Assembly (NCBI RefSeq): GCF_018977255.1
Contig: NW_024704742.1
Span: 137,516,001 to 137,580,000, forward strand
Direction of reading: 5' to 3'
DNA length: 64,000 nt
From: Callorhinchus milii
Lineage: Eukaryota
Part shown: in pieces, positions 1 to 64,000 of the stretch
Position numbering within the stretch: the first letter of the stretch is position 1
How the letters are laid out: each line of letters begins with the position of its first letter
The notes under the pieces: generated by a model
Database searches by the model: none
Told to the model about the DNA's origin: nothing
Seen by the model: the letters and a program-made list of their open reading frames with translations, nothing else
Translations under genes and position numbers: made by a program

Positions 1-311
1 TGTTGACACATTTATGGGTTCCTGTATTCTATGGTCTCACTGCTGTGTCGGCGGTTTGAGTTATGACTTTGGGAGAAATTGTTCGGGAAATTGTTTGCTG
101 GGAACAGTCACATTTAACCACAAACATAATTAAGTGGGAGGTTAGACAAGCTGTCCTCACATAGAGGGTTGGCTGGTCACACCAGGCTCGCAACAGAGGG
201 GAAGGGGAAGTCTTGTTTTCGCACAAGTGAGAGAATAATTGTCATATTCGAAACAGCAAGTTCATGATCAGCACCAAGTGGTATGTTTTTACACAGGAGG
301 TAATTAATTCT

Positions 312-2271
312 CACAGACATCATCAACCTGTCCCTTCTCACAGACATCATCAACCTGTCCCTCTCCTCTGGCTCTGCTCCCATTCCCCTAAAAACTGCCA
401 CCATCACTTCCACTTTGAAAAAACCCTCCCTTGATGTGTCGCAGCTATCAAGCTACCGGCCCATCTCCAACCTCCCCTTCCTGGCCAAGGTCCTGGAACG
501 AGTTGTCGCCTCCCATCTGCGCTCTTTCCTCTCCAACCATTCACTATTCAAACCCCTTCAGTCGGGTTTCCGTGCTGCCCATAGCACAGAAACTGCCCTG
601 GTCAAGGTCACCAATGACATCCTGACCATCTGCGATCAGGGCTCCATCTGCCTCCTCGTCCTCCTCGACCTATCGCCTGCAGTTGATACGGTCGACCACG
701 ATATCCTCCTCCACCGCTTGTCCTCACACCTCAACCTTCAAGGCCCTGTCCTTGAGTGGAGTCCTACAGCTCAGTGGTTAGAGCACTCGCTTTGCAAGCG
801 AGAGACCTGAGTTCAATTCCAGGCAGAGGGCGAAACCTTGGGCAAGTTTCCTTACTCCACACAGAGCCTAATAATAATCCCTCCAAAACCTACGACTGTT
901 TGTGGGACATTGTTGTGCGCAATTGGCTGCCGCATTCGCCCACAAATATAGTCAATTCACTTTACAGTGTGTTCTGTGAAGCGCTTTGGGATGTCCTCCC
1001 GACGTGAAAAGCGCTATATCAAATGCAAGGATTATTATTATTATTATTATTATTATTACCTCTCCCACCGTCTACATTTTGTTTCCACACACGGTTTTTC
1101 CTCCGGCCCCCGCACTGTCTCGTGCGGTGTCCCTCAGGGCTCTGTCCTCGGTCCCCTCCTCTTCACCCTCTATATGCTCCCCCTGTGGTGACATCATCCG
1201 CAGACATGGGGTTCACTTCCACATGTATGCAGATGACACCCAACTCTACCTTTCCTCCTCTACCCTCAACTCCACGACCCCCGATGTCCTGACAGCTGTC
1301 TGTCCGACATCGAGTCCTGGATGAGAGACAACTTTCTTCAGCTCAACGTGCGCAAAACGGAGGACCTCCTGATTGGCTCACGTCAGCGCCTCCGCACCTC
1401 AGGCGCCGACACCATCAGCATCCAAGGCCACACTCTCCACCTCTCAAAGCCGGTCAGGAACCTCGGGGTTCTGTTCGACCCTGAGCTGTCCTTTCTCCCT
1501 CATATCCGCGCCACAACTGGCACTGCCTTCCATCACCTCCGGAATATCGCCAGACTACGGCACTACCTCACCCCTCACGCTGCTGAAACTCTGGTCCACA
1601 CCTTTATCAGCTCAAGGCCGGACTATGGGAACTCTCTCCTCGCCGGCCTTCCCGCCACCTCCCTCCACACTGCAGGTCATTCAGAACTCTGCAGCTCGTG
1701 TACTGTCCCGCACCAGACACCGCGCCCACATCACTCCCACCCTCGCTCGCCTCCACTGGCTCCCCATCCCCCAGAGGATCGAATTCAAGATCCTCATCCT
1801 CACCTACAAGGCCATTCACGGCCGCGCTCCCTCCTACCTCTCCAACCTACTATCCCCCTACTTATCTGCCCGTACCCTCTGTTCCTCTGGCTCCGGTCTG
1901 CTCCACATCCCCCGCCCCAACCGCCCTACTATCGGTGGCCTTCAGCCTCTCAGCCCCGAGGCTCTGGAACTCCATCCCCCAGTGCCTTCGCCGCCTCCTC
2001 CCTTTCCTCCTTCAAGGCCGGTCTCAAGACCTTTCTCTTTGACCGCGCCTTCAGCTCCCCTCTCGACTCTCTACCCCCTCCTCGCTCCCTCCCTTCCCTC
2101 CCCTCACCCTGACCATTTCACCCCTCCTCGCCTCCTCCCTTCCCTCCCCTCACCCTGACCATTTCCCCCCAATGCTCGGGTCCTGACCCAACTGTCCAGC
2201 GCCTTGGGACGTCCTCCTGACGTGAAAGGCGCTCTATAAATGAAATCTTGTTCTTGTTGTTGTTGTTGTTG
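312..2271 (+). mobile_element. L2-clade LINE, 5'-truncated (RT through 3' tail), interrupted by a SINE at 758-1058
   Basis: [54 protein letters not shown] across frameshifted ORFs; (TTG)n tail. Confidence 0.93.
758..1058 (+). mobile_element. Young tRNA-head CORE-type SINE with L2-like 3' end and (ATT)n tail
   Basis: A-box/B-box head, ACCTTGGGCAAGTT core motif; near-identical to the other listed copies. Confidence 0.9.
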
Positions 2272-5200
2272 AACCGTGTATCCCATTTAATTAAAAAATA
2301 ATCCTTGCATTTGATATAGAGCCTAATCCCCTACCAACCCGCTCGCTCCCTCCGCTCAGCTGGCTCCGGCCTGCGCCATGTCTCCACCCCACCATTGGCG
2401 TGAGAGCCTTCATAGATTCATAGAATGTTACGTCACAGAAGGAGGCCATTCGGCCCATTGAGTCTGTGCCAGCTCTTCCCCCAACCTCTGGAATTCCATA
2501 CCCCAATCACTCCCCTCCTTAGCCTCCTTGAAGTCCCGCCTCAAAACCCTCCTCTTCGACCATGCCATCGGTCACCCCCTTCTCCTACACTCCCTTCTCC
2601 CCCTCTGACCCCAGCTCGGGTCTGAAATTCTGTACACTGTCCAGCGCCGACGTGAAAGGCGCTATACAAATATAATCTTGTTGTTGTTGTTATCATGTCT
2701 TCGAGACATCTCAAAGTGCTTCACAGAATATTGTAACGTGAATTGACTGTATATTTTGTGGGCGAAACGTGACAGCCAATTGCTCATAGCAATGTCCCAC
2801 AGATGTGGATTGAATTGACCAATTTTTTTTAAGAAGTTATTAACGATCCATCAATCGACTAACAACCAGGTTCCTACTTATTGCTCGTTAAACAGAGGCG
2901 TGTGGAGCAAGAAAACTTGCCCAACATTTCGTTCTGCCCAGGAATCAAACCCAGATCTCTCGCTTGTGAGGCGAGTGCTCTAACCACTGAGCTACAGGAC
3001 TCCACATTTCCATCTGTCTCAGAAATCCATAGGGGAGACATCAGTTGAGCGATTTGAAGGATAGAAGATCTTTGGCGATTGATTTTTGGGGAGTAATAAT
3101 AATAATATAATAATCCTTGCATTTGATATAGCACCTTAGCATGTCATTGAGACGTCTCAAAGTCCTTCACAATATGTACTGTAACTGGAGTGACTGTGTA
3201 TGCTGTGGAAGAAGAGCTGGGTGTTCCAACTGATTAACTGGGCCCAAAACAAACCAGTTAATCATTTACCTCAGCCCTGTATGTGGGCCGCAGCTGGCAC
3301 CGATTAGACAGATTAGCTGCCGCAGTTCAAAGTAAACGCAACCTGTTCCTTATCGCCCAAAGGATTGATCTCCTCTGAGATCTCCTGCAACTCTGCTCCA
3401 TGTCCCTCGCCAAACATCAGCGGTTGAACTTTCAGGTCACTTTTCCTGCTGCTTATTGGAGCTGTCTCCCCAAATCCCTCTGCCTCTTCATGTCCACCCT
3501 GTCTCCCACACTGCTCAGTCTCCAACCTCTATAAAATACTTTTGAGACATTAAATCAGTTGTGGGCCATCAAAAAGTACCTCCTTCACCCCCCGAACATT
3601 GGTCCAAGTCTGTGTTAGATTAGTAGTGAGTTTTCATTTTTTTCTGGATTGAATATGACTTGATTTATGGCCTAAATCAAGAAATATTCAATCAAGAGAA
3701 TTTATAACCATAAAGATTGAGCCAACAATATTCCCTGCGGGTAGGGAAACCTCCCACTCAGTTCCCATTAACCCTACCCTAATTAACTGGGCCCAAAACC
3801 TGATGGGTAGGGTGGTCTAATTGGATAAGCAGGAGGAAAGCTTGCCAGACAGTGCTCTCAAAGGTAAGCTATGTGGTTTTAGCTGGTTAGGCTCCAGCAG
3901 TTACCCCAACGCCCACTCTGGGGTCCCCAAGCCTTGGACTATTGTCAATCTGCCAAATTTCCAGAATCAGGTCAGCAGGATGTGTCCCTCCCGGGAGAGA
4001 GAGCACATTCCATTCCAACAATCTTTCCCTGGGATTTCCATGTGTAGGTGGGATACATGGAATTCTCAGTTTGGTTTAGATAGTCTTAAGCACCGTGATG
4101 GGTGTCCGCACGTGTCAAAACCTGACTGACCAACCCCCCCACCACCCACCCCAAAAATGTGAAAGGCACTGTATAAAAACTGGCGTCTGTTGTACAAAGA
4201 GCTTTGGGATGTCCTAACATGCTAAGTCGATGACCCGAGATGAGTCTTGTTGATTCTGTTCAGCTGTTGGGAGTGTGTGTCCTTCTTTGCACAATGAATC
4301 GCTTTGTATCACCGCTAAAGGAAGGACTCCAGGCTCAAAAGTAAAGAAACTCAAACACATCTCCCGCTGATTTACTGATGCCAAATATTTCTGATAAGTT
4401 ACTGTGAGATTCCATTTCCCCCATTGCTGGCTCATGTCGAGCCAGCTCCCAGCTCCCAACTTCCCAGCTCCACCTTCTACATGTTCTAACTAATCCAGTC
4501 TCCACAGCCTGTAACACAACATAATAATAATCCTTGCAATTGATATAGCGTCTTATTGTGTCGTTAAGACGTCTCAAAGGGCTTCCCTGTGAAATGACTG
4601 TATATTTTGTGGGCGAAACCTGACAGCAGTGTCCCACAAACAGTCGTGGATTGAGTGACCGAATTATTATATTTTTAAAAATAAATATTTTGAAGGCAGT
4701 ATTACTCTTCGTGGGGAGCGAGCACCAGCACAGATCACTGGACTCAATAACTTCCTCGGGGCTGTAAATGAATTGTGATTCTTTCTCAATCTCTGTTTTA
4801 CAACAATATAGCCAACAATTGTCATTAACATGAATTTGTTCAGGAACCGGTAAGGAAAGGCCTTTAATTCTGAATTATGTATCAAGGAACTCAAGGGTTC
4901 TTTCTCAATCTCTCTGTTTTAGTGGAGTTCTGTAGCTCAGTGGTTAGAGCACTCGCCTGTCAAGTGAGAGGTCTTGGTTTGATTTCCGGCAGGGTGAAAC
5001 CTTGGGCCAGTTTCCTTACTCCACACGCCTGATAATAATCCCTCAAGAAAAAAATAATAATTTGGTCACTCAATCCACGACTGTTTGTGGGACGCTGCTG
5101 TGCGCAATTGGCTGCCGCGTTTCGCCCACAAATATACAGTCAATTCACTTTACGGTCTATTCTGTGAAGCGCCTTGAGACGTCGAGAAGACGTGAAAAGC

Positions 5201-8200
5201 GCTATATCAAATGCAAGGATTATTATTATACAAAAGTTTAAGTAAGAATTGTCATGAGCAGGAATGTGTTCTTGAATTGGGAAAGAACATTCTTTCTGAA
5301 CCACAGCCTCTTGCTCTTTGCAAACTCACAGCTATTTCTACCTTGTGGTCACTCACCCTCTCAGTAATAATAATTGTTTCATTCAATACAACCTCTGTAA
5401 AGTCCAGACATCAATGGCAAGCTATGTGATTTTAGCTGATTAAACTCCAGCTGTTAGCCCAATGGACACCCTGGGGTCCCAAGCCTTAGCTCTTGCAAAC
5501 CTGTACCTAATACCCTCCGGAATTAGGTAAACTGGATGCATCCCTCCAGGGAGAGAGTGCCTCAGAGGCGAGAGCTTTCCCGCTGATGGCACAGAGCTAC
5601 GATTGCAGATTTTGTTTTGTTTTTCTGTAAAACAATGGATAAAAACTTGGCTTCTCATCACTAAAATATTTCTGCAACCATACAGTAATCTTAACAGTGG
5701 CAAAGGGATACTATGATGAGGAGGTGAGAGCCAATGATTGAGCAAACTTTAGTCTGCATGTGAATACAGCACTTATTCGTGGCTTCCCTTCTCATTCCCA
5801 ACTTCCTGATTTCTAACCGGTGTCTTCCTCGCATGCTCGACCACAGAAGAGGAAGGCAAAGAAGGCTGAATGGTGCTCATTGTGGGATGAGTCAGATGAA
5901 TGCGCGTGTTCCTCATGCCTGGGGGTTGTCAGCCTGTGCTCTACAAAGAATGAACCCCAAACCACACTCGATTGAAAATGCAGATCAAGTCTAGCCAGGA
6001 AATAAAATCTCTCCAATGCTGTACACAGTATAGTTTGTGCGTCAGCCTGGCGCGATCGTAGCACTCTAACCTCTGAGTCAGAAGATTCAAGCCCCAAGTT
6101 GGGACTTATATTGTGGAGTCCCATAGCGTAGTGGTCAGCGCACTCGCCTCGCAAGCGAGAGGACCCGGGTTCGATTCCCGGGTGGGGCGAAACGTTACTC
6201 CACATGCCTCTGTTTACCTGGCAGTAAGTAGGAATCCGGTTGTTAGTCATTTGGTGGATCGCTTTCCGAGGGTATTAATCGCTTAAAAAAATATATAACT
6301 AAATTAATAATTTGGTCACTCACCTACTTCATGGCTGTTACTGTCCGCAAATTGGTTGCTATGTTTGCCTACAAAACACACAGCTACAACACTTTAGAGA
6401 AGCTCTTTGAGATGTTATCCTGTGTGGAAGCGTGGTGCTGTATCTTTGCAGAAATATTATAGTTATGAGGAACCAAGATTTTATCCGTTGTTTTACAAAA
6501 CAAAACAAAACCTGCAATCATCGCTCTGTATCATCAATACTCATGGCAAATTGCCCTTCTCTTCTCTTCAGATCCTTAAACAGTTACTTTCCAGCTGGCT
6601 CTGACTGGCTGTTTGCCCCACCATTGGCGGTCAGGCCTTCAGCCTTCCCCACCTCGCTTTGGAGCTCCATTCTCCAGTCCCTTTGCCTTGCCCCCTCCTT
6701 TGCCTCCTTCAAGGTCCATCTCTTCGTCCATGCCTTAGGTCACCCACCTACCCCTACCCTCTCTGCCCTCCACCCTTCCTTATCTCACCTCCACCTCGGG
6801 TCCAAATCCCTGACTGTCCAGCACCTTGGATCTTCCTCCAGAGGTGAAAGGCGCTATGTAAATGTAATGTGTTGTTGTTGTTGGTGTCAGTCCAGGGGCA
6901 GACTGGCTGGATGAATGGGAATTCGATGTTGGAGGTGCCGTCCTTCGGTTGAGACGTTAAGAGCCAGGTCCTAGCTGTGCCTGTTCAGGTGGATGTTAGA
7001 GATCTCCTGCGGTGGGAAGGAGAAGGAAGGCAATTTCTCTATCTGGTGTCCTAGCCTAGAATGACCCAGATGTAATAGTTTGTTCACTTCACGGCTGCTT
7101 GCGAGTTGATGCTTGTTACAAATTGGCTGCTGCCTTTTCTTACAATTCCACGGTCATTGAATATGACAGCAATTAACCGTGAAGCACATTCCAATGTTGA
7201 AAGTGCTGTAAATCTGCTCAGATTTCAGTCTGCCTCAATTATTATTTGTAAATGTGTTCAATGTTCCAACATGATAATCATCAAGTTTTTCCAACTGATG
7301 TTATTGTGGGCCTGAAGGGAGACTGGGATCATAGGGAGTCCTGTAGTCTAGTAGTTAACACTCTCAACTCATAAGTTCAATTCCCGGGGGGGGGGGGGGG
7401 GGAGGGGGGTGCAAAACCTTAAGCAAGTTTTCTTACTCCAAACGCCTCTGTTTACCTAACAGTAAGTAGGAACCTGGTTGTTAGTCGGATCAACTGATCA
7501 CTTTCCTGGGATAATAATCCCTTTTTTAAAAAAAATAATTTGGGCATTCAGTCCACGACTGTTTGTGGGACACTGCTGTATGCTATTGCCTCCTGCATTT
7601 CTCCCACAAAATACACAATGAATCCACTTTGCAGTATATTCTGTGACGTGCTTGGTGACATCTCAACAACGCGATAAGGTGCTATATCAAATGCAAGAAT
7701 TATTATTATTATAAACATAGAGGGGAAATGTATCATTCTCTGCTACAAACCGGAATTGAGTTGGAGTTTGTCAATGCTTCTGAAAGGGAATTGGATAGAG
7801 GCATGAAGAGAAGGAATATTACTGGATGTGGGGGAGGGTTTGGTGGGAGTGGGGGGAGTGGATTCAGATTGGGCAGCTCACTCACCCGTGTGGACTTGAT
7901 GGGCTGAACTGTCCTGGAATATCTGAAGATATTACAAATTTGCCCCAGGCACTGATGATCATTCTGAGGATAACTAACCACATTGTGTCTACATTCCTGA
8001 TCGCTGATTACCTGCGTTCTCCAAGACTGCATGTCTATGTTACTAATCGCTAAAACAGCCCATGGCTAATTGTTTGTAAGATAACAACAACAGCAACTTG
8101 TGTTGGGTGGGAAGGTAAGAACAGTCGAAGAGGAACGTTTTCAGGTCGGACTTGAAAAAGGGGAGAGAGTGGGCAAAGCAGAGGATTTGAGGGATAGTGT

Positions 8201-10061
8201 CCCAGAGCTTTGGGGTGCAGTGGTTGAAAGCGCGACCTCCGATGGTGGGGCGCAGGGTGCGAGGGACGAGCAGGAGCCGGCGCCAGTCGAGCGGAGGTGC
8301 CGGGTGTTGGACTGGGGAGTGAGGAGGTCGGAGAGGGAGGGAGGTGTCAGAGAGTGAAGGGATTTGAACACGAGAGTGAGGATCTTGAAGTCGATCCGTT
8401 CGGTGATGGGGAGCCAGTGGAGCCTGGGCCAGAACTGGTGAGATGTGGGGACGGAGTTTGGTTGGGGTCGGTCAGTATGTGGGCGGCAGGGTTCTGAATG
8501 AGCTGGATCTTGTGAAGAGTGGAGCTGGGGAGACCGGTGAGGAGTGCACTGGAGTAATCCAAGCTCCCTCCCTTTCTTCCCATCACCCTGACCGTTTCCC
8601 CCCTGCTCGGGTCCTGACCCAACTGTCCAGCGCCTTGGGACGTCCTCCCGACGTGAAAGGCGCTCTATAAATGGAATCTTGTTGTTGTTGTTGTTGTTGA
8701 GGTGACAACTAGTCTGCTTCAGGACTTCACGCTTGCGAGGCGAGGGCGCTAACCACTTCACTACGGGACTCTACAGGACAATGTGGCGAATCGTTGGCCT
8801 GGACACCAGGAGAAACTCCCATCTCGTTTCTTGTCAGCGCAGCAGGATCTTCAAGGTCCTCCTGAACATCCAATGTTACATCCAAATGACGGTGTCTCTG
8901 GCACTGTGCTGGAGCATCAGTCTGGAATGTGAGCTCAAAGTCCCCGACGTGGAATGCCTCCTGCTATCTTTGACCAATAATCTTCCTGATCCATCAGTTG
9001 TTCACCTTGTGGCTGTGTACGGAAAGTTGCTGTGTGCAAAAAGGCTACTGAGCTCACCTCCCGCCCGCTCAAATACCCAGTCAGTACTCGAGACAGTAAA
9101 TCTGCTTTGAGATGTGTGGATGTGGCAGTCACTGAATGAACTGAGTCCTTGCTTTGTCTTAATCCAGGATATCTCTAGTCCAAACCTGCGATGATTGTTG
9201 GTGACTCAATGAAATGTTTCGCTTGTGATCAGAAGGCAATTGTTATGTGTCAGTCTGGGGCGCAGTCAGTTGCGTTCTCATCTCTGAGTTACAAGTTTGC
9301 GGGTTCAAACCCCCACTTTAGGGACTTTGAGCTGACAGTTGAGCCTGACGCTCCAGCGCAGGGTACATCTAGGCTTGACTACGCCAACTCTCGTGGGCTT
9401 GTGGGCCTCCCCAACTCTCCCCTCCACAAGCTGCATATCATTCATTAACCCTGCAGCTTGGGTCCTCTCCTGCACCAATGCTCCGTGACCCTATGATTCC
9501 CAATCCTTGCCCGACTCCACTGGCTCCGCATTCCCCAGAGGATAGCGTTCAAAATCCTTGTCCTCCCTTTCAAGGCCCTCCAAAGCCTTGGTCCTCCCTG
9601 CCTCTGTGACCTGTTATCCCCTTAACAATCTGTCTCCACTCGGCAGACTCTGGCCTGCTCCATGTTCCCCGCTCAATCTGCCCCACAATCGGCGGTCGGG
9701 CCTTCAGAATCTTTGCCCTCACCTTCAGAGCTCCATCCCACATTCCCTTTGCCTTGCTCCCTTCCTTGCCTCCTTTAAGGCACATCTCAAGTCCCTCCTC
9801 TTTGACTGGGCCTTCAGTTACCCTCCTACCCCTACCCTCATTACACCTCCGTGCCTCCTGATCCACACCCCCAGTTCGGATCCAAATCTCTGGCTGTCTC
9901 TGCCTTGGGACATCCCGCCAACTGAAAGCCGCTTACTAATCTAATTTGTTGTTGTTGTTGGGTGCAAGAGCTCCGCATTGTCAGAGACATCGTCATTAAA
10001 CTGAGCTCCTGTCTGTGCCTGTTCGGATGGATGTTAAATGTTCCTGCAGCGCTTTTTGAAA

Positions 10062-10347
10062 AGAGTTCAATTCCAGGCAGAGGGCGAAACCTTGGGCAAG
10101 TTTCCTTACTCCACACAGAGCCTAACAATAATCCCTCCAAAACAATACAATAATAATAAATTGGTCAATTTCAATCCACGACTGTTTGTGGGACGGTGTT
10201 ATGCGCAATTGGCTGCCGCGTTCGCCCACAAATATACGGTCAATTCACTTTACAGTCTATTCTGTGAAGCGCTTTGAAATGTCTAGAAGACGTGGAAAGC
10301 GCTATATCAAATGCAAGGATTATTATTATTATTATTATTATTATTAT
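10062..10347 (+). mobile_element. Young SINE, head-truncated, inserted in an old Deu-SINE
   Basis: Same family as 758-1058; the host Deu-SINE resumes at 10348. Confidence 0.88.
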
Positions 10348-10826
10348 AGAAGGGAGTTTCTCTCTCCTGGTGTTCTGGTCTGCAATCACCCAGATAAAAT
10401 TGGTCACTCACTTCACGCTTGTTTGTGGGAAGTTTCCCTCAGTTCAGGGGCATCTTAACTGCAGGGTGTGGGAGGATGACAGCAAGTTCCAGCAAGTTGT
10501 TAAACAAAGTTGTTGGGAGTTTATACGGTTCATTTCCAACAAGGAAGTTGGCATTTTTGTGCTATTTATCACATGAGTGAGTTCCTCTTCAGGAATCTCA
10601 CTCGGGTCCTCTGGCTTGTGAGGCAAATGCTCTAACCACTGCGCTACTTAGAAGGGGTGTGGGGTGGCGGAGAGCAGACCACGAGTGGAGTGGGGTGATA
10701 ATTAGAAAACTAAATGGATGCTTTATAGTACTTTTATGCAAAAGGAAATCCGGCAGTTTATCCTGTGTGAACTAGGTCCGTTATTTCAGCCTTTTGTGGT
10801 GCTAACGTCCCTCTTTGCATTTACAG

Positions 10827-10927
10827 AGCACGGACCTGACCAGCACCAGCGGCTATGATAGCCTTATCCAGCGCATGAATGATGGGAGGAAGAGCTGTAA
10901 AGAGCTGGAAGAATTTATGAAGCAAAG
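10827..10927 (+). CDS. PSTPIP2: PSTPIP2 exon [34 protein letters not shown]
   Basis: ttacag| ... |gtaccc, 101 nt. Confidence 0.93.
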
Positions 10928-13900
10928 GTACCCGTGGCCGAGCCCTCAGTCTCTAGTGGCATCCTGTAGCTTAGTGGTTAGGATGACCGAAGTCCCGGTC
11001 AAAGAGGAAGGTCTTGAGAAGGGCTTTAAAGGAAAGAGGGGAGGGGGTGAGGTGGAGGGGTTCTGGGTTGGAGTTCCCAAGGGTATGGGCAAAAAGGCTG
11101 AAGGCCCGACTGCTCTAAATTATTAATCTGGGTTTATTTTTCAATCCCATTTAAAATGTCAAGCATCCCTAGGAGATCCCCACTGAGTCGTCTTCTCTCA
11201 AGACTGAAGAGCCTGAGCTTGTTTAATCGTTGCTCACACCTCGCTCCTCTAAGACTGGGGGATCAGCCTCGTTGCTCTCCTCCGCAGTCTCTGCGATCTG
11301 GGCAGCCCCTTTATTTCACGGTGGCCATAATTATTTTAGCATTCAAGGTGTGGCCTCACCGGCCCGACGTGCAGCCTGAGTATGTTGTCTGAGATCTAAG
11401 CTTAACTGCTTGGTTTGGATACTCTTAAACATGGTGATGGGTTCTCACGTGTCAGACTTGTGAGAGCAAAAAAAAAACCCAGCTGATTTAGTAATAAAAC
11501 ACAACATCCTGTTTGCCTTGTTTGTTGCTGCCTCATATTATTTAAACGTAATGAACCAACACCCCTCAGTCTCTGTCTGACTGCTTCCTGCTTGGCAAGT
11601 TCACTCTCAGCGCTTGTGATTTCTATTCTCACTTCCTTGTAACTTGCATTGATCTGTATTGAACTTTATTTGCCAGTTATCTCTCTGCAAAGCTCTCCAG
11701 TAGGACCTTTGCTACTTTCTCTGATTCTACAGTTGCCCCCAAATCAGTGTCATCTCTGAATGCAAGTATTATTATTATTATTATTAATGCAACTATCTTA
11801 CATTGTGTCTGCGAATCCAGGTCATAATAAATAATAATAATCCATGAGACGTCTCAAAGCGCTTCACAGAATATCCTGTAAAGTGAATCGACTGTGTAGT
11901 TGTGGGCGAAATTGATGTATACGTGTATATCCCCCGCGCCCCCTCCCCCCGTTACTCAGTGTCCGTGCCGTACCTCGTGAATCACTTGCTTGCTTCCCCG
12001 CACTTCCCCCAACCCCCCCACCACCCCCCCCCGTATGATTCTCAATGGAGGAACGAAAGGATTGGAAGATAATAATAATAATCCTTGCAATTGACGTAGC
12101 AACTTATCACATTGATGAGACGTCTTAAAGAGCTTAACAGAATACACCGTGAAGTGGATTGACTGTTTATCGTGTGGGAGAAACACATAGGGTTTGTGTA
12201 AAGTGGTATCGCAGGTGGAGACGTTAAACCGAGGTCGGGTCTGTGCCTGTTCAGGAGGACGTTAAAGATCCCGCAACACTGCTTGAAAAGAGAAGGGAGT
12301 CTCTCTCTCCCCGTGTCCTGGCTGACAATACCCCAAATAAAATTGGTCACTCACCTCGTGGCTGTTTGCGGGAACATTGCTGTGCGTAACTTCGCTGCCA
12401 CTTTTGCCTACAAATACACAGTCACTACACATGACACTGCTCTGCGCGTCGATGTCTATAGCAGCATATCGAGGGATATGGAGCAAAGGCAGGTAAATGG
12501 AGTTCAGGTACAGATCAGCCCTGATGTAATAGAATGGTGGAATGGTTAATTATTATTGCATTGACTTTAAAAGAAAGGAAGTGGCGGTGAATTGATATAA
12601 ATCTGTGGTCGGCCACAAATGGAAAATAAGGGAAGTTTTGGTGCCAAAATACGGACGGGGTATCAAGGTGCTATCGTGATAAATAATAATAATAATAATA
12701 ATAATCTTTGCATTTGATATAGCGCATTTCACGTCGGGAGGACGTCCCAAAGCGCTTCACAGAACACACTGTAAAGTGAATTGACTGTACATTTGTGGAC
12801 GAACGCGGCAGCCAATTGCGCACAGCAATGTCCCACAAACAGTCGTAGATTAAAAATGACCAATTTATTATTGTTTTTGGTTTTGGAGGATTATTATTAG
12901 GCTCTGTGTGGAGTAAGGAAACTTGCCCAAGGTTTCGCCCTCTGCCTGGAATTGAACTCAGGTCTCTCACTTGCAAAGCGAGTGCTCTAACCACTGAGCT
13001 ACAGGACTCCATGTACACAAACACTTATAAAAATATTTTTGAGATACAAAATATTATCCAGAAGGCTAACCACATAAATGTTGGTTACCCATCTCAAGGA
13101 GCAACTGATATATATTATAAAACAGCGGCAATGATTTGGATACAACAGATCACATTGTGGAACGACTTTCAGGTCCGGAGGACGTCACAGACTCGGTGGA
13201 ATCAGCTTCACGGAGCTGGCCTGCACAGCCAACTTTCCACCTGCTGTGTCTGAGTCGCATTGTCCATGCTCCTGGACAGGGGTACTTATTGACTCCTTGT
13301 TGAACCTGGAAACATTATCTGAATAAATCTTGGCAATCTTGCTCAATACCAGTACCACGAACAATATCAGGAACATGACAGGCACCAACACTATCACAAG
13401 AACATGTTGATTCTGTGAGCAAACTGTGTCTGATTTGTTGGTTCCAGGCGAAATAAAGAGGACCCAGCAGAAATTGACGGGTACTGGAGCAGAAAGGGGA
13501 GGAAAGGGGAAAGGGTTTAGAGGGAACGGGGAAAGAGTATTGAATTAGGAATAAGATGGACCGCTTCTTGGAAGAGCAAATACAGACACAAAGTAATGGA
13601 GCCAAAGGCCGCCTAAGGTGTCCTACATTTCTACAATTCGTTGTTTTTACATTATATCTTGATATTTTTGGTCGGCCGGGTGTCTGACAGGTGCGGAAAC
13701 CCATCACCGTTGCATAAGAACAAGTCAAACTTGAGAATTCCCTGCATCCCACCTACACATGGAAATCCCGGAGATAGATTGTTGGAATGGAATACGCCTT
13801 GGAGCTCTCTCTCTCTCTCGCTCGCCTTGGAAGGATGCATCCTACTTACCTAATCCCGGAGAGTATTAGGCCCTGGTTGGCAAGAGCCAAGGTTTGGGCA

Positions 13901-16900
13901 GCCCAGGGTGTGCGTTGGAGTAATTGCTGGTGTTTAATCAGCTAAACCGCATAGCTTGCCATTGATAGCACAGTCTGACAAGCTTTCCCACTGCTTGTTC
14001 AGCGAGGATCACCAGGGCTTTGGCTGCAGGGTTAACCGGAGCTGAGTGGGAGGATTCCCTGCCCCCAGTGACTGGTCGGCCCTTCCAGATCTTGCTGATG
14101 AGCCAGACTGTATATCTTGACGGTGGATTGTGTGGTGTCCTCAGAAAAGACAGGAAGTTAATGATTACCAATTGGTTAGATTTAGCAGTTAGTAGATCAC
14201 CAGGAAGTTGAGGAAATCGTTGATCCTTTGCTCCGGGGGCTGAAATTCCACCCAGTCTCAGCCAGCGAGATCTTTTCGATCTTTAAAATTCAACACAGGG
14301 CAGAACTGTACAAAAATAATCTCTGCTTTATTGCTAAGGCTCCATTTCCAGAGTTGTTAGAAAACAGCACCTTCCTCAACTTTGCCTTCCTCATTTTCAG
14401 CTCCAAATGTCTCACGGCCTGTCAGATCCCCGCCCCCAGTGACCTCAACAACAACAACAACAACAAGATTACATTTGTATAGCGCCTTTCACGTCGGGAG
14501 GACGTCCCAAGGCGCTGGATCTCCTGCCTGCTGCTCCCTCGTCCGTTCCATCCCAATGTCAGTGGGAGCTTTTCGCCACTTTGCTACCTTCCACTGCTTC
14601 TCTTCCATACCTCCGCCGATCGACTAACGACCGGGTTCCTACTTACTGCTCGGTAAACAGAGGCGTGTGGAGTAAGGAAACTTACCTAAGTTTTTGCCCC
14701 CCCCCCCCCGGGAATCGCTAGTTGATTGGCGGATCGCTTTTCCAGGGGTAATAATTCCTCCAAAAGATAAAGACGTGATAAGGCGCTACATCAAATGCAA
14801 AGGTTATTATTAGTAAAACATGTCTCCTAACCACTTGCATTGTTACTTTGGTGATTTGTGCCCTCTGATTACCGACCAGTGGAAATAATTCCTCCCAATT
14901 TACACCATCATCATCAACCCCTTTATATCCTTCTCCCTCTTATAGAGGGGGTCTGTGAGGGGGGGGGGGAGAGGAATATAAACACCACCGTGGACCAGAG
15001 GGGTCTGTTTCTGTGCTGTAACATTCCATGAATTTGTATCGGGTTAAAACTCTCCATCAGGTCTCCTCGTGACCTCTCCAGTCTCTCCTCCGAGATTACA
15101 CCTCTCAGCTCTGGTATTGTGTGGAGATATAATCGGGGAGGGGGGGAGTGGGGGTAGGGAGTTGGTGTTTGTGAGCTTCTTGGCGAGGAACGTCAGTCAC
15201 GGGTTTCAATGACGGAGTTTGTTAATCCGCTTGCAGTAACTTCAAAGGAGTTTTTTATGTATGAGTATTTACTTATACAGCAGTTTTTCGAGTTCAAAAT
15301 CCTTGTCCTCACCTATGACGCCCTCCACGGCCTTACTCCTCCGCACCTGTGACCTGCTAACATCATACTGACCTGTCCGCCACCTCCTCTCACCGAGCTC
15401 CGAGCTGCTTCACATCCCCCGCCTTGCCCACCCATCCTTCAACGCCCATCTCAAGACCTTCCTGGCGGGGGCGGTAGGCGTGGTGGGGGTGGGGGGGTGG
15501 GGGGACTGGACACTCTGCCAGCTGTTAGTTACAGATGTGTGTGGGGGGCAGTTAGAGTTACAGATGTGTGTCTCTTGGACCCAGGGCCAGCATTGAGGAG
15601 CGCTACGGGAAGGATTTGGTGTCTCTGTCAAAGAAAGTGTGCGGTCAGAACGAACTCAAGTGAGTTACACCTTCTAATTCATTTCATGGGAATGTTTTTG
15701 TATAGTGTGAGCAGGGCAGTGAGTGTGAGCAGCAGTGAGTGTGAGCAGGGCAGTGAGTGTGAGCAGCAGTGAGTGTGAGCAGGGCAGTGAGTGTGAGCAG
15801 CAGTGAGTGTGAGCAGGGCAGTGAGTGTGAGCAGCAGTGAGTGTGAGCAGGGCAGTGAGTGTGAGCAGCAGTGAGTGTGAGCAGGGTAGTGAGCGTGAGC
15901 AGCAGCAAGTATGACAGGGAAGGTGACGGAGACAATGAGGAGTCAGTGTTTGTGTGTGAGGNNNNNNNNNNNNNNNNNNNNNNNNNNNNNNNNNNNNNNN
16001 NNNNNNNNNNNNNNNNNNNNNNNNNNNNNNNNNNNNNNNNNNNNNNNNNNNNNNNNNNNNNNNNNNNNNNNNNNNNNNNNNNNNNNNNNNNNNCGCGTTG
16101 AAGCTGGAAAACCACTCAGAAGTCAGAAGTGAGGTACAGGCGGTGGGCGCTCATTCACTCTCCCTCACTCACACTCTGTCTCTCACTCTCTTTCTCACTC
16201 CAACTCGCGCTATCGCTCTCATTTGCTCTTCTGTCCAAAATCTTATTCTCTCACTCTCTCGCTCACTCGCTCGCTTGCTCTTGTTCACTCACTCTCAGTC
16301 TCTCTCTCTCTCTCTCGTTCTCGCTCACTCTCTCGTTTACTCTCTCTCGCTCTCCTTTTCTCTCTCCCTTTCACTCACTCACTCACTCACTCACTCACTC
16401 AGTCACTCACTCAGTCACTCACTCAGTCACTCACTCACTCACTCGCTCTCTCGCTCACTCTCCTGCTCGTGTTTTTCAGTACACTGAAGAGAGCGTTTGA
16501 TGTCTTTAAACAACGTAAGTATCAGTTGATCATTTGCTTTGAGTGTGAGGAACCTCTCATTGCTTTGCTCAGCGCTTTGATACAGGGTTTCCCCCTGACG
16601 CTGACCGTGCCCCTGGGAAGGAAACACTTTTTTCTGCTCCTAACTTCCTACTGTGAGACCGTTGAAATGTCAGCCATTAATTTTCTGCCTATTTTGTGAC
16701 TGGCTTATACAGTGGTCTGTGCCCTGGGCCTGTGAGTGCCTGACCAGCTCCTGATCAAACCCCGCCACATCCTAGCCCTCGCCCTTTCCTCCCGCTATCT
16801 CCTGCAGGTCCTGCCCCCGTCTGCTCCCTCCTCTGATCTGCTGCTCCTAACTCCTCCTTCCGTCCCTCATGCCATGAACCCGCTCTGCCTTCCCCCACCT

Positions 16901-19900
16901 CCACACCATCGCCCGACTCCACCACTGCCTCTGCCCTCAGGCCGTCGAGACCCTTATTCTCACATTCATCACATCGAGACTCAACCACACCACCTCTCTG
17001 CTTGTCGGCCTCCCCAACGCTTCCCTCCACAAGCTGCAGATCATCCAGAACTCTGCAGCTCGTGTCCTCTCCCGCACCAGGCTCCGTGACTCCATCTCCC
17101 CCATCCTCACCCAGTTCCATTGGTTTCTCATCCCCCCAGAGGATAGAGTTCAAAATCCTCGTTCTCGCTTCAAACGGCCTCACTCCTCCCTCTGCGACCT
17201 GCTAAACCTTTACTAAACCTGTCCACTCCCTCCGCTCAGCAAGCTCCAGCCTGCTCCATGTCCCTCACCCTGCCCGCTCCACCAGTGGCGGTCTGGCCTT
17301 CACCCCCACACTCTGTGTTAGCATGGTAACCTTCTGCTTGGATGCTTCCTGGTGTTGACCCTCGTCCCCCTTGGACCTGTGCCCTGGGCCGATCAGCGAA
17401 GATTATTCTGTGCTTACTTGTGGGGAAAGGCCAGACAATACATTTTAAGTTTATATAGTAGCTTTTGTGTTGGGAGAATGAGTCAGGATGAGATTGGGCA
17501 CTCATTCACACTCTCTCTCTCTCTCTCTCACTCCAACTTTCATTCTGTTGCTCTCTCACTCTTTTGCCTCACTCGTACTCTCGCTCACTCTCTCTCTCAC
17601 TCTCTCTTAAACTGGGATGAGCTGGGATCAGAAACTCTGCGAAAACCTTCCTCTTCGACTGCGGTTTCGGTCACCCTCCTACCCCCACCCACCCTGCCCT
17701 CCACCCCTCCTAATCCCAACCCCCAGCTCGGGTCCAACTCCCTGATTATTCTGCACCTTGGGACGTTCTCCTGACGTGAAAGGCGCTGTGTAAATGTAAT
17801 GTGTTGTTATTTAATGAACTGTTTGGAGCAGCTCTGTGGCCGATGGTCTCTCTCCCTCTCTCTCTCTCTCTGTAACGTTGTGATGGTTCTGCTCTGTTTC
17901 TTCAGAGATTGAGAACGTGGGATTGTCCCACATACAGCTGGCCAGCAACCTGCGGGAAGAGGTGAAGAAACTGGAAGATTTCCGGGAAAAACAGAAGGAT
18001 GCACGGAAGAAAGTGTGTGAGCTGTGATCGACCCCTCCCTCCCTTGCCATCTTTCTCTCTCACTCTGCTCCGCTTAAAGATCACTCCCTCCCAGTCTGCC
18101 CGCTCTCTCCACTCCGAGAGCCCTCGTATGACTCCACGTCCATCACACTGCCCACTCCACCATCGGCAGTCAGCCTTCCTCTCCGTAATCCCGGTGTAAA
18201 TGCAATTTGGTGTTGTTGCTGTTGTCTAGCCTGACATTCACGGCTGATGGAATTCGAGGCTCCTCCAGGCCTCAATGTCTGTCACAACATCAAAGGGGAC
18301 GAACGATTTTGTTTCCATCTAAAATGAGGAAGTGCTGGAGTTCAGTAACCGATACAGCTTAGAGGAAGAATGCCTCTGCTGACATTGAACCCAGACAGAG
18401 ACATAACACTAGCTGCCCTGTTTAGCCAAGTCTTGAGCCCGCTGGTATCATCATGATGTCCTGTAGCTCAGTGGTTAGAGCACTCACCTCACAAGTGAGA
18501 GGACCCTGGTTCGATTCCCGGGCGAAGCAAAAACCTTAGGCAAGTTTCCTGACTCCACACACCACTGTTTACCCATCAGTTAGTAGGAACCCGGGCTTTA
18601 GTTGAGTGCGAATCTCTATAATCCCTTCAAAAACAAAATTAATAATTTGGTCACTCAATCCACGACTGTTTGTGGGACACTACTCTATGCAATTGGCTGC
18701 CGCGTTTCGCCCACAAAATATACAGTCGATTCACTTTACAGTATATTCTCTGAAGCGCTTTGAGACGTCTCGAAGACGTGATAAGGCGCTATATCAATGC
18801 AAGGATTATTATTATTATCATAGCCTCAGTCGCTCACACTCACACTCTCTCGTCACAGGTGGAACATGTGATGGAGAATCTTCACAAACAGAAGTCAGCT
18901 TTTTACAAGAAAACCATGGACGTGAGTCTGCCTTTCACTGCCACCGTTTAGCTTTCAGCTACTACGCCCCCAAAATCTGGAACACTCTTCCTCTATCTCC
19001 CCGCCTTTCCCCTTCCCTCCCCATCTTCGGGTCGCACCTGAAGACCTTCCTCATCAACCGTGCCTACGGCCCCCACGTAACCTTCTCTGCTCTAATGGGA
19101 AAAGTCCTAACTTCTCCACTGTCCTCATAGCTAAGTTTCCCCATTCCTGGTATCATTCTCGTGAATCTCCTCTGCACCCTTTCCAGTGCCTTAATGTCCT
19201 TCCTGATGTAAGGTGCCCAGAACTGGACGCAGTACTCCAGCTGAGGCCTAACCAGTGTTTTGTATAGATTAACCATAAACTCCCTACTCTTATACTCTAT
19301 GCCCCTACTAATAAATGTCTACATTGATGTCTTGATGATGTGAAAAGGTCATGAAATGCAAAGATGATTGTTATACAGTAAAACTCGCATAAGTCTTATC
19401 TTTATAAATCATTTAATTGCATATGTCTATATGTGGAATCCTGCACTTCAGTGGTTAGAGCGCTCGCCTCTCAAGTGAGACACCTGGATTCGATTCCCGT
19501 TAGGGTAAAATTTTGAGCAATTTTCCTTACTCCACACGCCTCTGCGTACCTAGCAGTAAGTAGGAACCCGGTTGTTAGTCGATTGGTGGATTGCTTTTCC
19601 GGGTGTAGTAATCCCCTCAAAAAAATAAATCGGTCACTTCAATCCACGACTGTTTGTGGGACGCTGCAGTACGTAATTGGCTGCTGCGTTTCGCCCACAA
19701 AATATAGTGCCCATTCACTTTACAGTCTGTTCTGGAAGCGCTTTGAGACGTCACAAAGACGTGATAAGGTGCTATACCAAATGTTAGGATTATTATATTT
19801 ATTCGCCCGAGTCCCATTTAGTTTCCTATTTCTCTACACAGCTCATATTAATCGCCTTCGTATCACCGCTCCCCTACCCTCCATTCCTCCCGCACTTACC

Positions 19901-22900
19901 AGCAGCATTGAATTACAGTGAAGATTATTGATTAAATCGGAGTTTGTCTGTAACTCGGACTTCACCTAAGTCATATTAAATGTTATGGACCCTAATACAA
20001 CAAGATACAACAACAAGATTCCATTTATAGAGCGCCTTTCATGTCGGGAGGACGTCCCAAGGCGCTGCCTAATAACGACTTATGTGAGTTTTACTATTCA
20101 TTACTATTCAAACGCAACTTGTTGTACGAGTTAACACTAAGCATTGTGGTCATTCACCGCAGTCCAAGAAGACGTACGAACAGAAATGTAAAGACAAGGA
20201 TGAGGCTGAGCAGCAGATGAACAGAAACACTGGATTAACCAACGTTAAACAGATAGAGAAGGTAATAGCCACCCCCCAACTTCCATGTGTGTCTAGTTAC
20301 TGATCACTAACCTCTGTGTGTGACTAGTAACTGATCACTAACCTCTGTGAATTTCTGTTCCAGCTCCAAGCCAAAGCTCACCAGAGTAAGCAAGTGGCAG
20401 ATGAGGCTGGTGAGTGCGTGTGTGGGGGTTCTGGGTGGAGAGGAGGGTTGGGGGTTCTGGGGGTCGAAGTGGTGGGAAGGGGGTGGCGATACACACTGGG
20501 AGGGTGGGGCTGTGGGAGGTGGGGAGGAGGTGTTGGGTGCAGATCTGGGGGAGGGGGTCCTGGGTGAGGGGCAGCGGGGGGGCTAGGGCTGGGTTTGGTA
20601 GGGGTGGGAAGGGGTTGGTGGTACACCGGGGGGTGGGGGGGAGGGGGGAGGCAAGGACTAACATGCTCTGACGTTGTGCTCAGTGACTCCTGGGCCCTTT
20701 AATCCCACTCTGGCCGTGGACAGTCCCATTGAGGGTTTGAATATTAAAATGAGGCTTAAGGTTTCACTCTGCCCAGGAATTGAACCCAGGTCCTCTTGCT
20801 CGCAAGGCGAGTTCTCCAACCACTGAGCTACAGGCCTCCACTCTGTCGCCAGGGTTTGACTTGCTCCCCACTCCCGAGGACTGACTGATGTTTGTTAACT
20901 CTCCCCCCACATCCCCCACCCCCACACAGATCGAGTCTACTATCAGAACGTTTCGAACCTAGAGAAGATCCAGAAGGACTGGGAGACAGAGCACATACGG
21001 ACATGTGAGGTAGGAGCCGCCTATTGCAAACAACAGCGACAACGCGCATTGCACAGTGCCCTTCACGCGGGGCTGCCTCTCGGAGTGCTTAACAGCGGCA
21101 GAGCTTGACACCGAGCCGGGCGGGGGTTGGGGGGGAGAGGGGAGGTGACTGTAAGCTTGGTCAAAGAGGAAGGTCTTCAGATGTGATCTGGAAATGGGTG
21201 CAAGGCGGAAGGATTGAGGGAGAGAGTTCCATGGTTTCGGGACTTAGTGGCTGAAAGCACGGCCACCGATGCTGGAGGGGGTGGTATGAGGGACAAGCAG
21301 GAGGCCATAGCCAGCCGAGCAGAGGCAGCGGGTGGTGGAGTGGGGAGGTAAGAGATACCTGTCACATTTGTGACACATGTATCTGCTCCTTTAACATTAA
21401 AGGTACAATGTGGTTGACACATCCCACAATCAATTATATGCATTAATAAATTAGAAAACAGTCAAGACAGTGTAGAGCTTTACTGTGTCTCTAACCCTGA
21501 CCTGGGAGTGTGGACGCACAGTGTAGAGGAGCTTTACTGTGTCTCTAACCCTGACCTGGGAGTGTGGACGCACAGTGTAGAGGAGCTTTACTGTGTCTCT
21601 AACCCTGACCTGGGAGTGTGGACGCACAGTGTAGAGGAGCTTTACTGTGTCTCTAACCCTGACCTGGGAGTGTGGACGCAAGGTGTAGAGGAGCTCTACT
21701 GTGTCTCTAACCCTGACCTGGGAGTGTGGACGCACAGTGTAGAGAGAGCTTTACTGCGTCTCTAACCCTGACCTGGGAGTGTGGACGCACAGTGTAGAGG
21801 AGCTTTACTGTGTCTCTAACCCTGACCTGGGAGTGTGGACGCAGTGTGGAGGGAGCCGTAGTGGTGCATGCTCAGTCATTCAACGTGAATGTGTTGGATC
21901 TGGTTTAGATGCTGGAACAGCAGGATTGTGAGAGGATCCACGGCCTGAGGAACACCATGTGGGTCCATTCCAACCTGCTGTCACAGGAGTGTGTGGCCAA
22001 TGACGAGGTGAGAGCTCAGCACTATCTCTACACCGGGCACGTGTGGACACTGAGGGGTGGGGAAGGTCCATTTATAGTGTGGAATCATGTAGCGTAGTGG
22101 TTAGAACACTCGCCGCGCAAGCGAGAGGACCTGGGTTCGATTCCCAGGCAGGGTGAAACGCCAGGCAAGTTTCCTTAGTCCACGCGCCTCTGTGGCGAGT
22201 TTCCTTCCTCCCCACCTCGCAGTAAGTAGGAACCCGGTTGTTAATCGATCGCTTTTCCGGGGAGTAATAATCCCTAAAAAAAAAAGTGATTTGGTTACTC
22301 AACCCACGACTGTTTGTGGGACACTGCTGTGTGCAATTGGTTGCCACGTTTAAGCCCACAAAGTACTGAGTCAGTTCACTCGGGAGTATAATCTGTGCAT
22401 CGCTTTGAGAGTCTCAATGAGGTGATAAAGGCACTGTATCAAATGCTAAGATTATTATTATTATTTTGTGCATATTTTATTATTAGTGTCCAAATTAGTG
22501 TGCATTGTGAGACCCAGAGCTTGGTGTCCCCTGGCCTCACATTGTGAGACATTCTGTTCCTCGTCACAGATGAACTCTTTCTCTCTCTTATACACACACA
22601 CACACACAGTCTCACTCTCACACACACACGCACTCACTCTCACACACACTCACTCTCTCTCACACACACTCACTCTCTCACACGTTCTCTCACTCTCTCA
22701 CACACTCACTCTCTCACACGTTCTCTCNNNNNNNNNNNNNNNNNNNNNNNNNNNNNNNNNNNNNNNNNNNNNNNNNNNNNNNNNNNNNNNNNNNNNNNNN
22801 NNNNNNNNNNNNNNNNNNNNNNNNNNNNNNNNNNNNNNNNNNNNNNNNNNNNNNNNNNNNNNNNNNNNNNNNNNNNNNNNNNNNNNNNNNNNNNNNNNNN

Positions 22901-25220
22901 NNNNNNNNNNNNNNNNNNNNNNNNNNNNNNNNNNNNNNNNNNNNNNNNNNNNNNNNNNNNNNNNNNNNNNNNNNNNNNNNNNNNNNNNNNNNNNNNNNNN
23001 NNNNNNNNNNNNNNNNNNNNNNNNNNNNNNNNNNNNNNNNNNNNNNNNNNNNNNNNNNNNNNNNNNNNNNNNNNNTCACGCTCTCTCACACGTTCTCTCA
23101 CGCTCTCTCACACACACACTCACTCTCACTCTCTCTCACACAGTCTCTCTCACACACTCACACACTCACTCTCTCTCACACTCACACTCCCTGGTAATGA
23201 GATGCAACTGAGCACGTGATGTTGGGAAGTGAAAACCTTGCCAGCTTTTGGGCTGAAGATTCTCATCGTTCTTTTTTCCTTAATCCTCCTCATCTTCCTC
23301 AGACGTATGAAGAGATCCGGAAGGTTCTGGAACAGTGCAACATCCAAAAGGACTTGGAATTCTACGTAGACTTGAAGCGAACTGGCGACACACCCCCAGG
23401 TAGCCTCCTTCCCGCCGTCCTGTCAGGGGTGTGGGGGTTGGGGGACGTAATATAATGTGGATCTTCCAATGAATCACACAGGCCCGCTGTGTGCTGCGAG
23501 TCCTGTAGCTCGGCGGTTAGAGCACTCGCCTTGCAAGCGAGGGGACCTGAGTGTTGAGGCTGAAAACATGGCTGCCGATGGTGGAGGGGATGAGGGACAA
23601 GCAGGAGGCCAGAGCCAGTTGAGTGGAGGTGGGGGTGGTGGAGTGGGGAGTAAGCCAGTCTATAAGAGAGGTGTGGAGATGCCAGGGCATGAAGGGACTT
23701 GTAAACGAGTGGATCTTGAAGTCGATCCGTTCTGTGACAGGGAGCCAGTGGAGCCTGGCGAGGACTGGGCTGATGGGGGTGCGGAGTTTAGTGTGGGTGA
23801 GAATCCGGACGGCAGAGTTTAGGAGCAGTTTCGAACACACACACACACTCGAATGAGAGTGATTACTTGGGGTGAGATACTGAGAGTGTTCAGGGCTGGG
23901 CATGGTGTGAAGACGGATTATAACAGAATTTTAGGCATCTGATAAGTGCGTGTGATAGGCTGTGATGCTCTCTCTCCCCCCCCCCCGTCCTCACCAACAG
24001 CAGAATATTAATATAAATACCATTTCTTTCTCAGCTATTATCCCTTATGAGAATTATTACAATGCCCAGAGGGGGCTGAGTGGACCCCGGAATTCCAACA
24101 ACACAAGGTAATGGGGGGAGGGCTGCTCCAGACTGTTTATTACACCCCCCCACCCTCCCCACCCCCTTTATCTGAGCGTGTATTACCTGTGCTCTCACCT
24201 CTGGGTCACCTCCCGCCCCCCCTCACCCAGACTGACATCGGCCACAGCACATTGGTCCACCAATCATGTTGGGAGGAGGCCAAAAGATGGAGCCAAGTTG
24301 GCCAAATCCTGACCTCACCCCCTACACCCAAAGTAACCAATCCTCAGCCCAAACGTCTCCCCAGAGTTGCTGATCTCAGCCTGGTCCCTGGGCGAGGGAG
24401 GGGGCTGACGTTCCAATCAAATGTGTAGATTAATGTTTTGATAATTGGCTCATCGCTTCCTTATGTTACAGACGGAACCCCCTGCCAGTACCGCAGAATG
24501 CATGTGAGTCAGCACACGCCAGCACACGCTAGCACACGTCAGCACATGCCACCACACTCCAGCACATGACACCACACGCCAGCACAAGCCAGCTTGTTCG
24601 CCTGTACACTCTTGGCTTCAGTTGCAAACCCCACTCCGCTCCTTGGGATCTGGATCCCTCCATCCCTGCCTCTTGCTGTCTCCTAGATTGCAATGAGCGC
24701 ACTCGTCCGTTATTTTTGCTCTCTCTGTCGCACCGTCCACCTCCTCCGCTCATTCCCTCCATCCCACCATCGATGGTCGAGCTTTCAGTTACCCCTCCAC
24801 CCTGTGACTGTAGGCACAGCTGAAGAGGAAGCTCCTCAGGCATGATCCGATGATGGGTGAGGAGGGGCAAGAGGCAGAGTTCCAGAGTTTCAAGGCATAG
24901 TGGCTGAAAGAATGGTGGAGCGGAGGGGAAGGGGGACAAGCAGAAGGTCCGAGCCGGCTGAGCAAAGTGGTGGGGGTACGGGGGAGGGGGTGGGGGGCGT
25001 AGTGGTGGTAGAGGAGTGGGATGTGAACTGGAGGCTTGGCCCGAAACAAGGAGAAATGCTCTTTAAGTTGGAGCCGGGCTGCCGGTTTGGGAGATTGTTG
25101 TACAAACGCTAGTCACGCTGTCCTCAGCTCGCTCACTCCCTTTTATTTTGTCTCCTTCCAGATGACGAGTCTCAATATGCAACGATTGGAGACAGCTCCT
25201 ACAGTTTATTGCAGCACTAA
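10827..25220 (+). CDS. PSTPIP2: PSTPIP2 (proline-serine-threonine phosphatase-interacting protein 2), F-BAR protein without SH3; 13 coding exons, 966 nt (321 aa + stop); first exon of about 11 codons not located
   Basis: Hand-spliced exons of 101,75,35,107,63,99,46,80,99,97,73,32,59 nt, all AG/GT and in phase. They give [45 protein letters not shown]...[10 protein letters not shown]...MWVHSN...IIPYENYY...SYSLLQH*, matching the PSTPIP F-BAR family. The short YSLL C-terminus without SH3 indicates PSTPIP2 rather than PSTPIP1. Confidence 0.93.
12682..13011 (-). mobile_element. Young SINE, full length
   Basis: Reverse complement of the 30011-30337 copy. Confidence 0.9.
13185..13448 (-). pseudogene. 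Intronless CD40-like TNF receptor superfamily fragment (end of last CRD, TM, TRAF-binding tail); probable 5'-truncated retrocopy, antisense in a PSTPIP2 intron
   Basis: Open frame [87 protein letters not shown]. GTxxSDxVC is the TNFR CRD terminus; PVQE at 13269-13280 fits the TRAF2-binding consensus. Confidence 0.75.
13670..14090. repeat. Unclassified dispersed repeat family (copies near 3800-4130, 5420-5610, 32060-32210, 40450-40570, 49090-49385, 50540-50670, 52520-52730, 57410-57530, 58430-58770)
   Basis: Shared blocks gaaacccatcac, catcccacctacacatggaaatccc, cagctaaaccacatagcttgcc, ggattccctgccccca; no tRNA head, simple-repeat tail or ORF seen. Confidence 0.75.
15585..15659 (+). CDS. PSTPIP2: PSTPIP2 exon [25 protein letters not shown]
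   Basis: cccag| ... |gtgagt, 75 nt. Confidence 0.93.
15705..15903. repeat. 34-bp dimeric (18+16) minisatellite, about 6 copies
   Basis: gcagggcagtgagtgtga + gcagcagtgagtgtga starting 15711, 15745, 15779, 15813, 15847, 15881. Confidence 0.95.
15962..16093. other. Assembly gap (132 N)
   Basis: N run. Confidence 1.
16145..16465. repeat. CT/TCAC low-complexity microsatellite
   Basis: (tcac)n and (ct)n runs. Confidence 0.9.
16480..16514 (+). CDS. PSTPIP2: PSTPIP2 exon [11 protein letters not shown]
   Basis: ttttcag| ... |gtaagt, 35 nt. Confidence 0.92.
17906..18012 (+). CDS. PSTPIP2: PSTPIP2 exon [36 protein letters not shown]
   Basis: ttcttcag| ... |gtgtgt, 107 nt. Confidence 0.93.
18859..18921 (+). 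CDS. PSTPIP2: PSTPIP2 exon [21 protein letters not shown]
   Basis: tcacag| ... |gtgagt, 63 nt. Confidence 0.93.
19376..20096. mobile_element. Tc1/pogo (Tigger-like) non-autonomous element with nested SINE and L2 tail
   Basis: TA|CAGTAAAACTCGCATAAGTC (19376-19395) and GACTTATGTGAGTTTTACTA (20077-20096) are 18/20 inverted repeats. Confidence 0.6.
19445..19800 (+). mobile_element. Older SINE subfamily with complete CORE domain (other copies near 2700-3003 -, 18460-18815 +, 22078-22460 +, 50838-50985 +, 61870-62200 -)
   Basis: ...ttactccacacgcctctgcgtacctagcagtaagtaggaacc..., a segment deleted in the young subfamily. Confidence 0.82.
20163..20261 (+). CDS. PSTPIP2: PSTPIP2 exon [33 protein letters not shown]
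   Basis: ccgcag| ... |gtaata, 99 nt. Confidence 0.93.
20364..20409 (+). CDS. PSTPIP2: PSTPIP2 exon [15 protein letters not shown]
   Basis: ttccag| ... |gtgagt, 46 nt. Confidence 0.92.
20930..21009 (+). CDS. PSTPIP2: PSTPIP2 exon [27 protein letters not shown]
   Basis: cacacag| ... |gtagga, 80 nt. Confidence 0.93.
21468..21845. repeat. 54-bp minisatellite, about 7 copies
   Basis: tactgtgtctctaaccctgacctgggagtgtggacgcacagtgtagaggagctt with period 54. Confidence 0.95.
21909..22007 (+). CDS. PSTPIP2: PSTPIP2 exon [33 protein letters not shown]
   Basis: gtttag| ... |gtgaga, 99 nt; retains the conserved Trp of the WxHxN motif. Confidence 0.93.
22585..23185. repeat. CA/CT microsatellite spanning an assembly gap
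   Basis: Repeat on both sides of the N run. Confidence 0.9.
22728..23075. other. Assembly gap (348 N)
   Basis: N run. Confidence 1.
23303..23399 (+). CDS. PSTPIP2: PSTPIP2 exon [32 protein letters not shown]
   Basis: ttcctcag| ... |gtagcc, 97 nt. Confidence 0.93.
24035..24107 (+). CDS. PSTPIP2: PSTPIP2 exon [25 protein letters not shown]
   Basis: ttctcag| ... |gtaatg, 73 nt; PYENYY motif. Confidence 0.9.
24472..24503 (+). CDS. PSTPIP2: PSTPIP2 exon [10 protein letters not shown]
   Basis: gttacag| ... |gtgagt, 32 nt; similar to the human RGPLPIP segment (recalled). Confidence 0.85.
24510..24595. repeat. 10-bp minisatellite (agcacacgcc-like), about 8-9 copies
   Basis: Directly after the donor at 24504. 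Confidence 0.85.
25162..25220 (+). CDS. PSTPIP2: PSTPIP2 last coding exon [19 protein letters not shown]
   Basis: ccttccag| ... TAA at 25218-25220; a gtaagt donor follows at 25226. Confidence 0.88.
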
Positions 25221-25789
25221 TAAGTGTAAGTGGCTTGTGCGTGAGTTCTGACACTCCTCTTTCTCTGCCCCTCCCCACCGTGTCCTGAAATCACTATGTA
25301 GATGCTCCCACGTTTGTGATCAAATTGGCTGCTATGTTTCGCTCACAAAATACACAATCCACTTTACCACATATCCTGCGAAGCACTTTGTGACGTCTCG
25401 AAGACTTGATAAAGCGCTATGCAAAATTCATTATGTTTCCACTACAAATGGATAGTCACTATATAATATTCCCCGTGAAGCACTTTGAATGTTATAACTG
25501 CCGCATGAGCCTGGCTTCATTGATCGCACTCCTGCCTCATATGTCAGAGAGTTGTGGGATTAATCCTTTGAGCTCGTAGTCGAGGCTGATGCTCCAGCAG
25601 TGAGCAACGCAGAGCACTGCATTGTTTCAGATGAGAGGTGTTTCCGTCTTTGCCTGCTCGATAAAGATCCCGCAAAGCTATTCAAAATGAGAAAGGAGTT
25701 GGCCGGCAATTCCCTGAATAAAATCGACCCTGTTTGTGGAACGTGTCCAAATTGGCTGTCACATTCACCGACAAATACACCAACAAAGT

Positions 25790-27330
25790 CCCCGCACTTT
25801 CCACTAAATCCTATGAACAGCTTTGAGGTTGCCAAGCTTCCCTTGGTCTATCCCCCTATTCCTCTGGCTGTTTCTCCTCCTTTGAGCACTTCACCCTCTA
25901 CCATCCCTCCCCGCTCTCCCTCAAAATCCTCCTAGTTTACCGCTCCCCCACCCCCCAAACCTCCTGGCTCCTTCCTCCCGTCTCCTCTCATCCCTGTTCC
26001 TCTGCACTGAACCCCTGCTCATAATGGATGATTTCAACCTCCACCTAAACTCCCCTTTGCACCACCTCCTTGGATTTCACTGGCCTCCTCTCCTCCCCAA
26101 ACTTCACCCTCCACATCGACCTTGCCGACCCACAACTGTGACCACACCCTCGACCTCATCATCACACACAGCCTTGACATTCCTGACCTGTCTATCACGG
26201 ACAAGGCCACCTCGGACCACTTGCTCATCTCTTTCTCCTCATCCCCCTCCCCTCTTCCAAACCCCTCCACCATTTTTTTCCACCCCTGGAAAAAGCTTTC
26301 TCCTGAGTCCCTCATAAATGCCCTCTCTTCCTCAGACCTCCTCCCCCTCTGGCCTCCACCCGCGGGTGATCCTGATGCAGCCATCGAATGATTGTATCTC
26401 CACAACCTTCAATTCCCCTGGCTCCCCTGAAACCCACTTGCTCCCCCTGGTACAACAGTCATTGTAATTTTGTTGTCGTTGTTGCCATCTCCGCTCACTC
26501 AAAACACAAACCCGGATGCTCGAGCGCAGATGGTAGAAATCCGGCCTCATGATTCACTGTCAGCTGAGGCTTGGCAACTCGCATCTACCACCTCTTCCTT
26601 TCACAGGCCAAAACTGACTTTTACTCCAAAGTCATCCTGGAGGCAAATAACAATCCAAAGACGCTCTTTTCCACCGTCCATCACCTCTTCCATGTACCTC
26701 TTTCAAGACCCCTCGATCCTCACTTCAAAGGTCAAGTGCGAAGAGGTCCTAGAACCTCTTCGCCTCTTTGGCTGCATTGTCCTCCCTGCCATGTCCCCTT
26801 CCACCCCTCCCTGACTATTCACTCTGTCTTCTCCGGCCACTGCCCCTACATAGATGCAAGGATTATTACAACAACAACAAAAACAACAAAATTACATTTT
26901 ATTGTGCCTTTCACTTCGGGAGGACGTCCCAAGTTGCTGGATTAATTATGATTTTTATGATTATCAAATTTATATAATATGAACTCGGAATATTTCCTCG
27001 CTCCCCAAGAGGAGTTTCCAGGGCAATGTTGGCCTCTCACACGTTCCATCTTTCTCGCCAGTACATCTTCGGTCAGAACTGAAATGACTTTCCTTCCTCG
27101 GTTTCCTTTAGGTGTGAGTCGAGAACAAAGCGACAAAGGAAAAATCTCCACCTCGATTGACCTCCAGGAAGTCAAACCCCTCATCTCCGGCTCCAGGTCT
27201 CCCCTTCCTCCATCTGTCACTCGCCTTGTCCAGGCGAAGCCTCTGTGCCGTCCTCCCTCCAGGGTTGATATGGTCCCATCAGATCCCTTGGAAACTCACA
27301 TCAGTCTCTCCTCTAAGAACTGCGGCCATT
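25790..27330 (+). mobile_element. Decayed L2 endonuclease and RT fragments
   Basis: DDFNLHL, PTH..HTLDLII, SDHLLISF. Confidence 0.75.
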
Positions 27331-27984
27331 GACTATAGGCGGCGCTGATTGGATGCTAAGGTGGTACTGCAGCGCCACCAGCAGGCTCACACCGGAATTA
27401 CAGAGACAACAGCAACAACTTATACTGTATTACACTTTTCCCTCGAGTAATGTCTTGGACCCAGTATCCTGTGACAGCCGAGCCAGGAGCGTCAAGTGCC
27501 TCGGGCGTTCTCTCAACTTGAAAGGCGCTGTATAAATGTAAATTTGTATTGCAAATTATATTAACGCCTTATAACGACTTCCCAAAACACTTCGCAGGAC
27601 ACACAACGAAGTTGTGTGGCTGTGACAGTACTTTGCGGGCAAATATACATTTGAATTGTACTGTAAATTGTGTTGTATTTCACGTTCCAGTAACGCTCCT
27701 TTTTGAAGATGTCTTCTATTCTCCAATTTAACACTGCCATGTGAAAATTCTGAGCTTGTGTCTTTGTTCCTGATTATTTAAACACCTTCCTCGCCGGTCT
27801 CCCCAGCTCCATCATCCACAAAATTCAGCTGATCCCAAGCTCCGCCGCCCGCATACGCACCCATAGTAAACTCCGTACTCCCTTCACACCAGTTCTAGCC
27901 AGGCTTCGTGGGATGTCTATTGCCAAAAGGATTGGTTTCAAGATAGTTGCACTCGTTTTCAATCTTTCACTCTTCATAGATTTT

Positions 27985-29130
27985 CATAGATTCATAGAAT
28001 GTTACGGCACAAAAGGAGGCCATTCGGCCCATCGAGTCTGTGCGGCTCTTTGACAGCATCACTTTCACTAACCCCAATCACCAACTTTCTCCCCATAACC
28101 TGCAAACCCGTCCTCCCCAGATACCTATCCAGTTCTCTCTTAAAAGCTGTTATCGAATCCCTTTCGGGCAGATCATTCCAAATTCGAACAACTCGCTGAG
28201 TGAAAACATTTCTTCTAACCTCCCCTCTGCTTCTTTTGGTAGATATCTTAAGACTATGACCATGAGTCACAGACACACCTACCAGTGGAAACAGCTTTTC
28301 CCTATCTCGCCTGTCGAAACCTTTCATGATCTTGAAGACCTCTATCAGGTCCCGTGTAACCTTCTCTGCTCTAAAAGGAAAAGTCCTAACTTCTCCACTG
28401 TCCTCATAGCTAAGGTTCCCCATACAGGATACAGGATACTATTCATAGAATCATAAAGTTATACAGCACAGAAAGAGGCCATTCGGCCCATCGTGTCTGT
28501 GACAGCTCTTTGAAAAGAACTTCCAAATCAATCCCACTCACCCGCGCTCTCCCCACAACACTGCAAACTTGTCCTCCACCAATAATTATCTACTCTCTTA
28601 AAAGCTGTTATCAAATCGGCTTCAACCACCCTTTCAAGCAATGCATTCCAGATCCCAACAACTCACTGTGTGAACACAGTTCTCCGCACCTCCTCACCAG
28701 TTTCTTTTAACAACTTTTAAATCAGTGTTCTCGGGTTACCGACCCACCCTCCAGTGGAAATAATTTCTCTTTGTTCACCCGATCAAATCCCCTCATAATT
28801 TTGAAAACTTCTATTAAGTCTCCTCTTAACCTTATCTACCTCAAGAATAGTCCAAGCGTCTCTAACCTTTCCTCATAACTGAAGTCCCTCATTCCTGGTA
28901 CCATCCTATAAATCTTCTTTGCACACTGTCCAATGTCTTGACATCCTCCTAAAGTGTGGGGTCCAGAACTGAACACAGTCTCTCGCTGAGGCCTAACAAG
29001 TATTTTATAAACGTTCATCATAACTTCCTGACTTTTGTATTCTATGCCACTGTTTATAAAGCCTAGTATCTTGTATGCTTTTTTTAAAAACAGCGTTATC
29101 TACCTGTCCTGCCACCTTCAAAGATTTACT
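27985..29130 (-). mobile_element. Two adjacent CR1 3' fragments
   Basis: [27 protein letters not shown]-type C-terminus; (ATTCTATG)n tails. Confidence 0.85.
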
Positions 29131-30010
29131 TGCATATGCATGCTTGTCACTTTATTTATTAAGTCACTAGAAACAAATGGATGCATTTTACAGTAACAAC
29201 AAATTACATTGTATAACACCTTTTACGTCAGGAGGATGTCCCAAGGTGAGGGTGACTGAAGGTGGAAGGTCTTGAGATGGGCCTTGAAGGAGGCAAGGGC
29301 GAAGGACATGTGGGATGAAGTTCCAAAAGCTGGGGCAGAAAAGCTGAAGGCCTGACCGCTGATGGTGGGGTGGACAGGGCGAGGGATGTGGAGCTGGCAC
29401 TCCCTTCGCCCAGACCCCTGAGGATATCTCAAAGTGCGAACAGGATTTATCGTAAAATGTGGATTTGGGCAAATGCACAGCCAATTTGCACACAGCAGTG
29501 TCCCACAAACAGCCATGGAGTGAGTGACCAGTTTATCTGGAGGAGATTGTTGGCCATGACACCAGGAGAGAGAAATTGCCTTCTCTGTGGGATCTTGTCT
29601 GAGGGAAGGTCCAACTGAACGAGGTTTAACATCTCATCTGAACGACGGCAGCACAGGTGATGCAGTATCTCTCCCCAGCACTTGGCTGGTGTGTCGGCCA
29701 AGAGTCCAAACTGTATGAGTTCAAATTCCTGACGTGGGGCTTGAACAGCACAACCCTATGACACCGAGGTGAGAGTGCTGGCGACTTGCACACTCTGGAA
29801 TCGTCGAATAGTCCTCAATTCAGCCACTTCAACTCTCTCTCCCACTCGCACTCTGACCTCCCCATCCATGGTCTCCTTCGCTGTGCCAATGAGCCACAGC
29901 GGAAGCTCGAGGAACAGCACCTCATTGATCTGCCAGGGACCTTACAGCCCTCTGGCCTCAATATTGATTTTAACAAATTCAGGCCATAACAGCTCACTTT
30001 CAACAGCTCG

Positions 30011-30337
30011 TGGAGTCCTGTAGCTCAGTGGTTAGAGCACTCGCTTTGCAAGTGAGAGACCTGAGTTCAATTCCAGGCAGAGGGCGAAACCTTGGGCAAG
30101 TTTCCTTACTCCACACAGAGCCTAATAATAATCCCTCCAAAACCAAAACAATAATAAATTGGTCATTTACAATCTACGACTGTTTGTGGGACATTGCTGT
30201 GCGCAATTGGCTGCCGCGTTCGCCCACAAATATACAGTCAATTCACTTTACAGTATGTTCTGTGAAGCGCTTTGGGACGTCCTCCCGACGTGGAAAGCGC
30301 TATATCAAATGCAAGGATTATTATTATTATTATTATT
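30011..30337 (+). mobile_element. Young SINE, full length
   Basis: tRNA-like head, CORE remnant, Deu-SINE-like body, 3' hairpin, (ATT)n tail. Confidence 0.92.
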
Positions 30338-30650
30338 TCTCCCTCTCCCTCTTCTGCGACCATTACCACATAATCTGGGTCCTCAGACACACCTTTTCTC
30401 TTTCTGGTCTGCCTATGTTTTGCAATTTCCCAGCCACTCCCCCCCACCCTCCCACCCCCCCCCCCACACTGTGTTTTGCATTATTAACACTTCTATTCCC
30501 GATTTTTTGCAATCCCCCCATTATTTTGCACCATTAACACCTCTTTCACCCATCATCCCCTGTCCTCTACCCCACTTTCTCCTTTGACTTCCTTTCCCTG
30601 CCTTCCCCCTCTTTTTTAGACCTTAAAATCCTCTCCCTCCTAACATGCCC

Positions 30651-30688
30651 CAGTTCTGACGAAGGGTTGTGGACCCGAAAGTTTGACT
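30651..30688 (+). ncRNA. Degenerate minimal hammerhead-ribozyme-like motif in the Penelope pLTR
   Basis: CTGACGA (30656-30662), stem GGGT/ACCC, GAAA (30677-30680); putative stem I AGT/ACT; stem III region mutated. Confidence 0.55.
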
Positions 30689-30848
30689 CACTTTCCTTTC
30701 TCCATAGATGCTGCCTGACCTGCTGAGTGTTCCCAACAACTTATGTGTTTATATAGTATATATTTTATAGTATATTCTGTGAAATGCTTTGAGATATCTT
30801 GATGCGATCACAGTCTACATAAAATGCAAGCTACATACAGGTATTTTG

Positions 30849-31165
30849 TGGAATCCTGTAGCTCGGTGGTTAGAGCACTCGCCTTGCAAGCGAGACACCT
30901 GGGTTCAATTCCAGGCAGAGGGCGAAACCTCGGGCAAGTTTCCTTACTCCACACAGAGCCTAATAATAATCCCTCCAAAACAAAACAATAATAAATTGGT
31001 CATTTTCAATCCATGACTGTTTGTGGGACATTGCTGTGCGCAATTGGCTGCCGCGTTCGCCCACAAATATACAGTCAATTCACTTTACTGTGTGTTCTGT
31101 GAAGCGCTTTGGGACGTCCTCCTGACGTGAAAAGCGCTATATCAAATGCAAGGATTATTATTATT
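30849..31165 (+). mobile_element. Young SINE, full length
   Basis: Same family as 30011-30337. Confidence 0.9.
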
Positions 31166-32212
31166 CTCAAATGGTTGTTGACCTGTAGGCCAAAAAGCTG
31201 AAGTTCAAAATTGTTACTTTCCAAACAAACTTCCTGTCATCAACGTACGTTGAATTTCGGTAAAATCCCCGTTCAGCGTACAGCAGTGATTTTGTTTTTA
31301 TAGTAACCTTTTCTGTTTGGTATCCGTGATCATTGGTGTTATCTAAGTGCTCTGAGATGCTGTCCGGCATGGAGGGCGCTATATAAAGCCAAGTTGTTGT
31401 TGTTATCTATCTCGTGTAGAATGCAATCAACATGATCAACAACAACTTGCACTTATATAGTGCCCTTCATGTGGGGTAACGTCCCAGAATGCTTTACATT
31501 GTCCGAGTCTGACAACGGGCTGAGGAGGGTGGGGGTGCGGGAGGGGAGGTGCAGTGACTGTAAGCACGATGAAAAAGGATGGTCTTTATATGGGATTTGA
31601 AGATGGGGAGGATGGGGTCAAGGGAGTAATTGAGGGAGAGAGCCCCAGAGTTTCAGCATAGTGGCTGAAGGCACAGCCACCGATGATGGTACGGAGGGCA
31701 CCGGGGACAAACAGAAGGCCGGAGCCAGCCGAGCGGAAGCGACGGTTAGTGGAAGTGGGAAATAAGAAGGTTGGAGAGGTAGGGAAGGCATGAAGGGGTT
31801 TGAAAATGAGTGAGAGGATCTTGAAATTGATTGGTTCGGTGATTGGGAGCCAGTGGAGCTTGGCAAGGACTGGTGTGATGGCAGCAATTGGACTGATTTG
31901 ATGATCATCTGTCGAGTTTACCAATCTTCTTTGGTAGCAAGGTAGCAGTTTGATTTGAATGGATTGGATTGATTTGAATAGCTCTTCTAAAAGACCTGGT
32001 ATAGACATGATGGCCTGAATGACCTCCTTCTGTGCTGTATAATTCTATGAGTTTTTGGGGGTTAGCCCGGTGTCTGAGGGTTACCCATTACCATGCTTAA
32101 GAATTCTCCAACCAAACTGAGAAATTCACGCATCCCACCTACACATGGAAATCCCAGAGATGGATTGTTGGAATGGAATGCGCTCTCTCTCTAATTTAGG
32201 TGCAGTTTGGCA

Positions 32213-35200
32213 CTCCCCTCGCCTGTCTATATCCCTTTGCAATCTTTTTGGATCATCCTCAGAGCTCACTCTCCCACCGAGTTTAGTGTCATCCGCGAAT
32301 TTAGATATGTTACATTCAACGTCCTCGTCTAGATCATTGATGTGAATTGTAAATAGCTGAGGCCCAAACACTGATACTTGTGGCACTCCACTAGTCACCT
32401 CCTGCCAATTCGAGAATGACCCGTTTATCTCTACTCTCTGTTTTCTACCCGTTCTACTCTTCAATCCATGTTAATATGTTCCCATTAATCCCGTGGGCCT
32501 TAACCTTGTGCAATAGCCTTTTGTGTGGCACTTTGTCAAATGCCTTTTTAAAATCTAAATATACTACATCTACTGGTTCCCCCCTATCTAACCTGCTAAA
32601 TACATCTTCAAAAAACTCTAAAAGATTAGTAAAGCATGACTTGCCTTTTGTAAAGCTATGTTGACTGCCTAATCTTGTTATGGTCTTCCAGGAATCCCAT
32701 AACGACATCCTCAATTAAGGATTCAAGAATTTTCCCAACTACTGATGTCAGACTAACTGGTCTATAGTTCCCCATCTTTTCTCTCCCACCCTTCTTAAAT
32801 AGTGGTGTCACGTTTGCAATCTTCCAATCAATGGGAACCGTTCCAGAATCCAGAGAATTTTGGAAGATCAAAGACAAGCCATCCACTATCTCAGTAGCCA
32901 TCTCTTTTAAAACCCTACAATGAAGGCCAACAGGTCCAGGAGATTTATCAGTTTTAAGACCTGATAATTTACCTAAAACCATTTCTTTACTAATATTAAT
33001 TCCCCCAAGTTGCTCGCTATTTTCTTCTTGGTTCCCCTCTATTCTTGGTAGGTTTTCAGTGTCTTCTAAGATGAAGACAGTAGCAAAGTACTTGTTTAAT
33101 GACTCTGCCATGTCTTTGTCCCCTACGGTAATTCCCCCCGTCTCTGCTGTAACGGACCCCTGACAGCCTCTTCCTCTTTATATATTTATAAAAACTCTTG
33201 CAGTCTGTCTTTATGTTCCTCGTTAGTTTGCCCTCATATTCCATTTTTTCCCTCTTAATCACTTTTTTGGTTCTCCTTTGTTGATCCCTAAAGTTCTCCC
33301 AATCCTCGGGTTTACTACTCATCTTAGCTGTTTTATAGGCTTCTTCCTTTAACTTTATACTGTCCCTAACTGCTCCAGTTAGCCACGGTTGGGCCACCTT
33401 TCCCGTGGCATTCTTATTCCTCAAAGGAATACGTGCTCGCTGGGAATTTTGCACTATCTCCTTAAACATCTGCCATTGCTGGTCTACTGTCAAATCCTTA
33501 AGTCTAATTTCCCAGTTTATTTTAGCTAAATCCTCTCTCACACCAGCAAAGTTGGCTCTACTTAAATTTAAGACCTTTCTTCGGACTTAACTACTTCTCT
33601 CTCTAACTTAATGCTAAATTCCATCATATCATGTTGCCCGAGAGGAGCCTTCATTTCCAGTTTGCTGATCAGCCCTGCTTCATTGCACAAAACAAGGTCT
33701 AATATGGCCATTCCCTCCTCGGCATACTGATCTAAATAATTATCCCTAATACATTCTATAAACTCTTCCTCTATCATACTTTTCCCAATTTGGTTGTCCC
33801 AATCTATGTGCAGATTAAAATCACCCACAATTAATGTTTTTCCTTTATTATATGCTCCGCTAATTTGCTGATTTATACCTTGTGAGGTACTGTGATTGCT
33901 GTTCGGGGGTCTATAAACTACTCCCACTAGAGTTTTCTGCCCCTTGTTGTTATGTACCCCATACTGACTCTACTTCCTACTTTTCTGATTTAAAATCTTT
34001 CCTCTCTACTGTTTTTATCCCATCCTTTATTAGCAGGGCCACCCTCCTTCCTCGTTTACCACATTGCCTATTTTTCCTATACACCACGTACCCTGGAATA
34101 TTTAGCTCCCACCCTTGATCTCCCTGTTACCATGTCTCGGTGATGGCTACCAGATCATACCCGTTTGTTTCTATTTGTGCATTTAACTCATCTATCTTGT
34201 TTTGAATGCTTCGCGCATTCAGATATAGCACCTTTAATTCTGACTTTGGGCTATTAGTCCTATTCACCAGTACCCTATCCCTGGGCTTCCTTTCCCTGTT
34301 TGACACCCTTTGCTCATCTCCCTGGTTAATCTGCTCTCCCACTTTCATCGGTCCTAATTTTAATTGTGACGGATTACATGTGATTGAATTTACCCCCACC
34401 ACCCCCTTAATAGTTTAAAGCCCTGTCTACCTCCCTATTTATTCCTGTCACCAGGACATTTGTCCCAGCCCTGTTTAGGGCTGGGAATAGCTCCTGTCTC
34501 CCCCAATACTGGTGCCAGTGGCCTATAAAGTGAAACCCCTGCCCTCTGCACCATTCTTTTAGCCAGGTATTCAGCTCTTTAATTTTTTTTGCCTGTACCA
34601 ATTTGCCCCCGGCTCAGGTAATAATCCCGATATTAACACCTTCGATGTTCTACTCTTTAGCTTAATTCCCAATTCCTGGAACTTGCTCCTCACTCATCCC
34701 TACCTGTCCTACCAACATCATTGATCCCTATGTGAATCATAACTATTGGATCCACTCCCTCCTGTTTCAATTTTTTCTCCAGCCCAGAAGTGACGTTCTT
34801 CACCCTGGCCCCAGGAAGGCAACAGAGTCTTCTTGTCTCCCTGCTACGGCTGCAGAAAAGTGTGTCAGTCTTCCTGACTGTCTCATCCCCAATCACCACT
34901 ATATTCTTTCTGACTATTCCCAGTGTGGCCTCCTGTATAGAGGTGTTGGGGTAAGTTTGCCCATCTTCCTCACAGACTTCCTTGTCCACACAGGTTGTAA
35001 GTATGTCATACCTGTTGGACAAGGTTAAAGCCTGGGGTTCCTCTGCCCGTCTCTTTTGGGTCCTCTTACGCGCCTGTCTGACCGTCACCCAGTCCGGTCC
35101 GTGGCTGGCAACGGAATGTTCCCTGGGACTCGTGGGAGTGTCTGGCTCCAGGATGAAACTGTCCAGGAAGCTCTCCCCATCTCTAATGCTGCGCAGTGTC

Positions 35201-35400
35201 TCCACCTGAGACTCCAGCTCAGCTACTCTAAGCTGGAGCTTCCTCAGTTGCAGACATTTGCTGCAGATGAAGTGACCTGTGCTCAGGGCACCCTCCATCA
35301 ACTCCCACATACCACATTCCTCACACTTCACCTGCCAGGTCATTCTCTCCTCTCACTTTATTTATCCCTGTATTATTGTTGTTTAGAAGATATACTTCCC
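32213..35400 (-). mobile_element. CR1 LINE with ORF1 (Cys zinc finger, leucine zipper, SGNH-esterase-like) and decayed ORF2 (APE + RT); 3' end missing
   Basis: ORF1 starts ATG at 35343 (CEECGMW..CSKCLQLRKLQLRVAELE, VVIGDE, HIGIND). APE motifs LYLNARS, ITETW, VYRPP, GDFN. RT motifs YRPVSLTSVVGK, LDFKKAFDKVPH, KFADDTKL. Confidence 0.93.
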
Positions 35401-36089
35401 CCTCTGCACCTAATTCCCACTCTCACCCAATTCCTTCTCACTCTAGCCTCGCCTCACTCCGGATGTAGCTCACTCAAAACTTCGCCTGGCTCTGCCACTG
35501 CCTCAATCCTCAGGCCGCCAAAACTCTCATTCATGTATTCAGGCTTGACTACACCAACTCCCTGCTTGTCAGCATTCCCAACTCTTCCCTCCATAAGCTG
35601 CAGATCATCCAGAACTCTGCAGCTCATGTCCTCTCCCGCACCAAGCTCCGCGACCCTATCACTCCCATCCTCGGCCGGCTCCATTGACTCCTCATCCCTC
35701 AGAGGACAGAGTTAAAAATCCTCATCCTTGCCTTCAAGGTCCTCCACAGCTTTGCTCTTCCCTACCCATCTTACCTGCTAACCTCATATCAACCTGTCCG
35801 CTCCCTCCGATCAGCAGGCTCCACGTCCCCTGCCCGGCCCACCCAACCATCTATGTTCAGGCCTTCAGCCTTCATCCCTATCATTTGTAACTCAATCCCT
35901 TTGCCTTGCTCCCTCCCTTGCCTCCTCCAGCACACACCTCAAGACCCTCCTGTTCGAATGTGCCTTTGGCCACCCTCCTACCCTCCACCCTCCCTTACCC
36001 CAACCCTTGCCCCCACTCGAGTCCAAAGCCCTGACTGTTCAGTGCCTTGGGACGTCGTCCGAACATGAAAGGCACTATACAAATGTAGC

Positions 36090-37160
36090 TTTGTATTGCA
36101 GTACATCTAGACTTCCAAAAGACTTTCAATAAAGCACCACGTGAAAGACTCCTTCACAAACAGTGGTCACTGGATATCAAGAGTAAGACATAGACGTGGA
36201 TTCAGAATTGGTTGAAGGGAAGGAAGCAGAGTGCCTTCGTTATGGGAGCTGGGTCACATTGGGGAGAGAGATATTAAACAGGGTGCCTCAGGGTCTATAC
36301 TAGTTCCTTTCCTGTTTCTCAAATATATTAATGACCTGGATTCGCAGATGAGGTGTAAGATGGTTATGTTTGCAGATGACACCAAGTATGTTGGAGGAGG
36401 ACTCAAAGGAAATCAAAGAGAGCTTGATAGGTTATGCACATAGATAACTGGCTAATGAAGTTTAACACGGATAAATGCAAGGTATTACATGTAAGATGGA
36501 AAAATATGAAACACAATACTTTAAATGAGATAGAATTTGCTAAGGGAGAAGAGATCCAGGCGTGTTGGTTAACTCTTCGCTCGTTATGATGAAACAGTAC
36601 TTAGGCAAACAGGATGCTGTGTTACATTGCTCAATTAGTTAAGTTTAGATCCCCAGATGTATCATGCAGTGCTCTGGCAAGACTGCACCTAGATTACAGC
36701 AAACAATTCTGGTCACCGTGACATAAAGGGGCTGCCCGCGCCCCAGAGACAGTGGAGAGGGGAGCAATGCGAATCATCCTAGTTTTAGAGGAATGAGCTA
36801 TGAGCAACAATCAGACAAGCTCAGGCTCTTCAGTCTTGAAAGAAAAAGGGACCTCAAAAGGGATGGAAAGAATAAACCTGGATCAATACGTTATGATGCA
36901 ACAAACCAGTAGAACAAGAGGGCATAGGTTTAGAGTTGCAATGAACAATTTCCTGACAGACACCAGGACGTTTTTCTTTACTCAGAAGGTAATTAACAAT
37001 TGGAACAGGTTGAGAGCAAGGGTGACTGATGCCAGGACTCATTTAAAAAGCATCTTGATGCTGAGATGGAGGGAATAGTAGGGTGGACATTCTGGAAGGA
37101 TGAGATTGGATGGACCAAAGGGCCTTCTTCATCCTACACTGATCTTGTGATCAGAGCAGG
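36090..37160 (+). mobile_element. Decayed CR1 RT and 3' region
   Basis: MFADDTK motif; TRTRGHRF..FFTQKVINNWNRL. Confidence 0.8.
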
Positions 37161-37339
37161 AACAATGTGGCTAAGAGCTAATGGTGGGTGTGGAGGACAA
37201 AAAGCAGGTCAGAGTGCCAGTTGGAAAGTCTCTGAGTAGACTGAGCAATTGGGGAGCACACGAGTTGAGGAGGCACTTCAAGATGTATTGGGGTTATATT
37301 TGGTGCTCTGCTCACTGACTGCCTAGTTACAGACTATAC

Positions 37340-38100
37340 AACAACAACAACAACAAAATTATATTTATAGAGTGCCTTTCACGTCGGGAGGACGTCCCAA
37401 AGTGCTGAACAGTCAGGTGTCGGGGCTCGAGCATGGGGGAACGGTGGTGTAGGGGTGAGGGAAGGCAGAGAAGTGGGAGGGAGACCAAAGGCACACTTGA
37501 AGAGAAAGGTCTTAGACCAACCTTGAAGGAGGTGAGGGAGGAAGCGAGGCGAAGGGGCCGTGGGATGGAGTTCCAGAGTGTGGGGGCAGAGAGGCTGAAA
37601 GATCGGCCACCGATTGTAGGATGGATCGGATGGGAGACATGGAGCAGGCCGGAGCCCACTGAACGGAGGGAGCGGGCAGGTTGGTAGGGAGTCAGCAGGT
37701 CAGAGAGGTAGGAGGAGGCAAGACCATGGATGGCCTTAAAGGTGAGGATGAGGATCTTGAACTCGATCCTCTGGGGGATTGGGAGCCAGTGGAGTCGGGT
37801 GAGGGTGGGAGTGATGGGGTCGCGGAGCCTGGTGCATGAGAGTACACGAGCTGCAGAGTTTGGGATGATCTGTAGATTGTGAAGGGAAGAGTTGGGAAGG
37901 CCGATGAGGAGGGAGTTCCCGTAATCAAGCCTTGAGGTGACGAATCATGGGTGAGGCTTTCACCAGCCTGAGGGGTGAGGAAGTGGCGGAGTCTGGCAAT
38001 ATTGCAGAGGTGGCGGTAGGCAGTGCCAGTCATGGCGCGGATGTGGGGAAGAAACCGAACAAATTGCAGACTATCTGAAACAGTCAAGCACTTTGGAACC
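37340..38100 (-). mobile_element. L2 3' fragment
   Basis: Reverse complement of the L2 tail and RT thumb (HLCNIARLRHFL). Confidence 0.85.
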
Positions 38101-38668
38101 AGCTCATGCTGCGATCTAAATGTAAATGATATTGACATATTGATATATACCACCATATTGGCGTGGTATATTGGTAGGCGAGCCTTCAGCTCCTCTGCCC
38201 CCCCCCCCCACCCCCTTTGGAACTCCATCCCATCGCGCCTTGGTTTTGCTCTTTCCCTTGCCTTCTTCGAAGCTTGTGTCAAGACCCTCCTTTCCATCCA
38301 TGCTTTCGGTTATCATCCTACCCCTACCCTCCCCTTTATCCACCCCTCCTGATCCCAACATCCTCAGGTCTAAATCCTTAACTATCCAGCGACTTGGGAA
38401 GACCACCCGACGTGAAAGGCGACCAACAAATTTAATTTGTTGTTGATATAAAAGTGTGAAATGTAAAAGAGGATTAAAAGTCACTGAGTCACTGAAACAT
38501 GAGGTGGGGCAGGACTATTGCTGGGGAGAAACATTGCAGAGCATCAAAATAAAGCGGACGGAGCTCGTTGACCACAGAACGAGAGGAGGAAGGAAAGAGA
38601 AGGGTGACCAGCTGTGCCAGTGCGAGGCAGACGTCTGCGGGGAAGGAGTGTGTCCTGAGTGAGGGACG

Positions 38669-39890
38669 ATGATGCTGGGAGCTGTGCTCTGTACCCTGGT
38701 CCTGTCAGCCTCTGCCTTCCGTACGTACTTTCCAATCAGAAACCTGACTGGCTTTAATTACTGCTTTACCTTTTACTGCAATAATTACAGTCATGTGACA
38801 TTTCGCAGAAATAAGATAATCTACTTGGGAATGTGTTGGATGGAGACACTTTCCTGAGGATCAGGGACCTGGAGGTAAATGACATTGGCCAGTATTTCTG
38901 TTATGTACACCTCACGTTTCTAAATGAAAAATACCAAAAGGTGATACAGGACATGTCATGGCTGCAGGTTATTGGTAAGAAATCTCTTGTCTCTGTGGGA
39001 CACGGAAAGGGGTAAATGAACAGGTCAATCTTCACCGATGCAATGTTAAGGACAATGTTTGTTTCATTCCATATCCCACTCCTCATGTGTCAATTAGCAC
39101 AAGAAACGTATTAGGAATTAGCAGAAAATCCAGAAGCATGGGCACATGGATTCTTCCCACTTGTCTCATGTTAGCCGTGCTACTCAAAGCCTTAACATAG
39201 CCTCACCTTCACCCCCACACTCCCTTCCTGATCCCAACATCCAGCTTTGGTGGAAATCCTGACTGTCCAGCATCTCAGGACGTCTGCCCCATGTGCAAGG
39301 CGCTATCCAAATGTAATTTGTTGTTGCTGCAATCTGACAAAGTAGCAGGAAGCTAACGATTCGGTGTTTACAAAATGACAAGATTGGTTTGGATGGAGAA
39401 GGCCCATCTGATCTCATCCTTCCAGGACACTCACCTACCATCCCCTCATCACAGCAGCAAGTTGCATTGTAAATGAGTCCCAGTGTTCTGGCCTCTACTA
39501 ACCTTCTTGACAATCTGATCCAGTTCGGGGAGTGTGCAACAACACAGAAATGATGGGGAGGGAGCGAATGGGATTAGAGTAGAGAGTTTCAGTGGGGTAG
39601 CGAGCACCAGTACACACATGATGAGGAAAAACTCTTGTGTTTCTTTATACCTAAAGCTCCGGCTGTCATCCTGACCATGTCCCTTGTGGCTGGTGATGGA
39701 GCCAGAGACGACATTGTGTGCAAGGCTGAGGGGAAAACTGCCGGCCAACATCAAATTCATCGACCCCGAGAATAACACACTGCTCATTAACACCAGCCAC
39801 ACGCCAGTCACACACGTACCGGACAAGCATCAAACCGTGGGGGAGATCCGGGGCCCGAGGCTGAGGGGAACTTACTGAGTAGCTGAGAAC
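38669..39890 (+). pseudogene. Deleted and frameshifted paralog of the Siglec-15-like gene: leader 38669-38720, 3' part of V2 about 38827-38974, C2 remnant 39657-39890
   Basis: The leader is identical to 48721-48772. Intron 1 jumps directly into mid-V2, so V1 is lost. C2 has a +1 A at 39734-39737 and TGA in place of the F-strand Cys at 39876-39878, and is then cut off by an L2 fragment before the TM. Confidence 0.88.
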
Positions 39891-41706
39891 GCTGAGATGC
39901 TGGTCCTCACCTTCAAAGCCTTTCACAAATCTTGCTCTTCCCTACCTCTGGGACCTCCTAACGCCCTACCATTCTGCTTGCTTCCTCCTCAGCCTGCTTT
40001 GGTTCACATACCCCACCTCGCTCACCCTACTATTGGTGGTCGGTCCTTCTGCCACGCTGCCCCACCTCTGGAACTCCATTCCCGAGTCTCACCACCTTGC
40101 CACCTTCAAGCCCCACCTCAAGATCCTCCTCTTCGACTGTGCTTTTGATCTCCCTGCTACTCCCTGTATTTGAGACGTCTAAAGATGTGAAAAGTGCTAT
40201 ATCAAATGCAAGGATTATTATATTATTATTTTATTATTATGAAGCGCTACGACAGGGCAGTATACCTTCCACCGAGTACTTGGCCTCAATCTTGATTGTG
40301 AAAGAACATGTTCTGGGATAGGCAGAGCATCAATGTTGGTGTTCTCTGAAGATCCGGCCAGATCATATTGATTAATAAACAAAATATTTGCCACATTCTG
40401 AACGGCATTTTTAGGCCTGAGCTGGATCCAAAGGGACTCAACTGACAGCGGAATATCCGATAAAATTCACTGCGACCGCCTTGGTAGCCTGATTCCTCAG
40501 CCAGGCATGTTCGCAGTCCTCCAGATGATGATCGAGCTGGTCTGGCTCACTGGCAGGACTTGGAGGAACAGACCAATCACATGGATGGAGATCCAACTGT
40601 ATATGCCGAAGGTCTAATGGGTTGGGTGAACCTAGTCGGACAAGCAGCGAGAAGTTTGAGACAGTGTTGGCAATGGGCAACTGTTGTAGCTGGTTATAAT
40701 GTAGTTATAATCCGATGGACCCTCTGGAATCCCTGAACCTTGCCAATCAGCACTGTTGTCTCTGAAACAGAAGATACATGGGCTCCATGACCCGATATGG
40801 AGGGTTGAAGCCCCACGTTGGGACGTGGAGCCCATATAATCTATAATGACACTCCAGTGCAGTGGTGGAGCAGAATCCTGCATTGTTGGGGTTGCCGAGG
40901 TTCTGTCTGCCTGACCAGGTGGACGTTAAAGATTCCATTATATCAGAAAACAATTAGGAAGTTTCTCTCTACCAGTGTCCTGGCCAACAATCCCCCAAAT
41001 AAAATTAGTCACTCACTCCACGGCTGTTTGTGGAATATTGTTGTGCACAAGTTATTACGGTTATAAACTCTCTAGGCTTGGGTGAACAGGGTGTCTCTCT
41101 CTCGAGGGAGAAAATGCACGCTCCATTGCTGACAAGCAGAAAGCAGATATAGATGGAATTTTGCTCAGTAATTTGGTTTAGAAAGTACATCCAAGAGAGT
41201 CTATCAGATCCTCACTGAGCAATATATGAAAGTGGTGGCAGTGCTGGTAGTGGGAAAATAATGCACCCAGTGGCATTATTACACCAGGTTCATTGTGAAG
41301 CTCGTAATCTTAGTTCACAGTTACTGCTAATTGTGATGCTATTAACGAGTATAAAATTATCAACATTGGAAATATTTCCTGAACTAGTCTCAGGATTGTT
41401 AACAGAAGCCAGTTCTCCTCCTGATTCAGTTGGTAACATACATACCAAAAGACTGTAGGTATCTGCTAACCCCATATCACCCTGTCCTCGCTCCCTCACC
41501 TCCTTCAAGTCTCTAGACCCTCTTCGACCATGCCTTCGGTCACTCTCCTACCCTTCCTGCCCTCCACCCTCCCTGATCCCTAGCCTCTCCTGCTCGGGTC
41601 CAAAACCCTGACTGTCCAGCGCATTGGGATGTCCTCCCAACATGAAAAGCACTTTACAACTGTAATTTTGGATTGTACTGTTGAAAGTTGGGACTTTGAG
41701 CTCATA

Positions 41707-44340
41707 GTCTGAGCTGATGCTCCAGTGGAATAGGAGAGGAAGCACTGTATTATTGGAGTTTCGCCTTCTGATGAGATGTAAACTGAGGTCCTGTCTATGC
41801 TTGTTCGGGTGGCTGTTTGTGGGACTTTACAATGTGCAAATTGACGACTGCGTTTGCCTACAAATTGCCAATTACATTTTAAAATGTCAGATGAAATTCA
41901 GTCAATAATTCAGTCAATATCTTTTCCCCAACACAGACCAAGTGAAGATCGTCCAATTATGTTTTGCTGCTCCCTCATTGTGAATTATCTTTGTGGCTGA
42001 GAGATTGCTTATTGAATACCGCTGCGATCTGGTACTCCACTTCAATAGAGACAGTTTCTTCTTCAAGATGCTGTATAAAGGTGTCACTGCTAATATCAGA
42101 CTATATTAGAGGTGTTCACTGCTAATATCAACTATATAGAGGTGTCATTGCTAATACAAAACAAGAGAGAATCCAATATCTTAATCTAAGTTTAGGTGAT
42201 TTCATGACTTTTGAAACTGAGGTTTTGCTCTACGAGTTAACCTTTATTCTTGCATATTTTCTGCTGTTATGAAGCTCAGTTGCCTCTCTAAATTGTGTCT
42301 GTGATTCCAATTGAACCTCAGGTGGGTAAGGGTGGCCTGGAATAATAACAATCCTTGCCTTAAAACACCGCCAGTAATTCCACAGTTGCCTTTCATATAG
42401 GAACACAGCAGAAAAGGCTTTTCAGATAAGGTGGGGGTGGGAGGTTGGGGTTCCGTTGAGGAGGCACAGTTTAAGAGATAGATTTGTTGGGGGTGCAAAA
42501 TAACACGAAACTGCCTTTCACATAGGATTATGTCTCTGAGCGCCACACAGTGGCGGAGTTAGATACTGAGCTGGGAGAAGGTGGGTGAGGAGTAGATGTG
42601 GGATTTATAATAAATAATAATAATCCTTTATTTGAAACAGTGCCTTATGTTGTCAAGACATCTCAAAGCATTGTAAAGTGCAGTGACTGTGTGCATGAAA
42701 CCAATAGACAGTCTGAGCTGATGCTCCAGTGGAATAGGAGAGGAAGCACTGTATTATTGGAGTTTTGCCTTCTGATGAGATGTAAACTGAGGTCCTGTCT
42801 ATGCTTGTTCGGGTGGCTGTTTGTGGGACTTTACAATGTGCAAATTGACGACTGCGTTTGCCTACAAATTGCCAATTACATTTTAAAATGTCATATGAAA
42901 ATCAGTCAATAATTGTCTCTTTTCCCCAACACAGACCAAGTGAAGATCGTCCAATTATGTTTTGCTGCTCTCTCATTGTGTCTTATCTTTGTAGCTCAGC
43001 GATTGCTTATTGAATACCACTGCGATCTGGTACTCCACTTCAATAGAGACAGTTTCTTCTTCAAGATGCTGTATAACAACAACAACAACAACAACAAGAT
43101 TCCATTTATTGAGCGCCTTTCACGTCGGGAGGACGTCCCAAGGCGCTGGACAGTTGGGTCAGGACCTGAGCAAGGGGGAAATGGTCAGGGTGAGGGCAGA
43201 GAAGGGAGGGAGCGAGGAGGGGGTAGAGAGTCGAGAGGGGAGCTGAAGGCTGAAGGTCAAAGAGAAAGGTCTTGAGACCGGCCTTGAAGGAGGAAAGAGA
43301 GGAGGCGGCGAAGGCACTGGGGATGGAGTTCCAGAGCCTCGGGGCTGAGAGGCTGAAGGCCCGGCCACCGATGGTAGGGCGATTGGGGCGGGGGATGTGG
43401 AGCAGACCGTAGCCAGAGGAACGGAGGGTACGGGCAGGTAGGTAGGGGGATAGTAGGTCAGAGAGGTAGGAGGGAGCGAAGCCGTGGATGGCCTTGTAGG
43501 TGAGGGTGAGGATCTTGAATTCGAGGTGTATAGAGGTGTCACTGCTAATACCAGGCCATATAGAGGTGCCACTGATAATATCAGACTTTATTAGAGGTGT
43601 TCACTGCTAATATCAACTATATAGAGGTGTCATTGCTAATACCAAACAAGAGAGAATCCGATTTCTCAATCTAAGTTTAGGTGATTTCATGACTTTTGAA
43701 ACTGAGGTTTTGCTCTACGAGTTAACCTTTATTCTTGCATATCTTCTGCTGTTATGAAGCTCAGTTGCCTCGCTAAACGGTGTCTGTGATTCAATTGAAC
43801 CTCAGGTGGGTAAGGGTGGCCTGGAATAATAACAATCCTTGCCTTAATACAGCACCACTCTCTCCACAGTTGCCTTTCATATAGGAACACAGCAGAAAAG
43901 GCTTTTCAGATAAGGTGGGGGTGGGAGGTTGGGGTTCCGTTGAGGAGGCACAGTTTAAGAGATAGATTTGTTGGGGGTGCAAAATAACAAGAAAACTGTC
44001 TTGCATTTATACAGTGCCCTTCACATAGGATTATGTCTCTGAGCGCCACACAGTGGCAGAGTTAGACACTGAGCTGGGAGAAGGTGGGTGAGGAGTAGAT
44101 GTGGGATTTATAATAAATAATAATTATTTGAAACAGCGCCTTATGTTGTCGAGACATCTCAAAGCACTGTAAAGTGCAGTGACTGTGTACATGAAACCAA
44201 TAGACAGTCTGAGCTGATGCTCCAGTGGAATAGGAGAGGAAGCACTGTATTAATGGAAGTTTTGCCTTCCGATGAGATGTAAACCGAGGTCCCGTCTATG
44301 CTTGTTCGGTTGGCTGTTTGTGGGACGTTACAATGTGCAA
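41707..44340 (+). repeat. Tandem segmental duplication of a unit of about 1.0 kb (starts 41707, 42711, partial third at 44207)
   Basis: gtctgagctgatgctccagtggaatagg recurs at all three starts; the unit bodies align; unit 2 carries the extra L2 insertion. Confidence 0.92.
43076..43526 (-). mobile_element. Young 5'-truncated L2 insertion with target-site duplication TGTATA
   Basis: (AAC)n tail at 43076; TGTATA at 43070-43075 and 43527-43532; empty site in the paralogous unit at 42072-42077. Confidence 0.92.
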
Positions 44341-44949
44341 AGTGACTTGCACATAGCAATGTCTCACAAACAGCCATGCAATTAATGACGTCCACCTGAA
44401 CAGTCAGGCAGGACGTGCGATTAACATACCATCAAAAAGGCTTCTCTCACAATGCAATGCTTTGGAGACTCTTCTTAGTTCCGCTGTGGGGTTTGAACCC
44501 ACAACCCTTTATCTCAGAGGCGAGAGTGCTACCACTGAGCCAGGCTGACACCCAATACAATTTACACTTGAACAAGAGAGATGGTGAACCGAGCGCTGCA
44601 GAATAGGACAGATAAAGGGATGGCGGAAATAAAACTCAGCACAGATACAATGCCAGAATGGACCATATGGTGCTGTAAATTGCTATGGTTCTCTTCCTAT
44701 GTCACTTTCTGTAGAGTCAACAGAGGGAGCCTGAGGTACTTCAGTCACAGTATATAGTAGCGTATCAAGTGTCGCTTACATAGGAGAACATCTTAAAGCT
44801 CTTCACAGATTGGGAGAGCGGGGATAAAACTGGCACATCTCACAAAGGAAAAATGAAGAGAAGACTGGAAAAATGTCACTCAGAATTGTGGTACATTTTG
44901 TTAAGTAGATATACAACAACAAATTGCCAATATATATTGTCCTTCATGT

Positions 44950-46860
44950 GGGATAACGTTGTGGGCATCACTGACTCTCCTGGTCAACATGCAACCAGAG
45001 ACCGGCTGCCGTGTGACCTCACATCCACACGCCAACTTTGAATCTCTCAGCCTGGATTCACTGGGACTATATAACATTGTCCCCTCTCCCCATGATGACC
45101 CACGCCAGCGGGCTAACCATGCCTCGGTGACCCCTCCTCCCAGCGTGTTAGCTGCCACCACCGACCTGAGCTGCTTACCCATAGTGCTCCCACCCCTGTC
45201 CTCCACCCTCCATTTCTCCCGCTTAGTTGAACTCTCCCCCCGCCCTCCCCGACTCCTATCCCTGTTTGAACATCCCACTGCCCCCCTCTGCTCCATCCTG
45301 CAAATTCTCCATCAGGCCCACTGTGGCAGATGCCACTGGCTGTCCAACAGCAGCCACTCAGACTGCCCTATCCCCCATTCTTGCTGCAAGGCTCATTGGT
45401 CAGGGGCCAACCTCTCCTCCCTCATCCACATCCCCACCCTCGCAGTCAGTCCTCCCCCTCCCCCCTCGCCCCCCACATTCCGCCACCAACTGTCACCCCC
45501 GCATCGGCTTACAAAATGTCTGCTCCTCGCCAACAAAACACTCAACAACAACAACTTGGATTTATATTGTGCCCTCAATGCCTGATGGCGTCTCGGAGTG
45601 CTTCACAATAATGGATCCCGGGCCACTCACCATCCAAGACCTGATTGTCGATGAAAACATCGACATTCTCGCCCTCACTGAAACCTGGATCACTCCAGGC
45701 AACACCTTCCCCCTGATAGAGGCCACACCACCCGGCTACACCTTCCACCGTACCCCTCGACCTAACTGCCATAATAATCCTAATAATAGTAATAATAATC
45801 CTTGCATTTGATATAGCGCTTTTCAAGTCGGGAGGACGTCCCAAAGCGCTTCATAGAACACACTGTAAAGTGAATTGACTGTATGGGCGAACGCGGCAGC
45901 CAATTGCGCACAGCAATGTCCCACAAACAGTCGTGGATTGAAAATGACCAATTTATTATTGTTTTATTTTTTTTGGAGGGATTATTATTAGGCTCTGTGT
46001 GGAGTAAGGAAACTTGCCCAAGGTTTCGCCCTCTGCCTGGAATTGAACTCAGGTCTCTCACTTGCAAAGCGAGTGCTCTAACCACTGAGCTACAGGACTC
46101 CACTCCACCGCCATGGTGACGGTGTGGTTCTTATCTCCTGGTCCCTGCTCGGCTTTCCTCTTACTCCTGTGGAACCTTTCCCTCCTTTGAGCACCTTATC
46201 CTTTATCAGCTCTCGAAACCTTTCCCTCAAAAGTCTCCTTATCTATCGCCCCCCAAGCCCTCCTCCACCTTTTCTCCAACATCTCCACCCTCCTATCTTT
46301 CCTATCCCTCTGCTCCGAACCCCTCCTCATGCTAGGTGACTTCAACCTACACTTCACCGCGTCCTGCTCTGCCTCTGCTGACTTCTCCCTTATCTCCTCC
46401 CCGATCCTCTCCCTCCACATCCCCTCTGCCTCCAACATCCGTTATCATTCCCTCGACCTGGTGATCATCCAGAACTCTTGCAACCAGGTGCACGTGTCCT
46501 CTCCCACACCAGGCTCCATCACCCTATCATCCTCATCCTCGCTCGACTCTACTGGCTTCCAATCACACAGAGGATACAGTTCAAGATCCTGGTCCTCACC
46601 TTCAAAGCCCTCCATGGTCTTGCTCCCCCTTAGCTCTACCACCTTCTAACCCTACCATCCTGCTCGCTCCCTACACTCAGCGCGCTCCTGCCTGCTTCAC
46701 ATTCCCTGCCTCACTCGCCCCACTATTGGCGGACAGGCCATCCTGCCCTCACCTTCTGGTGCTCACCTCCTTCCTTGCCTCCTTCAAGACCCATCTCAAG
46801 ACCCTCCACTTCGACCATGCTTTCGATCTCCCTACTTCAACCCATGCCCTCTACCCTCCT
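44950..46860 (+). mobile_element. L2 5' region and endonuclease with nested insertions, followed by a 3' fragment
   Basis: LQNVCS..., IQDLIVDENIDILALTETW, YRPP, LGDFNLH. Confidence 0.75.
45781..46102 (-). mobile_element. Young SINE inserted in an L2 endonuclease region
   Basis: Same family; the host L2 APE (ILALTETW ... YRPP, GDFN) continues on both sides. Confidence 0.9.
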
Positions 46861-47971
46861 CAGCCTTGTTAGTCGCTTGGTGGATAGCTTTTCCGGGGAT
46901 GATAATACCTTGAAGAAAATATTTGGACACTCAATCCATGACTGTTGGTGGGACACTGCTGTGCGCTTATTGGCTCCGCGTTTCACCCACAAACTATGCA
47001 GTCAAACCACTTTATAGTATTGTGAAGCGCTTTGAGATGTCTCGAGGATGTGATAAGGCGCTATATGAAATGCAAGGATTATTTTAGTTGCCTTGCACAA
47101 ATTGGCTGCCGATAAGATGGTTATGTATACAGCTCAGTCAGAGATCTCAAAGAAAGTAAAGAACAAAGAAAACAGGGAGGGGAAGGAGTTCTCAAGAAAG
47201 GTGACAGAAATAAACTTGGGAACTATCGACCCATTAGCCTGACCTCAATAATTACCTTCTTTTTTCCATTAGAAAGGAAGTGGACGTTTACCACTTCCTT
47301 TCTTTAGATATGAAAATAATCTAATTGACATCCAATTTCATTATTTTGAATCTTAAAATAATCAGAACAGGTTCAGAAAACGTACGTCTTGTCTGACCAA
47401 ACTCATACAGTTTGTTTGATGAGGTGACAGCTCAAATTAGTTGTCGGAAGCTATATGTTGTGGTGCAGCTAAACTTCCAAAAGACTTTCAGCAAAGTGCC
47501 ACATGAAAGACAACTTCACAAACTGTTATCCCTGGGTATCATGGGCAAGACATGGACCAGCGACTTCTGTTTTTGTCTCAGATTCGCAGCAACTGCAGTA
47601 TTTTGGGTTTTGCAAGACATGGACCTGGATTCAGAATTGGCTGAAGGGAAGGAAGCAGAGGACCTTAGTCAATTTGCAAATCCCTTTTCGGGGGTAATAA
47701 TTCCTTTAAAAAATAAATTGGTCACTTCAATCCACGACTGTTTGTGGTACACATTGCTGTGCTCAATTAGCGGATGGTTTCGCCCACAAAATAGACTGTT
47801 AATTCACTTTACAGTTAATTCTGTGAAGATCTTTGAGGACGAAAACGTGACAAATGCAAGGATTATTGTTAGTGTTGACCTGGATTTGCAGACCCAGGGT
47901 AAGAGAATGGATGAGGGCATGGTTAGTGCTGGGGAGAAGCAGGTGTGCGAGGGAAAAGCGTGAGCGTATGT

Positions 47972-48016
47972 ATGCTGGGAGCTGTGCTCTGTACCCTGGT
48001 CCTGTTAGCCTCTGCC
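47972..48016 (+). pseudogene. Orphan third copy of the Siglec-15-like leader exon, without splice donor
   Basis: atgctgggagctgtgctctgtaccctggtcctgttagcctctgcc, one mismatch to the leader over 45 nt, then runs into a CR1 fragment. Confidence 0.8.
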
Positions 48017-48720
48017 ACATGTTAGGGGTGACCTGATAGAGGTCACAATAGGGGAAATACCAATAGATTTATTTCCATTTATCAGTTAGTTGCAAGAGGA
48101 ACAAATATAAAAGGATCACAAAAAAGGAACTAAGAGGCGTTAGAAGCCCTGTCTTCACACAGAGGGGGTGGGTTTGTGGAATTCTCTGCCACAAATCACA
48201 TCTAAGGCAAAAATCCGTCAAGTTTATAAAAGGGATTTGGATAGATGTTTGAAAAGGTGGTATATTAAACGATATGGGGGGGGTGAGGGAGTGATCCTAA
48301 CTCCCAGATCGGGTCCAAATCCCTAAATGTCCACCGCCTTTGGACATCCTCCCGACATCCTCCCAACATGAAAGCGCTATACAAAGGTGATTTGTTGGTG
48401 TTGGAATAAAGGTGTGTAAAATGCAAAAGAGGATTAAAAGTCACCCAGTTACTGTAACATAGCACCCAACAGCAACAACAAAATTACATTGATAGAGCGC
48501 CTTTCACGTTGGGAGAATGTCTTAAAGCGCTTAACGCAGTTACAGGCGCAGGGTTGGTATTGGGAAGAAATATTATAGAGCATCAGAACAAAGCGGATGT
48601 GGGGGTTGGAGCTCTGGTGGTGACTGCAGAACGAGAGGAGGAAGGAAAGAGAAGGGTGACCAGCTGTGTCAGTGCGAGGCAGACGTGTGAGGGGAAGGAG
48701 TGTGTCCTGAGTGAGGGACG

Positions 48721-48772
48721 ATGATGCTGGGAGCTGTGCTCTGTACCCTGGTCCTGTCAGCCTCTGCCTTCC
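48721..48772 (+). CDS. SIGLEC15-like: Siglec-15-like leader exon [17 protein letters not shown]
   Basis: ATG, hydrophobic signal peptide, phase-1 donor gtacgt; 52 nt. Confidence 0.85.
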
Positions 48773-51700
48773 GTACGTACTTTCCAATCAGAAACCTGAC
48801 TGGCTTTAATTACTGCTTTACCTTTTACTGGAATAATTACAGAGTCATGTGACATCTGGAAATAAGATTCCTATCTTTAAACTGGACAGACCTGCCGCTG
48901 AGTGTCACTCACTGAGCCTCACAGTGCAAGCGTTTACTTGTTAACTCTGCCTCTGTTTCATTTCCCCAATTGCTCCCTGCTGCTTTTCAATCCCCATTGG
49001 AGCTCTCTACTCTAATCTCTTTCCTTACACTCTCCCCATCTTGTCTGTACAGTCGTTGACAGCTGGATCTCGTTCCACTTGGCTACTGTAATCCTGCAAT
49101 CCAAAGCCCCCGCGGGTAGAGTGGTCATAGCTCGACAAGCAGTGGGAAAGTTTGCCTGACCGTATTCTCAGTGGTTAGCATGAGTTAAACTCTATCAGTT
49201 ACCCAAATGCAGACTCTGGGGTCCCCAATACTTGGAGTTTGTCAACATAAGCATGATACATCCCTCTGGGGAGTGAGTATATGTTCCATTCCAGGCAAAC
49301 ATAAGTTTCTATGTACAGATGGAAACCTGAGTAGTTTGATTTGAAGCACAGTGATGGGTTTCCACTTGCTTCAGACACCTGGCTGACGACAAACGATGTA
49401 TTTTTATTGTACAGAAACAGCCCATCCAGTCCATCTGTTTTTCTCCACACAAGCCATGTAGTCTAATCCCTCTGTCCCGTCATTCCCCTCTTCCACACCC
49501 TTTAATATTCATCCTCTTAAATATCTATTAAAAAATGGCTCGGTGATGAGTTATCAGGAGACCCGAGTTTCCTTCTCTGTCCGGTCGCTCCTAATCTTTT
49601 CAGCTCTTGTGAAAAAGCCACTAATCTCTCAAATTTATCTTTGTAGCTGAAATCCTTGGTCTCCAGGGACATCCCAGTGAATCTAAGCTGCACTTTTCCC
49701 ATTGCTTTTATATTGCTTTTCTCACAGGAAAGCAAAGCTGTGATCTTTTTTATTGTCTTCTGATTCACATTACACCATGTGTGTCTTCACAGGGCTCAGT
49801 GAGAATAACTGGACGATGGAGACCCCCAATACAGTGACCGGCAGGTTAGGGTCACCGGTCACCGTGTACTGCAAGTTCACTCCCCCTCACCCCAGATACA
49901 CAGGGAACATCACCATCATGTGGAAGGCAGGAAGGAATGGTACTGTGTATATTAAATATACAAATTATGGGCCGGATTCACAGGGAAAGTACCAAAATGT
50001 CATTGATGTAAACGAGGGAGAGCGACACCGAGTGATTGGGAACACGAGGAAGAACGACGCCACAATAAAGATAAACCAACTGAGGGGAAAGGACAATAAT
50101 AAGCTGTTGTCCTGTTGTGTGGAGCTCCAGGGTGAGGACGGAAAGTATGAAATTGGCCCCAAAACACGTCTGATTGTTACAGGTGAGGAACGATGGGAAG
50201 TGGGAATGAGACGTGACATTCCTCACTGGGGCCGGAGTCAGTGGAGAGTGTCCCGTCCCAGGACGGGCAATAGAGAGCCAGTGTTGGACAGTGTGTAGCA
50301 GGGAGCTGACAGGTGACAGTGAGTGAGCAGCTGCAGGGAGGGAGGGCTGTGCTGTCACTGAGCACCTGGAGGCTGAGGTGGCCTCACTGTGGGGTTGTCT
50401 ATTTGCCAAGGCCCTTCACATGAGGACCTGTATTCAGCAGTGGGGGTGGGGTTGGGGGGACTGGTGTTAATGCAGGGACTGGTTCCAAAATGGCAGCCTT
50501 AGCACATTAGTATGCATTCAGTCTTCTGTGGTGGTCGCTGGTCTGGTTCCTCAGCCAGGCGGGTCGCAGTAATCCAGGCCACTGATGATTTGGCATCAGC
50601 CTAATTGGCAGGACTTGGAAGTGCAGACCAGTCACTGGGGGCAGGGAATCCTCCCATTCAGCTCATTATCTGCACTGGCCTCTCTGGACAAACTACAACT
50701 TGCTTTGATATAGCGTCCTTCACGCAGGGTAGCGTCCCAGAGCGCTTTGGGTTGCTACCTCCAGTTAAGGGCGCTATATAGGAAGCATAAACAGCAGGAA
50801 CCTTGCCAAACTGTACTGTCAAGGACAAACTATGCTGTGGAGTCCAGTAGCGTAGGGTTTAGAGCACTTGCCTCGCAAGCGAGAGGACCTGGGTTTGATT
50901 CCCACGTGGGATCAAATCATAGGCAACTTTCCTTCATCCACACGCCTCTGTTTACACAGCAGTAAGTAGGAACCTGGTTGTTATTTCATAACCATTGGGG
51001 CCTTAGAGTAAACTGACAGCAATACAATCACTGCACTTACAGTAATAAATATTAATAATCCTTGCATTTGATATAACACCTTATCACATCTTCTAGACAT
51101 CTCAAAGCGCTTTACAGAATACACTGTAAAGTGAATTGACTGTATATTTTGTGGGCGGAACATGACTGCCAATTTCTCACAGCAGTGTCCCACAACAGTC
51201 ATGGATTGAGTGACCAGTTTTTTTTAAAGGGATTAATACCAAGCAAATCAATCTGCCAATCGAAGAAAATATGGCTTCCTACTTACTGCTAGGTAAACAG
51301 AGGGGTGTGGAGTAAGAAAACTTGCCCAAGGTTTTCACCTATCCAGGAATCAAGCCCAGATCCTCCAGCTTGCGAGGCGAGTGCTCTTATCACTAAGGTG
51401 CAGGACTTACCAGTAAGAATATTATTGATGCTATAAAAATACCATGTTTTGTGTGTGAGACATTGTGCTGCCCACAGGCTCACACAGGGTGAGTGAGGAG
51501 CACAGGCCTGAGGGAGATGGTGCCATGAAGAGCAGGTAACATATCCAGGATTTCACAGTGTGTAACATTCTCTTTGACCGTGCCTTCAGCTCCCCTCTCG
51601 ACTCTCTTCCCCCTCCTCGCTCCCTCCCTTCCCTCCCCTCACCCTGACCATTTCCCCCCTCCTCGCTCCCTCCCTTCCCTCCCCTCACCCTGACCATTTC

Positions 51701-54700
51701 CCCCCTGCTCGGGTCATGACCCAACTGTGCAGCGCCTTGGGACGTCCTCCTGACGTGAAAGGCGTTTTATAAATGGAATCTTGTTGTTGTTGTTGTACTC
51801 TGTCACATTGACTGCTCTGCACTATTCCAATCCTGTTCCTGTCTCAGGTCATGAAGAGAAGCTCCGGTCAGTGACTGATACCAAGGGAGGTGATGCCACA
51901 CTGCCCTGCTCCTTCACCATCCCCAACAGATACCAGATTCGTGCCACAGTCACAGTGCTTTGGAGGAGAGGGAGGCCACATGGGCAGCTGGTGTTTAATT
52001 ACACTCTTGGCCTCACCGCCCGCACCAACTCCAGGGAGTCAGAGACAGTGAATGAAGGAAATCGCTACAAGCTGGTCAGGAATGTGGGAGATGGAGACGC
52101 TTCCCTGAAGATCAGGGGCCTGGAGTTAAACGACACCGGACGGTATTTCTGTCACGTACACGTCATGTTTATAAGTAAAGGATCCCAACTGGACCAGGTG
52201 ACACAGGACATGTCAGAGCTGCAGGTTGTTGGTAAGAAATCTCTTGTCTCTGTGGGATGAGGCTCGTCTCATTCCTTATCCCATTCCTCATGTGCTCCAC
52301 CCCCCCCCACCCGCACTCCACCACCATCTCAATATCAGGCTGCTTTTTTAATGTGTCCAGTATCCTGGCCTGTACCACCCTTCCTGGCGACCTTGTTCCA
52401 ATCATTGATTACCCTCTGAGTGAAGAAAAACTTGGCATTTGCGACTCCAAACCTGTGTCCTCTTCTATGCTATTGTTGTATTCTAAATTATTGATTTAAA
52501 TTTACTGTTTTCAATCCCTTTAAACCTGGTAAAACTCCAGCAGTTTTCCCAATGCACACTCTGGGCTCCCCAAACACTGACCTTTGCGTGTGGCCCTCCT
52601 GGGAGAGAGTGCACATCCCATACTGTTCAAACAGAACTGTAACGTGAATGCAACTCTCAGCCATTTGGTTTGGAGACTCCCAAGTATCACAATATCAGAT
52701 GTTCTGCTCATCATAAACCCTCCTTCAATCACAGGCCATGTCCTCTGATTTTACTAATAAGAATTAATAAGAGAACATTAGGTAGTTAATCGTTTGGTGG
52801 ATCATTTTCTGGGGGTGATAATCCCTCCAAATAATAAATAAAATAAAAATAATTTGGTTACTCAATCCATGACTCTTTGTGGGACACTTGTGTGCCCAAT
52901 TGGCTGCCACATTTCACCCACAAAATACAGTCAATTCACTTAACAGTGCATTCTGTGACAAAAACAGAGAGAGGAAAGTGAGTCAACGACCCTTTGTCAG
53001 AACTGGGAGGAAAGAGATGTGGATGTGGAAAATGGGTTTCAGTGAACGCATAATCAAACACAAAAGGGAAACCGATAGTAAGGAGGGGGAGCAGGGTAAA
53101 AGGGAGGAACAAAAGTCATGTCGAAGAGAAGCTTGAGAACAAATGGGCTGAAGGGTTTTCTTCACATGAACCTTGTGAATCCTGTGATTATTATCTAATA
53201 CATCAAAAACGGATGATTTGCATATTTGATATGTACATATTTCTTATTGACCGCTATCTAAAGAAACTCTACAAAATAGATCTGAATATTTATGGCTCAC
53301 AGGAACATAGGAACAGGAGGAGGCCATTCAGCCGATTCGAGTCTGTTGTGCCATTTAAACCTTATCAAATGTCTCCTGAAAGTCCATATAAATGACACCC
53401 AATAGACACTCTCTTATCCACCATTTTAGTGACCTCCTCAAAAAATTCAACTCAATTAGTCAGACGCGACCTACCCTTCACAAACCCACGCTGACTCTCT
53501 TTGACGAGCTCATACCTGTCCAAATGTTCAGTCACTCTGTCCCTGGTAATGGATTCCAGTACTTTCCCTACAACTGGCATTATACTGACAGGTCTGTAAT
53601 TTGCTGGTTTTTCCCTCCCCCCCTTCTTAAATAAAGGGGTGCCATTGCAATTTTCCAAATTAACAGTACAATTCCCGAATCTAGTGAGATTTGGAAAATT
53701 ATGATGAATGTATCTTCAATTTCCTCTCCTATTACGGGAACTCCCTCCTCGTCGGCCTTCGCAACTCTTCCCTTCACAATCTGCAGATCATCCAAAACTC
53801 TGCAGTTCATGTATTCTCACGCACCAGTCTCCGTGACCCCATCACTCCCACCCTCGCCCGACTCCACTGGCTCCTCATCCCCCAGTTCAAGATCCTTATC
53901 CTCACCTTTAAGGCCATCCATGGCCTTGCCCCCTCCTACCTCTCTGACCTGCTGACTCCCTACCAACCTGCCCACTCCCTCCGCTCATCAGGCTCCGGCT
54001 GCTCCATGTCTCCAGCCCGACCCGCTCTACCATGGCCGGACTTTCAGCCTCTCTGCCCCCACACTCTGGAACACCATCCCACGGTCCCTTGGCCTCACTT
54101 CCTCCATTGCCTCCTTCAAGGCCGGTCTCTTCGACCATGTCTTTGGTCTCCCCCCCACCTCTCTGCCTTCCCTCACCCCTACACCACCATTCCCCTGACA
54201 CCTGACCTATCAGAGGTGCCCTAACACCTGACCTATCAGAGCTTTGGGACGTCCTCCTGACATGAAAGGCTCTCTATAAATGTAATTTTGCTGTTGTTAT
54301 TGCTGTGTTACCATTATCCCTTTCTAGTTTCTTATCCACTTACTTTTTAGGATTATTTAGATATATATTTTTTAAATTTACGAGGCTTTACCTTTGGCAT
54401 TGATTTATTTTTAGTTATTTTCCCTTAATCTATTTTACCATTAGCAATTTCAGGATAAATAGCAAACAAGTAATTTCACACCTTTTGTCCCTTCCTCGCA
54501 CTCCTCAATACTTAACAGCTACTTCCTCAGGAGTATTACCATTGGTCTGGGTGATCCTGTGTCTAGACCAACTGAAACTTCCTTCTTTTACACTTGACTT
54601 CACTCTGCGATCTCCTGCAGGCCCCGAAGAGGATCCCCCACTGAGCTCTCTTGCTGGTTCTGCTTCTCCTTTACAAGGAGATCAAAACAAGTTCTCACCT

Positions 54701-57700
54701 GCATCTCTTTCCTTATCTGCACTGAATTCCCACTCTCACCAAATTCCTTAACAGAATTCTTACTATGTTCCAACTCACTCAGTTCTCTCCTCACACTGCT
54801 GGGCTCTCTGCTCAAGTTATGTTAGCAAAATTACAGGCTATGGGGATTAAGGGAACAGTGGCAGCCTAGATCCGAAAATTGGTTGAGAGACAGAAAGCAG
54901 AGGTTAGTGGTGAATGGTTGTTTTTTAGACTGGAGAGAGGTATACAGTGGTATCCCCCAGTTGTCGTTATTAGGACTATTGCTCTTGTTAATATGTTAAT
55001 ATATAATAAGGAGAAACTGTTTCACTCGGCAGGTGGGTCAGTAACCAGAGAACACAGATTTAAGGTAATTGGGAAAAGAACCAGAGTGGAGACGATGAGT
55101 ACATTTTTTTACCCAGAGAGTTCTTTACAGTCTGCAATGCACTGCCTGAAAGGGTAGTAGAAGCAGATTCGATAATAGCTTTCAAAAGTAAATTGGATAG
55201 GTCTTCAAAACGGAAAAAAATTGCAGCTCTATGGGATAAGAGTGCGGAAGTGGGACTAGTTGATTGCTCAGTGGAATCCTGTGCGTTAGAGTATTTGTCT
55301 TGCAAGCAAGAGGACCTGGGTTCGATTCCTGGGCAGGGCGAAACATGATGCACGGACACGATGGGCTGAATGGCCTTCTTCTGTGCTGTAAGATTCTATG
55401 ATATTAAAAAGGAATTTCAATAAGCAGGGAAAGGGATTAGAGGAGAGAGCTCCAGCAGATACCATGGGGAGAGAGCAGGGAATGGGGTTAGAGTAGAGAG
55501 CTACAGTGAGGAGTGAGCACCAGCACAAACACGATGGGGAAAGTTGTTTGGTTAGAATAACTCTGTGTTTCTTTATACTTGAAGCTCCGGCTGTCATCCT
55601 GAGTCTGTCCCTCGTGGCCGGTGTTGAAGTCGGAGTTGACATCGTGTGCACGGCTGAGGGGGAACCACCGGCCAACATCACATGGATCGACCCCAAGAAT
55701 AACACGCTGCCCATTAACACCAGCCACACGCCAGTCACACACGTACCGGACAAGCATCTAACCGTGGGGGAGATCCGGGGCCCGAGGCTGAGGGGAACTT
55801 ATCGCTGTATAGCTGAGAACACACAGGGCAGAGACGCCAGAGACATCCTCGCACCTGGATCACAGTGTGATGGGAACAGACAGAGTGATGGCGACGGACA
55901 CAGTGACGGAGGCAGACACAGTGACGGGGGCATACTGCATGGTGTAGACAGTATGTTGTATGTCGGCATCTCCATTGTGGTGCTCCTCATTCTGGTGACT
56001 GCCATTATCTGGGGGGTAAAGAGAGGTAGGTGTTTACACACAAAGGTGGTGATTATTCCGAGTGAGTCTGGCTCAGCCGCTCGCACTTCTCTACTCCGGA
56101 CTCGGCAAATAATCTGCTGCTGTTACTTACTACCATAACAACATTTACTTTTAATTATTACGCAACGCTGTGTATCTGCACACCGGATAACCGCATGGCC
56201 ACAAGACCTGATAACCAGATTCTCAGGTCCGGATAACCACATGCTAAATATTCCCTGTGACATTATCTACACGCCAGATATCCTACTATTACCTTATTCA
56301 CAGCACAGTCCGATTACATATTGATTGTTAGAGAGAGATGAGCCCCTACAACAACAACAACTTGGATTTATATAGAGCCCTCCACGCTGGACGGAGTCTC
56401 AGAGCTTCATAGTAACGGATCCCGGGGCCGAGTCAGAGGGAGGGGGGGGGGGGGGGGGGAGGTGATCAATGGCGCGGTCGAAAAGAAAGGTCTTCAGCCG
56501 AGACCTGAAAATAAGAAGAGAGGGAGCGAGAGACACCCGCACAGACACAGTGGGAGAGAGCAGGGACTGGGATTAGAGTAGAGTAGAGAGCTCCAGTGGG
56601 GGAGCGAGCACCAGCACAGACACAGTGGGAGAGAGCAGGGACTGGGATTAGAGTAGAGAGCTCCAGTGGGGGAGCGAGCACCAGCACAGACACAGTGGGA
56701 GAGAGCAGGGATGGGATTAGGGTAGAGAGCTCCAGTGGGGGAGCGAACACCAGCACAGACACAGTGGAGTAAATGGATTCTTTTGATGGTGATATGAGCC
56801 TGGCTTCCTACTTCAGTAATCATGGTTACACCACACAACAGGAAGAGGAGATTCCCACATGTCTTTCCCTCTGCGGGTCTAGCCTTGAGCTAGGATTATT
56901 CTCCTTGGAGAAGAGAAGTTAAGGGGAGACTTAATAGAAGTTTTCAAAATTATGAGGAGAAGTAAAATAGTTATTAAAAGAAACAGAGGGGAGGTGAGGA
57001 GAAATGTTTTCACACAGCGAGCTGTTGGAATCTGGAATCCATTGACTGAAAGGGTGGTGGAAGCCGATTTGCTAACAAGTTTTAAGAGAGATGTAGATAA
57101 TTATTTGGGGAGAAGTTTGCAGGGTTATAGGGAGAGAGCAGGGGAGTGGGATTGAATTTGATAGCTCTTTTCAAAGAGGTGGTATGGACACAATGGGATG
57201 AATGGCCTTCTTCTGTGCTGTATAATTCTATGATTCTATGATTTCACTGGAATAACGTGTGCACTAACCAACGTCATCAGCAAATCATCTAAAGCAATCT
57301 CTCACCTTTCTTTGGTCTCTTCAGATTGCGGTACCAGACATTCCCTTCAGCTTTCAGAGAGGTGAGAGTGCCTTTCTAATCTCTTTATTTTTACATCCAC
57401 TTTCAAGTTCCTAATTGCTGTTGAACACCATGATTGGCAAGCTTCCTGCTGCTTGTCCAGCTAGGACCATTAGGGCTTTGGCTTGCAGGGTTAACAGGAG
57501 CTGAATGGGAGGATTCCCTGCCCCCAACTCTAGCCGATGAGCCAGGCTGTGCTGTCATTAGCAGTGCCCTACAATATTGTGGACTCAGCTGGCTCAGGAA
57601 CTGGATTAGAAGGTGGGCTCGAGTCCAGTATTCAGTTGCCAAGCATGTCACCTTGGAGCCAGCCAAGCCCAAGGAGACACCGTGTACCTTTGCCACCCCC

Positions 57701-60700
57701 TCACTCCCAAATGACCAACTCGTGTCTCCTCTGTGGGGGTGTTAAGTGGGTCTCCTCAGGGCTGAGCTGGCTCCAGGGCAACATTTTTGGTAACAGAATT
57801 TCATTTTATTTGTGAGGTATCACACGACACCTGGAACTCTCATATAAATCCCTCGGCCTCGCTCTTGGACTTTCAAAATCTAGGTAATGAATGCGCTTTC
57901 TCCCATTCAACTCGGACTTCTACTGCTTCTCTCTGAAGAGATGAGGGAAGATCTCTGACATGAAGGATGCTATATAAGTGCAAGCGGCTGTTCTTGATTC
58001 CCTCCTGCACCTCATCTGTTTTTATATCCTTCCTGAAACGCGCTACCCAGGACTGCACACAATGCTGTGGCCAAACTGAGGCGTGGACCCTTCAGAGAAG
58101 AGGGTTTCTCCCGGCCCCCTGGCCACCAATACCCTCACAACAACAACTTGCACTTATATAGCATTCTCCACGCTGGTTAGTATCTCAGAGCACTTATCAG
58201 TGGCCTCTATAAAATGTACAATATAAAAAGTTTTCTCTTTTTTTTAGTCATCAAGTGGATTTGAGTGTTGAAAACGACATGGTCCGACCTCAGCCGCCTG
58301 CAGGAGACGGTAACTGTCCTGTCTCGATTAGCGATGCCACAATTTTCACCCTGTGCTTTCAATATCCGGTCACTGGGTCTCAGTCGAGCTCAGTCAGTGA
58401 CCATCTCACCTCTGGCTCTGGGTGTCTTCACACAGAGAAACCCATCACTGTGCTTCAGAGCATCCAAACCAGACTGAGAATTCCACCCATGTAAGTCACC
58501 TACACGTGGAAATTTCCATATATGGAATGGCTCACTCTCTCCGTCTCCACGGAGAGACTCATCCTGCTTACCTCATTTCAGAAAATTTTCAGCGCTCAGT
58601 GGCGAGAACCAAGTCATCGAGATAACTGCTGGAGTACAACCAGCTGAAACCACATAGCTTGCCATTGAAAGCATTAGATAATAAGCTTCCTGCTGCTTGT
58701 CCAGCTGGGACCATCCTCCCAGAGAGTGCCATATATCTGTCACCCAACAGGAGCTGAGTGGAAAGAATCCCTGTGCCCATCGGGATGTTAAAGATCCTGT
58801 GACACTGTCAAAAAAAAGCAGTTCCTTCCAATGTCCTGGATGACAATTGGTCTCTCACATCACTGTGTGCAAAATACACCTGCCAAGTCACCAATAATAT
58901 TTGGAAAAGAAAAATATGAAAGTAAATGGGCAAAGGGGAGTGGGTCTAAAGGGAGAGCCTTTCAGAGCCAAATGGTCTCCAACTGGGTATAAATGTTTTG
59001 ATTGTATAAACGGGGCTGTAGTGAGAGGGGAGCCTCAGAGCTCTATCATGGGACGGCTGGGAGGGCACCTTATACACTCTGCCGCTGCTGCCCAGTGACA
59101 CGGTAGATTGCAGCAAAAGGGAAGCTGAAGAGAGCTGGAAAACTGAACTGACTGTTGTGTCTCGAACAGATGAAGCAGCTGTAATATACAGTGAGGTTAC
59201 CCCAGTATCGGCCCGGCAAAGAGATTCAGGTAAGAAACGTATCACGCGGGGACGGAGCCGACATCATCTCACCTCTCAGCCGACAGGCATCTGCCTTCCC
59301 TTTACAACAACAACAACTTGGATTTATATAGCGTCCTCCAATGCCGGACGGCATCTCAGTCTGATTGTCTTTACTGGCTCAGGTGGCAGTACTCTCACCT
59401 CTCGGTTGTGGGTCCGTCCACTTACATAATGTAAGCTTAGACTCCAGTGCAGTGCTGGTGGAGCAGTGCATTATCGGAGTCCATGAGATGAGGTCCCATC
59501 TGTGTCTGTTGAGGTGGATGTTAAAGATCCTGTTGGAAAACAAAAGGGAGCTTTCCCTGTGTCCACATAAAATTGGTTCCTCATTTAACAGTTGTCTATG
59601 GGATGCTGCTGGGTGCAAATTGTCTGTTGTGCTTACTTCACAGTGAATCCTGTGACATGTTTTGATATATTTTGCTGTGAAAAATCTGAAAGCCAATGCA
59701 AGAAGGGGAATGGGACTAAAAGGAGAGCCTTTCAGAGCCTCACAGGGCAACAGCCAAATGCGCTCAAACTGGGTATAAATGATCTAATTGGATAATTGGG
59801 GCTGCAGTGAGAAGGGAGCCTCAGGGCTCTGTCATGGGATGGCTGAGAGGAAACCTTATAGAGGCTCCGGCCCCAGTAGATAGTGGAAAAGAGGAAGCTG
59901 AAGAGAGCTGGAGAAAGAGCTGACTGTTGTGTCTCTGACAGACGAAGCTGCTGTGATCTGCAGTGTGGTTCCCCCAGCACCGGCCCGGCAAACAGATTCA
60001 GGTAAGAAACGTATCACACGGGGACGGAGCCGGCATTGTCTCGCCTCTCAGCCGACAGGATCTGCCTTCGCTGTCCTGTCCGGGGTTAACCATCGGCCTG
60101 GCTTACTTGGAAGCACTCTTACCTCTCAGTCAGAAGGTTGTGGTTTCAAGCCCCACATTGGGTCTTTTACTGACATAATCTAGGCTGCCTGGTGCAGGAG
60201 GAACACTGCATTGTCGTAGGTGTTGTCCATCAGATGAGACATTAAACTGAAGTCCCATCTGTCCCTGTTCAGGTGGATGATAAATAGCCTGTGGCTCTAT
60301 TGGAAAAGAGGAGGGAGTTTCTCTGGGTGTCCAGATTAAATTGGTTATTCACTTCATGGTTGTTTGTGGGTCCAAATTGGCAGCCGCATTGACCAACAAA
60401 TATACAGTCACCACAGAACACAGTGAATCCTGTAAAGTGCTATTAGACACGCTTTGATATGTTTTGATGACGTGATAGCACCACTCTGAAGTGTCCTCCA
60501 AATGTGAAATCAATTCAAATTGTTGTTGCTGTTGTTGTTACATTAAGTGACACGATTAATATCCAGTTCAGCACTGACCTCACAGACCCCTACCCCGGGG
60601 GCCTTCGAGCTCACACAGTCCAGGCTGGCAGTCCGGTGCGGTACTGGGAGGAGCGCTGCATTGTGAGAAGTGCTGTTCTTTGATTGCAATATTAAACCAA

Positions 60701-61466
60701 AGTCCTGTTTGTCTATTGAGGTTTTTTTGGCTCAGCCAAGTGTAGAAACCCATCACCGTTCTCAAGAGTATCCAAACCAGATTGAGAGTTATATAATCTT
60801 TGCTTTTGATGTAGCGCTTTTCCCGTCTTCTAGACTTTGCAAAGCCTTCACAGAATATACTGTAAATTGAATTGACTATATTTGTGGGCAAAACGCGGTA
60901 GCGAATTGCATATAGCAGCGCTCCACAAACAGTCGTGGATTGAAGCGACCAATTTATTTTCTTTCTTTCTTGAGTAAGGAAACTTGCCCAAGGTTTCGCC
61001 CTTCTGGGAATCAATCCCAGGTCTCTTGCTTGCAAGGCTAGTGTTCTAACCACTGAGCTACATTATATATGTCCCCTCACATGGAAGTTTGCCGGCATCT
61101 GGAATGCAATGTGCTGCTGGAAAAGAGAATGAAATTTCTCTGTCCTGGTGTCTTGGCCATCATTGCTACAAAAATAATTGGTCTCTCGTTTCATGGCTGT
61201 TTGTGGGACATTTCGAAAGCAAATTCGCTGCCAAGTTTGCTGATCAAGAACACAGTCACTACACTTGACAGCGATTCTCTTTGAGACATTTGGATCTTAG
61301 AGTCGTGAAAGTAAATGTGAGAGTTTTTATAAACTTTAACGTGGGTCACACGTTATATCAGAGCTCTCAGCAAGTGGTGGGACATGTCCTGACTCCATTT
61401 GTTTCTCTTCCAGATGTGATTTATGCTGTTGTCACCAAATCGAAGGGGAGATCAGCTGAGCAGTGA
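48721..61466 (+). CDS. SIGLEC15-like: Siglec-15-like type I membrane receptor, leader-V-V-C2-stalk-TM-cytoplasmic tail with two ITIMs; 9 exons, 1539 nt, 512 aa
   Basis: Exons 48721-48772, 49793-50182, 51848-52231, 55585-56025, 57325-57361, 58248-58309, 59170-59229, 59942-60001, 61414-61466, all AG/GT and in phase. V1 (WTMETP...[12 protein letters not shown]...GNTRKND...CCVELQGE...YE...RLIVT) and C2 (VCTAEGEPP...HLTVGEI...[13 protein letters not shown]) align with recalled human Siglec-15 motifs ([41 protein letters not shown]). C2 and TM share one exon. The gene neighbours PSTPIP2, as SIGLEC15 does on human 18q21. Confidence 0.85.
49793..50182 (+). CDS. SIGLEC15-like: Siglec-15-like V-set domain 1 exon
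   Basis: ttcacag| ... |gtgagg, 390 nt, phase 1-1; B-strand Cys (VYCKF), C-strand Trp (IMWKAG), F-strand SCCVE. Confidence 0.92.
51848..52231 (+). CDS. SIGLEC15-like: Siglec-15-like V-set domain 2 exon
   Basis: gtctcag| ... |gtaaga, 384 nt, phase 1-1; [23 protein letters not shown]. Confidence 0.93.
53330..55400. mobile_element. CR1 and L2 fragments in the Siglec-like V2-C2 intron
   Basis: [12 protein letters not shown] (CR1, -); L2 3' part at 53700-54300 (+); CR1 3' end at 54820-55400 (+). Confidence 0.75.
55585..56025 (+). CDS. SIGLEC15-like: Siglec-15-like C2-set + stalk + transmembrane exon
   Basis: acttgaag| ... |gtaggt, 441 nt; CTAEGEPP...W...YRC; uncharged [24 protein letters not shown] at 55953-56018, then KR. 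Confidence 0.92.
56530..56770. repeat. Minisatellite of about 65-70 bp, about 3.5 copies; single related units upstream of both C2 exons and near 4710
   Basis: cagacacagtgggagagagcagggactgggattagagtagagagctccagtgggggagcgagcaccagca. Confidence 0.88.
57325..57361 (+). CDS. SIGLEC15-like: Siglec-15-like cytoplasmic exon [12 protein letters not shown]
   Basis: ctcttcag| ... |gtgaga, 37 nt, phase 1 to 2. Confidence 0.72.
58248..58309 (+). CDS. SIGLEC15-like: Siglec-15-like cytoplasmic exon [21 protein letters not shown]
   Basis: T-rich acceptor tttttag| ... |gtaact, 62 nt, phase 2 to 1. Confidence 0.72.
59170..59229 (+). CDS. SIGLEC15-like: Siglec-15-like cytoplasmic ITIM exon [20 protein letters not shown]
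   Basis: gaacag| ... |gtaaga, 60 nt, phase 1-1; VIYSEV fits (I/V/L/S)xYxx(L/V). Confidence 0.8.
59942..60001 (+). CDS. SIGLEC15-like: Duplicated cytoplasmic exon [20 protein letters not shown] (ITIM Tyr replaced by Cys)
   Basis: ctgacag| ... |gtaaga, 60 nt, phase 1-1; paralog of 59170-59229; inclusion in mRNA not proven. Confidence 0.65.
60085..60540 (+). mobile_element. Old Deu-domain tRNA SINE (SacSINE1-like); remnants also near 6920-7030, 8810-8960 -, 12215-12430, 41670-41870, 59380-59650
   Basis: cctctcagtcagaaggttgtgg head; gatgagacattaaactg...ttcaggtggatg...aaagagga Deu-like core; (TTG)n tail. Confidence 0.75.
61414..61466 (+). CDS. SIGLEC15-like: Siglec-15-like terminal exon [17 protein letters not shown]
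   Basis: ctcttccag|, ITIM VIYAVV, TGA at 61464-61466. Confidence 0.78.
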
Positions 61467-62973
61467 ACACTGGTCCCGCCCAGAGTCTGCTGTCCGCCAT
61501 TTATACAGGTGAGACCTGTAGTGACTTATATCGAGCCCGGAACAGCAGTCAATGCATCAACATTGTACAGTCCGGTCCCCGAGAGCTCGGCTCATTATAG
61601 TCCGAGTGTGTGTATAGCGCGGCTGTGGCTTGCGGCCCTGCTATATGTGAACACGTTATTGCTGTGTATTCACGGGCGGCCCCGAGGTCTGCAATTTACA
61701 ATTGTGTTTATCTCCACTTCAGGGAAATCAAAGATGGTGGCGGTCTGGCCTGGAAGAGGAAGAGTCCATTCCCGGTCAGGAGGGACACACTGCCACTTGG
61801 TGGCCATTCCAGCATTGAATAGTTGATTGATTACTGTGTTTTTTAACAGATATTTTAGATCTGCTTTCAAATAATAATAATAATCCTTGCAGTTGATATA
61901 GCGCCTCATCACATCTTCGAAACATCTCAAAGCCCTTTTGTGGGCGAAACGTGGCAGCAATTGCGCACATCAGTGTTCCACAAACAGTCGTGGATTGAGT
62001 GATCAAATTATTACTAATGATCATTTTTTTAAGGTATTATTATCCCTGGAAAGTGATCCGCCATTCGACTAACAACTGGGTTCCTAGTTACTGCTCAGTA
62101 AACAGGGGCGGGTGGAGTTAGGAAACTTGTCCGACGTTTCGCCCTGCCCGGGAATCAAACACAAATCCTAGACCTGTGCTCTAACCACTAACATACAGGA
62201 CTACACGTGCTTAGTGATTACCAGTAAAGTGTTATACTGTAGTTTCTATAAAAAATGCAAGGTATTGTGTTTAACTCCAATTGCTGTAACTGTGTGCTGT
62301 CTTTACACACTGGGCCACTGGGGCGCACTGCAGGACAGTCATTGGTTCACAGACCAGTGGAGAATCTATCTGAATGTTTTCTAACTGAGTGGGTTCCTTG
62401 ATTATTAAACCTCTGTGTCTCACTTACCTGTGGAAACGTTGCTTATTCTGGGAGCCGACCCTGATTGTAGATTCATGGCTGGGCTTGGAATTCATTCCCA
62501 CGAGCGGCTGCGAAGGCCGGAACAAGAGAATTGCTCAAAAGGGAACTGGATAAATACCTGAAAGGATTGAGGATGTGAGGAGAGAGTGGGGAGGTTCGAA
62601 ACACAGGGAGCGGAGGGCAGACAGAAAAGGGGAAAGGGCTCCGTGGGCTGAAAATGTCTGTTTCTATATTTCCCAGAGACCAAAAAAGTGTTTGAATCCC
62701 AACTCTCAGCTTGATTGAAAACCCTCGACTGTCCAGCGCCTGGAAGGAGGTCCTCCTGGCCTGAAAATCGCTGCAATTTATTGTTGTTGTTGTACTGCAA
62801 GGACTGGAGGCGTTACCCGGAGTCCAAGTTTGTAAACACACGTTTGTACATCCAGCATCTGGAATCCACCTTGACTGACTTGTTGAGAGGCCAGCAGCAA
62901 CCGCTGTTTAAACTCTGCACGTTTAACTGGTGGAACCGTCGCTCAATGGGAAGGGACATGTGCTCAAGCTGAG

Positions 62974-63295
62974 ATAATAATAATAATCCTTGCATTTGAT
63001 ATAGCGCTTTGCACGTCTTCTCGACGTCCCAAAGCGCTTCACAGAACACACTGTAAAGTGAATTGACTGTATATTTATGGGCGAACGCGGCAGCCAATTG
63101 CGCACAGCAATGTCCCACAAACAGTCATAGAGTGAAAATGACCAATTTATTATTGTTTTTGGTTTTGGAGGGATTATTATTAGGCTCTGTGTGGAGTAAG
63201 GAAACTTGCCCAAGATTTCGCCCTCTGCCTGGAATTGAACTCAGGTCTCTCGTTTGCAAAAGCGAGTGCTCTAATCACTGAGCTACAGGACTCCA
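62974..63295 (-). mobile_element. Young SINE, full length
   Basis: Same family as 30011-30337. Confidence 0.9.
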
Positions 63296-63499
63296 CGAGA
63301 TACTTTATGCTGAGATATGTTGCCCACTGGGAAGCTTGTAGGGAGTTCCTACCATCTACCTAGTGTGGACTCAAACTCGCAATTGTCGGATGCTGTAAGA
63401 CCAACTGGTGACTATCTTCCTTGGGGTCTACTTGGAACTAAACTGCAGCAGGACTTGGAAGAGCAGACCATACAATGGGAGCAGGGAATTCTCTCACTC

Positions 63500-64000
63500 A
63501 TGTTCCAGTTCCCCTCTCGACTCTCTACCCCCTCCTCGCTCCCTCCCTTTCCTCCCCTCACCCTGACCATTTCCTCCCTGCTCGGGTCCTGACCCAACTG
63601 TCCAGCGCCTTGGGACGTCCTCCCGACGTGAAAGGCGCTCTATAAATGGAATCTTGTTGGTGTTGTCGTTGTTCACCCCATGTCTGAACCATTGGGGAGC
63701 ATATAGATATTGAAAAGGAGGGGACCAAGGACAGAGCCCTGAAGAATTCCGCATGAGTGGGGTGGAGGCTAAAGGAGAAACCGTTTGTGGAGATGAAGTG
63801 GAGGCGGTGTGAGAGGTATGATCTGAACCAGGTCAAGGACAGAGCCACAAAGGTTGAGGTGAGGAGAGGTGGTGAATGAGGATAGAGTGATCGACGGTGT
63901 CGAAGGCAGCAGAGAGGTCAAGGAGGATGAGGAGGCAGAGGGAGCCCTGGTTGCAGATGGACAGAATATCATTTGTCACTTAGACAAGGGCGGCTTCTCT
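63500..64000. mobile_element. L2 3' tail (+, 63500-63672) joined to an L2 RT fragment (-)
   Basis: Hairpin tail and (TTG)n; the antisense part matches the L2 RT at 600-760 and 1060-1200. Confidence 0.85.

What the first reader, a model, noticed from the sequence alone, without database searches (positions are those of the whole stretch)
13185..13448. Hidden intronless CD40-like TNF-receptor fragment antisense inside a PSTPIP2 intron
Seen: an uninterrupted minus-strand frame [40 protein letters not shown]...TPVQEHGQC...GGKLAVQ...*, followed by about 170 nt of AT-rich UTR-like sequence down to the SINE at 13011. Established (recalled): human CD40 reads AGTNKTDVVC...[27 protein letters not shown]...APVQET, with introns between the CRD, TM and tail; PxQE is the TRAF2/3 site. 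Inference: a 5'-truncated retrocopy of a CD40-like TNFRSF mRNA whose frame is still open. If expressed it would give an ectodomain-less TRAF-binding membrane peptide or an antisense regulator. No other CRD exons were found in the window.
Basis: partly seen in the sequence, partly recalled or inferred. Interest (0 to 1): 0.75.

Follow-up and report, generated by a model that had tools for sequence, protein, structure and literature searches.

The report
SINE-tailed retrocopy of a TNF-receptor mRNA
A young, 5'-truncated, intron-free copy of the last four exons of an elephant-shark CD40/HVEM-like TNF-receptor gene lies backwards in a PSTPIP2 intron; it is most likely a dead pseudogene, but it ends in a SINE's (ATT)n tail and not in poly(A).

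Summary
The minus-strand ORF (13185-13454) matches one protein among 1.84 billion representatives. That protein is a 264-aa Callorhinchus milii TNF-receptor superfamily member, named TNFRSF14 or TNFRSF5-like by different sources (E 2.4e-40, 88% identity, residues 173-264).

I fetched the parent gene. It has at least 9 exons. Window 13454-12693 is collinear with its last four exons, and three GT..AG introns (578, 735 and 148 nt) are exactly absent. Homology starts 13 nt inside the transmembrane exon. No cysteine-rich-domain exon occurs anywhere in the window. This is therefore a 5'-truncated processed retrocopy, antisense in an intron of C. milii PSTPIP2.

Two points are new:
- The "SINE at 13011" is part of the copy. 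The parent carries the same CmiSINE at the same position in its 3' UTR region.
- The copy ends exactly at that SINE's (ATT)n tail, which has 8 units against 4 in the parent. There is no poly(A). I infer that reverse transcription was primed on the SINE tail by the SINE's L2-type partner LINE.

The frame is probably open because the copy is young. One thing is unexplained: 9 of 159 sites differ in the transmembrane part, against 0 of 288 in the rest of the non-SINE sequence. Function is unproven.

The parts
12682..13454 (-). Whole retrocopy: spliced 3' part of a TNFRSF (CD40/HVEM-like) mRNA, its 3' UTR, an embedded CmiSINE and an (ATT)8 tail
   Evidence: Collinear blastn and pairwise alignment to the spliced parent exons in L001. 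There is no collinear homology beyond either end.
13319..13454 (-). Copy of the parent's transmembrane exon (end of CRD4, TM helix, juxtamembrane region), lacking the first 13 nt of that exon. This is the 5' truncation point.
   Evidence: Matches L001 13119-13259 with 7 substitutions and 5 gapped columns over 141 alignment columns. The parent exon starts at 13106 after ...CCATAG.
13296..13318 (-). Copy of the parent's 26-nt mini-exon (..DNVSRFNK), joined without an intron
   Evidence: Matches L001 13838-13863, which is flanked by TTTCAG| and |GTAATT in the parent. Differences are TT>AA and one AAG fewer, as in the cDNA-derived protein P0001.
13241..13295 (-). Copy of the parent's penultimate coding exon, carrying the P-V-Q-E TRAF-type motif (TPVQEH)
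   Evidence: Matches L001 14599-14653 at 55/55 identical. The parent has GACAG| and |GTGAGT at its borders.
13185..13240 (-). Coding part of the parent's last exon plus the stop codon (13185-13187)
   Evidence: Matches L001 14802-14857 at 100% identity.
13012..13184 (-). Unique 3' UTR sequence of the parent
   Evidence: 100% identical to L001 about 14858-15034.
12706..13011 (-). CmiSINE (tRNA-Ala head, CORE body, L2-type 3' domain), co-retroposed from the parent's 3' UTR region in the sense orientation
   Evidence: Same junction with the unique UTR as in the parent; 6 differences in 314 nt. tRNA-Ala(tgc) head at 12937-13007. More than 20 family copies in the window. Family described in PMC5499810.
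12682..12705 (-). (ATT)8 microsatellite tail, the 3' end of the retrocopy; no poly(A)
   Evidence: The parent has (ATT)4 at L001 15337-15348. The sequences diverge completely right after the tail: TATCACG... in the window, AACTTGA... in the parent. Other family copies end in (ATT)3-9.
13484..13535 (-). Host-intron sequence just upstream of the copy: a long polypyrimidine tract ending in CAG (AG ends at 13484), and an open frame back to 13541. Possible cryptic 3' splice site; not part of the retrocopy.
   Evidence: Read directly from the sequence. No similarity to the parent's intron. Use as a splice site is untested.
10812..10928 (+). PSTPIP2 exon upstream of the host intron
   Evidence: tblastn with C. 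milii PSTPIP2 (P0009). FCH domain found in the spliced model.
15583..15657 (+). PSTPIP2 exon downstream of the host intron
   Evidence: tblastn with P0009, 100% identity.

Best explanation
The element at 12682-13454 (minus strand) is a young, 5'-truncated processed retrocopy of a multi-exon Callorhinchus milii TNF-receptor superfamily gene of the CD40/HVEM-like group. It is inserted antisense in an intron of PSTPIP2.

Shown: the template was a spliced Pol II transcript, because three parental introns are exactly removed. That transcript ran through a CmiSINE lying in sense orientation in the parent's 3' UTR region. The copy ends exactly at the SINE's own (ATT)n tail, which has 8 units against 4 in the parent. 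It has no poly(A).

Inferred: reverse transcription was primed on the SINE's 3' domain and tail by the SINE's partner LINE. The literature names L2-2_CM, an L2-clade element; L2-clade LINEs such as UnaL2 are of the 'stringent' type that recognises a specific 3' end, with slippage on the tail repeats. Reverse transcription then continued 5'-wards through the UTR and the spliced exons. It stopped, or the cDNA was joined to the target, 13 nt inside the transmembrane exon. The host mRNA was in effect carried along upstream of a SINE, a 5'-transduction-like event.

Also inferred: the product has no signal peptide, no ligand-binding CRDs, no promoter of its own and no usable start codon. It is most likely a non-functional pseudogene fragment whose frame is open because it is young.
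For: Homology:
- One hit in 1.84e9 representatives, E 2.4e-40, 88% identity to residues 173-264 of a 264-aa C. milii TNFRSF protein.
- Pfam TNFR_c6 in the parent. PDB matches to ELR1, CD40, OPG and HVEM.

Processed origin:
- The parent locus L001 has at least 9 coding exons.
- Window 13454-12693 aligns collinearly to L001 13119-13259, 13838-13863, 14599-14653 and 14802-15349. The intervening GT..AG introns are absent.
- Homology starts mid-exon. The upstream window sequence is unrelated to the parent's intron.
- There are no CRD exons in the 64-kb window.

SINE-tail 3' end:
- A 550-nt block, 98.9% identical, spans the stop codon, the unique UTR and the whole SINE with the same UTR/SINE junction. 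It ends in the ATT repeat.
- The tail is (ATT)8 in the window and (ATT)4 in the parent. The flanks are unrelated immediately afterwards, and no A-run is present.
- More than 20 copies of this SINE family in the window all end in (ATT)3-9 followed by unique DNA.
- The family has a tRNA-Ala head. It is described as sharing its 3' tail with the L2-2_CM LINE (PMC5499810).
- L2-clade UnaL2 ends in repeats that are thought to be involved in template slippage (PMC3747384).
- No collinear homology resumes beyond either end.

Youth:
- 0/288 differences in the tail-coding and unique UTR sequence, and 6/314 in the SINE.

No evidence of a gene product:
- No predicted protein of 54-171 aa matching it exists in the 5.8e9-protein collection.
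- The only in-frame ATG (13376) lies inside the TM segment.
Against: - No target-site duplication could be defined. The best candidate is a 5-6-nt AT-rich match that overlaps the tail. Other family copies also lack clear duplications.
- No empty site was available for comparison.
- The parent's real mRNA 3' end is unknown. AATAAA signals lie inside the SINE (L001 15173) and 136 nt past it (15485). Priming may therefore have been internal to the RNA, which is not the textbook case for L2-type elements.
- The predicted 3' hairpin of the SINE tail is not significantly more stable than shuffled controls (z = -1.5).
- Divergence is strongly uneven: 9/159 substitutions plus in-frame-compatible indels in the TM and mini-exon part, against 0/288 in the rest (p = 8e-5). 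Simple neutral decay of one young copy does not predict this. The source may have been another allele or an unassembled paralog, or selection may have acted.
- Expression was not testable here.
Confidence: 0.8

Rival explanations
1. Ordinary poly(A)-primed (L1-type) processed pseudogene. The SINE merely happens to lie in the 3' UTR, and the poly(A) tail has been lost.
For: Processed pseudogenes are classically made by L1 on poly(A) tails (PMC3747384). The parent has an AATAAA 136 nt beyond the SINE.
Against: The copy stops exactly at the SINE's canonical 3' end and has none of the 136+ nt that would precede a downstream poly(A) site. No A-run follows the tail, even though the 3' part is about 99% identical to the parent. 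The ATT repeat is doubled, as expected from slippage during tail-primed initiation.
Confidence: 0.1
2. Expressed, functional retrogene or exonised fragment. Spliced in through the strong acceptor at 13484, or translated from an internal start, it would give an ectodomain-less membrane peptide with a PVQE TRAF-binding tail that acts as a decoy or dominant-negative. Alternatively it could act as an antisense RNA regulating PSTPIP2.
For: The frame is intact over 89 codons despite 9 substitutions and 2-3 indels, and all the indels preserve the frame relative to the cDNA-type parent. The TM stays fully hydrophobic. The PVQE motif is unchanged. A long polypyrimidine tract plus CAG lies 30 nt upstream, with the frame open across it.
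Against: There is no upstream ATG in frame, no signal peptide and no promoter evidence. The single in-frame ATG sits in the middle of the TM helix. The tail-coding part has zero differences from the parent, so its intactness says nothing about selection. No matching predicted protein is in public collections. Eight of the 9 substitutions are nonsynonymous.
Confidence: 0.06
3. Last exon of a genuine nested TNFRSF gene, or a DNA-level (segmental) duplicate of the parent's 3' end.
For: A splice-acceptor-like sequence lies just upstream. TNFRSF genes do duplicate.
Against: Three parental introns are precisely missing, which DNA duplication cannot produce. Homology begins 13 nt inside the exon, and the upstream sequence is unrelated to the parent's intron. 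No CRD exons occur in about 50 kb upstream on that strand.
Confidence: 0.02
4. Chance hydrophobic ORF with a fortuitous resemblance to CD40.
For: Pfam and PDB searches with the fragment alone found no TNFR hit.
Against: E 2.4e-40 to a TNFRSF protein, and 98.9-100% nucleotide identity to its exons and UTR.
Confidence: 0

Closest known systems
Processed pseudogenes / retrocopies (LINE-mediated retroposition of spliced mRNA)
   Same: Introns are precisely removed. The copy is 5'-truncated, lacks the parent's promoter, and is inserted at an unlinked locus inside another gene's intron.
   Different: It has no poly(A) tail. The 3' end is the microsatellite tail of a SINE embedded in the parent's 3' UTR region. 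This points to a stringent-type (L2-clade) LINE and not to an L1-like, poly(A)-recognising one. Target-site duplications could not be seen.
SVA 5' transduction / exon trapping in hominids (e.g. the MAST2-SVA_F1 subfamily; PMC4859970)
   Same: Host-gene exons, already spliced, are carried upstream of a non-autonomous retroelement. They are retrotransposed with it because the LINE machinery engages the element's 3' end.
   Different: There the element is SVA and the machinery is L1 acting on poly(A). Here the element is a tRNA-derived CORE-SINE with an L2-type tail in a chimaera. It is a single dead-end copy, not a propagating subfamily.
CmiSINE (SINE2-1_CM / SINE2B-1_CM) with L2-2_CM as partner LINE (PMC5499810)
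   Same: tRNA-Ala head, a 3' domain shared with L2-2_CM, an (ATT)n end, and very high copy number in C. milii. At least 20 copies lie in this window.
   Different: A normal copy starts at the tRNA-like head, being a Pol III transcript. This copy is extended 5'-wards by 443 nt of spliced TNFRSF mRNA, so its template was a Pol II transcript.
CD40 (TNFRSF5) and HVEM (TNFRSF14)
   Same: The parent has four CRDs, one TM helix and a short tail with a P-x-Q-E TRAF2/3-type motif. PDB profile hits to CD40 reach 2e-26.
   Different: Orthology is unresolved. ELR1 scores better (1.3e-30) and sources disagree on the name. The window copy keeps only the last 12 or so residues of CRD4, so it cannot bind ligand.

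Membership tests
Processed retrocopy (retropseudogene) | An intron-containing parent gene exists elsewhere in the genome | tested here: met
   L001 (C. milii MU249857.1) carries the gene with at least 9 coding exons.
Processed retrocopy (retropseudogene) | Parental introns are precisely absent at the exon-exon junctions | tested here: met
   Three GT..AG introns (L001 13260-13837, 13864-14598, 14654-14801) are missing. The junctions are exact.
Processed retrocopy (retropseudogene) | 3' poly(A) tract at the end of the copy | tested here: not met
   The copy ends in (ATT)8 of the embedded SINE, with no A-run. This bears on the mechanism (not L1-type), not on the RNA-mediated origin.
Processed retrocopy (retropseudogene) | Flanking target-site duplications | tested here: inconclusive
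   Only a 5-6-nt AT-rich match overlapping the tail was found. Other SINE copies of the family also lack clear duplications.
Processed retrocopy (retropseudogene) | Empty (pre-insertion) site in an allele or related species | not testable with these tools
   No eukaryotic genome collection can be searched by DNA here. The joined flanks have no second copy in the window or in L001.
TNF receptor superfamily (for the window fragment itself) | At least one complete cysteine-rich domain (Pfam TNFR_c6) | tested here: not met
   Pfam finds no TNFR_c6 in the fragment. Only the last Cys-containing stretch of CRD4 is present. The parent has TNFR_c6 at 5.7e-20.
TNF receptor superfamily (for the window fragment itself) | Significant sequence homology to a bona fide family member | tested here: met
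   E 2.4e-40, 88% identity to P0001 residues 173-264.
CD40 (TNFRSF5) orthologue (for the parent gene) | CD40 is the best reciprocal match, with conserved synteny | tested here: inconclusive
   PDB ranking is ELR1 > CD40 > OPG = HVEM. Sources give mixed names. The neighbours in L001 are a nuclear receptor, a PRY/SPRY gene, a PYRIN/Death gene and an integrin alpha, and were not compared with the CD40 neighbourhood.
TRAF-binding receptor tail | A (P/S/A/T)-x-(Q/E)-E motif in a cytoplasmic tail that binds TRAF2/3 | not testable with these tools
   The motif TPVQEH is present and identical in parent and copy. Binding is an experimental property. The consensus is cited from established knowledge.
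LINE-partnered SINE-type retroposition (stringent 3'-end recognition) | The insert ends at the canonical 3' domain and microsatellite tail shared by the SINE and its LINE, with a variable repeat number | tested here: met
   The end coincides with the family's (ATT)n terminus, 8 units against 4 in the source. The tail-LINE relation is taken from PMC5499810 and was not re-derived here.
LINE-partnered SINE-type retroposition (stringent 3'-end recognition) | The partner LINE's reverse transcriptase demonstrably mobilises RNAs carrying this tail | not testable with these tools
   This needs a retrotransposition assay. The predicted tail hairpin is not statistically distinctive.

The most novel reading that the evidence does not exclude
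The copy is not dead. The strong acceptor at 13484 exonises it into a minus-strand transcript, and it is translated into an ectodomain-less transmembrane peptide with an intact PVQE tail that titrates TRAFs. On this reading, the excess of frame-preserving, hydrophobicity-preserving changes confined to the TM segment reflects selection after insertion. More broadly, a SINE in a 3' UTR would be a general route by which L2-dominated, L1-poor vertebrate genomes make retrogenes.
Probability: 0.05. Interest if true: 0.75.

Novelty: new variant of a known kind. Interest (0 to 1): 0.42.

Why it matters
As a gene fragment it is ordinary, one more processed pseudogene. Its interest lies in how it was made. 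Genomes dominated by CR1- or L2-type LINEs are thought to make few retrocopies, because those LINEs need their own 3' end and do not use poly(A). This case has clean boundaries and about 99% identity to its source. A spliced mRNA was copied from the tail of a SINE sitting in its 3' UTR region. If the route is general, SINEs in 3' UTRs would decide which genes can be retroduplicated in such genomes, and that can be tested genome-wide. The copy is also a caution for annotation. It carries an intact TM-plus-TRAF-motif ORF that could be mis-called as a small TNFRSF gene.

Tried and rejected
- Pfam and PDB searches with the fragment alone gave no TNFR hit. The only Pfam match was TMEM192 at 0.0035, below its cutoff, and the only PDB match was succinate receptor at E~9. 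The fragment is too short and mostly TM, so these searches were uninformative.
- Regex and Cys-density scans for CRD-like exons on the minus strand found nothing convincing.
- A word-indexed search of 5.8e9 proteins with the parent found no close paralog, only a 30% identical Polypterus TNFRSF3-like protein. The same search with the fragment found nothing. The paralog or allele explanation for the diverged TM segment therefore could not be tested.
- The search for target-site duplications and for an empty-site proxy, using the joined flanks against the window and L001, was negative or ambiguous.
- Folding of the SINE 3' domain gave a hairpin, but z = -1.5 is not distinctive.
- I checked for an editing signature in the TM-region substitutions. 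The types are mixed (C>A, C>T twice, G>C, T>G, G>T, A>C, TT>AA), so this is not APOBEC- or ADAR-like (read).
- DNA-level duplication, a nested gene and a chance ORF were considered and rejected (see rival explanations).
Full report
OBSERVATION. On the minus strand an open frame runs from 13541 to a stop at 13185-13187. From 13454 it reads [89 protein letters not shown]. About 173 nt of unique sequence follow the stop. Then comes a tRNA-like SINE head (Rfam tRNA 12942-13004; ARAGORN tRNA-Ala(tgc) 12937-13007).

SETTING AND SPECIES. A rough spliced model of them contains an FCH/F-BAR domain. Its best database match is C. milii PSTPIP2, with the next best hits (skates and sharks) at about 75% identity. 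tblastn with that C. milii protein gives 95-100% identity for most exons, from 10812-10928 through 15583-15657 to 25161-25217. The window is therefore the C. milii PSTPIP2 locus, or that of an extremely close relative. The ORF lies antisense in the intron between 10928 and 15583. The window also carries more than 20 copies of a SINE with a tRNA-Ala head and an (ATT)n end. This matches the holocephalan-specific CmiSINEs described in PMC5499810.

IS IT A TNFRSF SEQUENCE? The fragment alone finds nothing in Pfam or the PDB. phmmer against 1.84 billion representative proteins finds exactly one hit, P0001 (264 aa), at E 2.4e-40 and 88% identity, covering its residues 173-264. P0001 is UniRef V9L7C2, 'TNFRSF14', from C. 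milii. Its 90% cluster also holds RefSeq models named 'TNFRSF5 isoform X1', 'TNFRSF5-like' and 'TNFRSF14 isoform X2'. It has a signal peptide, CRDs (Pfam TNFR_c6, 5.7e-20), a TM helix and a short tail containing PVQE. Its ectodomain matches ELR1 (1.3e-30), CD40 (2e-26), and OPG and HVEM (1.2e-22) in the PDB. 'CD40-like' is reasonable, but orthology is unresolved.

RETROCOPY TEST. The parent locus was fetched as L001: GCA_018977255.1, MU249857.1, with the gene at 10001-14892. tblastn shows at least 9 coding exons. blastn and pairwise alignment of the window's minus strand to L001 give four collinear blocks that are contiguous in the window:

- 13454-13319 matches L001 13119-13259, the TM exon.
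- 13318-13296 matches 13838-13863, a 26-nt exon.
- 13295-13241 matches 14599-14653.
- 13240-12693 matches 14802-15349, the last exon, the 3' UTR and the SINE.

In the parent these blocks are separated by introns with canonical borders: CAG|GTGAGG...TTTCAG|, AAG|GTAATT...GACAG| and CAG|GTGAGT...TTTTAG|. All three introns are exactly absent from the window. The parent's TM exon begins at 13106, after CCATAG. Homology begins at 13119, and the window sequence upstream of 13454 is unrelated to the parent's intron. With the true parent as query there is no CRD exon anywhere in the 64-kb window. No collinear homology resumes beyond either end. These results establish a 5'-truncated processed retrocopy. 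They exclude DNA-level duplication and a chance ORF, and leave a nested gene very unlikely.

THE 3' END. The last block is 550 nt at 98.9% identity. It runs from the last coding exon through 173 nt of unique UTR (100% identical), across the same UTR/SINE junction and through the whole SINE. It stops in the ATT repeat. The parent has (ATT)4 followed by AACTTGAATCC. The window has (ATT)8 (12682-12705) followed by TATCACGATAG. No A-run is present. Every other copy of this SINE family in the window ends the same way, with 3-9 ATT units followed by unique DNA. The retrocopy therefore ends at the SINE's own canonical terminus. The SINE was not a later insertion and is not the boundary of the feature. 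It is the 3' part of the retroposed unit.

According to PMC5499810, CmiSINEs share their 3' tail with the L2-2_CM LINE. L2-clade LINEs such as UnaL2 are of the 'stringent' type that recognises its own 3' end. They carry tail repeats thought to be involved in template slippage (PMC3747384). My inference is that the L2-type machinery engaged the SINE tail inside a spliced Pol II transcript of the TNFRSF gene and reverse-transcribed back into the mRNA. The doubled repeat fits slippage. This step is inferred, not shown. The closest described analogy is the retrotransposition of chimeric SVA transcripts containing upstream exons (PMC4859970).

Caveats are as follows. No target-site duplication could be defined. 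The parent's true poly(A) site is unknown, with AATAAA both inside the SINE and 136 nt beyond it, so priming may have been internal. The predicted tail hairpin is not statistically distinctive.

AGE AND CODING STATE. Differences from the parent are very unevenly spread:

- TM exon part: 7 substitutions and two indels in 141 columns.
- 26-nt exon: 2 substitutions and one AAG fewer. The cDNA-derived P0001 also reads NKES, so the missing AAG may be allelic or a splice variant.
- Remaining coding sequence and unique UTR: 0 of 288 sites.
- SINE: 6 of 314 sites.

The 5' part against the unique 3' part gives Fisher p = 8e-5. The tail-coding frame is therefore open because it is essentially unmutated, which says nothing about selection. 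The TM changes are nearly all nonsynonymous but hydrophobic-for-hydrophobic. The indels keep the frame relative to the cDNA-type parent. Neutral decay of a copy that is about 1% diverged does not predict this pattern. The likeliest explanation is that the template came from a different allele or an unassembled paralog. Three independent sources (the cDNA, the older assembly and the newer assembly) all agree on the parent-type TM. No paralog protein was found. This remains unexplained.

For function, the copy lacks a signal peptide, CRDs and a promoter. The only in-frame ATG (13376) is in the middle of the TM helix. A long polypyrimidine tract ending in CAG (AG at 13484) lies 30 nt upstream with the frame open across it. 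Exonisation into an antisense transcript is conceivable but untested.

VERDICT. The added points are the true extent (12682-13454), the identified parent, the SINE-tail 3' end and its mechanistic implication, and the unexplained TM-region divergence. As a locus it is most likely a young dead retrocopy. As an example of SINE-tail-primed retroposition of a spliced host mRNA in an L2-dominated genome it is a modestly interesting variant of a known process.

Noticed in passing
L001 13225-13240 (parent gene, newer C. milii assembly): The newer assembly reads TGG-AGAAAGAG where the cDNA-derived protein and the older-assembly models read W-Q-K-E (TGG CAG AAA GAG). This 1-nt difference frameshifts the cytoplasmic tail and produces RefSeq 'isoform X1' ending ...[23 protein letters not shown], which has no PVQE motif. 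It is either an assembly error or a natural null or tail-less allele.
   Followed up: partly
window 49753-50298, 51781-52260, 55506-56138 (+): Two V-set Ig exons and an Ig-plus-TM exon lie downstream of PSTPIP2. The second V-set exon's best PDB match is Siglec-15 (E 1.4e-9). From memory, SIGLEC15 lies near PSTPIP2 on human 18q21, so this looks like conserved synteny, possibly with a duplicated V-set exon or gene.
   Followed up: partly
window 13150-13260 (-): An alternative frame of the retrocopy encodes [36 protein letters not shown]. This is identical to the frameshifted C-terminus of the parent's TM-exon-skipping isoform X2 (P0002, P0005), presumably a soluble form. It shows that the parent undergoes exon-skipping alternative splicing.
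   Followed up: no
window, e.g. 2192-2245, 8623-8676, 14469-14516, 43100-43153, 63598-63651: A second repeat family shares the roughly 55-nt 3' domain (GGGACGTCCTCCCGACGTGAAAGGCGCT...) with the CmiSINE but ends in (GTT)n and not (ATT)n. This is consistent with the shared-tail SacSINE1-CM / L2 relationship described in PMC5499810.
   Followed up: no
window 32656-33541 (-), 34690-35343 (-), 19067-19252 (-), 1126-2158 (+): ORF fragments that look like non-LTR (CR1/L2-like) retrotransposons, with motifs such as KSFYKYIKRKR and [13 protein letters not shown]. Pfam gave no hit for the two tested.
   Followed up: partly
window 15677-16150 and 22468-23211, flanking the two N runs (15962-16093, 22728-23075); L001 15900-16400: Low-complexity CA/CT-rich tandem arrays (translated as ...SHSLT..., and CACACAAACACCCCCCACCA-type units in L001) border the masked or gap stretches. 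The N runs were not filled or looked up.
   Followed up: no

Follow-up and report, generated by a model that had tools for sequence, protein, structure and literature searches.

In bone disease and in cancer Siglec-15 serves as a drug target, and it is generally counted as the single Siglec that is both conserved and purely activating. In mammals it consists of one V-set domain, one C2 domain and a transmembrane (TM) segment with a lysine. The question raised by the locus analysed here, which lies in a window (the whole stretch of DNA analysed) of 64,000 nucleotides from Callorhinchus milii, is whether it encodes an inhibitory receptor of the same family and, if so, whether this receptor was rewired from an activating one within the Callorhinchus lineage, as the original prediction had it. 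Reviews present Siglec-15 as ancient and conserved, an activating receptor that couples to DAP12 (PMC7226832).

The nine exons (Table 1) are bordered by AG acceptors and GT donors in compatible phases, and together they give a predicted open reading frame of 1539 nt (512 amino acids) that runs in one frame from ATG to TGA without a frameshift or premature stop. The translation is identical, residue for residue, to RefSeq XP_007907103.2 ("uncharacterized protein LOC103188801", Callorhinchus milii), and the nine-exon reading is therefore not a product of chance; XP_007907103.2 is itself a prediction. An earlier version of this entry (XP_007907103.1 / A0A4W3HWP9) differs from the present protein in three amino acids and leaves the frame intact. 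Splice borders, phases and this identity thus bear out the claim of a complete, in-phase nine-exon gene. A canonical AATAAA was not found on the forward strand within 2.5 kb past the stop codon. The order in the protein is signal peptide, V1, V2, C2, repeat stalk, uncharged TM segment and a tail of 92 amino acids. Two V-set stretches and one Ig_3/I-set/C2 domain are recognized by Pfam, and CTAEGEPP is found in the C2 domain at residues 297–304, all as predicted; in the AlphaFold2 model three beta-sandwich domains are predicted with confidence, followed by a stalk without order, the TM helix (396–424) and a tail that is likewise disordered. At the sequence level the gene is real and intact, and a type I receptor is predicted.

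Table 1. Features of the studied gene and of two upstream relics (positions in the window)
Feature	Start	End	Strand	Remarks
Decayed paralogue	38522	39896	+	upstream of the studied gene; promoter and exon 1 (38669-38720, 100% aa) kept
Exon 1 relic	47969	48022	+	about 750 bp upstream of the real exon 1; runs into a stop; no in-register donor
Studied gene	48721	61466	+	nine exons
Exon 1	48721	48772	+	start codon and signal peptide; ends in phase 1
Exon 2	49793	50182	+	V-set domain 1 (V1), aa 18-147; Pfam and PDB match
Exon 3	51848	52231	+	V-set domain 2 (V2), aa 148-275; Pfam and PDB match
Exon 4	55585	56025	+	donor 56025/56026
Exon 4, first part	55585	55874	+	C2/I-set domain with CTAEGEPP, aa 276-372
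Exon 4, stalk	55867	55929	+	18-nt tandem repeat, 3.5 copies (…SDG…)
Exon 4, TM helix	55953	56018	+	aa 399-420, uncharged, followed by KR
Exon 5	57325	57361	+	membrane-proximal tail
Exon 6	58248	58309	+	tail; kept in other inhibitory units
Exon 7	59170	59229	+	ITIM 1, VIYSEV at 59181-59198, Tyr462
Exon 8	59942	60001	+	tandem copy of exon 7; VICSVV, motif dead (codon TGC, 59959-59961)
Exon 9	61414	61466	+	ITIM 2, VIYAVV at 61416-61433, Tyr499, C-terminal; stop TGA 61464-61466

To which family the receptor belongs can be read from several comparisons. The whole protein has its best PDB match in human Siglec-15 (7zoz) at 5e-18, the next match following at 1e-6. Taken alone, V1 also matches Siglec-15 best (1e-10; next CD33 at 2e-3), as does V2 (1e-9; next TIM-3 at 3e-7), PILR being a weak match of V2 only (1e-5). 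C2 alone is not diagnostic, generic I-set proteins heading its list and Siglec-15 appearing at 3.7e-4. The nearest named database relatives of the protein are chondrichthyan Siglec-15, and the V-set/C2 signatures WxM..P, FTxPHxxYxGxxTxxW and one beginning GNxRx are shared with Siglec-15. Domains grouping outside Siglec-15 were looked for and not seen. Descent from Siglec-15, as originally proposed, is supported by the best matches of the whole protein, V1 and V2, by the named relatives and by the array described below. The receptor differs from human and mouse Siglec-15 (SIGLEC15; Angata et al., 2007, as cited in PMC7226832): it has two V-set domains instead of one, a cysteine (V1) and a histidine (V2) in place of the essential arginine, and, whereas the mammalian protein has a TM lysine and a short tail, no TM lysine and a 92-residue tail with ITIMs.

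Residues 399–420 contain no charged residue at all, so that the lysine which is the mark of the activating, DAP12-coupled Siglec-15 is absent, and coupling to DAP12 or DAP10 is therefore not expected. Behind the helix follows a juxtamembrane motif, W-x-V/L-K-R/K-G/D/N, that the C. milii receptor has in common with other inhibitory-type proteins. The only tyrosines of the tail are Y462 and Y499, and both lie within the ITIM consensus (S/I/V/L)xYxx(I/V/L), in agreement with the uncharged TM segment and the two ITIMs foreseen. Over six chondrichthyan tails Y and S of the exon 7 ITIM and I-Y-A-x-V of the exon 9 ITIM are invariant. Sequence and AlphaFold2 model together thus give what defines an ITIM-bearing receptor of the immunoglobulin superfamily, namely a type I protein with an uncharged TM segment and at least one ITIM.

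The gene does not stand alone. The window matches scaffold MU249832.1 (GCA_018977255.1) without a difference over the part that was compared. On this scaffold, where the gene occupies positions 137,564,721–137,577,466, it is the outermost inhibitory unit of an array of about 250 kb anchored on the canonical C. milii SIGLEC15 (about 137,786,392–137,808,124), which is about 210 kb away; a search of the neighbouring DNA for a Siglec-15 with a TM lysine found Lys-TM counterparts in the same cluster. In this array activating and inhibitory units alternate, in the order activating, then inhibitory. The C2 exon of activating units ends in a lysine-containing TM segment and a short tail, that of inhibitory units in an uncharged TM segment, which is followed by five small tail exons. 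Up to this exon the two types are much alike: the first exons of other cluster units encode the 17 amino acids of exon 1 at 100% identity, ectodomain exons of activating and inhibitory units are 85–92% identical, and intact Lys-TM units (for example, L003 51816-58461) share 84–88% of the amino acids of V1, about 90–91% of V2 and 86–90% of C2 with the studied gene. The homology stops at the C2/stalk border (about 55874–55892), and the activating and inhibitory TM/tail modules have no sequence in common. The 18-nt stalk repeat itself reaches more than 20 copies in unit u5 (locus L003). A linked sibling with a similar ectodomain and an opposite signalling module is what defines a paired receptor, and the proposal that the gene is the inhibitory partner in such a system therefore holds at the level of the sequence.

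Trees of the ectodomain exons are star-like, with unit types mixed and no sorting by signalling type. Synonymous divergence between inhibitory and activating C. milii units is low (dS 0.01–0.14), and therefore the array itself expanded recently; the unit ectodomains would be either recent duplicates or held similar through exchange. Of all the units, the studied gene has the longest terminal branches. Against its paralogues dN/dS is 0.3–0.7 for C2, above 1.5 for V2 and 0.8–1.2 for V1, with 3.1 for V1 against one paralogue. The decayed paralogue upstream sits where other modules have their activating unit; its V1 is deleted, only the 3' half of the V2 exon (38821–38975) is found, and its C2 exon (39656–39896) carries one frameshift and one stop. 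It may be noted that the loss of the arginine, the death of one of three ITIM exons, a V1 dN/dS near 1 and the long terminal branches are signs compatible with relaxed constraint, as is the position of the gene at the array edge beside a pseudogene.

Whether the receptor binds sialic acid is a separate matter. Cys126 of V1 (codon TGT, 50116–50118) aligns with R143 of human Siglec-15, the essential sialic-acid arginine on the F strand, and His250 of V2 aligns with the same position, so that the arginine characteristic of a sialic-acid lectin is present in neither V domain. Lectin activity of the C. milii copy is therefore doubtful. Judged from these alignments it may not be a lectin at all, and sialic acid bound in the canonical mode is probably not its ligand. 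The codon is CGT in six of the paralogous C. milii V1 exons and TGT in three, the cysteine being one CGT to TGT change away from the six sister exons. Human Siglec-XII (SIGLEC12), a CD33-related Siglec with ITIMs, likewise lost its essential arginine by a change from Arg to Cys, although at an unrelated locus.

These observations bear on the alternative that survives best, although we consider it unlikely: that the copy, its reading frame intact, is decaying, a marginal member of the array that is not a lectin, signals weakly or is unexpressed and is on its way to a pseudogene. Both arginine positions are altered, the exon 8 tyrosine is gone while other units (P0027) keep it in both copies of this ITIM exon, V1 shows the dN/dS and the gene the long branches mentioned above, and a decayed copy adjoins. 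However, all nine exons and their splice sites are free of damage, the C2 domain has a dN/dS below that of V1, both ITIMs that are invariant across Chondrichthyes have been retained, and the three amino-acid differences between the database versions do not disturb the frame. Indeed, a cysteine is also found at the V1 position in two otherwise intact activating units, and histidine is the norm at the V2 position in all chondrichthyan copies, so that loss of the arginine may mean a different ligand rather than decay. In the Lys-TM Siglec-15 of cartilaginous fishes, XP_007907096.2 of C. milii included, the V1 position holds Leu or Trp, and among the inhibitory proteins of elasmobranchs Arg is kept in Heptranchias and Narcine.

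Did the inhibitory form, then, arise from an activating one in Callorhinchus? According to the original prediction a paralogue of this lineage newly added a second V-set, dropped the TM lysine and took on a tail with ITIMs. The single V-set and TM lysine of mammalian Siglec-15 (7zoz alignment), the low dS between the C. milii units and the recent array expansion would fit such a course, which is nevertheless very improbable. Its first step is contradicted already: V1-V2-C2 is also the ectodomain of the Lys-TM Siglec-15 of Pristis (P0006), Leucoraja (XP_055488168.1), Amblyraja (XP_032874347.1), Mobula and C. milii itself (XP_007907096.2), and in the tree V1 and V2 each make up a clade of their own that spans the cartilaginous fishes (SH-aLRT 91 and 96). 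The activating proteins of Pristis, Leucoraja, Amblyraja and C. milii share with the studied gene the exon plan up to the C2 exon, which in them ends in a Lys TM segment and a very short tail. Nor is the inhibitory module specific to the lineage. Homologous TM segments and ITIM tails are found in Mobula (XP_072113536.1), Narcine (XP_069798446.1), Heptranchias (XP_067838218.1, "Siglec-12 X3") and Heterodontus (XP_067884866.1, "CXADR-like"), proteins that are unnamed or misnamed in RefSeq and have the ectodomain plan of the C. milii receptor (partial in the Heterodontus and Narcine models). Where it is modelled (not in Narcine), their TM segment is uncharged and ends in W-x-L-K-K/R; their tails are encoded by several exons and, as in C. 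milii, carry a proximal xIYSxV and a C-terminal IYAxV ITIM, but they have more tyrosine motifs, up to about six. The Mobula gene has the same exon plan as the C. milii gene; the Mobula stretch that was examined showed no tandem arrangement together with activating units. The fetched relatives fall into two classes, one with a TM lysine, a short tail and at most one stray match to the ITIM consensus, the other with an uncharged TM segment and mostly with ITIMs and a W-x-L/V-K motif; both forms coexist in Chondrichthyes, the architecture of the studied gene thus not being that of the sole chondrichthyan Siglec-15, and for each of the two TM/tail modules older counterparts are found among sharks and rays. 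Outside the cartilaginous fishes, predictions from eel, paddlefish, gar and sturgeon, and from a caecilian, that bear the name Siglec-15 or Siglec-15-like also have an uncharged TM segment and ITIMs. With ITIM-type relatives this widespread, the direction from activating to inhibitory is not established.

It should also be considered that annotation of the cluster is unreliable as evidence of transcript structure, since neighbouring RefSeq models are cross-unit composites: in XP_042192088.1 an activating unit supplies exon 1, three V1 and V2, while exon 4 and the tail come from the inhibitory unit after it; in XP_042192165.1 V1 and V2 are those of an inhibitory unit, and the C2-Lys-TM exon is that of the activating unit which follows. 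That the nine exons are likewise not autonomous, the ectodomain being spliced to the TM/tail of other units or the model chained by gene prediction among near-identical copies, is the least probable reading of all, as the window holds only one collinear intact exon set, its upstream unit being a wreck without V1, as no further family exons occur in the remaining 2.5 kb past the gene, and as independent predictions in Heptranchias and in Mobula likewise give V1-V2-C2-TM-ITIM proteins of a single unit.

LOC103188801 is thus probably a type I receptor of the Siglec-15 family, with V1, V2, C2, stalk, uncharged TM segment and a tail with two ITIMs, and the outermost inhibitory unit of the array. 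Upon ligand engagement Y462 and Y499 would become phosphorylated by Src-family kinases; the resulting phospho-ITIMs, which lie 37 residues apart, could, by motif and spacing, recruit the tandem SH2 domains of SHP-1/SHP-2, and this would damp signals in the same cell, including those of the Lys-TM siblings, whose presumed partner is a DAP12-type adaptor. A wider reading can be offered only tentatively, and all its parts together are rather less probable than this assignment: from the early jawed vertebrates on, Siglec-15 may have been accompanied by an inhibitory twin, recognizable by an uncharged TM segment with W-x-L-K-K/R-G at its end and by a C-terminal (I/T)YA(x)V ITIM; amniotes would have lost this twin, and cartilaginous fishes, ray-fins other than teleosts, eels and caecilians would have kept it. 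In the elephant shark the two forms may have become a tandem series of activating-plus-inhibitory modules that swap ectodomain exons and in which the essential arginine is toggled (CGT/TGT) in units of either signalling type. Such toggling and exon exchange would be expected of a system driven by a pathogen or by a self ligand that varies.

What is found here is the known logic of paired receptors on a Siglec-15 scaffold, in a gene already predicted in RefSeq and left uncharacterized there; we found no paper in the literature that describes a Siglec-15-based activating/inhibitory array in C. milii. Siglec-11/Siglec-16 are, like Siglec-5/Siglec-14, paired receptors of primates, and both pairs resemble the C. 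milii system in having linked genes whose ligand-binding domains are near-identical and whose signalling is opposite, an ITIM versus a charged TM segment plus DAP12. Their members, however, are CD33-related and have a functional arginine, whereas C. milii uses a Siglec-15 scaffold and has multiplied the pair into an alternating array of many units. The ligand-binding domains of the primate pair Siglec-5/Siglec-14 are near-identical and kept alike by sequence exchange (PMC4042635). Families in which siblings activate or inhibit and the V domains evolve rapidly also include PILRalpha/beta, KIR, LILR, CEACAM and the teleost NITR (PMC3533184; PMC2442602), which belong to other Ig families than the C. 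milii receptor.

If this reading is correct, the paired-receptor logic that the young CD33-related Siglec pairs 5/14 and 11/16 display would move back to the base of the jawed vertebrates, and the database names "Siglec-12", "CXADR-like" and "uncharacterized" would need correction. The array would be a compact natural experiment, with many units in which the arginine is present or absent in both signalling types, and it would inform us how pairs stay similar and why sialic-acid binding goes. To the activating Siglec-15 there would be added, as far as the sequences indicate, an inhibitory Siglec-15 lineage organized in alternating activating and inhibitory modules.

The gene model of LOC103188801 was checked by reading window positions 48000-64000 and joining the exons of the original prediction. 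AG acceptors and GT donors are found at each exon, the phases are compatible, and the joined exons give a single ATG-to-TGA frame of 1539 nt (512 amino acids). The nine in-phase exons, the V-V-C2 order with CTAEGEPP, the uncharged transmembrane segment and the two ITIMs that had been predicted proved correct in every detail, both by exon joining and by reading of the domains and the tail. The tail contains only two tyrosines, Y462 in VIYSEV and Y499 in VIYAVV. Exon 8 arose by tandem duplication of exon 7, flanking intron included, and its tyrosine codon is TGC (VICSVV). In the AlphaFold2 model, built on an eight-sequence alignment, three beta-sandwich domains are predicted with confidence, residues 396-424 form a helix, and both the stalk and the tail are disordered. 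The translated gene is thus shown to encode a predicted type I receptor whose ectodomain is of the Siglec-15 type, whose transmembrane segment is uncharged and whose two ITIMs, both conserved, lie at a distance of 37 residues. No canonical AATAAA is present 3' of the stop codon on the + strand in window 61467-64000, so the polyadenylation signal is either a variant or lies past the window end.

Features of LOC103188801 and of a decayed paralogue (nucleotide positions refer to the window, aa to the LOC103188801 protein)
Feature	Position	Strand	Remarks
Exons of LOC103188801	48721-48772, 49793-50182, 51848-52231, 55585-56025, 57325-57361, 58248-58309, 59170-59229, 59942-60001, 61414-61466	+	exons joined and translated
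Signal peptide	N-terminus		
V-set 1 (V1)	aa 18-147		
V-set 2 (V2)	aa 148-275		
C2/I-set domain	aa 276-372		with CTAEGEPP
Stalk			short; encoded by 18-nt repeat, 3.5 copies
Transmembrane segment	aa 399-420		uncharged, then KR
Cytoplasmic tail			92 aa
Decayed paralogue	38522-39896		promoter and exon 1 kept (89-100% like LOC103188801), 3' half of V2, C2 exon with frameshift and stop, V1 deleted

Besides the coding exons, a relic duplicate of exon 1 is found at window 47969-48022, approximately 750 bp 5' of the real first exon; two exon-1 copies are present in other units of the family, too (28219 and 31405 of L003, one of the fetched neighbouring loci). Intron 4 contains a 70-bp tandem repeat (window 56534-56767, 3.3 copies, 94% matches), related copies of which lie 5' of C2 exons in other units. 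Another cellular gene was not seen in the first 38 kb of the window, where ORFs at 415-2112 (+) and 32126-35343 (-) resemble by eye LINE-type retrotransposon proteins (reverse transcriptase, endonuclease, ORF1-like frame). The 11 tRNA-Ala/Val/Asp-like matches reported by ARAGORN between 2930 and 50914 (e.g., 50840-50914 in intron 2) fall within a repeated element; they resemble the heads of tRNA-derived SINEs rather than tRNA genes. Runs of N at 15962-16093 and 22728-23075, which do not overlap with the fetched loci, are located within microsatellite-like tracts (15684-16500 and 22468-23211; frames of SLS/THS repeats) and have the appearance of gaps left in the assembly at simple sequence.

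The derivation from Siglec-15 that had been proposed is borne out by the searches. The solved structure in the PDB that best matches the whole protein is human Siglec-15 (7zoz; 5e-18, next 1e-6), and it also ranks first for V1 alone (1e-10; next CD33, 2e-3) and for V2 alone (1e-9; next TIM-3, 3e-7). The C2 domain alone is not diagnostic, contactin and LAR outranking Siglec-15, and the AlphaFold2 model retrieved from the PDB generic multi-Ig proteins only (IgLON5, NEGR1, titin; TM-scores 0.2-0.3), the fold having no power to separate Ig families. The closest named proteins are the Siglec-15 of sawfish, skates, manta and elephant shark, and the canonical C. milii SIGLEC15 lies within the same array at a distance of about 210 kb. 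As far as sequence can tell, the product of LOC103188801 is Siglec-15-derived.

To map the array, three neighbouring RefSeq genes were fetched with their loci, and all family exons in these were located. An activating unit consists of exon 1, V1 (in one unit in three copies), V2, a C2 exon ending in a transmembrane segment with lysine (Lys-TM; …SFITVMLWLMPAAKCLFLLVIGIVLLCK) and one short last exon; an inhibitory unit consists of exon 1, V1, V2, a C2 exon ending in an uncharged transmembrane segment, and several small tail exons. On the − strand the order is SIGLEC15 (Lys), inhibitory, activating, inhibitory, activating, inhibitory; on the + strand an activating unit is followed by an inhibitory one (LOC103188797) and, beyond about 62 kb which the map leaves out, a decayed fragment by LOC103188801 in the window. 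The array thus repeats a module in which an activating unit precedes an inhibitory one. Mapping of family exons revealed no Lys-TM exon inside the window; the decayed paralogue occupies, 5' of LOC103188801, the place that the activating unit has in other modules. Lys-TM partners are thus present nearby, and the idea of a paired-receptor system was right. LOC103188801 could itself be a copy in decay, as its 5' neighbour is and as the TGC codon of exon 8 might suggest; with its frame open from ATG to TGA and both ITIM tyrosines in place, this is unlikely. Two further observations concern the units as such. One activating unit (11222-14589 of L002, another fetched locus) has three tandem intact V1 exons, of which two are identical in amino acids and almost identical in DNA. 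The 18-nt stalk repeat (…SDG…) is present in more than 20 copies in another inhibitory unit (L003 68044-68433 and past the locus end) versus 3.5 in LOC103188801, so that stalk length is strongly variable among units.

The ectodomain exons are open in all units examined, and at the protein level the other units are 83-88% (V1), 90-93% (V2) and 86-91% (C2) identical to LOC103188801. DNA similarity between LOC103188801 and the activating units ends at window 55874-55892, which is the end of C2; beyond this point inhibitory units alone match. Comparison of the predicted products thus shows that the ectodomains of the Lys-TM siblings to which LOC103188801 is linked are nearly identical to its own. 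Trees calculated for each exon together with the adjoining intron have a star shape in which the two types of unit are mixed, and that these types form old separate clades within C. milii was therefore rejected. In the V2 tree one activating and one inhibitory unit are paired (support 97/92). Few synonymous differences separate the units: dS averages 0.08 in V1 as well as in C2, and 0.017 in V2. The dN/dS ratios versus LOC103188801 are near 1 for V1, 1.5-4.6 for V2 (with few synonymous changes and, pair by pair, not significant) and 0.3-0.7 for C2, all of them pairwise counts on short exons between which sequence has possibly been exchanged.

In the original prediction this paralogue had gained its second V-set and had been rewired, in its own lineage, from activating to inhibitory. 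The gain is contradicted by the Lys-TM Siglec-15 of Pristis, Leucoraja, Amblyraja, Mobula hypostoma and C. milii, which also have V1-V2-C2, and by a tree of 74 V domains in which chondrichthyan V1 form one clade (SH-aLRT 91) and V2 another (96). This tree has few columns, an unresolved backbone and no CD33-related, CD22 or MAG sequences, and backs the V1/V2 split, not the placement among all Siglecs. The two-V arrangement therefore arose before chimaeras separated from sharks/rays. In lungfish, Siglec-15 has two V-sets as well, to which the tree gives no firm place; since these are closely alike in sequence, the lungfish duplication may be a separate event. A second chondrichthyan family (P0098, P0100, P0103 and P0131, three of them from Mustelus, Rhinoraja and Leucoraja) has V1-like and V2-like domains without C2, occurs in Lys-TM and ITIM versions, and has V2 domains that group as sister to the V2 clade of Siglec-15 (SH-aLRT 83).

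The inhibitory part was traced by a HMMER search with the whole protein, run in full on 1.84 billion representatives, and by cluster look-ups, tail homologues being identified among the HMMER matches by eye and by alignment; a query with stalk, transmembrane segment and tail (aa 372-512) against a collection of 5.8 billion proteins returned the self-match alone, the tail being short and the E-value bar high. Four elasmobranchs proved to have V1-V2-C2 proteins with an uncharged transmembrane segment and a tyrosine-rich tail: Mobula birostris, Narcine bancroftii, Heptranchias perlo (where the protein is labelled "Siglec-12") and Heterodontus francisci ("CXADR-like"). These tails can be aligned with those of C. 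milii, the membrane-proximal x-I-Y-S-x-V and the C-terminal I-Y-A-x-V being invariant, and the manta gene has the exon plan of LOC103188801. The fetched family members take two forms, one with a lysine in the transmembrane segment, a short tail and at most one stray ITIM-consensus match, the other with an uncharged segment, mostly followed by ITIMs, which in the V1-V2-C2 group ends in W-x-(L/V)-K-(K/R)-(G/D/N). ITIM proteins with an uncharged segment, named Siglec-15 or Siglec-15-like by NCBI, are found in conger eel, paddlefish, gar, sturgeon and a caecilian, and several of these ITIM relatives (eel, paddlefish and one further) have a similar juxtamembrane motif, F-W-L-K/R; from these motifs we infer that their tails may be orthologous to the chondrichthyan ones. 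Near Pristis SIGLEC15, no inhibitory-type exon is present within 10 kb downstream. Judged by its homologues, the inhibitory module is old. Lineage-specific rewiring would account for an uncharged segment and ITIMs on a Siglec-15 ectodomain, but V1-V2-C2 is shared with Lys-TM forms and the tail with sharks and rays; the change was therefore not specific to the elephant shark nor clearly from activating to inhibitory, and this explanation is very improbable.

How far is the receptor already known? The gene model agrees residue for residue with RefSeq XP_007907103.2 ("uncharacterized protein LOC103188801") and is set apart by three residues from A0A4W3HWP9, its older entry in UniProt; it is located at 137,564,721-137,577,466 of MU249832.1 (GCA_018977255.1), to which the window is identical over the part compared. 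Its architecture is already publicly annotated, without name or function. A full-text literature search, which covered few subscription journals, found no description of ITIM-bearing Siglec-15 paralogues of shark, ray or chimaera, so that an inhibitory Siglec-15-like receptor is predicted in databases but, as far as could be found, undescribed. It should be noted that the neighbouring RefSeq models XP_042192088.1 and XP_042192165.1 (L002 10001-40022 and L003 10001-58461) combine exons of adjacent activating and inhibitory units, and annotation in this cluster is therefore no stand-in for transcripts. XP_042192165.1 was for this reason rejected as a clean single-unit activating partner, and the units' own exons were used for comparison. 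The composite models either arose in gene prediction, as an artefact of a tandem array of near-identical units, or reflect real trans-unit splicing; if the latter is true, both receptor types would come from one promoter. That LOC103188801, too, is a prediction or complex-locus artefact is, with its intact exons and elasmobranch counterparts, hardly credible.

Membership in the Siglec-15 family does not mean that lectin function is retained, and here the earlier interpretation was incomplete. The arginine essential for sialic-acid binding is R143 in FCRVEF of human Siglec-15 (PMC7226832). In the alignment it is replaced by Cys126 in V1 (SCCVEL) and His250 in V2 (FCHVHV) of LOC103188801, which makes canonical sialic-acid binding improbable; the product is probably without it. 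The V1 codon is TGT in LOC103188801 and two activating units, and six other V1 exons, from units of both signalling types, have CGT, so that a single transition toggles within the array. In V2 the position is His in nearly all chondrichthyan copies; in V1 it is Leu or Trp in the canonical Lys-TM forms and Arg in the Heptranchias and Narcine inhibitory proteins. Human Siglec-XII, an ITIM Siglec that lost its arginine to cysteine, would be a parallel case.

LOC103188801 is best explained, with good probability, as an ITIM-bearing inhibitory receptor of the Siglec-15 family with SHP-1/SHP-2-type signalling, paired with its Lys-TM siblings. By analogy to established ITIM receptors, ligand engagement would lead to tyrosine phosphorylation in the tail, the phosphorylated ITIMs would recruit SHP-1/SHP-2 via their tandem SH2 domains, and these would damp activating signals, among them the signals that the Lys-TM siblings would give via a DAP12-type adaptor. 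Of the original prediction, the family and the paired-receptor idea thus stand, but not the V-set gain and the lineage specificity. Fast-changing binding domains that are shared, joined to two old and distinct signalling modules, are the pattern of paired immune receptors. Read from its sequence, LOC103188801 is a variant of such paired activating/inhibitory receptors, built on a Siglec-15 scaffold.
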